Shown here: piece by piece, positions 1-64,000 of the stretch
Layout of the letters: each line of letters begins with the position of its first letter
Position numbering within the stretch: the first letter of the stretch is position 1
DNA from: Monocercomonoides exilis PA203
Lineage: Eukaryota; Protista; Preaxostyla
Assembly (NCBI GenBank): GCA_001643675.2
Contig: LSRY02000037.1
Location: 868,001 to 932,000 of the forward strand
Length of the DNA stretch: 64,000 nucleotides
Direction: 5' to 3'
The notes under the pieces: generated by a model
Told to the model about the DNA's origin: nothing
The model's database searches: none
The model's input: only the letters and a program-made list of their open reading frames with translations
Position numbers and translations under genes: made by a program

Positions 1-275
1 ATGAAAAATCAAAGAACAACAGAAAAAGCGCCGAAATCATTTCTAACCTTCAAAATTTTTCATTGATATGTTATCTGAAAATCCACTTTCAGTTGATTCA
101 TAATATCTTTGTTGTTATAATATAAACTCAGATAAATCATATTTTATTGAATAAGTGAGACCAACGAAATTAATTGCTTCAATGATTTTTAGAATTTGAA
201 TTTGTAACACTGTTCTTTTTTCCAATAGGAATACTAACGAATGATGTTAATTACCCTTCCATCAATAAAAATATA

Positions 276-1241
276 GGGTCAGAAATTTATCAGTACCAAA
301 AAAATTAATCGGGACCTAAATTTTCTGGCTCTCCAGAGCACTTTTTGAAAAAAATAAATAATAGAAAACTTTCAAAATATTATTATATACTATTCCTGAA
401 AATATATTTTATTTTTTCAATTTGAGTGAAAAGATCTGGTGTTTTTTGTTTTATTTTTCAGATCAAAGACTTGCTCGTATTTTCACGAGCTTTTTGTTTT
501 GAGATTTTTAAGTATTGTTATTGTTAATAAACTCAACTTCTTTATAATTTGGGTTATTTTTTGTTATTAAACACTTCGTTTTTTTATCATTTTATCCATT
601 TCACTAAATTTCGACAAATTGAAGAATACATTTGAATAAATTAGTTTTTTCGTTAATTCAAAAGGGAAAATATGAAAACTATCAATTAACAAAGGTATTC
701 AAAAGGATGAAAATCTTTAATTTTTTATGATCGTGATTTTTTTACAAAAAAACATGTTTTTATGTATTTTTGCATTTTTTGCTTCAAATCACATTCTTTC
801 ATTTCAAAATCTTTGTCACGCACATAACAATCATTTTTTCAACTTTTCTCTAACACGAAAATCCATGACAATTTCAAACTCTACTATTGTTTCTAATTTT
901 GTCAAAAAATCATGAAATGGAAAAAATGATAAAAAAACGAAGTGTTTAACAATGAAAAATAACCAAAAGCATTAATAAGTTCAGATAATTTACAATGATA
1001 TAGCTCAAAACACTTAAAACAAAAAGCTCGTGAAAATATGAGCAAGTCTTTGATCAGAAAAATAAAACAAAAAATTCCAGATCTTTTCACAAAAATTAAA
1101 AAAAATAAAAAATATTTTCTGGAATAGTATATAAAAGTTTAAAAAAGGTTTCCTATTATTTATTTTTTACTGAAAGTGCTCCTGTGAGCCAGAAAATTTA
1201 GGTCCCGATAAAAAAAAGTGGATATGATAAATTACTAACCC
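276..1241. mobile_element. Foldback / large MITE, family A, copy 1 (~330-bp imperfect inverted arms, ~300-bp spacer, no coding capacity)
   Basis: Begins TA|GGGTCAGAAATTTATC..ATCGGGACCTAAATTTTCTGGCTC and ends GAGCCAGAAAATTTAGGTCCCGAT..GATAAATTACTAACCC|TA. Arms ~276-605 and ~911-1241 are reverse complements. Near-identical second copy at 20434-21400. Confidence 0.9.
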
Positions 1242-3399
1242 TATAAATATGAATAATTAATTGTTTGAATCAGACTGTTTTTGAAATAAAAAAAGAAAAA
1301 CGATTCGAAAAATGAAATGAAATAATTGTGAATACTTGATGTTTTATTATTTGATGAAGTCAAATAACACTCCTGCAACAAAGACGTTGTCTAATTTATC
1401 AACTTTTTCTTTATGAACTTTTCATTAAATTGGTTGTTATTGTTTCACTGCGAAATATTTTTTAATCCTTTCCTTCATTAATTTTTTCGATCTGCATTTT
1501 TCAATAACTTCGCATTTTTCATAATTGATAATACTGTGTTGAATTCATTCAAATTATTATGAAACTGACACTTCTTTTTTAAAAAAAGCAACACTTCAAT
1601 AAAAATCTAAAATATAACTCAAAAACAATGAAGTTGGCAAAAATATCTGAAAAATATTTCGAAAAGCAAAATTAATCAAATAATTCCAAGTTGAAATCTT
1701 CCAAACTCATTTTCTTTATTCACACACATTTATAAAGCACTAATCACATTTTTTCATTGAACTTGATTGAGCAAGCTCTGATTTTCTTTTCCGTAATTTT
1801 TGTCGAATATCCATTATTTTCAAGATTCGCACATATTCGTTCTATAACCAAAAAATAAAAACAATTGTAATAATAATTAAAACAAACGTATTCACATTGC
1901 GATTATGAATGATATTTTGACAACATTTCTTTCTTTCTTTCAGAATGAATACTCGATAAAAAACAATTTCATTCTTAAATATTATGTTTCTCACGTTAAA
2001 TATTATTTATCTCCTGTATATTTTCAGCGAAAACAAGTTGCAAACGAAAGATATACCTTATCATTGAAACAACAAGAACGTTTCATCAAACATTTGCAAA
2101 CACATCATATTATATAATAACACACACTCGCAAGCATCAACTCGTCTTGAAATAATTCGTTAAGCTACGATAAATGTCTTTTTTCGTCTGTTTTGAAAGG
2201 CATTTAAAGAATAAATAAATCTGAAATATTTATTAAGGTTTTGCTCCCTTAAATTTTTATTTTTTCTGAGATTTTTGTAATTTATTTATCTCTCCTTTTT
2301 CGTTAAATAAATACATTTTTTATTGAAATAGAATTACAAATAAACTTCTGTTTTCCATTTAAAAGTTTTCCATTCCAAAGTCGCTGAAATCATTTCTTAC
2401 CATCTGAAACTCTCCAATTTCATGCTCAGATAATTATGATAAAACCTAATTCTTTGAAATTTCCAATTCTGAATCTGAAATAGCATGTTCCATTCCAGTC
2501 CTTTTTGCTTTTTGCCCATCATTTTCAGCTTTTTTTCATAGAACCAAGATGATTTTGGAATCAATTGCGCTTTCGAAGCTTCTCCACATGCAATTGGAAT
2601 TTCTATCTTTGCATAATAAAGTTTTTGCGTTCTTGATTTAATTTTTCCATAACAAGATTTTGTAATAACTTTTTGCATTAAGCAAATGTCAGTTTGAGTA
2701 TATTCCTAAATCCGTAATGGAACTGATCAAAACACTAAAAATTTCTTTTTGATAAATAACAAAGTGAAATCAAGAAAGATCAATTAAAAAAATTATTTCT
2801 TTTTTTTATTAATCACAGTGTGCTTTTGTTTCGTCAAAAGTTTCTTTGATATTTCTCAAATATCATGAAATTAAATATTTCTTTTCATTTGAAAAATTAT
2901 ATCAATACAAGATAATGGAGCGTATAAAATTTTGTTTATCCTTCGAGAATTTTAAATTTAAAATGTCTTGCGTTTATTGAAAGTGAGAATGAGCATTGCC
3001 TTAAATGGTTATAAACATCTGAATAGCGAATGGTTCCGGATTTCGCGAAAAGTCCCTGTTTTGGCACCAATGGAATGAAACAAACAGCGTATCACAACCA
3101 AATGATGTTTTTAAATTTGACTGTATTTGTTTCATTTGCAATTCAGTTAAAGATTATGTCTTTGCGTTTATAAAGTTTTAGAATAATCTTCTTCTTTTTA
3201 TTCCTGTGTTTTAAAAAAATATTTGTTGTATTTGTTCCATAATAAACAATTTAACACACATTTTTTTTGGTTCAAGCTTTTCAAAATAGAAATATCAAAC
3301 AAACATATTGTTGAATGTTAAAACGAAAGTGTGTGTATTTTCGAAATCAATAGAATACCTTTGTAACCTGACAAATCACTCAAACAATCGTATATCATA

Positions 3400-5630
3400 A
3401 AAAAACCAATAAGAACAACATCTTGCATTTTTTCCTACAATATGATGATTTCACATATTTTGATTTTGATGAAAAGGGCGGTTTTATCTCCGTTCTTTTT
3501 TTCATCGTGACTTTAACAGTTAATAATTTATTATTTCCACCTGCTTTTCATATTCTTTTTTACAGTTTTCAGCATGAAAGAAAATTTCTGTTTTCGGAAA
3601 TTCAGAGAAAATTTCTGCACAAAATCTCTCAATATGTGGAGATGAGGAGAGGGTGGAGGTTTGCTTCTTCATCTCTGATTAGTGCCATCCCCGAGGAGAT
3701 TAGGTTATAGAAACGGGGCTGACTAAGTTAGAATTTGATCGAAAAAATTTTTTAAAAAAATAAAAAAATGATCAAAACCAAAAAATTTTTTAAAATGAGT
3801 GTTATCAAAAACAAAACAGAACAAGGATTGATAAACATTAGAAATCAAATGATGTCATTTGGTTATTGGCAAATAGAAAATCGTTTGGAACGAATTGCAA
3901 CAATAGTTTCAGATGGAAAGGCAAGGATAGTGGATGCAGCCAATCTGCATGAATTCAGCCATTTTGTCATTAACAGAGCAATTGCAGCTTTGGAAAACAA
4001 AAGAAAAGTCTGCAAAATAGTTCACCCAGAGCTATTAACAGATAAAGAATAAAAACAGTGAAGGATGTCATTCGCTGCGAAAGTTCAAGTGGAGTGAGCA
4101 TTTCTGTTACTCAAATAAAACATTTGGTTTTCTTTTTCATTTGTAAACAAACATCAATTTATTGTTATCTTATTTTAGATGGAATCTGTAATTTCTGATA
4201 GACAAAAAACTATTTAAAGAAGAAAAAGAAAAAATTGAAAATTCGAAGTCAACGCTCTTCTCATTCATTAAAAGGAATCCACACCTTTAATAGTCTCTTC
4301 CAAGGAACGTTGATATTCAACGATTAGCTGTATCAAATAAACAAACCCTCCAGCCTTTCTACGAACTTCTTCAACATCTTTATAACACTCACAAATATTC
4401 TTCTTCATTGATATTTAATACAGACGAATTTTCACTTCTCCTCTCAGACACCACCAAAAAGCTTGTTGTACATCCTTCAGATTCACCAGCTGGGTTCAAC
4501 AAAACGCCCATGAATATGCCAAACGCCACATTGTGCGTTGCAGCTGCTGCAGACGGTTATTCTTTGAGAAGTTTCGTTTTATGGCCTTCAAAGAAGATTC
4601 CAGCCTAACTGTGTGTGATGCTCAGCTCTTTTATGAATATTTAGGAAGATAATGATGGCAGGATGACCGACGCAATATTCAGAAGATACGCAGAAGATGT
4701 TCTCCTTCCAGTAATCGTGGAAAGACGAACTCTTTTGAACAAAGATGAAGAAAATTGCCTTCTTCTGCTGGACTCTCATCCATCGAGAGCTCAGCTTGAC
4801 ACTCGGCAAAAATTCGCTGATGCCTCCTTCGATGTGGTCACTTTCATCCATCACAGCACACACATCACTCAGCCTCTCAACCGTGGAGTATTTGCAGTTT
4901 TCAAAAAAAAGTTTTAACACAAAATATGTCGTTCCTTCTTTTTCATCTGTCTCTCTTCGAAGAGAAGCATTTGCAGATGATCTTCCCCAGGCTCTGCAAA
5001 CAGCATTATTGCCTGAAACAATTGTTTCTTCGTTTGTCAAAAGCGGAGTGTTGTCAAATAAATGGCACGCTGTTCTTTCCACGTTGCCTGATGAGCCTTC
5101 TGTCACCCTTAAGAAAAAGAACCACAGATTTGTTTTTCATGGGAAAGTATTATTTCCTACTAAAAATTTTTGGATGAATGGAGAAATCATATTAAAATGA
5201 TAGAAGAGAAGATCAGGAATGATGATAATGAAAAAATTTGAGGGAAAAAAAAAATTTGCGGATGAAAAACCAAAGAAAAGGGAAATAACACTTAAACAAT
5301 TATTTGAGATGATAACTCTGGAGATGAAAGAAAACAAGAAAATTCCAGAAAAATAATCAAGAGAGAGTTGATTGATTATATTTATTTCTTGTGAACTTTT
5401 TTTTTGAAACAAACATGCTTTCATGAAAAATAAATTTTTTTTTATTTTTTCATTCACAAATAAAAAACCATCCAGATAAAAAAACCACTCAATTCACATT
5501 CTTGATGAAATTGGAAATTAACTTTCTTTCGTTTCCTTTTCATTTTTCTTTTTTTTTCTTCATTTGTTGCATTTGTTTGTTTTGAAAAAAAAGACATTTT
5601 CAAAAAACAACTCAACAATCACTTAAGAAT
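3400..5630 (+). mobile_element. Decayed pogo-like (IS630-Tc1-mariner related) DNA transposon, copy 1
   Basis: Whole segment is homologous to the inverted copy at ~49270-51530 and carries a transposase relic. Exact termini/TIRs could not be defined. Confidence 0.75.
3768..5380 (+). pseudogene. pogo/Fot1-like DDE transposase (HTH-psq + CENP-B-type HTH + DDE_1), frameshifted and with stops, probably one short intron
   Basis: Motifs in order: IVDAANLHEFSH..HPELLTDKE (psq-HTH/linker), FIKRNPHL, IFNTDE (first D), TLCVAAAADGYSL..VLWP, GRMTDAIF, LLLLDSHPSR, HHSTHITQPLNRGVFAVFK. 35 residues between the second and third catalytic positions; the third D is N in this copy. Confidence 0.85.
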
Positions 5631-6269
5631 ATATGAATTGCACAATTTTTGTGTAATTATGAAATTTTTGAAAAATTTTGAATTAAGAAAATATTATTTT
5701 GTAATAATCAAGTTATTTTGAAATTTTTCTGAAAAATTGAAAATAAGGCAGTTATTTTAAGTTTCACCAACACATATCAAATTTAATAAAAATTGAGGGA
5801 AGATCAAAATTTTTCATAAAAAAATTTTGCAATAAAAAATAGCAGTTTATTTATCATAAATATTATTAAATATGTTTTATACAAATTTCAGAACATTTAA
5901 CAACAAATAATGTGAAATATATCATTTTTCATATTTTCGTGACAATCGTGAAGAAAAAAAATTTATTATTTTTCGTTTTATACGATTATTGAAATGTTTC
6001 CACGAACAATAAATGATTGTCATTATTCAAAGCATTTCAAAATTTCAATAAAATGGTTTAAATTACTGATTTGCAAATATCTGCAGAATACATCAAATAT
6101 GAAAGAAGAGAGCAAATAAAACTCAAAAACATTTTAAATATTGATGTCATGCACAATAATGAATATTTCATGGAGAATAATAATGCAAACGTAAGAAAAA
6201 AGTTCAAAAAAAGGAAAGAAAAAATAAAGTTTCATTTTGATAATAAATCAGCATTATGTTTTGCTAATA

Positions 6270-7800
6270 GAATTGACAAAATCTTCCAAAGATTCATGCA
6301 AATCTCGTTGTTTCTTTCTCTTCCTTTTTCTCTTCTTCTTCTTCTTCAGCACATTCCTCTTCTCTCATCCTCTCAAACATTCCCAGAGACAGCATTTGCA
6401 TGGGCACAGGAGTTTTTTCAATGATGAAAAAATTAGAAGAACATCAGCTTGATTTCAAAATTTTCTCAGTATCTTTTCAATGAAGCAGTTGTGAGTTCAA
6501 CTTATGTCAACTCTACCTCAAGAAAAGAAGTCACCACAGACCAGTTCCTCTTTTCTCTCTTCTTTCAAGCCATCAAAAATTTCATTTCCACTTCTCAATC
6601 ATTTGCCAAATTTCTTCTTCTCCTGAATCATCAATTCCTTGATTTCATTTTCGGCTTTTAACAAGATTCGCCCGATATGCCTTCTAAAGCCTTCAAGATA
6701 ATTATCTTCGTTTCCTTTCCTTTCATTAATATTTCACGCCCACTCACTCCTCCATGCGCCACTTCAATTGTTGTTTTCTGACTTCTTTAATGCATTTTTC
6801 ATCCTCTCTTTCCATATTCTATAGGCACATATTCGCAGTAAATAAACCTAAAAAATTCCTTGTTTCATCAAAAAATAATAACAAACGATGTAATTTAAAA
6901 TAATCAAAACAAGCAAACCTACATCTTTTATGATGATCATTCTTCTCAAACTTTCTTCTTCTCCTCCAAATATCGTTCATTTCTGCTAACAAAACCCATT
7001 TGTCTCGTCTTCGTTTCCCTTCTGCTTCCTCAAAAAATATCAGCCAAAGCCCAACTTCTTGTCCTGCTCCTCCTCAAATCACTCAACCAGCTCCATTCTT
7101 TTAAAAAAACTAGCAATGAAGATGATTCAATCAGAAGAATCCTTTCCCATCCCTTGCCCAAATCTTCTTCTTCTTCTTCTCTCCATTTCCCCTCAAAACA
7201 ACAACAATACCATCCCACCAAATATCACAATCCCTGTCTTCCCAGCTCCCATTCCCCTTCTACCAACCAATATAGAATTAATATCTCCATCATTTTTCTG
7301 TCTCTTTCCATTGCAAGACACCTCCCATTGTCAGCTCCTCGTCTTCCTCTGTTTCCACATCTCCAATGCAAAGTGTTGCGCCTGATGTTCCTTCTCCCTG
7401 TCTTCCTCCGCCTCGGCCTCCATCCCTTGCTTTGCAAATGAGAGGCGCGACCAAACGGTTCACTAAATAAATTATATAAAAATATGAAGAAAATTTTCTT
7501 TCATTTTTCTTCTTCTTCAACCCCTCTTCCCTCTCAAACAATGCATACATCCACATATACTCTTCCTCTTGCTCTGCCTCATGTGCCTCCTCCTTCTCTC
7601 GATACATAAAAAAAATAATCCCTTTTCCATCTTCTCCCTATATCTTTTCAACTCTCATCTAACTCTTGTCGTCCCCTCCAAAGAGAATATATTCCTTTCA
7701 CTCCACCCATCTTCCGCCCCTTTGTTCCCCCCTCGCCTCACACCACCTCCTCCACATCAAATTCCATTTCTCCAACAAATAACACGACCTCTGCACCTTC
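6270..7800 (-). pseudogene. Probable decayed E/K/G-rich coding relic, product unknown
   Basis: Strongly purine-skewed minus strand with short E/K-rich ORF pieces (e.g. 7290-7607) and many stops. No recognisable domain. Confidence 0.25.
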
Positions 7801-7895
7801 CAACTCACAAAAATTGAAAAAACAACCCCTCAAAATCTTATCCCAATCCATCCCCAGCACATCCATTTTGCCTCTTAAACCTCCTTTAAACACCT

Positions 7896-8152
7896 GGGTG
7901 ATTATTTTTGAAATCATATCTTTTTTCGGGGTGTTGACTTTTCAAAGATTGTTGGTTATTTGAAAGAAAATTTTAATGCAAAAGAGAAAAAGCATGATAA
8001 TTGTATTTCAAAATAAATGATTTTTCCGAATCAAAGATTAAAATGTATTCAATAAGCCTTTTCACTTTTCAACGTTCATATGAAATTATTCAAGATAAGT
8101 TTTTGAACCGAAAATTTTGTATGAAACAATATGTTTTCAAAAATAATCACCC
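7896..8152. mobile_element. MITE family B, copy 1 (257 bp, TIR GGGTGATTATTTTTGAAA, 4-bp TSD ACCT)
   Basis: acct|GGGTGATTATTTTTGAAA ... TTTCAAAAATAATCACCC|acct; interior homologous to 8913-9168 and 40986-41241. Confidence 0.9.
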
Positions 8153-8912
8153 ACCTCTTTCTTCCCCAAAAAAACATTTTTTAATCGTTCCTTTCCCTCC
8201 AAAACCTTGTCTCCCCCAAAAACTCAACTCCATCACACCATACCATAAATCCATCTTTTTGTTATCGCATTGTCTTCATATGCCCATTCAGCCACAATAC
8301 AGAGCTGAGCCTTCTTTTCTATTTTTGCAGAAATAATGTGATGGGAATGATCAATCAATGTCAAATGCTCAGAAACTATAAACGGAATGAGATTCCGAGG
8401 GATAAACAAGGACAGATTGACGAAATGAAATATAGCAGCTAAGAAGGATGACTTTGCAAATGCGATACTTATTTGAAGAAAATAAAAGTTGTTCATTTTG
8501 ATTTGTGGAATTCTGCGGAGCAACTATATATTCTATGTGAATAAGAAATTTTTGGCGTTGTATTTTTTTATTATTCAATTGATTGTTATGATGTTTCCAT
8601 CCGTATCCTCCCCAAAGTCGTAATTCAGGCAAATTATTTAACTTGGACAACTTCTTCTTTACAGACGAGAACGGTGAGGAAGCAAGCCAAATGTTTTCAA
8701 ATAAATATATGAGAGCTTGAACATATATTATAACAAATATTTATGCACTTATTTTGGACGAAACATGCGTATTGGATAGAAATATGATGAAAATGAATTT
8801 TGCGAGAACGAAGAGCTTCTGGATGTGGAAAACTTGTGGACATAAGAGATTTTTTTTAACTTACGACGATGATGAAAGACTCTGTCCGAAGATAAATTTG
8901 AAATTGATATTT

Positions 8913-9168
8913 TGGTGATTATTTTTGATACCATATCTTTTTTCGGGGTATTAATTTTCAAAGATTGTTTATTTTTTGAAAGAAGTTTTTAATCCAAAAG
9001 AGAAGAATTATGATAATTGTTTTTTAAAACAAATGGTTTTTCCGAATCAAAGATAAAAATGTCTTCAATAAGCCTTTTCACTTTTCAACGTTCATATGAA
9101 ATTATTCAAGATAAGTTTTTGAACCGATAATTATGAATGAAAAAATTTGATTTCAAAAATAAACACTT
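8913..9168. mobile_element. MITE family B, copy 2 (4-bp TSD ATTT, eroded termini)
   Basis: attt|tGGTGATTATTTTTGATA ... TTTCAAAAATAAACACtt|attt; interior nearly collinear with copy 1 (e.g. AATAAGCCTTTTCACTTTTCAACGTTCATATGAAATTATTCAAGATAAGTTTTTGAACCG). Confidence 0.85.
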
Positions 9169-10134
9169 ATTTTGGAAGAAATAAATGATGAAAGAAAAAA
9201 ATGAAGAAAAACGAGGAAAAAAGGCTAAACAGGAAGTTTGACGACAAGCTCAAATGAAACTGCACTTTTGTTGAAACAAGAACTAAGAAGAATAGAAGAA
9301 AAGACGCTGTGCTGTTGAAATACATCAATGAGATCTTTTTTTAAGATATTTCATTTTCAAATTTCTTTTTTGGAAGAATTCCTGCAAAAAAAATATTTGA
9401 AATTGAAATGAATATCGTTTATTGTGATTTTTTCCCAATTGTTCATCAAAAAATACAGAGTAAGAAAGTTTTGTTTGAATATTTTTAATTAATCCCTTAA
9501 AAACATTTTTCATAAGTCTTTTCAACAAATTTTAATAAAAAAATATCAGCGCACTTTTCGATAAAATGTTTTGAAAAACTTCATATATATTCATTAAATA
9601 TTTTTTCACAGAAAAAATTTGTCTCCCTGAGTAATTGCAAAATTCCCCAAAAATTTCAAAATTTCCATAGACAATTTCAAAATAATTGGGTTATTTTGAA
9701 ATAACCCAATAATTTTAAAATTTTTTTTAATTTCACAATTCATCTAATGAAATGTTGAAAATAGAAAAAAAAAAAAAGAAAAGAAAAAAGGTTTTTGAGT
9801 TTTAAACACAATTCATTTCATTTTCTCAAACATTCACAAAATAATCTGCAACATTCAACGATAATAAACTATCATAATGACATCGAAAAAATTCTAAAGT
9901 TTCATGAAAGCTGGTGACGACATCTTCGAACCCTTCTTCTTCCATCCTTTCAAGCGCCTTCTTTTCTGTTGTCTTTCTTTCTTTTTCGTCGAATTCACAA
10001 TTCTCATTTTCTTTCAATTTTCTGGAAATCGTAATAAAGAATTCCAAGAAATAAAATATCATTTCGTCAGCCATTGTTGATTTTGGAATCACCTCCAAAA
10101 AGACTTCGATTCCTCGACATTTAATCAGGTCATC

Positions 10135-12794
10135 GGCATAAGTGTAAAAAATACCTCCCCAATTTCATGATTTCTTTCATGATAATAAGTGACAGTAAAT
10201 AACATAAAAAAACAACACTTTTGGGTGGAGCAGTTTTTTGAGATATCAACATAAAATATCAAGAACAAATATTTGTGATCTGTCCCATAATTAAATTTTT
10301 TATTCAAACTTTTTTGCTTAAAACTTTAATGCCTGCAAATTGAAAGTTTATCTTTGGATTTGATAACACAGCACTTAAATGCTTTTCAATTGAGGTTTGA
10401 AATTTACACTTTATTGTTATTTTTAAGTGCAATGCTTAAAAATTTTTTATAACCTTCTTAATAAGGAACATCCACATATTCATTCAATTTATTTTCGAAA
10501 ATATTAATATTTTTAAGCTTTCGAAGTTGTTATTAACGTATGGAATTAATCTTTCGTTTTTTTAAAGTGAAAAACTTGTTTATCTGGAATTTATTTTTCA
10601 TTAATAAGAAAGATTATTAGTGAAATGAAGATAATCATTTATGTTCAATTTGATTAAATTTTTACATATATTTTGATAATTTGATATTTAGCTCATTTCA
10701 TTCGTATGTGATTATCTTTTTCAGTGATAAATAATTTCGGAATTTTAATAAGAAAGTGAAGTGAAGATGATTTTTTTAATGTTGCATAAAGTTTAAATGT
10801 TGAAAAGGAAAAACCTTTGATTATACGAATATATTTCATGTTCACAAACAGAAAAAAATGATGCAACTTTTTTTTTGATGTTAATAAAATAGTTTACTTT
10901 TAAAAACCTCAAGTGAACATCTAAAAATAAGAAATTTTCAACACCTATTGACACTTTTCCAAAAATGAAAACAGTTATACAAACCACAACATAAACTATA
11001 TCATTTCGTCTATCTTTTTCATATTTTCATCTTTTCTGATAGTATTCTTTTGATTTCCTTTCTTTTGCTTCAACTTTTTTGTCTCCAGATCAATCTCTTT
11101 TTCTAATAGAACAGGTCATATTATATAATTAGACTATCTTTGATTTATGAAATGTGGAGAAAATAAACATGAAGCGAACTTGAATATGCTTGTCTGAATG
11201 AAATAGCTATTCAGAAGAGACAGTGCTGAAAGTGCGAGTTAGAAAGAAGGATCAAGTTGTCAATGAGGCATTACGAATGCTCTGTCGATTTCATTGTTTC
11301 GAGGAAGTTCTTCAGTGACGAGGCAAGCGTGGACAAGTCTTGAAGAATAGTGAAAGTGTAAGATTCAGAAAAGGACACTCCCATTGTTTCCTCAACTTGC
11401 AAAGTCGGAACTTCATAAGGAGCTTCTGAAATGAACTTGAAAGAGTTAGAAGTGTGGGAAAGACTTCTTTTTGATGTTGAAGTCAATGACTTTCAGGCAC
11501 ATGGCTTCGTTTCGCAAGCAGAACCTGTGCGAATGATGAATTTCGCTCTGAAGGAATGGTCTTCGATGGAGATGACAGATTCAGTACTCAGGGGAGTGAG
11601 TATTGGAGGAGGGGAATGAAGCCAGTGAGGGCATACTCGATGGTGGCACATGGGTTTTGCTGTGTTTTGCTGCAGGCATCTTCATCAGTTCCACTGCTGG
11701 CAACGGTTTTGTTCTGGTTGATGATTGGAAGGCAGCCATTGAACTCAGCATTATCAGCTTGTCCATTGTTCCATTCTCTTTGTGTCGGGGTTGTTGATCC
11801 GCATTGTTGGAAAGGAGATTGTGTGATATCACTTCCGAAAAAGAACACATCGTTTCCTCTTCCATTTGTTGCAGTATTTCCATCGAAGAAACAGAAAGTG
11901 ATGAATTTAACTCCATTCATCCAGGAATAAGGAGGATAAAAGTAAATGGCAGCGCCTCCGTATGTGGAAGAGGCAGTCAGATTGTCATTGATGAACTGGC
12001 ATTCAACATTGAAATCTGACTTGGTTTGTTGCTTGGAGGATTATTGAATGTTAGAAAGCTAGCAGAATCACCACCAGAATTTGCGCTACAGATGCAATTT
12101 TTGAACAAGAATTTTGCATCAGATGGCATGTTATCGAGAGCAAAATACCAACCAGTTCCAATTGTACTTGTGATTTTACAACTTTCAACTCTGTTTTCTG
12201 AAAATGAATAAGCAGAATTGGATTGTGGATAAGCAATGCAATTTGCTCCTCCATGTAAAGCCGAACAACTTGAAAAATTTGATATTGGAATGTTAGCATT
12301 TTTCAAAAATTTCCAGATCATGAATGTTTTTCCTTTGTCATTAAGAAATCAGTGACAATTTTTGATTTTTTGCAGTATGAAATAGAATATTGCTCTCTCA
12401 TGATTTGATTGCAAGTAAAAATACCATGATTGATCTTTGAAGGGAATGTATTTAATACACAGATGTTCCTGCGAAAATTGAAATTTCTGAAAATACAACA
12501 TGAAAAATAATAAAGATTGTTCAATTTCAAACCTCAATTGAAAAGCATTTAAGTGCTGTGTTATCAAATCCAAAGATAAACTTTCAATTTGCAGGCATTA
12601 AAGTTTTAAGCAAAAAAGTTTGAATAAAAAATTTAATTATGGGACAGATCACAAATATTTGTTCTTGATATTTTATGTTGATATCTCAAAAAACTGCTCC
12701 ACCCAAAAGTGTTGTTTTTTTATGTTATTTACTGTCACTTATTATCATGAAAGAAATCATGAAATTGGAGGAGGTATTTTTTTACACTTATGCC
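10135..12794. mobile_element. Non-autonomous Pack-type DNA transposon: ~270-bp near-perfect TIRs (10135-10404 / 12523-12794), GG..CC termini, 8-bp TSD AGGTCATC, captured host gene fragment inside
   Basis: aggtcatc|GGCATAAGTGTAAAAAA ... TTTTTTACACTTATGCC|aggtcatc. The near-identical ORF-track peptides MNKKFNYGTDHK.. on opposite strands are the two TIRs. No transposase motif inside. Confidence 0.93.
11190..12520 (-). pseudogene. Captured, decayed fragment of the Cys/Gly-rich receptor ectodomain family
   Basis: FSSCSALHGGA.., FCFFDGNTATNGRGNDVFF..GSTT..LP..VASSGTDEDACSKTQQNPCATIEYAL parallels FCLFENNT..AADIY..LST..YLP..ISNSGRNVDTCGRTGSECQTVEYGV in the 2646-aa ORF. Confidence 0.8.
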
Positions 12795-14129
12795 AGGTCA
12801 TCAACTTTCACAACTCTATTTCTCATTGCTACCCTTAGTGAATGCACGCACTGTTGGCTAATTTCAATGCGAAAGTCCTTTGATGCAGCAAACACCTGAA
12901 CGATGCTGCTTAAAAAATCAAAAAATTCTCCATTCCACAATTTGCACTTGAAAAAATAATAGTCCATCGCTTCAATCTATCTCAATAAAACAAGTTCTTC
13001 TTTCGTTTCTTCTCTATTCTTTTAATTATCCCTTCTTTTCTCTTCCAATTCACACACTTTGACAATTCTTCCAATTCTCTTCTTGCCTCTCTTGCAAAAT
13101 GAAGTTCTTCCACGAAAATTTTTTCTAAAGAAAGATCTCTGTAAAATCCGCGAATAAAAAATGCCCAAGCAGACTGATAGGCAAGCTGAGTGAGGTTGTG
13201 ATGCTCCTGATGATATTCGATGATCTCTTTGATTTCGTTCAGATAAAGAACTCTTGAAACGTTCTATTCAAAAACAAGAAAAAATTTCAATAATTTCTAA
13301 AATACCACGGAAATGTTCAAACATAATATGTGTCAATGCAACTCAGCGCCAAAAGAGCCATTTCAACCTCTTTTTGTGTTTCCTCATTTTCTTCTTTCTT
13401 CAACGCAACTTTCAAAAGACAAGGCACAAGAATAGAATTCAATTCCAATGATGATGAGCACCCAAAATACAAATTGCATTCACCAAGATCAGCAATCAGC
13501 TTTTCATCCTTTCCCTCCTTTTTCCCATCTTCTTCAGCAATCATCTTCTCAAATCTCACTTTCAACAAAGTAAATGCATAGCCATAAGCCCTAATATTTT
13601 TCAAGATTTTATAATATCCAACGTGTTTCAGAAAGAATAATGCATTTTTCAATGACAATTTCTTTTCTTTAACCATTTTGTCCATTCTGTTGAACAGTAT
13701 TTCTGTGAATGTGGAATTAAGTTCTTTTTCACTCATTTCATCAAATGTTTCAATCGTTTTTTCAATTTTCTGTTTTTGTTCTTCCTCGTTGCAATCTTCA
13801 AGCTCAGATATCAATTCTTCAAAGAAAAAAAAGATAGAAAATAATGCATTAGATAAGAATTCTAATTCAACAACGAGCACAAACCATTGAACCTTTCAAT
13901 TCCACTCGTTGTCTGCATTTTTGAAAGCACATTGCGAACAGAAAACAATGAAAAAACGTCATTTGCATTGAATTCAAATATCATTGGATAGAAGAAATCG
14001 GTGCAAAATATAAACTCAAAGCAACCATGAAAGCATAAGTTGTTATACCATTCTGCGTTGTTAGTGTTTTTTTGACAAGGCGTTACAAAAAAAAGAAAGA
14101 AAAACAACGTTTTTAATCAATTTTTATAA

Positions 14130-14660
14130 GTAATGGATATTCAGATCATCAGATTTGAAAGAACAAAAATATTCCTTGCAAAAATGAGAAATCCGTGAAT
14201 GAACATTACCTATAGAATTTGAAATATTATTTCCTGTGGAGGCAACAGACAATGATGGAGATATTATAATTTTGAAATACTATTTGATAATTTTGGAGAT
14301 TGGATGGTCAGATGGAATAAAACAATTTTATTCATAGCACGAAAAGACTTAACGTATGTTATTTTTATTGTTTATATTGATCGTGAAGATATTTCCATCC
14401 GCATCCTTTCTAAAGCCCAGAAATCCCGCTTATTGTGAAAATGGTCAATCTCCGCTTTAGAGAGCATAACGATGAGGATGGCTGATAATTTCACATCAAT
14501 TGGAGATGAGCAGAATTTATAAAAGTTCGCTTTCCTCTCGTCTTTGGATTGTATTGTTGAAGCGCAATCCACTGGAGAAGAAAATGAGATTGTGATGCTG
14601 GGGATATCTTCCAACATAATACATCCGACGATTGAACTCGACATTATCTTCCTCGTATTC
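14130..14660 (+). pseudogene. Decayed gene divergent from the YFVNV-family gene; homologue at ~38350-38710
   Basis: KYYFPVEATDNDGD.. then a putative short intron GTATGT..GATCGTGAAG, then IFPSASFLK..ENGQSPL. The same layout recurs at ~38440-38680 (KYFFPVMIAGNGGD, GTACGC..GATTGTGAAG, IFPSVSFRK..NGQSPL). Confidence 0.45.
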
Positions 14661-15349
14661 AACAAAATTTTTGTTTTTCTTCTCTTTCATCTTCTTTCTC
14701 TTCTTCATCTAATTCGTCGTAGTCTTCATCATCAACTTTTCCTCATTGTTTTCATCGTGGCTATCATTTTCATTGCATTCTGCATGTTTGTCCTCTCCCT
14801 CTTGTTCAACAGATTATTCTTTTTCTTCTTATTTTTCTTTTTTTGTTTTCGTCAATTTTTTGGAATCAAGTTTGTGGAGGCTATTTGAATGGAAGAATAA
14901 TAGAGGATTGAGGTGTGGACATTTTTTTGTGAGGAAGCAGAATGGAATCAGCAGAGACGAGGAAGATAAGTTTTGTTTGCAGAAAGAAGAAAGTTTGTAA
15001 AGATTGGTCGATTTAAATGTATGTGAAAAATATTATTGTTTGTAAAATAATATTTTCCATGTATTTCTTTTTTGTTACATTGTGGTCTTTGCAAAAGTGT
15101 CCAGTGGTCATGAAAGCTTATGGAAAGAGGGCAAATCTGATTCATTTATGAAATCGGGTATTATAATTGGAGGGCGTTTGGTGGAATGAGAAGGAGCAAA
15201 AATTGAAGCAAATAGAAGAGGAGGCCTTTGATGGTTTTGGAAGACATATAAGACAAATCATGTTAAAAGCAAAAAGAGGGAAACAGAAGTTGATGATGCA
15301 GCAGAAGAAGAAATTTGACAAAAAACTTAGAAGAAAAAGAAGATGTTTA

Positions 15350-18300
15350 TAAGAAATTTGAATGAAAGAGATGAATAGAATGAAAAGGAAGAAAAAGTGA
15401 AAATAGAAATTTGAGGAATTTTTGAAGATGAGTCAAGAGAAAGGGGAAAAAGAAAGAAAATGAAGAAGAAGAAGAAGAAGAAGAAGAAGGAAAAGAAGGC
15501 GATTGCGGTGGAAATGACAACTCCGATGAAAATGAAGGAGGAGAAATGGAAGGATCGATCAGATCAGATGCACACGCAACGGACAGCCACAAGTTGATGA
15601 TTGCCAATTCTTTGCAATTCAGAAGATGTTTGTGCTGTGCTGAAGAAGCAGATACTGCTGTTGCATGGCAAGACATTGACTCCTCACTCCCTCCCTTGCT
15701 CTGCCGTGCCATCGGCTTGTGAGGCAGCTACACACGCTGCATGTTCACCAGCAGCACCCCAAAGCAGATTGGCCGTCCCACCTCGTTCGCTCTGCAGCTG
15801 GCGCCCCACGAGCTGCACCAGCATCATCACCATCCGGAACAGCACCCACAGCCGACTGTATCAGCATCAACACTTCGATTCAGCCCTGCCCCCGCTGACA
15901 CCACCGAAAGCACCTGCACCTGATCATCCAGCGCTGGCTGACTGTCTTCACAACTGAGCTGTTCTGTGACAAGAAAAGAGGAGATCCGCATTTGGCAGCA
16001 TCACACACATCTGGATGCATCAGGCACAGTGTAAAGAAATCGTTGGTCTGGAACACCTCCAGCACCGATGCAAACGATGGCAGAAAGCACCTCGAAAGAT
16101 GGGATGCATCTCAGAAGAATTGTTGCGACAGCGTCTGTGACGTCTGCGGACAGCACACGCACAGAAGAGACTCCAGCTCTGAATTAGTGATGCACCTGAT
16201 ATCGCAGACGAAGAAGTCAATGCCTCGCCAGAGCATAAGGCATCATACAACGTCTTCCTCGTCTCCTTTCTTCATCTTCACTTCTGCTCGGTTGCTATTC
16301 AGCAGAATCCTCAGAAACACAGACGCATCTGTCATTCCCATCTTTGACTGCATCGTCTCAAACTCCACCAAAAAACATTTTCCTCCTCCTAACCTTCCTT
16401 CTCCCACAAAAGTTCCCTCTTTCCATCTTCTCTTTTAGCTCCTTCACCTGAACAACCAGCCGCTCCATCTTCTCTTCATACGACACCTTCATTTTCTTCT
16501 GCTTTTTCTCGCTCTGCACGAGCCCCGTCTTTTGCTTCTCAATCACCTCCTTGAACAGCGCCTTCTGCTCGCATATTGTCTGCACATGCACTTTCGACAG
16601 TGCCATTAGCATCTTTGTTTCCTTCTCAGCATAATCCGTCTATTGCCACACCGTTGCATCTGCTCTTCCACCACAGCCCTGACTGCCTTCCCCACTTCCA
16701 TTGGCTCCAGCGCCTTTCTTCTTTGATCTCTCGCTGATCCCAGATCTCGTTCACTCACTTCCACCACCGCCACCTCATCCTCCTCCACTATTTGATTTTC
16801 CCACAACCCCCTTCCCATTCAGGTCTGGCCCATGCATCACAGCGCTGCCATCTGCGATTCTAACGTAAAACTTCTCCAAGTGCTTTTCACTCAGCTCCAA
16901 CTGCTGAATCAACAGAGTAAAAAATGGAACTACTCCACCTCTCGCAGACGACAACGAAGAAGGCATAGCAAACAGAACCCCTGCCCCTGCTCCAGCTCCT
17001 TCCCATGACCCCTCGCTGTTCTCACTCACAACTTCACCCTACTGCATCCTCCGCATCCTCATCTTCTCAATCCCCACATCAATCAGCTGCACCTTCTCCT
17101 TCACCTCCTTCACCTCCTTCACCTCCTTCACCTCCTTCACCTCCTTCACCTCCTTCACCTCCTTCACCTCCTTCACCTCCTTCACCTCCTTCACCTCCTT
17201 CACCTCCTTCACCTCCTTCACCTCCTTCACCTCCTTCACCTCCTTCACCTCCTTCACCTCCTTCACCTCCTTCACCTCCTTCACCTCCTTCACCTCCTTC
17301 ACCTCCTTCACCTCCTTCACCTCCTTCACCTCCTTCACCTCCTTCACCTCCTTCACCTCCTTCACCTCCTTCACCTCCTTCACCTCCTTCACCTCCTTCA
17401 CCTCCTTCACCTCCTTCACCTCCTTCACCTCCTTCACCTCCTTCACCTCCTTCACCTCCTTCACCTCCTTCACCTCCTTCACCTCCTTCACCTCCTTCAC
17501 CTCCTTCACCTCCTTCACCTCCTTCACCTCCTTCACCTCCTTCACCTCCTTCACCTCCTTCACCTCCTTCACCTCCTTCACCTCCTTCACCTCCTTCACA
17601 TCTGCGTTGTGCTTCTCGCTCTGCTCCAGAATCTTCCTCTTCCACATCCGAATGATTTTGTTTTTCTCCTTCAACCATTCCACCAGCCCGTTAGTCCTCT
17701 TAGCTATCTGCTATCATTTCAGATCTTTTGCATCGGCATGTTGATTTCTAAAAACATTTTCTCCTCTCCTGTTTCTCCATCTCGTGCTGTTCCTTCAGCT
17801 CCCTGACCTTCCGCGCCAGCCCATCCTTTATCCTCAGCCCCACCTCCTCCAGCGCCTTCTCAGCTTTCTCATCTGTCCTTCATAGAACAACATTTAGCAT
17901 CATCATTTTATTGTCCAGCTGCTCCACCAAATATTTCAACAGAGACTGTCGCGAAACCTGCAGTGCTATCACCGAATGAAGCAGTGGAGACTGGTCAAAG
18001 AGATCGTTGATCGACGGGAATGCATTCACATCAGCTTCCGCAAACATCTTCCTGCTCTCCGACTTCGCTCTCTACCAACTCTATTTGCGAAGGAAATTGT
18101 GATATCAGCTGAACTAAAAACATCGCTGAAAGCTCCATATCTTTAATATATATATCATCCCCATACAGCACCTCCCGCCTCGCCACAACGTAACTATCTG
18201 CAAGCTTCTGTGTCGTTCTCAGCAACGATTTCTTTTGATTTGCAAGCATCCAACCTTCTTCAGATACAACTATACACAGCTGCCTCTCGATGCCATCCAT

Positions 18301-18420
18301 CGCTGCTGACAAAGCGTATGACACAAACACCATCGAGGCGTGCGAAGGGTCAATCAAAGACAAGGTGGATGATGAAGATGAAGATGAGATGAAGATGAGA
18401 TGAAGATGGCTGCTCATCCC
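15350..18420 (-). pseudogene. Decayed hypothetical gene (coiled-coil-like, E/K-rich) containing a (VKE)56 expansion
   Basis: Higher-GC coding-like block. ORFs 18031-18417, 17039-17683, 16775-17029 (same frame as the previous, after a TAG) and 16358-16612 read as one broken gene. Confidence 0.5.
17096..17599. repeat. Perfect minisatellite, 56 x CTCCTTCAC (9 bp, 504 bp)
   Basis: Uninterrupted tandem array; minus strand GTGAAGGAG = Val-Lys-Glu in the frame of the flanking coding sequence. Confidence 0.97.
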
Positions 18421-18779
18421 CTGTCACCTTCTTTTATTCTTTTCTTCTTTTCTCAGTCACAGAAAAAGTGAAGATAACCTACGAGCTGTTCCATATATCG
18501 AATATGAGAAAAATAAAAAAATTATGAAGTCGCAAAACAAAGCAAAACAAGCAAAACAAAACAAAAAAAAAAAAGATGATGATGATGACGAAAACCGTTT
18601 GAAAACTGTTTTTCTGTCAGATTAGCTGGAATTTGATTAAACATTCAAATTTCCCCAAAAGAGATCAGGAGAAGAGATAGCATCATCAGCTATGGAATTG
18701 AAAGGGAAGAAAAGACAATAGCTGGAGAAAGCAGACCCAGATGTTGTGAAATTATAAAAATGGCCGTTATCCAATAAAT

Positions 18780-20040
18780 TCAATCAGCAATACTCACACA
18801 TTGTTGACATTTAACTGGAGAACATGAGCAGATGATAAAGGAACTGTAGCAAATCGAACTATCATGGAGGCTTCGCGAAAACAGTTCACTAAGAAAGAAA
18901 AGAGTTGTGCAGCCTGCTATTCCAACCTTTTTAGTTCCATTCTCCTCAAATATTCTTGAGTGATAAATATTCACTTCTTCTGAGCAATTCGCAAGAGCAA
19001 GTTCCTGTTAAGACTGAAATAAAAGAAACATTAGCTGCTTCAATTTTTTCCTGGACAGTTGCACTCACACCACTTTGTCCACATGTCACAACAGCGTTGG
19101 TATCGAAGTCTTCACTTCTTATTTCTGTTATTGTTCCTGTAAATATCTGAGCTTCATTTGCATAACGTGGAAAAAGTTGATTTATGCAATGGCTGATAGA
19201 ATTACACGGATATCTTTCATTGATCCCACATGAAAAAACACCTTTGGAATTTGGTTGAGCAGCAGTTGAAAAAACAAATCTGGTTATTCCTCCAGCATCA
19301 TTGAGCCATTCACTTTTGTCAATGATTGAACCCGAGTTTACGCTAACTCTGTTTTCTATTTGTCTGTTTGAATAACAGTTTGGATGAATGAAATTAGCTG
19401 AAGAGCCAAGTAGAACAATATCATGTTTTCATTTAACGTATGAGTTATTGTGGAAAAAATAATAGAAAAATAAAATTCCTTTATTAACTGCATTGGTTTG
19501 TGAACCAACAGCACCTCCTGCTTTCATCGAAAAGCAATTGCAGGATAGGCAGTTAAACATATAGACTATGTCCAAAGATATCCAATGCTCAATTGCACCA
19601 CCTCCAGAACCTGAAGAGTTAAGCGCGCTGTAGTTGAAAAAAAACAAATTAACAACACATTTCTTCTGTCTCTCGATTCTCTTTGCACGCAGATTAATTG
19701 CCTCTCCGTAGTTTCCCAAAGAGTAATTTTGAAAGGAGCAATCATAAACCGCTGGATGTGAATTGACATTTTCAAACTGGATTCCTTCCCCGCCTCCCAA
19801 CTCGGTGGTTCCTTTTGCGGAACGTTGAACAAATGTGGTTTGGAGCAAAATACATTCAGCGATATTCAATGCATATGTTCTTCCACATCTTGCGGATGAA
19901 GCATTACATTTAGAAAAAGACGAATTTTCATTATTAAGAACGGTTTTTTCACAGTCTTGGACACAAAGAGCACCTCCTTGTTGCGATGTGCAACCAATCC
20001 ATTTCCATAATGAAATGGACAAACTTTCTGTTGCATCCAT
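18780..20040 (-). pseudogene. Truncated/decayed paralogue of the receptor ectodomain family (N-terminal module only)
   Basis: CTSQQGGALCV, SGSGGGAIEHW, KAGGAVG, FFHNN.., then after a stop EWLN..RFV..FSCGINERYPCNSISHCI (CGx4PC motif). No TM or kinase part. Confidence 0.7.
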
Positions 20041-20433
20041 TTTGTTTTTTCATTGAATTTGAATACGATTCAATTCAACTTAACATTGATGAGAAGAATA
20101 TTTCATTTGAATTGCTTTAACCAAGATAAACAGTGAAAATGAAAGAATAAATTTCTTCAAATCATAATAATTTTTCAACTGTAAAACTTATGAAACACAT
20201 CGAACCTCTAACGCCTTGTTCAGAAACTTTCATGATAAATTGCAACAAATCTTATTTCACCAGAAAACAAATATTTCAATTGATCAAAAAATAACATCAA
20301 AAATTAGTATCTAGAACCGTTTTTTTTTATACTGAAGTTTTTCATAGACAATCCAACTCGTTAGTGAAAATTTGAATATTTGAGATAAATAATGTCCACT
20401 GAGTGTTTCATTACTTTCTCCAATTAACAAATA

Positions 20434-21400
20434 GGGTCAATAATTTATAGGTACCTAAAAAATTAATCGGGACCTAAATTTTCTGGCTCACTGGAGCACT
20501 TTCAGTAAAAAATAAATAATAGAAAATTATTAATATATTATAAGAAGCAATTCCTTAAAATATTTTTTATATTTTTAATTTTTGTGAAAAGATCTGGAAT
20601 TTTTTGTTTTATTTTTCTGATCAAAGACTTGCTCATATTTCAACGAGCTTTTTGTTTTGAGTGTTTTGAGTTATATCATTGTTTATAAACTTGACTTTTT
20701 AATGTTTTTGGTTATTTTATATTATTAAACACTTCGTTTTTTTATCATTTTTTCCATTTCACAAAATTTCAATAAATAGAAGATTTTATTGGAACAAAGG
20801 AGATTTTTTGTTTTGTAAAAAGTTGAAATATGAAAACAATCAATTAACAAAGATTTTCAAAAGGATGAAAATCTTTTATTTTTTATGATCGTGATTTTTT
20901 TACAAAAAAACATGTTTTTATGTATTTTTTACATTTTTTGCTTCAAATCACATTCTTTCATTTCAAAATCTTTGTAACGCACATAGCAATCATTTTTTCA
21001 ACTTCTCTTTAACACGAAAAATCATGATTATTTCAAACTCTGCTATTGTTTCTAATTTTGTCAAAATATCATGAAATGGAAAAAATGATAAAAAAACGAA
21101 GTGTTTAATAATATAAAATAACCAAAAACATTAAAAAGTCAAGTTTATAAACAATGATATAACTCAAAACACTCAAAACAAAAAGCTCGTTGAAATATGA
21201 GCAAGTCTTTGATCAAAAAAATAAAACAAAAAATTCCAGATCTATTTACAGAAATAAAAAAAAATAAAAAATATTTTCTGGAATAGTATATAAAAGTTTA
21301 AAAAAGGTTTCCTATTATTTATTTTTTTCTGAAAGTGCTCCAGTGAGCCAGAAAATTTAGGTCCCGATAAAAAAAAGGGGATATGATAAATTACTGACCC
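20434..21400. mobile_element. Foldback / large MITE, family A, copy 2
   Basis: TA|GGGTCAATAATTTAT.. and ..ATAAATTACTGACCC|TA; arms ~20434-20761 and ~21070-21400 are long reverse complements; collinear with 276-1241. Confidence 0.92.
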
Positions 21401-22328
21401 TATTTAGATCCAAGGCGACTTTTTTAAAAAATTTGACATTTTTCATTCATCTGAAAAAAAAATGAAATGAAGACCTTCAAACTTTCATAACAATGTCTTT
21501 GAAAAGAACAAAATAGTATTCCAAAGCTTGTTTTGAAAAATCATACATTATTTCATAATAATTTTGTTTAAAAATTTCTTCTATAATTAATTGCAATAAA
21601 AAAACAACAGAATATTTTTAGAAAATATGATTTGAATAACTTCATGTTTGTGCATAATTCACTTTTCATGGAAAAAATTTGGCCACCTGAGTTATTACAA
21701 AATTCATCTTGAAATTTCAAAATTACCACAGACAATTTCACAATTCATAAAGTGTCATGATGATTCATGCATTTGATACAAAAATATTATTAAAATATTA
21801 CAATTATAATCAGAAACTGATTGAAAAGACTTAAAATTTTATTTTCTTTTTTGTTGGCAAACAACATTGAAGTTGATATTGATCTTTTTTCTTTAACTCT
21901 GAACATTTTTGAATTGAAATGAAAAGTTAGAAAAATCTTTGTTATGAAAGAAAATTAGAAAAACAAAAAAATTTTGAATTAAAAAGTTAAAAATAAAGAC
22001 TTGTGTACAAAGCACTCTTTCTACAAGAATAATCACACAGACAAGATTCTCATTATAAAAAGATTCCAATTTAACCAATTTTTCTATTATCCACTTTCAA
22101 AATTGAAATACACAAAATAAAATAATATTAAAATGAAGAAATACAAAAGAAAGAGGTAACTTAAAAATACACCGACAGCACTCATGAAGAAAAAAGAAGA
22201 AGAAAATTATTATTAATTATTCTGGCATTTTAAAAACCAATTTTTAATGTTTTATTATGTTTAATTCGAAAACGATCCAATAGTTGATAGAAAACGTACA
22301 TGTGTTGATTGTTCATTGCTTAACCTTT

Positions 22329-25300
22329 TCAGCCATCGCCATATTGATATATTTCCTCCAGCAGTTTTATTATCTCATTCAAAGAAGGCCTGTCTCTTGG
22401 TTCATCTGCCCACATCTTCTCCATCAGCTCAACCAGATCTTCTCCTTCGATTCCTTCTGTCAGCGGTCGCACTCCATCTCTCATCATCTCTTGTGCTTCC
22501 TCCGCATCACACTCGCTCAATGGCACTTCTCCTGTTGTCATTTCATGCAGAATCAGTCCAAGTGTAAAAACAACTGTTTTTTCCATTTCCTCATCTTCAT
22601 TTCCTTCTTCTGGTGCCTTCCATCGCTTCATTTCTTCCTTCTGCTTTTCATCTTTCAATTCCTCTGTTAAAACAAATATTTCATTTTCGTTCCCTTCCTC
22701 AACAAAGATCGAATATGGGCATAGCTGCCTTGCTATCATTCCCACCCTTTCATCATCAACCGAAATCAAATGCTCAAGCAGTACTGCAACTGCCATAACC
22801 ACTTCCTTCCCATCAATAACATCCATCGCTCTTGTTCCCAATGTGAAATTACCCTGAACTGAATGAATCACTGAGTGCAATGTTTTGATGTTATTTTTCT
22901 CTTTCTCTCGAAATGGCTTCTTCGCTAGTATCACATTGAGTGAATGAGATTGAGGTACCAATGAAACAGAAGCATTCTCGGATAACTGTATTGGAGATTC
23001 CAAATCTGGCAGATCATTTTCATTTAGAATGTCATCGGTTATTAATGGAGGCTCTGGAAGATCTTCTTCATCGTTTTCAATCAACAGAGGTATTTGACTC
23101 GTCATCCCTTCCAGCAATGTGGATGGCATGTCGCTCATCTCAATGCTTCCTCTATTGTTTTCATTTCTTTTCTCAACTTTTCCTATTGTTTGTTCATTTT
23201 CTAACCTCTCTTTTTCAACCCTCTTTTTTGTCTCCGTCAATTTTTTTCGTAGAAGAACAACAACCACAACAAATAAAACAATGAAAAATATAAGGATAAT
23301 TGAAAGAATTATCACAATGATCAGCAAAAATGATTTTTGTTCTTTTCCTCCTTCAACAATTCTTTCATATTCATTTGTTTTGGATTCACTCCTGTTCTTC
23401 AGCACAAATGAATCAGTGACCGATGGAGAATCAGCTTTTCCAAAATTTATGCACACCCTTACTTCTGCTTCACTTGGAACGCCTTCAACTGTCCTGACAG
23501 GAACAGACCCATGTATCTCTTTCTCTGATATGAAACCGCTTGCATCAAACAAATACTTCTCAACCACCTCCTCATCCCCAATCGCTGCAACTGTTTTGAA
23601 TGAGAGGTTGCACGGAAGGAGAACCGACCCTCTGAACACGATATCCACCTTCTCCCCTGACTTTTCAGATGTCACACTCTCCACCCTCGGGATGAAAAAC
23701 GCGGATGCCCTTTCTCTGGCAATCCCTTCCAGTGTGCACCCTTCATCCAATATCCACAACGATGCATTGTCCTTCACTCCATCTCCTCCTTTCAAGCTCA
23801 CAACCTTCAATCTTCCTGAGTCTCCACACAGAATGTTTCTTCGTGCCGACCCATAATTCACTATCGACGGGTTGTTGTTCATGAATTCTCCTTTCTCAAT
23901 CTCCACACTTCCTCCTGTTAATGAAAGTCCTCCATTTTCTGAATTCGTAAGCGTTGAATCCTTCATCAGTCCAGAACAATTATGAAGATCGATCATGGAA
24001 CCATTCCACCTACACAGATTTTCAAATGAATCTTCGTTTATTCCAAAATGCTGCACACCCGCTGCTCCATCAAAAGCACATGAAGACAAGTTAACATCTG
24101 TTAAGTCTGTCAGAGCTGCAATTCTCCCCTTTTCTGAGGATGAGATGCATTTTTGGCTGGTGCAGTTCTCCAACTCCACCAGCAAAGACGAAGATGAAGA
24201 AGATGAAGAAGAAGCAAAACAGCACGGACCAAGCGAATTTCTGGTAATGTTTTGATACGATGACTGCTTCAGCCGGAATGTCGAAGCGTTTGACGCCACA
24301 CTCACTGCACATCCTTCTCCAAGCATCGCGCTGCAAATGGCCAAGAAATTCATCTCAACATTTGCATCTTCGCATTCAGCAGAAACCAATGATTCCTTTG
24401 AAACGCGTGTATCGTCAAGTTCCACGTGGCTGCACTGGATGTATGAATGGCCTCCTGAACCGTCTGAGCAAAACACAATCAAGCTTGCTTTGCTCTCTGC
24501 ATTCTTGACTTGAACCTTCTGCAGATGAGAGTCTTTGCAGTTGTGAAGGACAAGGACGGATTGTTCAAGTGTGCAACTGGAAATGAGCACCTGCTGCATT
24601 GAGAGGTCTGCCAGATTGCGGAAGTCCAACAACACACCAGAATTCACATCAGAAATGTTCAAGTCCACTAATGAGAAATACAGACCTGTGCTTGATTCCA
24701 CGCATGAAGAGCCGAGACGAAGACAATCAAAAGTGCATCCGTCAATCGATAACCTGCCATTCTCCACGAGAATGATGGAGCAGTTCAATTTGTATTCAGA
24801 GTTTTCACTCGAATCTACTTGACTAAATGCTGTATTTGAAATAGACAAGTTGCCATCAGTCAGCGATAACAAGCTGGAATGAGAAGAAGAAAACGCGCTT
24901 CCGAACATGAACTTCAAAAATTCGATTTTCACTCTCGATGAGCACGAAAAGAGATTGCTCCTCTTGCTTCCGATGCTGCTGTTCAGCACAATATTCCCTC
25001 TTTCCCCTTCTGCAGACAGCGACTTGATCCAAACATCGCAAGCGCTTGCTTCCCCTGACACCACAGCGCTTTTGCCAATCAGCAAATTGCTGAAAACTGA
25101 AGGAATGATGTGGTGCAGCGCAACATTCAGCGAAATGCACGGTTCGCTCATTGTACCACACTGGCGCGTGTCAGAGGCATTGTCAGCCGAAGAAGATGCA
25201 AATATCGTTTCGCTCTGATACACAACCACAAGCAGCAACAGATCTTGCTCGTCTGCATAGTCAGGAGCTGTGCATCCCCACATGGCAAGCTCCCGAACAA

Positions 25301-28300
25301 ACGGAGGTCTGAAGTCGAGCTGGAACAGCTCCGCCCCGATTTGAGCTTCAACATTCGCGCATTTCACATACACGTCTCTTCCCCTAAAAGCTTTGTTTTC
25401 CATGAACGTCGTGTTTTCCAACAGGAAAGGAAGCAGCCCATCGCTTGCAATTGATGAGCAATCCAGGAACATCGCACCTCCTCTGCCAGTCGCTGAGCAG
25501 AAGCATCCAGAGATCGAACAAAAGTTGCAGTGGAACAACGAGCCTTCGCTCAATTTCATGGCAATGCATCCGCCATTCTCACTCAGGCTGCTTCCGCTGC
25601 TCTTGATCGACGTGTTTCGGACAAGCACGCGGGAAGGCTCGCTTCCACAGCAGCTGATGATCGACGGCTCAGAAGGAGCACTTTGGCGAAGCGAGAAAAG
25701 CGTGCAGCATTTCAGCTCAACCGTTGGACTGTCGCCTTCATTCAATATCTGTGGCTCGCCTCGCAATTTGCCCTGCGCCAGCTCTGCCACAATGCTTTTG
25801 CCCATCAGTTCCATGTTGCTCATCGAGACATTCGTCAAGTCAATGCTGCTCTCATGCGATGCCATCAGAATGTGATTTTTGCACTTGATGGATTGGAACG
25901 AGCAGAATGACATTTCGCATGTTCCAGTCAGGCAGGCAACAACACAATAAGGAATGGCTGCCTCAGAAGAGCTGGTGAAGGAGCAGCTTTGAGCTGCAAA
26001 AGCGCTGCCAGCTGTGCTTATCAGCTTCGTCTGCTTCCATTCAGATCCATCCCCGAAGCAGATCTCAATGTTAATGAGAGTGCATGTGCCGGTGTTTGCC
26101 AGCACAGAATCGCGTTCTTCTTCCTTTCCTGCCTGAGGTGAAATGGCTGCTCCAAAAGTCAGGGCAGGACGAGACTTGGCGTCAACTGAAGTCACAGTGA
26201 CGTTTGAAAAGTCGACCTCGCTGTTCACCCGTGCTTCATCGATAACGAGGAAAATGCTCATGTTTGGCTGCTCTGGCTCATCCAACGCACGAAAGTGCTT
26301 CTGCCCATACTCCATTGTTGCGCATGGCTCTTCTGCACTCCCACACCGCAGAACATCCCACCCGCTGTTCTTGCTGAGATGGATTTCTTGAGAAGCATAT
26401 CCAATCAGAAATCGGCAAAGATCGAAGTTTGTCTTCGTGCTGTCGTTTCCCACAAACAGATTTTTATCTCCCGCTGTCTCGCTGACTTCAAATGCCAATG
26501 TCTGTTTTGTGATGGAAGCATTCAGGTCTGACGAGAGAAAGAACATGTTTTTCCCGTGTTTTGCAGAGCACTGATCGAAAGCCATCTGCTGGAAGGAGAA
26601 TGCATTGGAAGCCGAGCAGTCGAAATAGACCCCTCCTCCTTTCCCACCTGTTTCACACTCTGCGCAGCATTTCGTGAATGTGGCATTTTCCATCGTAAAT
26701 TGTCCTTGAGCCTCAACAACAACTTTCATTGCGCCTCCCTCTATGCTCTCAGCGCCTTTGGCATTCGTGACATTCCAGTGCAAGCACTCAACATGGCTTG
26801 AAATTGAGGATGCAATTAACACAGCCCTGTTTGCATCGCCGTTGGTGATCCCTTCAAAAGAGCATTGCGAAAGAGAGATAACCTCGTCACTCGTCGCACC
26901 ATCATTCAATAGTTTGGATGTTGACGATGGAATCACACAGATGAGAGGTTGATCGCCAATGTCTGCGTTTTTCACTTTCAGCGAGATAACTGTCGGAGCA
27001 GCAGCACCATTCTCGCTCACTGCAATAGGTGCCTGGCAGAGGCAGCCTGAATCAATCTGGCAGTCGTTGATATTGAGTGTCCCTCCGCAGATCTGAAACA
27101 GCCAGTAACTTATTTGGTTCAGCTCTCCCACCTGCATTTCGAGCGCGCATTTTGCCAGCGACAGGTTGCTCTCAGAATTCAAGGATATTAACGTTTCTAT
27201 CTCAGCATCTAACGAAGAAGGAAGCAAAAAGTGGATCAATTCGACGGACACATCCCCTGTTGAAGCCATCACTTTTCTTGTTGAGGCCTGCAGCGACTTG
27301 ATGCAAGTGATTTCTGCTTTTGAAGTATTTGATGATTTCAAATCCAAATTGTGCAACATCATTTCGTTTTCAATTGTTGCTGAGGCAAGAACAGCTACTG
27401 TCTTTGCGTTTTCTTCATCCAACCTCTCCACACAGTAATTGAGCGAGTGGCACGGATAATCCGAGAATCCACACACAACAGTATCAGCTCCATCCTCGCT
27501 TCCCACATGGACTGTGCTCCCAACTTCCTCCAGAAACAGAATCAACGGAATCGCGTGCTCGTGATCATTTCCATGGAACCCACATAAATCATCAAAGGAG
27601 CTATGCCCAAGTGCATAAACAAAAGGAAGCGTCTCGTTCGTGATCGATTCCTTCAGGTCTGGAGATTGAACAAATAAATCGTTTCCATGCTTCGCTTTAT
27701 TCGGCTTTTCTGATGAAAAAGAAGGTGTCTCGATTGTTAATGAAGCATCTGAATGCCCAAGTTCCAGAAAGATTCCTCCTCCATATCCCTCCTGCGAATC
27801 GAAAGGCGCCTCGCATTCTTCGAACGAACATGAAGAAATTGTTGTTGAGAATGTATTTGGCAGTGAGAGGAACAGCGCCCCGCCTCCATTTCCATCTCCA
27901 GAAACAACACAATGCTCAAAAGTGCATCCACTTATTGAAGCATCGCAGCCATCCTCAAATCCTTCGCTCCGCACTGCATTCAGGCATCCGCCATTCTGCT
28001 CGCTCTCAATATCCCAAAAAGAAGTATTGGAAAGAGAGACAGATTTGCAATCCGACAAAGCAATTGCACAGCCTTGCGAAAATGAAAACCCAGAGACATT
28101 CACAAATTCCATCGTCAATGAACCTTCATCAACACGAATCAGGGATTTTGTTAAGGGCTGAGTCGATTGGGTACTTTTCGTGAAACTGCACAGCTCCAAC
28201 TGAACTGAGCCTGAGGAGCCGACCGCAATTGCAGATCGATTGAACACGCAAACAAAGGAAATCCTCTTTGCATTCAGCGAACCATTGCCGATCGAGATTA

Positions 28301-30242
28301 AGCAGCCATTTGACGAGGCTTCGTGACACTTTATTACCGATGAGTTGCTCTCTGTTCCGACAAAAACGATATTTCTCCAGTCAATGTCAATCATGTCTTC
28401 TTTGAATTCTTCACTTGATATCAAAACATTCTGCCCCAAATATGAATTCCATCTTGTCACTCCATATTCCACTGTTTGACATTCTGATCCTGTTCTTCCA
28501 CAAGTGTCCACATTTCTACCAGAATTACTGATATGTATTTCTGGCTGAGGAGCTGGCAGATATGAGTCATATGCCACACCTTTATCTCCGCATTTCTCTG
28601 CAAATACACTGCATTGCACAACTTTTCTTGGAGCTGTTGAAAGTGTAAAACTTCGCAATATCTGAACTGTGTTGTCTGTCAAGCTAAATCCCTTTCCTAT
28701 ATAAATATCTGCTGCATGTGTCGATTTCTGCACTGTATTGTTTTCAAACAAGCAAAATTGGATTTTGACGTTCTTATTGTTATCATTATCGGAAACATCA
28801 AATCCTCCTGCACCACGTTTGGAATTTCCATTTAATAAGAAACAATTTGATATCACAAAATCGACTTTATGAAACTGTAGATATACCGTTCCAGCAAAAC
28901 ATTTAAATGCTTTACTGCATTTGAATACAGTGTTGTAAATTGATCCGCTTCCTCCAATAAACCATGCAACGCTTCCCCCATAAGCTGCTGAAGAATTTTC
29001 AAAAGAACAGCCAATAACAATAGAAAATTTATTTGTAATATGAGTAAATGCTCCTCCGATAGGAAAATTTCCCGTTCCTCTGCAACAATTAAACAATGAA
29101 TTTTCAATGCTGCAGTCACTTCCATTGCTAAAAATTGCTCCCCCATAGCCATAATAACCATCAAATGTATCGGTGCATTCGGAAAATGTGCATTTGTCAA
29201 CAGTGAGCTTGGCACTTTCGCTTACTGCAATTGCACCACCATGAACAGCGCTGCATTCGGTGAAGTTGCAATCTTCGAATTTGATTTCTCCTTCTGAAAA
29301 CGATTGTGCTTCATTTGTGAAGTTCTGATGGGAAATGGTGTTTTTCGAACGAATGAAAGAAGTGTTTGATGAGCCAAAACCACATCCACGAGAGCCAGAA
29401 ATGAGAACTCCATAAAATGGACAAACGCAATCAGCGACCATGCAGCCTTCCATTTTGCTTTCCTGTAAAGAATGCTTTTGTGGAAAGTTTTTGTTGTTGC
29501 TCTGAACAGAAATGTTGCGGAAGCTGCAAAAAGAAGCTGAGGCAAATGACAAATCGACATCTCCAATGAACGGATTCGCAATTGAGGCACAAAACGAAGA
29601 AAAGGTGCAACACAAAACATGAACACTGCCTGTCAAAGGTTGTGCGCAGGAGCTTGCTGAGACAAGAGATGGCCATGCCTGCTTCGGAAAAGTTCTTTGG
29701 AATGAAATATTCGTCATTCTTATCGTTCCTCCAGCACAGTCAAAAGGAGATAAATCCGTCTCTGTCACCACATTTATGATACAATCGCTTACAGATAATG
29801 TGGATAATTCATTTCTCACAGAAATGGAAGATGTGCATCTTTGGTCAATTTTTATTTGCTCAACTGCCAATGATGCGTTCAGAACCTTCATCCTACTGCA
29901 AATCCAGCTCCACTCATTCTTGCTATCATTAAGTGCGAAAGCAACAGAGTCATGATCAAACCCCCTCTCTGTATCCACCAGCAATCGTTTTGAGCTTTTT
30001 TCTGTATTTGTCAACCAGCCAGATGAATCAAACTCCTGCAGCTCATTAGACTTCACCACAGTGATTGCATTCACTCTGTGCAAAAAGAGTGCATTTTTAC
30101 TTGCCTCATAAGTTTCTCCTAACATTCCAATGCTATAATCTTGAAAATCAGCTTTTTTGAATGCATCTGCTTTCAAACTAGTATCTCCTGTGCATAGCAA
30201 AGCAGAAATAATTATGGAGACACTTATACTCGCCAAAAGCAT
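22329..30242 (-). CDS. Giant single-pass receptor-like protein (~2637 aa): signal peptide, beta-helix/polymorphic-membrane-protein-like GGA[I/L] repeats with CGx4PC modules, TM helix, cytoplasmic kinase-like C-lobe (pseudokinase)
   Basis: Intronless ORF; first ATG at 30242 gives hydrophobic MLLASISVSIIISALLC. Repeats HGGAI, YGGAI, GGGAL, YGGGI, GRGGAM and CGFSDYPC, CGSAEEPC, CGTMSEPC. TM LLIIVIILSIILIFFIVLFVVVVVLL followed by RKK. Tail KRWKAPE..VFTLGLILHEMTTGEVP..WADEPRDRPS. Confidence 0.92.
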   Translation of the reverse strand: MLLASISVSIIISALLCTGDTSLKADAFKKADFQDYSIGMLGETYEASKNALFLHRVNAITVVKSNELQEFDSSGWLTNTEKSSKRLLVDTERGFDHDSVAFALNDSKNEWSWICSRMKVLNASLAVEQIKIDQRCTSSISVRNELSTLSVSDCIINVVTETDLSPFDCAGGTIRMTNISFQRTFPKQAWPSLVSASSCAQPLTGSVHVLCCTFSSFCASIANPFIGDVDLSFASASFCSFRNISVQSNNKNFPQKHSLQESKMEGCMVADCVCPFYGVLISGSRGCGFGSSNTSFIRSKNTISHQNFTNEAQSFSEGEIKFEDCNFTECSAVHGGAIAVSESAKLTVDKCTFSECTDTFDGYYGYGGAIFSNGSDCSIENSLFNCCRGTGNFPIGGAFTHITNKFSIVIGCSFENSSAAYGGSVAWFIGGSGSIYNTVFKCSKAFKCFAGTVYLQFHKVDFVISNCFLLNGNSKRGAGGFDVSDNDNNKNVKIQFCLFENNTVQKSTHAADIYIGKGFSLTDNTVQILRSFTLSTAPRKVVQCSVFAEKCGDKGVAYDSYLPAPQPEIHISNSGRNVDTCGRTGSECQTVEYGVTRWNSYLGQNVLISSEEFKEDMIDIDWRNIVFVGTESNSSVIKCHEASSNGCLISIGNGSLNAKRISFVCVFNRSAIAVGSSGSVQLELCSFTKSTQSTQPLTKSLIRVDEGSLTMEFVNVSGFSFSQGCAIALSDCKSVSLSNTSFWDIESEQNGGCLNAVRSEGFEDGCDASISGCTFEHCVVSGDGNGGGALFLSLPNTFSTTISSCSFEECEAPFDSQEGYGGGIFLELGHSDASLTIETPSFSSEKPNKAKHGNDLFVQSPDLKESITNETLPFVYALGHSSFDDLCGFHGNDHEHAIPLILFLEEVGSTVHVGSEDGADTVVCGFSDYPCHSLNYCVERLDEENAKTVAVLASATIENEMMLHNLDLKSSNTSKAEITCIKSLQASTRKVMASTGDVSVELIHFLLPSSLDAEIETLISLNSESNLSLAKCALEMQVGELNQISYWLFQICGGTLNINDCQIDSGCLCQAPIAVSENGAAAPTVISLKVKNADIGDQPLICVIPSSTSKLLNDGATSDEVISLSQCSFEGITNGDANRAVLIASSISSHVECLHWNVTNAKGAESIEGGAMKVVVEAQGQFTMENATFTKCCAECETGGKGGGVYFDCSASNAFSFQQMAFDQCSAKHGKNMFFLSSDLNASITKQTLAFEVSETAGDKNLFVGNDSTKTNFDLCRFLIGYASQEIHLSKNSGWDVLRCGSAEEPCATMEYGQKHFRALDEPEQPNMSIFLVIDEARVNSEVDFSNVTVTSVDAKSRPALTFGAAISPQAGKEEERDSVLANTGTCTLINIEICFGDGSEWKQTKLISTAGSAFAAQSCSFTSSSEAAIPYCVVACLTGTCEMSFCSFQSIKCKNHILMASHESSIDLTNVSMSNMELMGKSIVAELAQGKLRGEPQILNEGDSPTVELKCCTLFSLRQSAPSEPSIISCCGSEPSRVLVRNTSIKSSGSSLSENGGCIAMKLSEGSLFHCNFCSISGCFCSATGRGGAMFLDCSSIASDGLLPFLLENTTFMENKAFRGRDVYVKCANVEAQIGAELFQLDFRPPFVRELAMWGCTAPDYADEQDLLLLVVVYQSETIFASSSADNASDTRQCGTMSEPCISLNVALHHIIPSVFSNLLIGKSAVVSGEASACDVWIKSLSAEGERGNIVLNSSIGSKRSNLFSCSSRVKIEFLKFMFGSAFSSSHSSLLSLTDGNLSISNTAFSQVDSSENSEYKLNCSIILVENGRLSIDGCTFDCLRLGSSCVESSTGLYFSLVDLNISDVNSGVLLDFRNLADLSMQQVLISSCTLEQSVLVLHNCKDSHLQKVQVKNAESKASLIVFCSDGSGGHSYIQCSHVELDDTRVSKESLVSAECEDANVEMNFLAICSAMLGEGCAVSVASNASTFRLKQSSYQNITRNSLGPCCFASSSSSSSSSLLVELENCTSQKCISSSEKGRIAALTDLTDVNLSSCAFDGAAGVQHFGINEDSFENLCRWNGSMIDLHNCSGLMKDSTLTNSENGGLSLTGGSVEIEKGEFMNNNPSIVNYGSARRNILCGDSGRLKVVSLKGGDGVKDNASLWILDEGCTLEGIARERASAFFIPRVESVTSEKSGEKVDIVFRGSVLLPCNLSFKTVAAIGDEEVVEKYLFDASGFISEKEIHGSVPVRTVEGVPSEAEVRVCINFGKADSPSVTDSFVLKNRSESKTNEYERIVEGGKEQKSFLLIIVIILSIILIFFIVLFVVVVVLLRKKLTETKKRVEKERLENEQTIGKVEKRNENNRGSIEMSDMPSTLLEGMTSQIPLLIENDEEDLPEPPLITDDILNENDLPDLESPIQLSENASVSLVPQSHSLNVILAKKPFREKEKNNIKTLHSVIHSVQGNFTLGTRAMDVIDGKEVVMAVAVLLEHLISVDDERVGMIARQLCPYSIFVEEGNENEIFVLTEELKDEKQKEEMKRWKAPEEGNEDEEMEKTVVFTLGLILHEMTTGEVPLSECDAEEAQEMMRDGVRPLTEGIEGEDLVELMEKMWADEPRDRPSLNEIIKLLEEIYQYGDG

Positions 30243-30883
30243 TGGTCTTGCTCTTCCTCCGAAACACAAAACAGTATTGATATTTCAGTTAAAATTTATT
30301 ATGAGAATTGATCAATATAATCTGATGTGTGTTATTTTTTCTCGCAGAAAAACAGAGTTGTTTCGTTTTTTAATTCAAAACTATGTGTATATATGTTTGT
30401 TTATTTTATTTTATTTTATTTTATTTTATTTTATTTTTTTCACTTCTTTCATAAAATTCAATCCCACTTCAACCACTTAATGAAATTCCTCATCCCGTTC
30501 AAAGCAGTTCAACAAAAACTCCCAAGCAGATTTGCAAGGAAGAAGAGTCAGGCTGTGATGCGGTTGACGTTGATCGATGATATTTTTGATCTTGTGAAAA
30601 TGCAATGCTTTATCAACACACAATTTAAAAGGGAATAATATTTATTTTTTCAGTTTATCGATAAAAAAAGAAAGAAAGAAAAATTATCGAACTTTGAAAT
30701 GACTGACACACTTAATGCCATTAATGCCACTTCCACTTCTGTTTTGCTTTTCATTTCTGTTTTTCTCTAAAGAAGCAAAAATTATTCTTTTTTTCGAATG
30801 ATTGGAGTGAATTTATCAATGTCAATGCATATTTTTTGCAAATTCGAAAGAAGAAGAGGCAATTGAAGTAATTGCAATATCAG

Positions 30884-31152
30884 CATAAGAAGAAGAGAAG
30901 GAAGAAGAAGAAGATAATGATGATTATGATATAGGAGGTGTTCGTTATGCTGTTATAGCTGCTAAAGAAGAAGAAGACGATGAAGGAAATGAAGATGATG
31001 AAGAAGAAGAATTTTGTATTTGAAATGTAACTCTTTTGTTGGAAGGGAATAGAAGAGAAGAAGAAGAAGAAGAAGAAGGAGAAGAAGAAGAAAAAGAAGA
31101 AGAAGAAAAAGAAGAAGAAGAAGAAGAAGAAGAAGAAAAAGAAAAAGAAAAA

Positions 31153-31184
<32 letters not shown>

Positions 31185-31293
31185 TAGTGATGACGATGAA
31201 GATAAAAAATATTAAGATGAAGATAAAGAAGAGAAAGAAAGGAAGGAAGAGAAGGAAGAAGAAGAGGAAGAAGAAGAGGAGGAGGAGGAAGAG

Positions 31294-31325
<32 letters not shown>

Positions 31326-31348
31326 AGAAGAAGAAGAAGAAGAAGAAA
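30884..31348. repeat. Imperfect (GAA)n/(GAG)n purine microsatellite tract
   Basis: Long GAA-dominated low-complexity run; source of spurious poly-K/F/L ORFs. Confidence 0.9.
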
Positions 31349-31349
31349 T

Positions 31350-33579
31350 GCACCCCTCACAGAACTCGACTGCTCACTCACTTCGCTCTTCTCCTCTGCG
31401 ATTTCAACGAACGATGCAAGCAACGTGAGCAGGCGCTTGTTGACAAAGTTGAGCGGGGAATGTGCCATGTTATTCTCTTTCTTTCCTTTGCATTTCTTTC
31501 CTGTTCAATCAACAGTATCAGTTCACGTTGTAACCTCGTCTGGTTCATCAGGCCTGTGAAGAAAGAGCGCAATGGAAGCATCACAAACTTGACAAAAAAA
31601 CAGAAATATCACCTGGCTGATGATCACCATCGTTCGGTTCATTTTCTCCGCTTCGCCGATTTCGACCTCTGTCTGTGCGCGAATCAGCTGCGTGTGGATT
31701 TCCGAGCCTTCGGTGAGGTCGTTACTGGCGATGCTGAACAACTGCAAGAACTGCGCATTGCTCGAAATGACATAGGCAATGCTGATATTAAAGAGAGATA
31801 CAGGCAGTCACAGAGAAAAATATGGATCAAACCATCAAGGCCAGCAAACCGGTGCATCATCAGCACATTTCTGTCTGGTCTCTCTTCATATTTCGTGCGG
31901 TTCTTCAGCAAACAAAGGTGTTTTCAAAACCATCAGTACATCCATAGATGGAAGCGATCCTTCCAGCACAGTCGTCTTCAGCCCTGCAATTGTAGCATCT
32001 TGTGCAATCTCCTTCACCACCACCCCCTTTTCCGCCTCTTCGCTTCGGACTTTGCTGCGGATGCAGACTGAGCTGTATCTGAGGTGGTCGTCAGTGTTGA
32101 GGTAGTCCATCACTGCCCACGCCAGCAGCTTCTGCAGCTTCTCCTTGCTGTTAATCAGGTGGCACAGGTCTCTGCTAACTGGAGATGCTCCCTTGGAATC
32201 AACAACATTTGTGATTAGGGCTGGGCTGTTGGGAAAGACAAGCTGCATTGCGTAGTAATTGAGCTGCATGATCTGCACGTGGCGGATCGATGACAAGATG
32301 AGCTGATTTCTTTACTGTCCAATTTACATGAATAATAAAAAGCAGAATATCATCATGCACGTTATCAAATAGGCCACACACACACCCACACACAATCTCC
32401 ACTGTCAGCTGCAGCACCGCGCGGACGCTGATGAACGAGGGAAACTTTCTCGCCTTCGTCTGCAGCTCTGCCACAGCGTGCATCACGTTCGACTGCCGCT
32501 CATTCCACTCCCTCTCTGTGCGCACATGCACATTCAGCACTGCCACATCCACATGCGCTGCGCCAGCGACTGAGGGTGAAGGAGGCGTCGGCGGCACATC
32601 CAGCGCTAAGGCACGGGCTGTCTGGTGGCTGTCGACATTCGCTTCGCCTTCGGCTTTGTCTGACTGATACAACCGATCATCGCCTCCTCCTCCTCCTCCT
32701 CCTCTTCTTCTTCTTCTTCTTCTTCTTCTTCTTCTTCTTCTTCTTCTTCTTCTTCTTCTTCTTCTTCTTCTTCTTCTTCTTCTCGTGCTCCGTGATAGCG
32801 ATCTCTCAGACGCTTGTGAAAGAAGAAGATTGAATTCCGTTTTTTCTCTTTTATTCTTTCTTTTCTCTGTCGCCTTCTCCTCTTTCGTTTTCCTTGCAGC
32901 GCTCTTTCGACCCTTCTTCTTCTTCTGATTCGTCCATCCCTTTCACTTAGCCATATCTCACTTTCACTTTGTACCCTTGCTGTCCCTTTTTCCCTCTTCT
33001 CTGCCTTCCTTCCTCACTCTCATCACCTCCTTGTATTATCTCCAGATCAAGCGAAGGCGGCCGTTTCAAATGCTTTCTTTTCCGTTCGTCGTTCCTTCCC
33101 CTCTTCTTCTTGCCCCCTTTTCTTCCCCTTTTAACATGTCTGCCGTCATATGTGGAAGAATCCGACTCATCATCATCTTCCTTTTCCTCTCTGTTTTCAC
33201 TCACACGATGTCTATGTTTAATCACGTGCTCACTTCTGCTTCTGTGCTTCTCTGTCACCCTGTTTCCTCCATATGATTTCATGCTCACATGAGGGATAGA
33301 TCCGTCGTGGCTGACCAACGGCACAAGATCCCCCGAACCCTTCACCTCCGACTGCGCAATCACTCCATTGTTCTGGTCTGCCAGCAAAAGCGCATTCAGT
33401 GCACTCACATTCGCTGCTAACTGCTGCTGAATCTGTTGAATTGTGAACCAGATTTGCAGAAGAACCATCTCTAGCAGAAGTAAATTGTAATGAAAAGACA
33501 GAATTTGTTGCTCTTTTTGCGCTTGCATCTCCTGAATAGCTTGCATCATCAACTCACTCAAGCAATGAGCTTCACTCAA
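31350..33579 (-). CDS. Multi-exon hypothetical gene or pseudogene (unknown product; poly-E and basic low-complexity tracts)
   Basis: Successive minus-strand ORFs 32947-33579, 32199-32672, 31886-32296, 31523-31747 and 31378-31584, joined by plausible introns (GTGTGT..TGGACAG near 32390-32315; GTGATA..CTTCACAG near 31612-31554). Some stops remain and the model is unresolved. Confidence 0.4.
32683..32782. repeat. (CCT)n(CTT)n microsatellite (poly-Glu on minus strand)
   Basis: Direct reading of the sequence. Confidence 0.9.
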
Positions 33580-34498
33580 AAGCGAACGTGTCTTTATTAA
33601 CAGATCTTATTATGTTCTCGACCATTCTATTACAGATTATCAAAAAAATAAATATGATTGGAAAAATTCAAAAAAACAAATGGACAGACATTTTTTATAA
33701 AAAAAAGGAAAATACCAATTTTGAAAATAAATAGTAAGCTAAAATATAAAAGTGCGGGCTGGCTCTGCTTTCATTAAATGTTTGTATTCATTCTTAACGT
33801 TGAAAAATTTTGATCAATTCAAATTTTTATAAAAAAATCAGAATTTTTGTTTTTAAAAAAAACAATAAATATATAAAATATATAAACCTTGAACATTTTA
33901 TTTATATTAAATTGCAAGATGGTTCAAGAAATGAACTCTTATTCATGGAATATTTGCAATTTTAATTCAGAAAGGATCAAAATAGATATTATTTGTCGAA
34001 TTGAATTCATTTTTTCTTTGAAGGAAGTTTGCATTAGCAAACAAACATTTTCCAGATAATAATTGTTTTTTTATTAAAACCCTGGAAAATTGAATTTTTT
34101 TTGAACAACAATTAAAACTGTATTAAAGGAAACTTGATGTTTTTTTTTTTCCATTTTGTTAAACACTTTGTTTTACTGCTGAAAAAATTACAACTATAAT
34201 AATATAAAATTGTGATCCAAATGCCAAAAAAGACAAAATAATAATTTAAGTATGGTCGCTTATATCAGTATTAAGGTTCATAAAAAAAAAAGTTTTTGGA
34301 GAATTGCTTTTCTGGCTTTTTGTGAAGCCGTGTTCCTTTGTTTTTTTGTGGTTTATTTATTTAGCATATATAAATATCATAGAAGTTTGTGTGATGTTAC
34401 TTCAATTATTTTGACAAGTATTTTAATCGATAATTTTTCTTTTGTAATTTGTTGCTGTGAACGCGAAAAACATATTGATTGCATTTTTACTTGTCAGA

Positions 34499-35953
34499 AT
34501 GGGACCATCTGTAAGTGAATTTATTAATGAATCATCTGGGAAGCTTCGCGTCGAAAGGTTTTTCGGTTTGTGACATTTTTTCTTTTTCTTATTAAGAACA
34601 ATGATCGATGTAACTATATGATTTGAAGAATTGATTTCGGGCTTACGCAACTTCAATAATACAGATCAGAAGGTAATAATCAAAGAACTAGAATTGGTAA
34701 TGAAAGCAATGGATAAAAATGAACTTGAAGGTGCTTTAACTGTTGGGGTGTTTGAAGAAATTAACAGAATGATTGCGGACAATAAATTAGGATCTTATAA
34801 TTGCTGCCTGTTGATGAAATGCATTGGATATTGGAAAGCAATGAAAAACATAGTGATTTGTAATTTTGGTAAATCTACCTTATGCAAAAGATTTGAGCTG
34901 ATGATTTTCGAAGAAATGAGCAAAAAGGAGGGGAAAAGCGAAAGGCTTCTTATTGACCTTTGTGAATGCTATTATTTGCTTTCTGATGACAATATTAACG
35001 AAAAAATGGCTCCTTCAATCACATCTTGTCTTCTTAAAGTTGCTTCAAATGAGGAGAGAAGCATAAATATACAAAAAGAAGTTGAAATGGCATTACTAGC
35101 TCTGAGTGAAGGCAGCAGGGGAACAGTTTGTCCATATATTTAATATTAATTTTTTATTTATTGATTATTTTTTTCTGGACAGTTGGTGAAAGGTTCACAA
35201 CCTCTTGAAGAGATGATAGATATCATATACCATCACAACGATCATCGCAATCTGACTCAATTAGCATTTCAATCGGCATGGCGATTTATGATAAACAACT
35301 GGCACAGAAATTCAAACTCGCAAATTGTAGTTGTGGCAAGCATGATTTTTTTGACGGTGGTGAAAAGAGAACTGAAAGAACTGATAAAATGCGTTGACTG
35401 GAAGAGAGAAGACGAGGGAAGAGAGAAAATACGATCAGAACCGAAAGCAACACAAATGATAATTCGATGGTTGGATGTTCTTGGGAATTTTTTCATAATG
35501 TGCGACAAATGGGATGACGATTTTAACGAAGTGGTGCGTTTCGTTGTTGAACTATTCAGAACAGCACGAGATAATGAACAAGAAATATCGGAAATGTGCA
35601 CTCATGCTTTGAAAATGCTTGCACGCAGCAAAAATTCAAGCGTCGATATATTTGAAAAATGTGGTGTGAGTGAAATGATTTCACAGGAAATAAATTGCCG
35701 AGATTCGAATGATAAAATAACAGAAAATTGCACAGTAATCCTTTTGCTGATTTCAGCAAAATCGAAAGACAAGGCCGATAACGACACAAAAGTGGAAAAA
35801 AGTGAAGACGGCAGTAAGGAAGACAACTGAAAAGATAAACGAGATCGACTCACGCACAGCTTCACAAGCTGTTACGAAGCATTCGATCATTGTTGCAGAC
35901 AAAACAGCGCTTATTTATCGTTGAATATTTCTGACTACTTTGTGAATGTTTGA
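34499..35953 (+). pseudogene. YFVNV-family gene, 3 exons (34499-34565, 34629-35125, 35183-35953), premature TGA at 35828-35830
   Basis: MGPSVSEF..ERFF|E; introns GTTTGT..TTTGAAG and GTTTGT..GGACAG keep the frame; family motifs QKEVEMALLALS and HRNLTQLAFQSAW; ..LSLNISDYFVNV* lies in frame downstream of the early stop. Confidence 0.8.
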
Positions 35954-36653
35954 GGAATATCAATGTTTTGCGCTTTGTTACTCTAATTTTTTTATTTTTT
36001 CTTTATTTTCTATGATTTTCTATTTTTTTTTTATTTCATCACATCCCAATTCGATAAACATTTGAGAGTTTTTGAGCAATTTTCGAGAAGGCTGTTTTTC
36101 CTTTATGAAATATTAAAAGACAACAAAATAGACATTTTTGACAGATATGTGTCATTCCATTGAATTCAACAATCACACAAATTTCAATTGTCACTTTGAT
36201 TGTTGAGTAAAGTGTATGTTCATTTGTTCTTTCCTCTTATAGATCGATCTTTATTCCTTTGTAACATCATCTTAATAAAACAAAGCATTAAAACACAAAA
36301 GAACTTCAGAAGAAAGAAGTCGGGGAAGAATGAGATTCAGACTGTAATTATTAACTTTTAGAAATAAAAATCGAAATTCTCATCCTTCAAACTAAAGGAA
36401 CAGAGAAAACTGAAAATAAATGGCAGTATTGGAAAAGTGTTCTATTTGTAAGGAGTCATACCAAAATTCAGAATTCCTAGTTTTTCTTTTTCCAAATATT
36501 GTTCCACCCATCATTTTTGAATCTTTTTCTTTAAACATTAATTATTCATAAATTTTTTGTGTAATAACGTTGGCTTATCATAAAATGAAAGCAGGAAAAC
36601 AGGAGCAAATGTTTTTTTTTTTTCTAAATTTTGTGAAATGAAAGCATACAAGA

Positions 36654-36695
36654 AAGTTAGTTAGCAAGCAAGCAAGTAAGAAAGCAAGCAAACAA

Positions 36696-36730
<35 letters not shown>

Positions 36731-36731
36731 G
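36654..36731. repeat. Compound tetranucleotide microsatellite (GTTA/GCAA/TAAA)n just 3' of the 36740 stop
   Basis: AGTTAGTTAGCAAGCAAGCAAG..ATAAATAAATAAATAAATAAAT. Confidence 0.8.
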
Positions 36732-36739
36732 CATATTAT

Positions 36740-38147
36740 TCAGAAGTAAACAAAGTAATTTTCGACATTTTGAACCAATACATAATAGCATGTCCCATAT
36801 TCAATATAATGATTCAATCCTATGATGAAATCTTCATATCCTTCTTCTTCCATCTTTTCAAATATTTTTCTCTTCAACTCAAATCTTTTCGCTTCATTGG
36901 CTTCGTCATCTGTCTTTTCTTTCAATCTTTCACAAATACGTTTGAAATACAGCAAATAATCTTTAGCCGATCGACTTTTCACTTCAAATTGGACGAACGC
37001 CTCCAAAACAGCTTCAACTGCTCCGCCTTTCAACAATTCTTCACTTTTCACAGCTTCATTTTCTGTTGCTGCTACAAATACACAAATGCACTGATCGCAA
37101 ATTTCACTGGAGTTGTCGTTAACAGCTCTGAATATGTTCACAACGCTGCTTACAAGTTCAACTGATTCATCGTTCCACAATTTGCATATGCAAAAATAAG
37201 GTCTCAATGTTCGAATCCATCTCAATAAAATATATTCTTCTTCCCTTTCTCTCTCTCGTTTATTTCCTTCTTTTCTTTTCCAATCCACAGTTTTTGCGAG
37301 CTCTTCTATTTCTCTCGCAGCCTCTCTTGCAAAATGCAGCTTGTTCGCAATCACTTCTTCCAAATTTCTATCTTTGATAAATCTTTTAATTAAAAAATCC
37401 CAAGCAGACTGATAGGTAAGTTGAGTGAGGTTGTGATGCTCCTTATGATATTCGATGATCTCTTTGATTTCATTCAAATATAGTTTTTGCTCTATTTCCT
37501 TTAAAAAAAGAGAGAAAGAAATAATAAATAATATATATAAGTAGCAGAAAGTGCTCAAACAATAAATTCATGAATGTTGCTCAAAGCCAGAAAAGCAATC
37601 TCCACTTCTTTTCGTGTTTCCTCGTTTTTCTCCTTATTAAAGGCCACTTTCAAAAGACATGATGCACAAATTGGAAGCAATTTCGCTGAAAGGTTGAAAC
37701 TTAGCGCTTGATAGCATTTACAAAGATCAAAAAGAAGCTTTTCATTCATTCCTTCTTCCTTCATTTCTTCTTCAATAATCATCTTCTCAAATCTTTCACT
37801 CAATGAAGAATCATCAAAGCCATAATTCCACGGAAATTTCAATGTCCTGTTATACCCCAAGTGATTTAGAAGCAAAACGGCATTTTCCAAAGGCATTTTC
37901 TTTTCTTCAATCATTTTGTCTATGCTATTGAATAGTTCTTCGGTGAAGGCAGATTCGAATTCTTCTCTGTCCATCTCCTCCATTAGTCCATGTAATTCTT
38001 CAATTTCATGTTTCTGCTCACTTTCAGTGGAATGTTCAAGCTTAGAAAACAATTCTTCAAAGAAAAAAAAAAAACGATCATCAAAAAATTCGCATGCAAC
38101 ATTAAATGCAAACCAGTGAATCTTTCAGTTGCATTCTTTGCCTGCAT
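36740..38147 (-). CDS. Intact YFVNV-family helical (possibly ARM/HEAT-like) protein, 428 aa, exons 38147-38114, 38054-37561, 37498-36740
   Basis: Spliced length 34+494+759 = 1287 nt with no internal stop; introns GTTTGC..TTTGAAG and GTTTGA..TTTAAAG at the same positions as in the paralogues. Fold assignment is inference. Confidence 0.85.
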
Positions 38148-39439
38148 TGATGAAAACGTATTTCAATCAGATAGCCAAGAATTCAGCCATTCAAATGAAA
38201 AACAGGAAACACAGAAAGAAATGAAAAGCATATTGCAAAAAATTTGAAACAGCCATGAAAATATAAGATCTTATACCATTCAATGTTTTTAGTGTTTTTG
38301 ACAAAGAATTGAAAAGAATACAAACTTTATCTTATTTGATTTGTTGTTATGGATTCAATGATCAAAAACTTTTTCGTATTGTGTTGAAGATTGCTAAAAA
38401 CATAAGAACAGTGAATGAATCTGTATTTCGGAATAAGAAATATTTTTTCCTGTTATGATAGCTGGAAATGGTGGAGATACAATGATTTTCTAGTTCTGTT
38501 TGATGACTTTAGATAATTGGACGACCAAGGGGAATACAACAATTTTATCAATAACACAAAAAGATGCTCTGTACGCAATTTTTATTGTTCTATTGATTGT
38601 GAAGATATTTCCGTCTGTATCCTTTCGAAAGTGCAGGAATATGAGTTATTGCTGAAATGGCCAATCTCCGCTTTAGAGAGCAAAACATTGAGAATGGGGA
38701 TGTTATGAAATTTTATTTTGGAGAGCAGATTTTCATGAACATGGATTGCAATAGAACTTAATTTTCATTTGAATATATGATTAAAAAGCATTTAACTGTT
38801 ATTTTATTGAATGAAGACAAAAGAGGAAAGAATTCTATGAAATTTTGGTTTGCATAATATTAAATAACACATTGGAACATAGGTAGGTGAAGCAATTTGT
38901 GATATGTTTGTGCAAGGAAAGTGATTGGCCACGCGGAAAGCGGAATACTAATAACGAAAAAAGACCAAGAAATGAATACAAAGCAATGTGATTGGAATAT
39001 GGTTCAAGTATTGTTACGCAGCTATCTTCTGCTTTGGCAGTCAATAAGACGTGCCTGCGTTTTTTGAAATATGTTTTCAGCGAAGCACAGTCGTTTTTTC
39101 ATCATGCTGTTGGAACAGGGGAAATGAAGGCCAACAGATTCTGCTCCAGCTCATGCCTTTGAAAGGACAATCAAACTTGAGAGGATTGCTTCAATCATCA
39201 TCCATCTGGTGTGTTTATTGGATTTGATAAAGGAGCAGACAGAAGTCTTGGAACTTCAGCAACAGACACAAAGTTGCAGACAGAACTCGAAGAAGTCAGA
39301 GGCCGAGCAGAAATTGAACGCGCACAATCAGAGGAGGGAGCGTGCACATGTAAAGCAGCAGTACCAGATAAGCGCGGAAGGAGGTTGTTTCCAGACTCTA
39401 TTTTGATGCCTTGAAGCTAAAAATATAACATTCACAGGA

Positions 39440-40925
39440 ACACCAACTACACTGCCCACGACTCCCACTCGTCTTCAAACGCACAATACGAAACACGAAA
39501 CACCCCAATCATCCCTTTCCCGTGGCACACTTGCCCAATCGCATACGTTGCATCCCACAGAGCCATCGACAGCATACTTTCCTGAGGCACAACCGCCCCA
39601 ATCGCAACAAACTCATCCACAATCTCACTCTGCCTGTCCGAGCTCAATTGCAACGACACTCCATCCGATGCCAAACACCCACCCACGCCCACACCCACTT
39701 CTCTTCTCTTCTCTCTCCTCCCAAACAGCCTCTCCCCAATAAACGTGATGCTCATTGTCCCGTCCGGCTGTGTCATCCCTTCCACAACTGGCTTCCCCAC
39801 AATCCGCTCCCGCTCGGCACACAGCTCCACCAGCTCCCCCGTCACAGTCATCGTCACCAGATAGTCCCGCCAGCTCCCACACACACTCTCGTTAACCAGC
39901 TTCAAACACTCCAGATGCCCAGGAGCAATCAGAAGCGATTCCACATCCAGAATCTGCCCTTCTTCCTTTTCCTCTTCCTCTTCCTTTTCCTCTTCCTTCT
40001 CCAAATCAATCGTGCTACCTTTTCCCACTGACTCCTCATTCATCTCCAAACCATTCGCAGACATTTACACCTGGTCCTCATCTTTTCCCACTCCATCTGT
40101 ACATCAATCTGAAGTTACATTCAAATGACACATCTGCTGCTTTTACCGCAGCCTCACTCTCCTCTGCTCCTGAAATCTCCTGTTGAATGCCATTGGATGG
40201 AGAAGAATTGCACACTTCAGGTTCCACTTAATGCTGTTTGTCTGTATCCGCCTCAGCATCAGCCTTTACAAACCTCAGCCGACTCAGCCCTAGTGCCTCC
40301 ACAACCATCTGCACCATCGCTTCTTCCAGCTTCCTTTGGTTCTCTTTGATTCTCTCCACAAACTCTCTGTGCGCTGTCGGATACACGCCTTTCTCCTCAT
40401 TCACATCACCTTCCTCTGCTTCTTCCCGCTCCTCCAGCACCGCCAGCACAATCTCCTCAGGCAACAGAACCACATTCTCCATCCTCAGCCCCGCTGCCGA
40501 CAGCCCCTTCTCCACAATCTCCTCCACTTCACACTGCAACACCTCGCCCCGTCACTTTCTCGTCCAGTTTCACCTCCACACGCCTCGACTGTTACGATCG
40601 CCATATTTGCAGTGAAGGGTCAAACAGATCGTAGATCGACGGGAAAGCATTCAATTCTGGCGCTGCAAAGATCCGCTTGATAAACGAATTCGTGCTAACA
40701 GAAAATGGAAGAGACGGAAGCGGGGCGACCAGCGGAACCGAAAGCATCACCGAAAGCGCCACATCTTAGGCACACACGAACAACACCTCTATACAGCACC
40801 TCCAGCCCCACCACAACATATCCATGCAGCGTCTGCAGCGCCCGCGGAGACAACAGCAGCTGCAGCGACAGCTGCATCTGCGGCGCATACGCTCCAGCCA
40901 CCTCAAGCACCACAATCCTCTTTTT
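39440..40925 (-). pseudogene. Decayed/truncated gene resembling the ATP-grasp-like region of IQCH-family proteins
   Basis: SSDRQ..FVAIGAVVPQES..ALWDATYAIGQVCHGKGMIGVFRVSYCAF..WAV resembles, from recall, the IQCH pattern (Q..GA.xPQ.S..L..A..AIG....KG.IG...V.F..F...WAVD). Stop immediately after WAV; upstream ORF pieces 40228-40542 and 40695-40913. Confidence 0.4.
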
Positions 40926-40985
40926 GATGAAATTTTCACAATTGATTTAAATAATTTTTGTTTGATTGCTTATTTCCTTTCATAT

Positions 40986-41241
40986 GGGTGATTATTTTTG
41001 AAATCATAACTTTTTTCAAGGTCCTTATTTTTTAAATATTGTTTGTATTTGGGAAGAGATTTTGTGTTCAAATGCTAAATTCATCACAACTGGTTTTATA
41101 CCAATTCTTTAAAACACTAATAAAGAGGCTAATATCTTTTATTGGTCCTTTCATTTTTCAGTGTTCTTTTTTTGAAATTCGGTTGAAATTTTCGAACCGA
41201 AATTTTTGATTGAAGAAATATGTTTTCAAAAATAATCACAC
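40986..41241. mobile_element. MITE family B, copy 3 (4-bp TSD ATAT)
   Basis: atat|GGGTGATTATTTTTGAAATCAT ... TTTTCAAAAATAATCACaC|atat; same length, more diverged interior. Confidence 0.85.
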
Positions 41242-41486
41242 ATATATGCAATCATCAATGTTTCATTTTCTTTTCAAGAATTCATTCGATTTCATTAAGG
41301 TTGAAATCAATTGAGACTGAAATTGAGTTGTTTCAGATAGAGATTTAATTCGCAATGGAGCGAATCTACAAACGCAAGGAGCAGGTTTGCTCCTCAATAA
41401 TGAGTGTTATTATAAATTATGGGTGGTTTTAGATCAAACTTCGCTAACGAATTTTCTTCTAATTGACACCATTGTCCGCATTTGAA

Positions 41487-42673
41487 ATGACGCAAATTCC
41501 TGTTAGTATGGCAGACAGCTACAGCGAGGAGAAAACAGTTGATCTTGTTCAAAGGCTCAAGAGAGTTGAAAATTGGATTGATGAAGTGTCAAGGAGCAGA
41601 GGAGGACCAAGTCGCACCGGGGCAATGGGAATAATACAAACGAGAAAGGTTAAGAGAGAACGGCCAAGAAGAAGATCTCTGTCGAGATCAAGCGAATCGG
41701 AGTCCGAAACAAATATTGCAGATATGATCGAAAAGAAAAGACAGAGACAGCCGTTGAGGGGCCGTCGTACACTTAGTCAAATAAATAAATTGAAAGTCGA
41801 AAAGGACAGCGAGAGTGATTCCGAAGGGACAGAAGAGCGGGATGATAAAGAAAGATCAGATGATTTTTTGGGAATTTCCCAGACGATTGGCTGACGCCCA
41901 GGAAACAGGCAGGCGAACTGAAGAGATTTTTGGAGTTTTGCATGGCCAGATCGATTAGAATAAACGATGATATCTTAAACACGTTTTTCCCAGAGATGGA
42001 AAAGAGTTTCTTCACCAGACACACTGATGCGAGTTGAAACGCCTTTGCGGTGACGGGGGTCACCGCTGAAGGAAGAAAGGACTCACCAGAAGCTATACGA
42101 GTCATTGAGCTGCTCCAACCTGCCCTTGAATCGGGGTTTGAAGCTGCCAAGGCGAGTGCAGCCATCACAGCAAGTGAGTGAAGGAAAGCACATATAGAAG
42201 AAGAAGAGAAAGAGCGACTGAGTGGGCTCTTCTGCTCATATGCCCTGATTGCAGACTGTATTAGCCGCATTAACCTATTGAAGGTTATTCCCCAGTCAAA
42301 CTGGGAAAACGTGAAGTGTTTCCTTGAAGTTGGAACGTCCAAGGACTTCCCAGAGAGCCTGAGGAGGTTGGTGGAAAGCACCAGCTTTTTTCGTTCAGAG
42401 GGGGATGGCTCAGGGTACGGAGCATCCCCCGCTTCTCCCACAGCCTTCGGCCTTGTCGCAGCCAGGAGCGGACGCTCAAGGAGGTACAGCACAGGCAGGA
42501 ACGCTCAAGGCTTCGCTTACAGGCAACTCCAAAAGCACGGCTTCGACGGGAGCTTCACGAATTTCAAAGAAAGATGGAGGTCAACACAAGTCCAACCACA
42601 GCATGCCCCAGCATCAGCTGGGAGACTTGCCCCGATCACAGTTCCCCTCCCCCCAGCTCCTTCGAGGATATAA
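41487..42673 (+). pseudogene. gag-like ORF1 of DIRS element 1 (frameshift near 41870, in-frame TGAs)
   Basis: First ORF after the left ITR; continues as ..WLTPRKQAGELKRFLEF..LLKVIPQSNW..SFFRSEG. Assigned by position. Confidence 0.6.
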
Positions 42674-43200
42674 GGAGGACCAGCAACAGGGACAGCATCT
42701 GGATCGAGCCAATGGGCCTAGAAAAAGCGAGGAGGAAGGAGATCGTGCTTTGCCGCGAGACAGAGAGAGAAGAGAGAGCAACGCAATGCCGCGAGACAGA
42801 GATAAACGAAACGCTATCGAATTCCGAGGGAGTGACAATGCAACGGGGAGTCTTATTAAATCAACAGACAGTACCAAGAATGGAACCCGTGGGAGCTTGC
42901 GAGAACAACTAAAGGGCATTGAGTCTATTCGATCGAGAGAGGAGGATAGATCAAGAGATCCTGAGAGACCACGAGACGGATGCATGGAGAGAGAACACAG
43001 AAGAAGACTCCGTAGATCCCCGCAAGACAAAACAGAAGAACAATCGTTAATCTGGGAAGGAGAAAAAGAAGGGAGTTTGGAGAGCTTCTGGGAAGATTAT
43101 CGAGCCCCCAATTGGGAGAACTCTGGATGCGAGCTCGAAGACAGTTATTGCAGACATTTTCGAAGGAGAAGGGAATACACAGACACAGTTTGGCCACAGG

Positions 43201-44990
43201 ATGCCAGAAGTGAAGAGGAGTCAAGCGTTTGGACCACCGAAGGAGCCACTTCCGGGGAGACTGGTGAACAGACTGAGCGAGTGGAAGAAGATTGGGGGAG
43301 ACAAACTAGTGAGCCGTGGTATAAAAGCTCGATGGAAAAGTCCTCAATCCCCAATTTCACTCGAGGAGAGAAAACACAGACAAGAATTTCGGGGAACAAC
43401 GGAGATGATGAACAATTATTTATCCCTCTTGGAGGAGGAATTGAGGGACGGAGTGGTGAAGCCCACTGCAGAGTCGGAGGTGAAGTGGTTCAACCCGACA
43501 TTCATGGTGATAAAGAAAAACGGAAAGTGGAGAAAGATACTAGATTGCAGGAAGCTAAACGAAGAAGTGCAGGGAAAGCATTTTAAGATGGATTCCCAGG
43601 AGACAGTGGTGGAACTCATGGAGGAGAACGACTGGATAGCAACTCTGGACATAGCGAGTGCATGTCAGCATGTCAAAGTGGACGAATAATTCAGTCCCTA
43701 TCTGTGCTTCAGCTTTCAAAGTCAATGCTACGCTTACGTAGGGATGCCATTTGGAGCGAAAGATGCACCCAGAGTTTTCACGAAGATAATGAGATGGGCG
43801 GAGTCATATATCAGAGAACAGTGGAAAGTGAAGCTAGTTATATATCCGGACGACATTCTCCTCATGCACCCAGACAGGGAAGTTTTGAGATCGATCTTAC
43901 AGGATATTGCCCAGTTCCTGAGAAATCTGGGCTGGATACTGTCGGAAGAGAAGCTGAATTTGGAACCCACAAGGAGCGTGGAGTTTCTGGGATGGTTGTG
44001 GAACTCAAAGAAGATAGAAGTGACGCTCCAAGAAAGGGAGAGAGTGCTTCTCCTGGAGGATGCGTGAACCTGGATAGCATTTGCAAAGGAAAGGAGGAGA
44101 CAGAAAACGAGAAACCTAGCAGCGCTTCTCGTGAGGCTGAATTTTGTGAGGTTGAAACACCAATTAGCGAGCTAGTGGATGAAGCGCATGCAACACGTGC
44201 TGAGGCAGGCAATAGCCTGCGGAGGCTAGAAGGGAATCGTGATAGTCAACCCAATGATACTGGGAGAATTAACACACTGGAGAAAGATCCTACAAGAAAA
44301 CAGACCAAGGAGTCTGAAGAGAAGGAACAGACCAGCGTTACTAACGACGGACGCTTCAGAGCTGGGATGGGGTGCAGTATTAACAATACCGAGGGAGAAC
44401 AAAGAGGAGAAGATATATGTCCACGGAAGTTGGACCCTCCAGGAAAGTGCGTTTGCGATAAACGAGAAGGAGTCCAGAGCAGTGTTGAGGACACAAGAGA
44501 GAAAGGGAGCATGGCTGCAACAACAGAAGATAGACCATATTCGTCTGAGGACAGACAATATGTCCACGAGATTGACAATACAGAAAAAGAGGGGAGCGCC
44601 ATCGCTCATCCCAACACTGAGAGCGTTGGAGAAAAAACTGTACAGCGTGGATATTACAATACAGACGGAACATCTCCCGGGAGAGCAGAACACGGAGGCA
44701 GATGCACTCAGCCGGATGGCGAAAAAGCCGGACTATGCACTGAGGGGGAAGAAAGTCGCAGAGATAGTACAAACAATCGCACCGAGAATACCAGATACAA
44801 TTTTAGAACAGATTGCGCTGGTGCCCTGCGGAAGTACTTGGAGACTATCTTCCGTGAGAAGGAAGAGAAAGAAAGAAATGTTGATTAACGAGATTGAACC
44901 AGTCCGTTATGGAGAAACATCGGATTGATCTCTAAAGAGGTGAGAAATGATAACCAGAATTTACCCCCATGAGAAGTAATTAGTGTTAGA
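43201..44990 (+). pseudogene. Reverse transcriptase / RNase H of DIRS element 1 (stops; YxDD reads YPDD; methyltransferase core missing)
   Basis: GRL..EW, FMVIKKNGKWRKILDCRKLN, LDIASA, MPFGAKDAPRVF, IYPDDIL, EFLG; RNase H TTDASELGWG, INEKE, RTDN, NTEADALSR. Confidence 0.93.
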
Positions 44991-44999
44991 CTGGAGAGG

Positions 45000-45911
45000 A
45001 AAATACATAAGAAGGAAACACTTAAAAGCATGGAGAGAATACATTGGAGCGAAAGACATATTAGCAGCAATATTGAGTAACCTTAATAGTGAAAGAGATA
45101 CATGGAGAGCGATGCGAAGAATTAACAACACTTGGACAAGTGAAGCACTGGCGATACTGACCCCTTCACAACCAAAGATGCCTCATGGATTATGGGAAAA
45201 TTAATTGAAACTATCCAATACAAATATTTCAAGGGGAAAGATAAATAAAGCTGAACTTAAAGAATTATTGTAAATTAACATTTTCAGAAGAAATTAAGAC
45301 GAATGGAGATAAGCTGAGAAGGGGCAAGCAATATAAATAAATGTGGGATTATTCAATTATTACAAAAGGGGAAGAAACCACAGATAACTCAACAGACCCA
45401 AAAGCACTCCAGAGGAGAGCCCCCAAACTAACAGAAATTTTGTAATGTTAGAGCCAGATGAGATTGAGAGATTAAGAAGGGAGTGTTTTATATTGCAAGA
45501 GAATACAGTATTAATAGAAGTGCAGATAAAGATAACAACAAGGAATACTATAAAAATCGATATTAACAAACACTCAAACGCACTCATCGATGCAGAAGAA
45601 ACGCTCCGACGTTAGCTTAATTTCACCAGGACAGCTTTTTAGGATGAACATGTGTGGTTGGTATAAGAGAAGGTCTGCCTGCAAGTATGCAGAGAATTAA
45701 AGAAGAGTTCGAAGCTATTCAAAGAGAGTATGAAAAACACGACACATTTACCGCGTTCTCGATTAGACATATAGTAATAATACATAAATCAAGAAGAATA
45801 GGTTCGGATTGGAAAGAGATTAATGCAGAAGCGAGATGTGAACCGAGTTCAAGAGTGGAACAGGAACTCTTTTCAGTTTACCGGTTTTCGACACGAAATA
45901 AATCCTGTTGA
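45000..45911 (+). pseudogene. Tyrosine recombinase relic of DIRS element 1
   Basis: Position after pol; ..FTAFSIRH..INAEARCEPSS parallels PYSLKAA..AKFARLSPK in element 2. Heavily decayed. Confidence 0.6.
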
Positions 45912-46500
45912 CGATCAACTTCCAAGAACCCCCTCGTGGAGAAGAAGAAAAGTGGGATATAAATAGAGGAAGGAAGGATATGAGAATTGAGAAAGCAAAT
46001 TCAGAGATGAAAAATTGCACTGAAAAGACATCAGAAACTGGGTGAGAAGAAGATATGAGGAAGGGGAAAGCTGTCAAAGAAACGAGACTTAAAGCTTTGA
46101 GAAGCGATAAAGCAAAGAGAAATAACTTAATCCAACACAACTTATCCCGACAACCCCTGCGTCAGAGAACACCTCAAATAATTCCCAGCAGCAGAAGCGA
46201 GCTGACTGGAAGCAAAGACACTGCCTAACAGAGAAAAAAGGGCACGGACCGGAGGAAGCATGGTGTGAAAAGTCAAGGTTAGATGTCAAAGAATTCAAGA
46301 GAAATGAATACCCGATCGAGAACGCCTCGGAAACACCCCAAGAAAGGGAGGGAGTAGAGACAGGAGCCGCACCTTCATCCGCAGTCTCTCCAAACATCCG
46401 CCGCACGATGACGTGCTAGACAGGAGGGTTTAAGATCATTATATATAAATAAATAAATATAAAATTAAGTAAGAATAAATATTTAAAAAGGGATTTCAAA

Positions 46501-46597
46501 ACTCATTATTGAGGAGCAAACCTGCTCCTTGCGTTCGGATATTCGCTCTATTGCGAATTGATAGAACGCAGTGAGACAGGATTTGCTCCGAAATAAT
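46501..46597. repeat. Internal complementary region (ICR) of DIRS element 1
   Basis: First half is the reverse complement of 41347-41405 and second half the reverse complement of ~47215-47253. Implied circle junction ..TTCTATC-AA-TTCGCAAT.. Confidence 0.9.
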
Positions 46598-47787
46598 ACT
46601 AACGCGGATGGAGAGACTCAGAGCGGCTGGGTGCGTCAGAGAGAAACACATTTGGAGGAATATGACGAAACAGGGTGAGATATAGAAGGATCGAGAAAAA
46701 GATCAACCGCCCGAAAATATTAATGTGCACATAGAACCTGTTTAGAGAAACATGGGAACAAATAGAAAGTTTTAATCATGCTCCTATTCCTAAACAAGAT
46801 TTTAATTGTTTTCACAGAGAAGAATTAAATTTAAAATATGCAGTGTGTGATGTTTTGGGGTTGCTCTGTTGATGCAGCAGAAGAGAAGGAGGCAGAGCAC
46901 GTCACATGCAGTTTTCTTTTCCATGCCTCGCGGAAGCGAGAGTGATTTTTCTTTCTGCTCCATTTTGAGCTTTCGCCTTATTGGATCCCTGCACGGTCTG
47001 CAGGAGAGAGCTCCGAGGGGCAATGTCCCCTACCCTCTGGTCTTCGTGATTAAGGCGAAAAGGCGAAGAGGGTGGTGAAGTGAAGCGGACAATGAATTAT
47101 TTCATTTTTCAATTTTTAATGTTATTGTTTAAGACTTTTGTCTCGCTCTTTTTCCACGTCATTTGGGAGGGCGAAGTTCTCACTTAAACCACCCATAAAT
47201 CGTGATCAATACTCATTATTTCGGAGCAAACCTGTCTCACTGCGTTCTATCAAAGAAAACGACTAATGAAGCCCTTCAAGAATGCAAACATTAGCTGTTC
47301 TTTGGTTTTCGACTAAACAATCAGGAACTCAAAAAAGTCATGAAACTCTTCTTCTTAATCCTTTTACAAGATTGCAGTTTCCCTCTTCCATCGTTTTTCA
47401 ATTTCATATCGTGAATAAATTTGATTCCAAAAGGGGAAGAAATTAATCTCGTGGAGCTTCATGAATCGAATAACAATTCTCCATTTGTTTTTGATGAATA
47501 TTTGTTGGTTTGATCAACAGGAAATAAAAAATTGGCATTTCTTGCCTCTCTCAGCTACATCAGGTTGCTTTCATAGAAATCGTTTTTAAATCTTTATTTA
47601 AAAGGTGAAACAATTGGGATAGATACGGGAACCTTCTCAATTTGTGGATCATCGTCGATGTTTAATATTTATTTGATTTTGCTTAATTTTAAGGGATATT
47701 CATTAAGAATGGATTGCACTTTAAATAAACAGAACGGGAGAATTCATTAATAGTTAAACCGAAGACAGAAATCGAGAGACAGTCCCA

Positions 47788-49193
47788 ATGGAAAAGTTTT
47801 CAAGTTTGTTCATATTTCACGGTTTTTTCTTTAAAGCTCAATGATTTTTTTCGTTGGAATAAATTTTTTTCTTTAAAATTGTTTGATGAATTGAAAAGCT
47901 GCAGCGTTTCGGAACAAAAAAAGAAAATCGAAGAAATGAACAGATTGATTGATGAAATGAATAAAGAGGAAATTGAACATGTTTACACAACAGAACTGTT
48001 CAACAAAATCTATCAAATGATTGAAGAAGAGAAACTGACGATGGAAAATGCAATCTTGCTGTTGAAACACATGGGATATTGCAACATTTTGAAAAGCATA
48101 TACGTTGAGGACTTTTTCTTTTCTTCATTAAGCGGAAGATTTGAGGAGATGATTGTTGATGAAGAACAGAAAAAAGAAGGAAATGACGAAAAGCTTTTTA
48201 TCGACCTCGTTGAATGTTATCTTTTGCTTGATAACCGGATGTCTGTGGATCTATATCACATCTGCGTTCCTTGCCTTTTGAAAGCAGCCTAAAAGAAAGA
48301 AGAAGATGAGGAAACACAAAAAGAAGCGGAGATATCTTTGCTAGCACTGGCAATATCGGATATATTGTATGACTATTTCCATTTCATTATTGCAATTGTT
48401 GATATTTATTTTAATTTCTTATTTGAAACAGCCAAAAGAAATGTTTACGAATGAAATCAAAGAAATCATCCTGCATCATCAGGAGCATCGGAATCTGACT
48501 CAGCTTGCCTATCAGTCTGATTGGAAGTTTTTGATAGGCCGATTATTCTTCGATCATAGTCTTGAACATGTTATTGTGAACGAATTGCACTTTGAAAGAG
48601 AGGCAATTAGAGAATAAGAAGAGTTAATGACATGACGTGAGGATTGGAAGAGAAAAGAGGAAGAGAAAAGAGTAAAGAAAGCAGAGAAGCGAAAATCCTC
48701 GAGCAATGGCTTCGGACGATAGCGTTTTTCTTGGAACACTGTCAGCTGTGGAATGTTGAATTTATTATACTTTTGAGCATCGTTTGAAAGAGTGTATCGA
48801 GTGGCAAAGGGTAACTTCAGAGAAATTAGCGACGAGTGCATTTGTGTATATGAAGCAGCAACAACTTACAGAGAAATGACAATTTATGGCTTGTTGAGGA
48901 GTGGAGCTGTTGATGTTTTTCTGGAGGAGATTCTTCAGTCAACATATAATGACAAAATGGCGTGTAAAGGCTTGGAATTTTTTGTGAATGCTTCAAGAAG
49001 ATTGAATGAAAAAGAGGGCTTTCCATTTGAAAAAGCGAAAAGAAAAAAATTGAAAAGGAAAGTGTTTGAAAAGATGGAGGAGGAAGGATATGAAGATGTC
49101 ATTACAAGTTTTCATGATATAATAGATTTTCTCAACGAAATATATAATCGTAAAATATCAAAAAACTTGGCAGAATATTTTGTGAATGTTTGA
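47788..49193 (+). pseudogene. YFVNV-family pseudogene (mutated first acceptor, several stops/frameshifts)
   Basis: LFDELKSCSVSEQKKKIEEM.., EHRNLTQLAYQSDW, KMEEEGYEDVITSFH..LAEYFVNV*; stops at 48290 and 48615. Confidence 0.88.
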
Positions 49194-49269
49194 GAAAATG
49201 AAATTTTTTGTGTTTTAAACTCAAAAACCTTTTTTTTCTTTTCTTTTTTTTTCTATTTTCAACATTTCA

Positions 49270-51530
49270 TTCTTAAGTAATTGTTGAGTTGTTTTTTGAA
49301 AATGTCTTTTTTTTCAAAACTTACAAATGCAACAAATGAAAAAAAAGAAAGAAAAATGAAAAGGAAACGAAAGAAAGTTAATTTCCAATTTCATCAAGAA
49401 TGTGAATTGAGTGGTTTTTTTATCCGGATATCTTTTATATGGGAATGGAAAAATAAAAAAATCTTGATGTCATGAAAGCATGTTTGTTTCTTAAAAATAA
49501 ACACAAGAAATAATGGGTCAATCAACTCTCTCTTGATAATTTTTCTGGAATTTTCTTGTTTTCTTTCATCTCCAGAATTATCATCTAAAAAAACTTGTTT
49601 TCGTGGAATTTTCCTTTTCTTTGGTTTTTCATCATCAAACAATTTTTTTTTCCATAGTTTTATCATCGTCATCATTCCTTATCTTCTCATCTTTCATTTT
49701 CTTTTGATTTCTTAATTCATCTAAAAAATCTTGGTCTGTAATTATTTTTCCATGAAAATCAAATCTGTGGTTTTTTTTCTTCAGTGTTACAGAAGGCTCA
49801 TCAGACAACGTTGAAAGAACAGCTTGCCATTGATTTGACAACACTCCGCTTTTGACAAACGAAGAAACAATTGTTTCAGGTAATACTACTGTTTGCAGAG
49901 CCTGGGGAAGATCATCTGCAAATGCTTTTCTTCGAAGAGAGACAGATGAAAATGAAGGAACGAAATATTTCGTGTAAAAAACATTTTTTTGAAGACCGTA
50001 AATACTTTACGGTCCAGAAGTTGAGTGAGGTGTGTGCTGTGATGGATGAAAGTAACCACGTTGATGAAGGCGTCAGTGAATTTTTGCCAAATGTCGGGCT
50101 GAGCTCTCGATGGATGAGAGTCCAGCAGAAGAAGGCAATTTTCTTCATCTTTGTTCAAAAGAGTTCGTCTTTCCACGATTACTGGAAGGAGAACATCTTC
50201 TGCATATCAAACAAATATTGCGTCGGTCATCCAGCCATCATTGTCTTCCTAAATATTCATAAAAGAGCTGAGCGTCACACGCAGTTTGGCTGGAATCTAC
50301 TTTTTAATTCCAAAAAACAATGCTTTTTTGTGAAAATCTGTCTGTTGTCAATGCAAAACACAACGTTGTGTTTGGTGTATTCATTGGTGTTTTGTTGAAT
50401 TTAGCTGGTGAGTCTGAAGGATGCACAACAAGCTTTTTGGTTGTATCTGAGAGGCGAAGGGAAGATTCCTCGTTATGAAATATCTTAGAAGAAGAATATT
50501 TGTCAATATTCTGAAGATGTTAAAGAAGTTCATAGAAAGGCTGGAGAGAATGTTTATTTGAAACAGGCAATCAATAAATATCAACGTTAGGTGGAAAAGA
50601 CTATTTAAGGTGTGGATTCCTTTTAATGAATGAGAAGAGCGTTGACTTCGAATTTTCAATTTTTTCTTTTTCTTCTTTAAATAGTTTTTTGTCTGTCAGA
50701 AATGACAGATTCCATCGAAAATAAGATAACATAAAAATTTTGATCTGTTTATAAATGAAAAAGAAAACCAATTGTTTCATTTGAGAAACAGAAATGCTCA
50801 CTCCACTTGAACTTTCACAGCGAATAACATCCTCCACTGTTTTTTTTCTTCATCTGTTAATAGCTCTGGGTGAACTATTTTGCAGACTTTTCTTTTGTTT
50901 TCCAAAGCTGCAATTGCTCTGTTAATGACAAAATGGCTGAATTCATGCAGATTGGCTGCATCCACTATCCTTGCCTTTCCATCTGAAACTATTGTTGCAA
51001 TTCGTTCCAAACGATTTTCTATTTTCCAATAACCAAATGACATCATTTGATTTCTAATATTTCGTAATCCTTGTTCCTTTTTGTTTTTAATGTAAGTCAT
51101 TTCAAAAAAATTCTGGTAATGACACTTTTTTATTTTTATAAAAGAATTATTTTTTGAAATGAAAAAAAAAAAAAAAATCGAAAAAAACATTTCGATCAAA
51201 TTCCAACTTGAAAAGCCCTCTTGCTATTTCCTAATCTCCTCGGGTGGTTGCACCAGTCAGAGATGAAGAAGCAAGCCTCCACCCTCTCCTTATCTCCTTA
51301 TATTGAGAGATTTTGTGCAGAAATTTTTTCTGAATTTCCGAAAACAGAAATTTTCTTTCATGCTGAAAACTGTAAAAAAGAATATGAAAAGCAGGTGGAA
51401 ATAATAAATTATTAACTATTAAAGTCACGATGAAAAAAAGAACTGAGATAACACCACCCTATTCATAAAAATTGTAACATGTGAAATCATTAGTTTGAGA
51501 AAAAAGTTCAAGATGTAAATTTCATTGGAA
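49270..51530 (-). mobile_element. Decayed pogo-like DD35D transposon, copy 2 (inverted relative to copy 1)
   Basis: ORF 50798-51199 nearly identical to 3768-4052; LLLLDSHPSR..(35 aa)..TQLLDRKVF in 49886-50176; has an internal deletion/rearrangement near 50300-50380. Confidence 0.85.
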
Positions 51531-52167
51531 AGTTTTTTGTCTGATCAAAAATTGTTTAAAGCTCACAATTTTTAATTTTTCACTTTTTGAAAAGACTGAA
51601 ATTATTATTGACTCTGCAAAATGGAAATAATTTGCTGAATAATATGTGATTGACAAAAAATAGTTTGTCACAGTTTTCTTTTGATAAATGAAATTGTGAA
51701 AAGAACAATGAAATATGAATTTTTTGTTGAATTGAAAATTTTAAATTCATGTTATTATTTGTTCAATGTTCAAATAAGCAAGAAATCGTAAAAAAATAAT
51801 AAACATTTTTGAAAGAAATTGATACACTTCTAATTATTCATTTAGAAAATAATTTCATTTTCTGAAAAATAATCAACCCTATTGTCAATTCGCCTTGGAA
51901 AAAAAAAAACCAAGCTTCAATTTCAAAAATGGTGTTGTTTCTTTATCATTAAAGTCAAATACCAAAAAGATAGGGAATGGTGTTCCAAAAAAGAGAGATA
52001 CAAACATTATAACCAAGTTCTTCACTCAACATTTAAATCGAAATTATGAATAGAACAAACTGAAAGTTTTCACTGAAAGAATTTGAAAATGAATGAATAT
52101 TGATGTGAAACAAAAATCATTTCAACGCAATAATCTTTCAAATCAAAATGAAAACAAACTCATCAAT
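51164..52167 (+). repeat. ~1.0-kb direct repeat, copy 1 (ends at the left terminus of DIRS element 2)
   Basis: Apparently identical to 56951-57954 (constant offset 5787). Confidence 0.92.
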
Positions 52168-52271
52168 TAAAATGCATAACATTTTAATTGTCAAGAAAAC
52201 TTCCATTCAATTTCTTCTCTTCTTGTTGAGAGATGCCACTTTATGGGTCATGTCACTTTTCGTGATCAAAA

Positions 52272-53126
52272 ATGTTTAGCACCCCACAAGCTCCATTGCA
52301 AGCCGGACTCGCACCTTCAATTGGTTCTGCTATGCAGATCAGTGGGCCAACGAGTTCCCAATGCAGTAGTTCACAAATGCCAACAGCTTCTTCAAATATC
52401 TTTTCACATGCTGAAGTAGAGCTACAGCCTTCTCCCATCTTATCCGAAGCCACAGATTCTCGAAGTATTGATGATTTGTTCAAATCAATATTTGGTGTCG
52501 AACCAACAACTTCCCTTTTTGATTTACGAATGCCGAAGACGATGTTGGAGGACATTGCAACGTGCTACAACGAACAGGATTTCAGCCCGGTTTTACATGC
52601 ATCTCCTCCAGCATCAAGCAGAACGTCCTTTTGGTATCGGGATGCCTTAGACAGAGCAGGTGAACGAGTAGAGAAATTCTTGTATCCTACATTTAAGGCG
52701 TTGCTAATGGCGCTTCAAGTCAAGAGCGATGAAGCAGAGAGCCACGAACGGATGATAAAGGACGCAATTCTAATGGTTTCCCAAGCACTTCATGAAGCAA
52801 GGAAGTGCAGAATTGAAGGAAGATTCGGTTTTCGCGCAGCAGAAAAGATGGACTCAGAACCATCAGGAGGCCTGTTGACCCAGCGTCAGGCACAGATATT
52901 GGAAGAACTATCAAAAGAGCAGAAGAAGCAACAGGGACCTGCATATATTTTTGCTTCTGCAAAGAGCAGTTCCTTTCAAAAATACAACCCGAGGCCACCA
53001 ACTACCAGAGGAAAACAGTTTTTTCAGGGAAGACCCCGGTCGTCCATGTTTCGAAGCACTGGAGCAAGGAGAGATTATTGGAAGAGAAGCTCCTCGGGAC
53101 GAACCGCGGGACTGCAGAAGAATTAG
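52272..53126 (+). CDS. gag-like ORF1 of DIRS element 2 (284 aa)
   Basis: ATG immediately after the left ITR; helical core and basic C-terminal tail. Assigned by position. Confidence 0.8.
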   Translation: MFSTPQAPLQAGLAPSIGSAMQISGPTSSQCSSSQMPTASSNIFSHAEVELQPSPILSEATDSRSIDDLFKSIFGVEPTTSLFDLRMPKTMLEDIATCYNEQDFSPVLHASPPASSRTSFWYRDALDRAGERVEKFLYPTFKALLMALQVKSDEAESHERMIKDAILMVSQALHEARKCRIEGRFGFRAAEKMDSEPSGGLLTQRQAQILEELSKEQKKQQGPAYIFASAKSSSFQKYNPRPPTTRGKQFFQGRPRSSMFRSTGARRDYWKRSSSGRTAGLQKN

Positions 53127-56100
53127 AAGAAGCTCAGACGAGAAGGACTTTGGAGGCTGGAAAGATAGGAGGTCGGACAGCAAACTATATTCAAGAATGG
53201 AGAAAGATCGACGGAGGAAAACTAATAAAAAATGGAGTCCAGGCGCATTGGCGCAATCGCAGAGCAAGAGATGGTTTGGAAAAGATAAAAACCAGGGACG
53301 GAGCAGCACAAATGAGCATGAACCAAAGGATGGCTTTTCGAAAGGAATTGCAGGAGCAGCTGGAAACAGGGATTGTGAGCAGAATTCCTCCCAAAGAGGT
53401 GAAATTTCGGAACAGTATTTTCCTCATTCGAAAGAAGTCCGGAGCCTGGAGGCAGATTTTGGATTGCCGAATGCTGAACGCTGCAATGACGAAATCGCAT
53501 TTCAAATGCGAGAACGAAAGAACTGTCGAAAAATTGATAATCAGGAACGACTTCGCTGTGACAATGGATTTGTCTCAAGCCTATTATCTAATTCCTGTTT
53601 CAAACGAACTCAGACCTTATCTGACGTTCAGATTCGAAGGCATCGATTATGCTTTCAACGGCATGCCGTTCGGCTACACAGATGCGCCAAGGTATTTCAC
53701 AAAAGTCATGAAAAAAGTCACAACGGAAATCAAAAGAAAATGGAAAGTGAGAGTGATATCATACTTGGACGATCTGATTCTCCTGCATCAAGATTTCAAC
53801 ATGTTGAAAGAGATCACAAGCGAGGTGATTCGATTTTTGGAAAATCTGGGCTTGATTATCAACAAGGAAAAATGTTCATTAACCCCGGGGAGAAAGTTCG
53901 CTTTTCTGGGATTTGCATGGGACACAGAAACATTCACTGTTCAATTGAGCGAGGAGAGGTTGGGATCTCTCAAAGCGATGCTGAGTCAATGGAGAGTGAA
54001 GGCAATAAGAGCCAAAACAGTTCGAATAAAGGATTTTGCCTCAGCAATTGGAAAGCTCAGCGCTGTAAGATTCGTATACCAGGATGCGTCACTTCACCTT
54101 GCAGCTCATCATCGTCTTCTGCAGAGGAACGTGAAGACATACGGATGGAACATGACAATGAGGATGAATGCTTCAGTGTTGAGGGAAATGCAGGAGTGGC
54201 AATGGATGTTGAGCCGGAATCGACGGAGAACATTACAACCAGTGTTTATTCCCCAGGCTGTGTTAACGACAGATGCTGCGGAAACAGCATGGGGTGCAAC
54301 ATTCAGAGTGAACAACAATATTATGGATTGGCACGCCAAGTTCCCCAACTATGCCCGCCGCCAATCATCCAACTTCAGAGAACAACTAGCTGTTTTGCAA
54401 GCGCTTCGCCATTTTTCTCGGACAATTCAAGAAAACAAAATATCCCATCTGTTGCTTCGATCGGACAACAGCTCAGTGGTTTTCAACATAAATCGTTGGA
54501 GCGCTGGGAAGAATCTTCGACCAGTGTTACGCAAGATATGGAAATGGACGGAGGAGAGGAATCTGACAATAAAAGCACAACATCTTCCAGGAAGAAAGAA
54601 CCACAGAGCAGATGCGCTGTCACGATTGGAAAGGGCAGGCGACTACGAAATAAAGGACGAAGCACTCGAAGAGTTTCTTGCACAGTTGAAAGTGAGACCG
54701 ACTCTCGATGCTTTTGCATCGGAACACAATCACAAAGTGGAAAGATGGTGTGGAGTGGGCAGTCCAATTGCCGAAGACGGATTGACAGTTCCTTGGAGCA
54801 ACGAGTGTGTTCTAGCTCATCCACCGATACCTCTGATTCCGATGGTAATACGAAAGGCTCAGATGGAGAAAGCTCGAGCGATTATACTCCTGCCGAGCTG
54901 GAAGGGTCAGAATTGGGACATCCTTCTTCGAACAAGCAATTATTACAGCTTGGAGTTGAATTACAGCTCCAAGATTCTTCTGGAGGGTCCATGGATGAAG
55001 AGGACGGGAGCCTGCCTTCCTCCAGGGAAGATGAAAGTGATCTTGCTGAATCCATCAAGAAGAGAGGTGAAGCCTGGTGGATGCACGCGCTTCATGAAAG
55101 AAATGTCCGCTTGGAGCTCGCAGAGGAGTGCAAGGCTGGAATCGCACAAACGACATGGGATGGGTATCTATTCTGTTTCGCACACTTTTCAGACCAGTGG
55201 AAGAAGTGTGCCCATGGGCATATACCAGACAACTTGCCGGACTGGACCGTCAAATGCGCAGATGTATTTTTGACAATGAAGAATAGAGGATTCAAGGTTT
55301 CTGTTATACAGATGGTAAGAGCAGCAGTGTCATTTTATTCGGTTCTAGCTTTCAATACAGCATTGGGAGATATTGCAATCATCAGGATCCTATTCAGAGC
55401 ATTTCGAAGAAACGACACATCAAGAAAGAAGATGGCTCCAGAGATTTGGAATCCGAATGTTTTGTTAAAATACTTCACCGAGTTAGGCCCAAACAACAAG
55501 TTATCTTTCAAGACATTAACAATGAAGGTTATCACCTTGACAATGCTCTTCTCTGCCTGCAGATTTACAGAATTGGAGCGTGTCAACATGGAGAACTCTC
55601 GGTTTGAAGAGGAAGGTGTATATTTGGACACAGTGTTGAAAACATCACACACACGGTCAGAGATTGCAGTTCCTTTTCTACACGATCTCCCACTTATTTG
55701 TCCAGCTTCTGCAATTAAGGATTTGTATTTCCTGGTAAAACAAAAACAGAACAGCAACAAACTTCTGCTCAATACTACAACATTCGAGCCGCTGACTGCT
55801 TCGGGTATCCGCAAGTTAGCTAAGGAGGCAATGAAGCTTGCAGGAGTTCCTCAGAGATTCAAGCCGTACTCTTTAAAGGCAGCAACCTTGTCAACATTAA
55901 CAATGGCAGGAATCCCGCCTTCACAGATTGCCAAGTTTGCAAGGCTTTCACCGAAGACAGATACTCTGGTTAAGCACTATTTCAAAACCAATTTGGCATC
56001 GTCAATGGCACGAGTAATAGCTGGAACAATGAAGGAACAGAAGATTGGTGACTGTGAGAAGGAAGAAAGTCCGATAGTTAGTGATGAAGAGGAAGAAAAA

Positions 56101-56415
56101 AGAGAACAATCCACTGATGGAACCCTTTCAGAAAAGGAATCCAAGTGTGAAGAAGTTGAGGCATCTATGGAGGAGTTGGTGGAAGAAGAAAAAACGAAGA
56201 CCGTCAGGATGACAAGGACAAGAGGAAAGAAGTCGCATATTCAAGGAGAGGACGATAGAACTCAAGACGCATTGAATTGTGAACAGCACAGACAAGAAGA
56301 AGAAAAGGACATTTTCATTATTCGCACAAGGGCACAAGCCAAAAGAGAGTCCAAGACATATGATTTCCGCTCCTTCGGTCGAAGTCCAGACGGCAAAGCA
56401 ACAGCTTCCAACTAA
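52951..56415 (+). CDS. Long ORF overlapping pol; C-terminal part (~55040-56030) is a tyrosine recombinase
   Basis: LFSACRFTEL (Arg I), LKT (Lys), CPASAI, PYSLKAA, FARLS, KHY (nucleophile Tyr at 55978-55980). True start unknown. Confidence 0.88.
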   Translation: MLLQRAVPFKNTTRGHQLPEENSFFREDPGRPCFEALEQGEIIGREAPRDEPRDCRRIRRSSDEKDFGGWKDRRSDSKLYSRMEKDRRRKTNKKWSPGALAQSQSKRWFGKDKNQGRSSTNEHEPKDGFSKGIAGAAGNRDCEQNSSQRGEISEQYFPHSKEVRSLEADFGLPNAERCNDEIAFQMRERKNCRKIDNQERLRCDNGFVSSLLSNSCFKRTQTLSDVQIRRHRLCFQRHAVRLHRCAKVFHKSHEKSHNGNQKKMESESDIILGRSDSPASRFQHVERDHKRGDSIFGKSGLDYQQGKMFINPGEKVRFSGICMGHRNIHCSIERGEVGISQSDAESMESEGNKSQNSSNKGFCLSNWKAQRCKIRIPGCVTSPCSSSSSSAEEREDIRMEHDNEDECFSVEGNAGVAMDVEPESTENITTSVYSPGCVNDRCCGNSMGCNIQSEQQYYGLARQVPQLCPPPIIQLQRTTSCFASASPFFSDNSRKQNIPSVASIGQQLSGFQHKSLERWEESSTSVTQDMEMDGGEESDNKSTTSSRKKEPQSRCAVTIGKGRRLRNKGRSTRRVSCTVESETDSRCFCIGTQSQSGKMVWSGQSNCRRRIDSSLEQRVCSSSSTDTSDSDGNTKGSDGESSSDYTPAELEGSELGHPSSNKQLLQLGVELQLQDSSGGSMDEEDGSLPSSREDESDLAESIKKRGEAWWMHALHERNVRLELAEECKAGIAQTTWDGYLFCFAHFSDQWKKCAHGHIPDNLPDWTVKCADVFLTMKNRGFKVSVIQMVRAAVSFYSVLAFNTALGDIAIIRILFRAFRRNDTSRKKMAPEIWNPNVLLKYFTELGPNNKLSFKTLTMKVITLTMLFSACRFTELERVNMENSRFEEEGVYLDTVLKTSHTRSEIAVPFLHDLPLICPASAIKDLYFLVKQKQNSNKLLLNTTTFEPLTASGIRKLAKEAMKLAGVPQRFKPYSLKAATLSTLTMAGIPPSQIAKFARLSPKTDTLVKHYFKTNLASSMARVIAGTMKEQKIGDCEKEESPIVSDEEEEKREQSTDGTLSEKESKCEEVEASMEELVEEEKTKTVRMTRTRGKKSHIQGEDDRTQDALNCEQHRQEEEKDIFIIRTRAQAKRESKTYDFRSFGRSPDGKATASN
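53078..55273 (+). CDS. Reverse transcriptase - RNase H - Dam-like methyltransferase polyprotein of DIRS element 2
   Basis: FLIRKKSGAWRQILDCRMLN, MDLSQAY, MPFGYTDAPRYF, SYLDDL, FLG; RNase H TTDAA/NFRE/RSDN/ADALSR (D-E-D-D intact); MT-like DAFAS..PWSNECVLAHPPIPLIP..ILLPSW. Confidence 0.95.
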   Translation: MEEKLLGTNRGTAEELEEAQTRRTLEAGKIGGRTANYIQEWRKIDGGKLIKNGVQAHWRNRRARDGLEKIKTRDGAAQMSMNQRMAFRKELQEQLETGIVSRIPPKEVKFRNSIFLIRKKSGAWRQILDCRMLNAAMTKSHFKCENERTVEKLIIRNDFAVTMDLSQAYYLIPVSNELRPYLTFRFEGIDYAFNGMPFGYTDAPRYFTKVMKKVTTEIKRKWKVRVISYLDDLILLHQDFNMLKEITSEVIRFLENLGLIINKEKCSLTPGRKFAFLGFAWDTETFTVQLSEERLGSLKAMLSQWRVKAIRAKTVRIKDFASAIGKLSAVRFVYQDASLHLAAHHRLLQRNVKTYGWNMTMRMNASVLREMQEWQWMLSRNRRRTLQPVFIPQAVLTTDAAETAWGATFRVNNNIMDWHAKFPNYARRQSSNFREQLAVLQALRHFSRTIQENKISHLLLRSDNSSVVFNINRWSAGKNLRPVLRKIWKWTEERNLTIKAQHLPGRKNHRADALSRLERAGDYEIKDEALEEFLAQLKVRPTLDAFASEHNHKVERWCGVGSPIAEDGLTVPWSNECVLAHPPIPLIPMVIRKAQMEKARAIILLPSWKGQNWDILLRTSNYYSLELNYSSKILLEGPWMKRTGACLPPGKMKVILLNPSRREVKPGGCTRFMKEMSAWSSQRSARLESHKRHGMGIYSVSHTFQTSGRSVPMGIYQTTCRTGPSNAQMYF

Positions 56416-56420
56416 GTTTT

Positions 56421-56522
56421 TCTCTCAACAAGAAGAGAAGAAATTGAATGGAAGTTTTCTTGACAATTAAAATGTTATGCATTTTAATTAGAAAAGAAAA
56501 CAAACATTCAATTTCTTCTCTT
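56421..56522. repeat. Internal complementary region (ICR) of DIRS element 2
   Basis: Reverse complement of the left terminus 52165-52232 joined to the reverse complement of the right terminus ~56699-56733. Implied circle junction ..CTTTTCT-AA-TTAAAATGC.. Confidence 0.94.
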
Positions 56523-56950
56523 TGCCCACCCCCCTTTTTTGTTACCCGACCCCTTTTTGATATTTTTTTTTTTTTTTTTTTCTCTTCTCGCGCCAATATG
56601 GTTTTTTATGGCGCAAAATATTTTGAGATCAGTACATGTCGTCATGCCTTTTTATCACTTCAAGTGACATGACCCATTAAGTGGCATCTCTCAACAAGAA
56701 GAGAAGAAATTGAATGTTTGTTTTCTTTTCTAAAAAAAGTTCTTGAAAAAGAAACACTTCACTTCTCGTTCAAGAAAAATGAATATCAAATTATGATTCC
56801 ATTCAAAATATGGCAAAGCAATTAGTCAAAAATGCAAATATACAAATATTCATTGCAATTCACAAACAATAACTTATAATGAATAAATTCAAGAGTAATT
56901 AAAATGGTTATTTAAGAAAAATATTTGTAACTTAAAAAAAAATAATTATT

Positions 56951-57954
56951 AAAAAAAAAAAAAATCGAAAAAAACATTTCGATCAAATTCCAACTTGAAA
57001 AGCCCTCTTGCTATTTCCTAATCTCCTCGGGTGGTTGCACCAGTCAGAGATGAAGAAGCAAGCCTCCACCCTCTCCTTATCTCCTTATATTGAGAGATTT
57101 TGTGCAGAAATTTTTTCTGAATTTCCGAAAACAGAAATTTTCTTTCATGCTGAAAACTGTAAAAAAGAATATGAAAAGCAGGTGGAAATAATAAATTATT
57201 AACTATTAAAGTCACGATGAAAAAAAGAACTGAGATAACACCACCCTATTCATAAAAATTGTAACATGTGAAATCATTAGTTTGAGAAAAAAGTTCAAGA
57301 TGTAAATTTCATTGGAAAGTTTTTTGTCTGATCAAAAATTGTTTAAAGCTCACAATTTTTAATTTTTCACTTTTTGAAAAGACTGAAATTATTATTGACT
57401 CTGCAAAATGGAAATAATTTGCTGAATAATATGTGATTGACAAAAAATAGTTTGTCACAGTTTTCTTTTGATAAATGAAATTGTGAAAAGAACAATGAAA
57501 TATGAATTTTTTGTTGAATTGAAAATTTTAAATTCATGTTATTATTTGTTCAATGTTCAAATAAGCAAGAAATCGTAAAAAAATAATAAACATTTTTGAA
57601 AGAAATTGATACACTTCTAATTATTCATTTAGAAAATAATTTCATTTTCTGAAAAATAATCAACCCTATTGTCAATTCGCCTTGGAAAAAAAAAAACCAA
57701 GCTTCAATTTCAAAAATGGTGTTGTTTCTTTATCATTAAAGTCAAATACCAAAAAGATAGGGAATGGTGTTCCAAAAAAGAGAGATACAAACATTATAAC
57801 CAAGTTCTTCACTCAACATTTAAATCGAAATTATGAATAGAACAAACTGAAAGTTTTCACTGAAAGAATTTGAAAATGAATGAATATTGATGTGAAACAA
57901 AAATCATTTCAACGCAATAATCTTTCAAATCAAAATGAAAACAAACTCATCAAT
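56951..57954 (+). repeat. ~1.0-kb direct repeat, copy 2
   Basis: Duplicate of 51164-52167; ORF-track peptides at 51221/57008 and 51231/57018 are identical. Confidence 0.92.
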
Positions 57955-58399
57955 AAATATTCTTCTGCAAAAACGCAAAACAGAATAATGATAAATAGTG
58001 AATGCAAGGGTGTGGAATTACATATATACATGTTGTTGAAGATAAAAGGTGTTTGAGAAACAATATCAACAAAAACAAAAAGACATCTCTTTTATGAGTG
58101 TCACTCTCAAAAGATGTGAAACGAAACTGAATGCAAAAGATGAAATCAAGAATATATAAAACAGCTAACATTCACATGATACAATCGCAGAACTCAAACA
58201 ATTTGCAAACAAAATCTCTTTCAACAAAAATAGAATTTAAACTGAAATTTCAAAAAGATTCAACATTAATAACAAAAAAGAGAACAAAAAATTGAAGTTG
58301 CTTTCAAAAAAACAAAAAAGATTGGAAAAAACACATTAAAGCTTTTTATATTCTTCATTCACTCATCAGAATGTTTCACTTTGTCTTAAACAACATTTT

Positions 58400-61300
58400 T
58401 CATTGTGCAGAATTCTCATTCGTATTTGTCCCACTTTCATCACTTTTCTCACATTCACTTTTTTTCATTTCCTTTTCTTCAGAGGACTCTCCCAATTCAA
58501 TTGCATCTGACATAGTTACAATCACCATCTCTGCTGGAAAGCGCTTTATGAACTCCCGCTTCAGCTGCGTGAGCGACGGACGGTCTTCTACTGATGAAGA
58601 AATGCAATTCTTGATGGTTTCAAAACATGAGTTTGCTTGTAACTCCTCCAATGCAGGTCTTTCTCCATTCACAATCTTCTGCCCTGCTCCCTCTCCATCA
58701 TATTCTCCAAACGGGATCTGAAGCGTCAGACACTCCCACAGCATCATTCCGATCGAGAACGACACTGATTCCTTCGTTGCTCCCATCTTCTTGTTGATCA
58801 GCAGCTCTGGTGCCTTCCACCTCAGGCACTCTTTTTTGAAGCAATCCTCATCCTCAAAGGCAGATGAAGGTGGTGGTGAGTCTGTGAACCTCTCGCTCAT
58901 CACTGAAACATTGGAGGAAGAAGAAACCATTGACACTAAAGAGATGGATGACGAATCTGAATCATCTGATGAAAGGAGATCAGAATGCATCACAATGCAT
59001 ATGACCATGTGCTCTGAGAACAGCACAATGTGCGGGCTCAGACTGCTCAGCGACTGAAGGGGAACTTCCATTTCATCAAAGGAGTGGAGCGCAAGATTGG
59101 CCACCCAGAACAAGATCTGCGCTGCTGTCTGCTCCCGCTCCTCCAGTGTGCCTATCGCCATCTCCTTTGTCTTGTTCCTCCCATGCAGAAGCATGAACAG
59201 CGAATCCCTCAAGTCCACAATCAGCTTCTCATGTGGAGATGAGCAGGCCATTGCATCTACCAGATTCGACATAGATGAAGTTGTTGGACACATACTCTCT
59301 GATCGAACAAAAGTGGATTCTGTGTCTGAAGTGTCTGTGGTTGAAGTGGATGAAATTGATGGTGATGGTGTTCTCTTTCTTGTCTCTTCCTCATCATCAA
59401 CCTTCTCCAGCATCCATTCTGGGATCTTGTCTGAGTCTCTCCCAAGAATGTATTCTGTTGATCCACTCTCAGATAGAAGATGCTCCGATGACTCTGAATG
59501 TTGCATATTCGTGTCATATATTCTCTTCTTTATCCTTTCATCATTCTTCTTCTCCGCCTCTCTCTCAGCTCTCCTCCACTGCTCCTCAGGCGACATCTCC
59601 ATCGTAACCATCTCAAATGCTTTTGGATCTTTTCTGATGTTATCATTCACTATCTCTCTCAAATCTTTCGCTTCATTCTTTGCCTTTCTCCATCGAACAA
59701 TAAATGCAATTGCAACGATAAGAACTATCATCAGAATAACAACAAGCACAATCACAATCAACAGCCAATAGGATTTTCCTTCTTTCCCTCCTTCAACAAT
59801 CTTTTCATCATCTTTTTGTTTTGTTTCACTTGCATTCTTCAGAATAAATGACTGAGTTGATGATGGAGATTCTGCATTCCCAAACAAAACATGCACACTC
59901 ACTTCTATTTCATCTCCACAACTGCTGATCAGATCCTTTGCAACACTTCCTTCAACTTCTCTTTCGGATAAAAACCCATTTGAATCAAAATCATAATGTC
60001 CAATCTCTTTCTCTTCTCCCTTCCTCTTCACAACTGAGAATGACAGATTGCATGGAACAAGAAGCATCCCTTTGAAGGTCAGCTTCATTCTGTCTGTCTC
60101 TTCTTTTGCTTCCACACTCTCCAGAACGGGAATGAAGAATGATGAATCTCTTTCAGAAACAATCCCTTCAAAGCTGCACCCATCATTCAACAGCCAAAGT
60201 GAGGTATTATCCCTCAATCCATCTCCTCCTTTCACACTCACCACATTCAATATTCCTGAATCTGAGCAAATGATGTTTCTTCTCAATGATGGATATCCTT
60301 CAATTGATAGATTATTATCAATGAACTCTCCTTTCTCAATTGTCACATTTCCTTCACTCATTGTAATTCCACCTTCTGGTGAATTCAATAATGTTGTATC
60401 TTTCATCATCACTGAACTCTTTGTGATATCAACAAGAGATCCGTCCCATCTGCAAATCTCATCATCTCTTTCTCTCATCTCATTCACTTCCTTTCCTTCT
60501 TCATCACCTTCTTCCTCTTTCTCTCCATCAAACAAACACGATCCAATCAGCACATCCACACACTCACAAATCTCCACCATTCTCCCTCTTTCATTTGTGC
60601 CCTGGCATCGAGCAAATGAACAGTTCAGCACACTCATTCTCTTTTCGGCTCCCTCCATCTTCATCACACTCTCATTCCCACAAACAGAGTTATTCTCAAA
60701 ATTCACTTCCTTCATCTCCATATCAACCTTCCCTCCAACACAAATCAAACCACATTCACTCATCACATCCCAAACTCCAATCCCACTCATCGAAACCTTT
60801 CCCTCTTTGGTGAACGAGAGAAGTGGTGCTGTGGTGTGGATCCCATCAAATGTTGTTTCTGTCATCTTCAGCTCTCCACTCTCAACACTCACAATCCTGC
60901 TCTTCATCACCAGATCCATCGTTGCTGAGCTGAACCTGCACTCCGAAATCTCCAATCTCCCATCTTTCTCTTTCACAATGCTTTCCCCATCCCACCCAAA
61001 CATCTCCTCAAACACAAATCCACATCTCTCCACAACACACTCATCAACAAACACAATCACACTTCCTCCATTCATTTCATCTTCTTCAATCATTGTGTTC
61101 AAATGAATGGTTGCCTGCGCTCTCTTCAATGATTTCACATTCAAATCTCCAATCTCACACACTCCCCCAATCAGACATTCTCCATCAATCAGAATCATAT
61201 TCGCAACACTCTTTTCAAGGTGTCGAACTCCACAGCAAATGCTTTGGCATGGCTTCTCCTGTGCCCCACACTGCCTGCTCTCACTCCCATTCACTGAAAC

Positions 61301-64000
61301 AAACACCTGTTCCGAATAATAGAATGTGATAAATGGAATCAGATCAACATCAACCTTGTCAACATCATCCCTCCCACAAATCGAGTTGTTCGACTTCAAA
61401 GCATCCTGGCTGAAGTCCAGAACAAACAGCGTCTCATTCACCTGCCCTGCAATCGAATAGCACTTGATGAACACATCCTTCCCAACACAGGCTTCATTCA
61501 TCACAAATCGAATGTTTTCCAGTCTCACCCCAAGAGCTGGCATTTCTTTTTCAACCGATTCTGCTTTCGGATCAACTGCATCAATCATCAAACCTCCTCC
61601 TCTCCCATCCACTGTTGAGCACATGCACATCACAAACGAGCATCCTCTCACTTTCAATTCTGATTCCCCACTCTTCAGACACACTTTCACCCCTCCACCT
61701 TCCTCGCTCCTCTCGCTCATGCACTTCGTCAGCACACACCCTTCCATCACACACTCCATACCAACCCCGAACGAATCTGCACTCATCACACATGCTCTGT
61801 TATCAAAACATGAAATGTTCGTGAACGAGGAGCTGTTCACTTTCACTGTTTGTTTTGTGTTCTCCATTGCATTGTTGTTCAACATATTTGCTGTGGATGA
61901 CTGACTCAGTGATATCAGACTGCTTTCAGATATCGTTGTGTTCGATATCGACACGTTCATCACATCAACACTCTTCACATCTGTTGTGAATTCCACGAAA
62001 CCTTTCACCAACAGGAACTGAGAAAGGGTGCAATCCTCAATTGCAAGACTCCCTCCTTCCACTCTCATAACACAATACTTCATCTCTCTCCTTTCCTCAG
62101 AACAATCAATCGAACAACTCACAACTGAAAGCATTGCAGAGGAAGATGAAGATTGAATGAATGACGAATGTCTCCCTAATTCATTTGGCATTGTGAATGA
62201 TAGGTTCTTGAATGAAGCAATAACATTCGAAACAACCATCGATTCACCTTCTCCATTTCCATTCATTTCTCTCACTTTCAAAACTGTCCCTTTCTTTTCT
62301 CCTTCAATTGTCACAATGGGAGTTTCTGTTAATGAAGGAGGTGATGGAAATGATATTCCTCTGTTGAGTACTCCTGCTCCAACAATGTTGATGTGTGATT
62401 CCCCTTCTCCAAGTGTTGGATATCGAAATGATATCAAGTGGTCAATCGATGAGCATGGTGCTTCTGAAAATCCACATCCACTGAAGTCTCCTCCTTTTTC
62501 ATTCGAAACAAACCCATTCCCACTCCAGTTGCTCCACAAATACACAACCAGTGGAATCACATATCCCTCTCCTATTGTCTTCCTCTCCCACCCACACAGC
62601 TCATCCAACGATCCCAACACCTCTTCCTTTATCACCCATTTGAAGCGCTCCTTGTTCACAATCTCACTCAGATCCCGTCCTGAAACAAACATATTCTTCC
62701 CTTTCCAGGCATTGCATCCCTCAAATTCCATCCCTTCCATCACAAATGTTCCCATCTCATCTGCCAGCTTCACAAACATCCCTCCTCCCATTCCTCTCCC
62801 TCCATCCTCAACATCCTCTCTTGGCACTTCACACCCTGAATATTTCACATTCTTCATTTCCAAACTCCCTCCCTTCCCCACTGATATCTTCATCCCTCCT
62901 CCTTTCATCCCACTCCCTCCTGAACACACTGATGACAAATTGCATCCTTCAATATTCACAATCCCATTAACTCCCATCTCCACATTCAAACATCCTCCTC
63001 CATTCCCACCTTCCACCTCCACTCCACTCACTCTGCTGTTCAAGATCTCCAATTTCACTCCATCACTTATCGTTATTGGTGATTTCTCATTCATTGCCAG
63101 TGTCACTCCACTTTCCATCACAAACCCATTCATAATTAATTCTCCTCCCTCAATACTTATCACGTTGTATCCTATCTTTCCATCAGTCAATGAGCCACTT
63201 TCAAATGAGACTGAACAGTTCGTCACACTGAGTGTTGATGTTGAATGAATGAATGCACTTCTCCTCGAATTCAACTGACCTTTCACAACAAATGAAAGTC
63301 TGCTCATTGTCAGTGAACCCGTACATCCAACAAGCCAGTCTTGTGTGTCTGATCCTCCATCACTCACATTCACTCCCATCCTCTCCCCCGCTGATGATGT
63401 TATTCTGCCTGAAATTAACACACCAAATGATGGTACTGTTATTTCCTTCGTTATTGACGAAGATGAGACAACTTCTATTTCATTCACAGTGCTGCTCATT
63501 CTTGAGTTCGCACAATAATCAACTGTCAAACACCTGAATGCCTCAAATCCACAATGGTTGTGATCCATCCCATTTCCTCCACCCCCATCAACAAGCACTT
63601 TTGCCCCCATTGTGCACAAATACACAAACAGTGGAATCACTCCACTTTCATTTCCATCCTCACTCCCACTCAGTCTCAACACATCTGATGGAATTTCACT
63701 TGCATCAAAAAAGGCAAATGAAGTTGCATTTATTTTTGATTCTAAAAGCACCCCATCCCCACAATAAACAAACACATCCTTCCCAAACGAGGCGTCATTC
63801 TCCTTCACTTTCGAAAACTCAACATTCTCTCCAATTATCAATCCACATCCCTCACTCTCTATCCCCACAAATAATCCTCCTCCTCTCCCCCCATTTCCTC
63901 CATCACTCCCTGCCTTGCATCCATCAATCACACTTGTTCCATTCACAACTATATCTCCATCACCTGTCAAATACACGTTCATTCCCCCTCCATTTCCCTC
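58400..64000 (-). CDS. Second giant receptor-like pseudokinase of the same family, 5' end beyond the window (>1860 aa)
   Basis: GRGGGL, MKGGGM, GMGGGM repeats; CGFEAFRC, CGFSEAPC, CGAQEKPC modules; TM YWLLIVIVLVVILMIVLIVAIAFIV followed by RWRK; tail LRWKAPELL..SFSIGMMLWECLTLQIPF..GERP..EDRPSL. Confidence 0.92.
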   Translation of the reverse strand, partial: EGNGGGMNVYLTGDGDIVVNGTSVIDGCKAGSDGGNGGRGGGLFVGIESEGCGLIIGENVEFSKVKENDASFGKDVFVYCGDGVLLESKINATSFAFFDASEIPSDVLRLSGSEDGNESGVIPLFVYLCTMGAKVLVDGGGGNGMDHNHCGFEAFRCLTVDYCANSRMSSTVNEIEVVSSSSITKEITVPSFGVLISGRITSSAGERMGVNVSDGGSDTQDWLVGCTGSLTMSRLSFVVKGQLNSRRSAFIHSTSTLSVTNCSVSFESGSLTDGKIGYNVISIEGGELIMNGFVMESGVTLAMNEKSPITISDGVKLEILNSRVSGVEVEGGNGGGCLNVEMGVNGIVNIEGCNLSSVCSGGSGMKGGGMKISVGKGGSLEMKNVKYSGCEVPREDVEDGGRGMGGGMFVKLADEMGTFVMEGMEFEGCNAWKGKNMFVSGRDLSEIVNKERFKWVIKEEVLGSLDELCGWERKTIGEGYVIPLVVYLWSNWSGNGFVSNEKGGDFSGCGFSEAPCSSIDHLISFRYPTLGEGESHINIVGAGVLNRGISFPSPPSLTETPIVTIEGEKKGTVLKVREMNGNGEGESMVVSNVIASFKNLSFTMPNELGRHSSFIQSSSSSAMLSVVSCSIDCSEERREMKYCVMRVEGGSLAIEDCTLSQFLLVKGFVEFTTDVKSVDVMNVSISNTTISESSLISLSQSSTANMLNNNAMENTKQTVKVNSSSFTNISCFDNRACVMSADSFGVGMECVMEGCVLTKCMSERSEEGGGVKVCLKSGESELKVRGCSFVMCMCSTVDGRGGGLMIDAVDPKAESVEKEMPALGVRLENIRFVMNEACVGKDVFIKCYSIAGQVNETLFVLDFSQDALKSNNSICGRDDVDKVDVDLIPFITFYYSEQVFVSVNGSESRQCGAQEKPCQSICCGVRHLEKSVANMILIDGECLIGGVCEIGDLNVKSLKRAQATIHLNTMIEEDEMNGGSVIVFVDECVVERCGFVFEEMFGWDGESIVKEKDGRLEISECRFSSATMDLVMKSRIVSVESGELKMTETTFDGIHTTAPLLSFTKEGKVSMSGIGVWDVMSECGLICVGGKVDMEMKEVNFENNSVCGNESVMKMEGAEKRMSVLNCSFARCQGTNERGRMVEICECVDVLIGSCLFDGEKEEEGDEEGKEVNEMRERDDEICRWDGSLVDITKSSVMMKDTTLLNSPEGGITMSEGNVTIEKGEFIDNNLSIEGYPSLRRNIICSDSGILNVVSVKGGDGLRDNTSLWLLNDGCSFEGIVSERDSSFFIPVLESVEAKEETDRMKLTFKGMLLVPCNLSFSVVKRKGEEKEIGHYDFDSNGFLSEREVEGSVAKDLISSCGDEIEVSVHVLFGNAESPSSTQSFILKNASETKQKDDEKIVEGGKEGKSYWLLIVIVLVVILMIVLIVAIAFIVRWRKAKNEAKDLREIVNDNIRKDPKAFEMVTMEMSPEEQWRRAEREAEKKNDERIKKRIYDTNMQHSESSEHLLSESGSTEYILGRDSDKIPEWMLEKVDDEEETRKRTPSPSISSTSTTDTSDTESTFVRSESMCPTTSSMSNLVDAMACSSPHEKLIVDLRDSLFMLLHGRNKTKEMAIGTLEEREQTAAQILFWVANLALHSFDEMEVPLQSLSSLSPHIVLFSEHMVICIVMHSDLLSSDDSDSSSISLVSMVSSSSNVSVMSERFTDSPPPSSAFEDEDCFKKECLRWKAPELLINKKMGATKESVSFSIGMMLWECLTLQIPFGEYDGEGAGQKIVNGERPALEELQANSCFETIKNCISSSVEDRPSLTQLKREFIKRFPAEMVIVTMSDAIELGESSEEKEMKKSECEKSDESGTNTNENSAQ

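Follow-up and report, generated by a model that had tools for sequence, protein, structure and literature searches.

Carriage of gene fragments by DNA transposons is documented mainly in the Mutator, CACTA, hAT and Harbinger elements of plants. Plant MULEs with a ULP1-like protease gene are autonomous transposons that bear a transduplicated host gene, and in trypanosomes VSG pseudogenes take part in antigen variation as donor cassettes for segmental gene conversion. Merlin elements, as defined in the literature, combine an IS1595-type DDE domain with TSDs of 8–9 bp and GG termini, and more than 100 copies from at least seven families, with 8-bp TSDs and TIRs that are mostly 23–29 bp long, have been described in Monocercomonoides sp. 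PA203 (PMC8101967). The text of that description mentions neither non-autonomous elements nor MITEs, nor a second or additional ORF, and the string 'captur' occurs in it solely in a cited title. The Pack-MULE and Pack-TYPE elements of plants are transposase-less TIR elements that hold host gene fragments and are amplified to several copies (PMC8903248); the name Merlin is absent from the text of that paper and from that of a 2026 review of gene capture. Merlin in Monocercomonoides is already known, and the cargo that we describe here is not part of the published account (PMC8101967).

The element in question is a 2.66-kb mobile TIR element of Monocercomonoides exilis that lies in a 64,000-nt stretch of the PA203 genome (contig LSRY02000037.1), which we call the window. 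It carries a fragment of a receptor gene, and its relatives form a family that includes autonomous copies. As in the ULP1-bearing MULEs, the autonomous elements and their derivatives invariably carry a coding segment of host origin. Unlike in those MULEs, this segment is part of the ectodomain of a surface receptor whose family has hundreds of members, and it recombines with this pool. The mosaic exchange of sequence, in which numerous diverged versions of a surface-protein module take part, broken ones included, resembles the VSG system by analogy only, as the elements described here display no sign of an expression site, of directionality or of a donor role. In common with the published Merlin elements, the family has an IS1595-type transposase in its autonomous copies, TSDs of 8 bp (once 9 bp) and TIRs that start with GG; it differs from them in having TIRs of 180–290 bp and a receptor fragment beside the transposase, which is retained in deletion derivatives (PMC8101967). 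Like a Pack-TYPE element, the window element lacks a transposase, holds a host gene fragment and is amplified to several copies. In contrast to Pack-TYPE elements (PMC8903248), it belongs to the Merlin superfamily, its relatives share one module in place of varied captures made independently, the cargo is present in the autonomous elements as well, and it has later been exchanged by homology.

Results

Anatomy of the element and its insertion site

The element occupies positions 10135–12794 of the window and has GG..CC ends (Table 1). Its outermost letters are GGCATAAGTG... at 10135 and ...CACTTATGCC at 12794, and both termini begin with the 5′-GG of Merlin elements (GGCATAAG... and ...CTTATGCC). 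An ungapped repeat search places the arms at 10146–10424 and 12503–12781 (279 nt, 95% identity). When gaps are allowed and the alignment starts at the true ends, the TIRs measure ~272 bp; they agree fully between positions ~28 and 272, and the only differences are a 1-nt change in the length of a poly-A run and a C/T substitution near positions 18–27. An earlier note, made from the sequence of the window, had described near-identical TIRs of ~270 bp with GG..CC ends, an exact 8-bp TSD and the absence of a transposase, and all three descriptions hold. A tblastn search with the transposase of the family, described below, found no such gene in the element or elsewhere in the window, so the element is not an autonomous Merlin. 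Of its 2.1-kb interior, 0.8 kb is homologous to a receptor module (the cargo) and the remainder is element-specific. On the side of the cargo that corresponds to 12340–12502, autonomous relatives have the transposase gene and a spacer of ~0.9 kb.

Table 1 Features of the element and of the exon that it interrupts (window coordinates)
Feature	Position	Strand	Remarks
Downstream part of the interrupted exon	9829..10134	-	102 codons, severed by the insertion; paralogues align through the joint to 9829
Left TSD copy	10127..10134		AGGTCATC, 8 bp, read directly; same letters at 12795-12802
Left TIR	10135..10424	+	core ~272 bp, begins GGCATAAGTGTAA, nearly equal to the right arm
Backbone, element-specific, non-coding	10425..11554		no protein match; found in 11 other genome places only, all of them family copies
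Cargo, fragment of the putative beta-helix-like N-terminal module of receptor-pseudokinases	11555..12339	-	tblastn and blastx, frame analysis
Short spacer between cargo and right TIR	12340..12502		comparison with L046
Right TIR	12503..12794	-	ends ...CACTTATGCC
Right TSD copy	12795..12802		AGGTCATC
Upstream part of the interrupted MONOS_14701 exon	12803..12967	-	P0033 maps here; frame enters the element and meets a stop after two codons

The Merlin insertion interrupts a coding exon of MONOS_14701. Deletion of 10135–12802 fuses two minus-strand frames into one open frame of 160 aa (...VKVDDL/IKCRGIEV..., with the slash at the joint), as expected from the claim of the earlier note that excision restores the reading frame of the host gene. 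Fourteen paralogous proteins align over the restored joint, the best of them nearly gapless, in 184 columns for 183 residues. The model of MONOS_14701 (P0033, 182 aa) terminates at the insertion, but the alignment of several paralogues with 282–327 aa continues through the joint to 9829. The family of the interrupted gene is species-specific and comprises at least 65 annotated members.

The PA203 assembly was derived from Nanopore reads with ten rounds of short-read polishing (PMC8767320). Read support was obtained for the window's copy of the element: both of its junctions are bridged without difference by contigs from four DNA runs on one sample of the same organism, and stretches of 122–222 bp of its cargo are matched without difference by contigs from the same runs at single-copy-like depth. 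No contig from the four runs joins 10134 to 12803, so that the empty-site form was not seen among them. These contigs contain a single joint from 9952 to 13067 with sides of 21 nt, which is too weak to count.

A Merlin family with autonomous copies

We searched the genome (82.3 Mb in 101 contigs) for relatives of the window element. Its left TIR has 41 matches, which mostly form inverted pairs 2.5–6.9 kb apart, and its exact 13-nt terminus occurs 54 times compared to 2 occurrences of a reversed control. The paired 13-nt termini define about 20 elements with TIRs of 180–290 bp. Perfect 8-bp TSDs flank 11 copies, the window copy included, and every one of these TSDs has a different sequence; one further copy displays a 9-bp TSD with one mismatch. 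The TIR is thus not confined to one locus, and the genome-wide pairing of inverted hits proposed in the earlier note yields many copies with differing TSDs. Several of the family loci lie in suspiciously perfect palindromes; a perfect palindrome surrounds C48:314733-317999, and an 11-kb structure is located at C53:492097-503248.

The same note had called for a copy with a Merlin transposase, and five copies of the family encode a DDE transposase. One of them, L046, is a 6,929-bp element (C25:233898-240826) with the TSD ATTAAAGC and TIRs of 182 nt (98% identity), and it is bounded by the same 13-nt terminus as the window element. Its 484-codon open frame matches PF12762 (7.5e-16) and NF033547 (98 bits, cut-off 75), and residues D74, D139 and E177 are found in the motifs VEIDE, YSDMW and TIECMW, respectively, which are the usual DDE motifs. 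The four other transposase copies are 95–96% identical to L046 over the first 372 residues, and three of them lie between paired termini 6.5–9.7 kb apart. Identity to the TIR of the window element amounts to 78% for L046 and 93% for a copy on contig C48, in the outer ~165–190 bp only. Three further copies (L043–L045) correspond to L046 without positions ~226–3650, that is, with the transposase gene deleted.

Considering (i) the IS1595-type DDE domain, (ii) the TSDs of 8–9 bp, and (iii) the GG termini, the window element belongs to a Merlin (IS1595-type) family of at least 20 elements, in which it is a non-autonomous copy. The earlier note had left the choice between Merlin and a Mutator-like superfamily; the matches of L046 to PF12762 and NF033547 settle it in favor of Merlin. 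A Mutator affiliation is rejected, as the partner transposase is of the IS1595 type and the TSD is 8 bp long compared to the 9–11 bp of strict Pack-MULEs.

Parent family and state of the cargo

The receptor-homologous part of the window element is ~0.8 kb long (11555–12339, minus strand) and not 1.3 kb, the length given in the earlier note, which had related the cargo to the giant receptor genes of the window itself. The relationship to a receptor family stands, but the giants of the window are distant members of it (25% identity, E = 2e-6 to the ORF at 22329–30269), whereas members elsewhere in the genome match the cargo well, with a nucleotide identity of 76–79%, and the parent family as a whole has hundreds of loci with a nucleotide identity of 76–83%. 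A sister copy, L032, has kept an intact cargo frame of 444 codons, which is annotated as MONOS_10244. Its protein is 67–79% identical in amino acid sequence to 95 scored loci of 1,724 candidates, and many of these matches lie inside open frames of 2,500–3,100 codons. In representative giants the module spans residues 1–475, and the C-terminus holds a partial kinase domain, of which the giant P0086 retains the C-terminal lobe alone. This agrees with the report that the largest gene family of the genome is 'protein tyrosine kinase' (PMC8767320). Judged by these similarities, the parent of the cargo is a family of giant receptor-pseudokinases that occupies hundreds of loci, and the cargo fragment derives from the N-terminal module of these proteins.

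No Pfam match was found in the cargo module, and an AlphaFold2 prediction on an alignment of 22 sequences was unusable (mean pLDDT of 36). A look-up of the module with a protein language model returned DUF1565, Chlam_PMP and Beta_helix clusters with scores of 0.90–0.95. A right-handed beta-helix of the DUF1565/Pmp type is offered here as a lead only.

Over 705 bp, the cargo of the window element contains one frameshift and zero in-frame stops. This is at odds with the suggestion of the earlier note that the element moved after its cargo had decayed: the distance of the cargo from its relatives is a divergence of the kind seen between paralogues and is biased towards third codon positions (see below).

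The cargo is common to the whole family

The module occupies one and the same position in all sampled copies of the family, including the distant members whose TIR matches that of the window element over no more than ~165 bp. In five out of five transposase copies, the transposase gene is followed by the same spacer and then by the cargo, on the same strand. The other matches listed for the query of this comparison, which are host paralogues and cargo-only family copies, begin at or after position 843, approximately where the cargo starts. At their 5′ junction, element and cargo are joined differently in different sub-lineages, with the window copy, L031 and L032 having one form and the other copies another.

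As every copy, including the five with a transposase, carries the module in the same place, the capture predates the family. The cargo was therefore acquired before the family diversified and is not the window copy's own capture, and the window element is a transposase-less, deletion-type derivative of a cargo-bearing lineage.

Exchange of the cargo segment

The comparison of cargo and backbone is based on ten long-TIR copies, among which the nearest sibling of the window copy is just 90% alike in the backbone. Three sibling pairs combine similar TIRs and backbones with dissimilar cargos: L036 and L037 (98% identity in the TIR, 97% in the backbone and 78% in the cargo), L031 and L032 (96%, 95% and 77%, respectively), and L038 and L039 (92%, 92% and 74%). 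The pair L033 and L035 displays the reverse pattern (87%, 75% and 88%). Along the alignment of L036 and L037, identity is 92–100% in almost every 60-bp window, mostly 95–100%, with the exception of one sharp-edged block at ~510–1060, in which it is ~70% and which lies inside their receptor-homologous segment (~412–1225). A like picture is obtained for L031 and L032, where the divergent tract is at ~478–1850.

The maximum-likelihood trees of the backbone and the cargo conflict. The backbone data reject an L033 and L035 clade (AU p = 6e-8) and the cargo data reject the grouping of L038 with L039 (p = 0.011). The median terminal branch is 0.15 in the cargo tree compared to 0.046 in the backbone tree. 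Furthermore, two autonomous copies are 95–100% identical in their transposase regions, yet they have dissimilar cargos, unrelated downstream sequences and different TIR variants. It is clear that copies have exchanged the cargo segment, either with each other or with paralogues, and the discordance between backbone and cargo rules out simple vertical decay of one capture. That the cargos of the elements are nearer to non-element proteins than to each other might be taken to indicate multiple captures, but we discounted this pattern, as decaying copies of a single capture would look alike.

The differences between sibling cargos amount to 30–38% at third codon positions versus 15–22% at first and second positions, and a non-coding control is flat in this respect. 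Such a bias indicates that selection in coding paralogues had acted on the variation before the elements received it.

For a donor gene, which the earlier note had proposed to search for with the cargo, the outcome is divided: the parent family was found, and a specific donor with more than 89% identity was not. The best matches to the exchanged tracts, 160-bp pieces included, have a nucleotide identity of 79–89% among the best 40 candidates scored, in a search that ignores very common words and could for this reason miss a donor. Had a conversion taken place recently, a near-identical source would be expected in the genome, and the missing source counts against such an event. The donors may have been lost, left out of the assembly, overwritten later, or missed among the best 40 scored candidates. 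The idea of the earlier note that the family could shuffle receptor modules receives partial support, which comes from the discordant pairs, the sharp-edged tracts and the conflicting trees.

Discussion

As a lone insertion, the window element is ordinary; the Merlin lineage to which it belongs, with its exchangeable receptor fragment, is unusual. We consider it probable that the element is a non-autonomous Merlin with an ancestral receptor-fragment cargo that was later subject to homologous replacement, and propose the following model. The ancestor of the whole Merlin family would have acquired a fragment of the receptor module. In the lineage of the window copy, the transposase would then have been deleted and the cargo retained. 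Judged by the shared termini, the element would be moved in trans by its relatives of 6.5–9.7 kb that encode the DDE transposase. Insertion into the exon of MONOS_14701 would have duplicated 8 bp and severed ~100 C-terminal codons. Different versions of the module would afterwards have replaced the cargo repeatedly through homologous exchange, possibly by gene conversion or by template switching during the repair of excision gaps. Only the cargo may have been affected since hundreds of homologous templates exist for it, compared to about eleven for the backbone. The expected outcome of such a process is siblings with nearly identical ends and backbones and with cargos as unlike as those of unrelated paralogues.

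The reading of the earlier note was that of a Pack-type capture, in which non-autonomous elements take up receptor fragments independently of each other and the window copy moved after its cargo had decayed. The window element does look the part, in that it has TIRs and a host gene fragment but no transposase, and the two forms of the 5′ junction would permit more than one acquisition, although a rearrangement of the junction could produce them too. Captures that are specific to individual elements, with an autonomous partner that lacks them, are what sets Pack-type elements apart, and they were not found: all sampled copies, five with a transposase among them, share the module and its position. 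In addition, the divergent tract of L036 and L037 lies within a cargo whose flanks the two copies share, which points to exchange and not to de novo capture, and one frameshift with zero stops is little decay for the window cargo. Taken together, these observations make a Pack-type origin very unlikely. The constancy of the module could also mean that it serves the transposon as a second gene, which would be functional, kept by selection and code, for example, for a secreted or decoy protein. This would fit its presence in every copy, downstream of the transposase and on the same strand, the 444-codon frame of MONOS_10244, the open frames of 200–260 codons in several other copies, and the bias of inter-copy differences towards third codon positions. 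The bias, however, is equally expected of variation imported from host paralogues under selection. Moreover, the fragment begins within a repeat module, the start of the parent gene is not recognizable in it, and the 705-bp core has a stop or a frameshift in nine out of ten long-TIR copies, eight of which have 1–5 in-frame stops. A second transposon gene is therefore improbable, too.

The discordance between cargo and backbone might also have been created during assembly, if mis-mapped short reads from hundreds of paralogues had overwritten the cargo in the course of polishing. The genome went through ten rounds of Pilon and consists of repeats to 46% (PMC8767320), and the palindromes in which several family loci lie are, as noted above, suspiciously perfect. 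Random mis-polishing, on the other hand, is not expected to produce clean tract edges or a codon-position structure, and for the window cargo the contigs from the four runs match stretches of 122–222 bp exactly at single-copy-like depth. We regard an artefact of this kind as extremely improbable.

An ancestral cargo with later homologous replacement could be part of a wider process, in which the cargos of the elements and the giant receptor-pseudokinase genes would form a network of two-way gene conversion, transposition would spread and reshuffle ectodomain variants, and the long inverted repeats would seed fold-back duplications that amplify receptor genes. This extension of the model is speculative, and we deem it unlikely.

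Gene-fragment carriage is extended by these findings to the Merlin superfamily and to an oxymonad protist. What makes the case unusual is that the autonomous elements themselves bear the fragment and that the fragment appears to be replaced again and again by variants of the same module. The parent receptor family is the largest in the genome and overlaps much of the 35% that is classified as 'unclassified repeats' (PMC8767320). Mobile and exchangeable N-terminal modules could help explain the growth and diversification of this family, as well as the poor classification of repeats in the genome. The elements have also left traces in the gene annotation, where MONOS_14701, truncated by the transposon, is listed as a complete gene, and where the cargo of at least one element has been entered as a gene (MONOS_10244).

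Inverted arms around family copies

The Merlin family copy L031 (G000:C48:314733-317999) has no target site duplication, and its flanks, which lie in loci L003 and L005, are perfect inverted copies of each other, with 0 mismatches in the 1,500 bp compared per side. L031 is therefore the centre of a larger palindrome, which could have arisen when the long TIRs seeded a fold-back duplication, could itself be a larger element, or could be an artefact of the assembly.

Two further copies, L041 and L042, are about 98-99% identical to each other and separated by 457 kb. Inverted arms flank both, and each set of arms includes a piece of a different Merlin transposase; the piece flanking L041 is matched by PF12762 at positions 3-368 of that locus (1.8e-10). 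Elsewhere, at L040 (G000:C53:495500-499900), we observed a core that carries the cargo and lacks termini of its own. This core is enclosed by an 11 kb pair of family termini (C53:492097 and C53:503248), and the inverted arms around it extend over at least 814 bp at 99% identity.

Many copies of the receptor module were likewise seen as inverted pairs, whose partners lie from a few up to tens of kb apart, on G000:C25 at about 1.1-2.5 Mb and on other contigs. Paired copies score equally against the module query, and the open frames that hold many of the copies in these regions are only 500-800 codons long. On another contig (G000:C47:1081050-1097265), the 13-nt terminus of the family occurs as ten direct copies on a single strand at a regular spacing of ~1.8 kb, a series that looks like a tandem array derived from an element end.

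Coordinates of inverted receptor-module pairs, family copies and features of the window
Feature	Location	Strand	Description
Inverted module pair	C25:2120605(-)/2128139(+)
Inverted module pair	C25:2050483(-)/2065556(+)
Inverted module pair	C98:4041(-)/8199(+)
L041	G000:C91:1062826-1065338		family copy, 2.5 kb
L042	C91:1519982-1522493		family copy, 2.5 kb
MONOS_14701	window 12788-13880	-	annotated model, 182 aa
Long open frame	window 52951-56415	+	1,154 codons

Annotated gene models

The annotated model of MONOS_14701, the gene interrupted by the element of the window, ends two codons into the transposon, which makes it a truncated member of its family. At least 65 members of this family are annotated, none of them characterised, and the fuller ones reach about 320 aa; no Pfam domains were found in the members.

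The receptor module found in the Merlin cargo is also present, at about residues 336-677, in P0020, a 764-aa protein annotated as 'putative nuclease HARBI1' that contains a PIF/Harbinger-type nuclease (PF13359, 1.2e-18). P0020 represents either a second transposon superfamily with the receptor module or a merged gene model.
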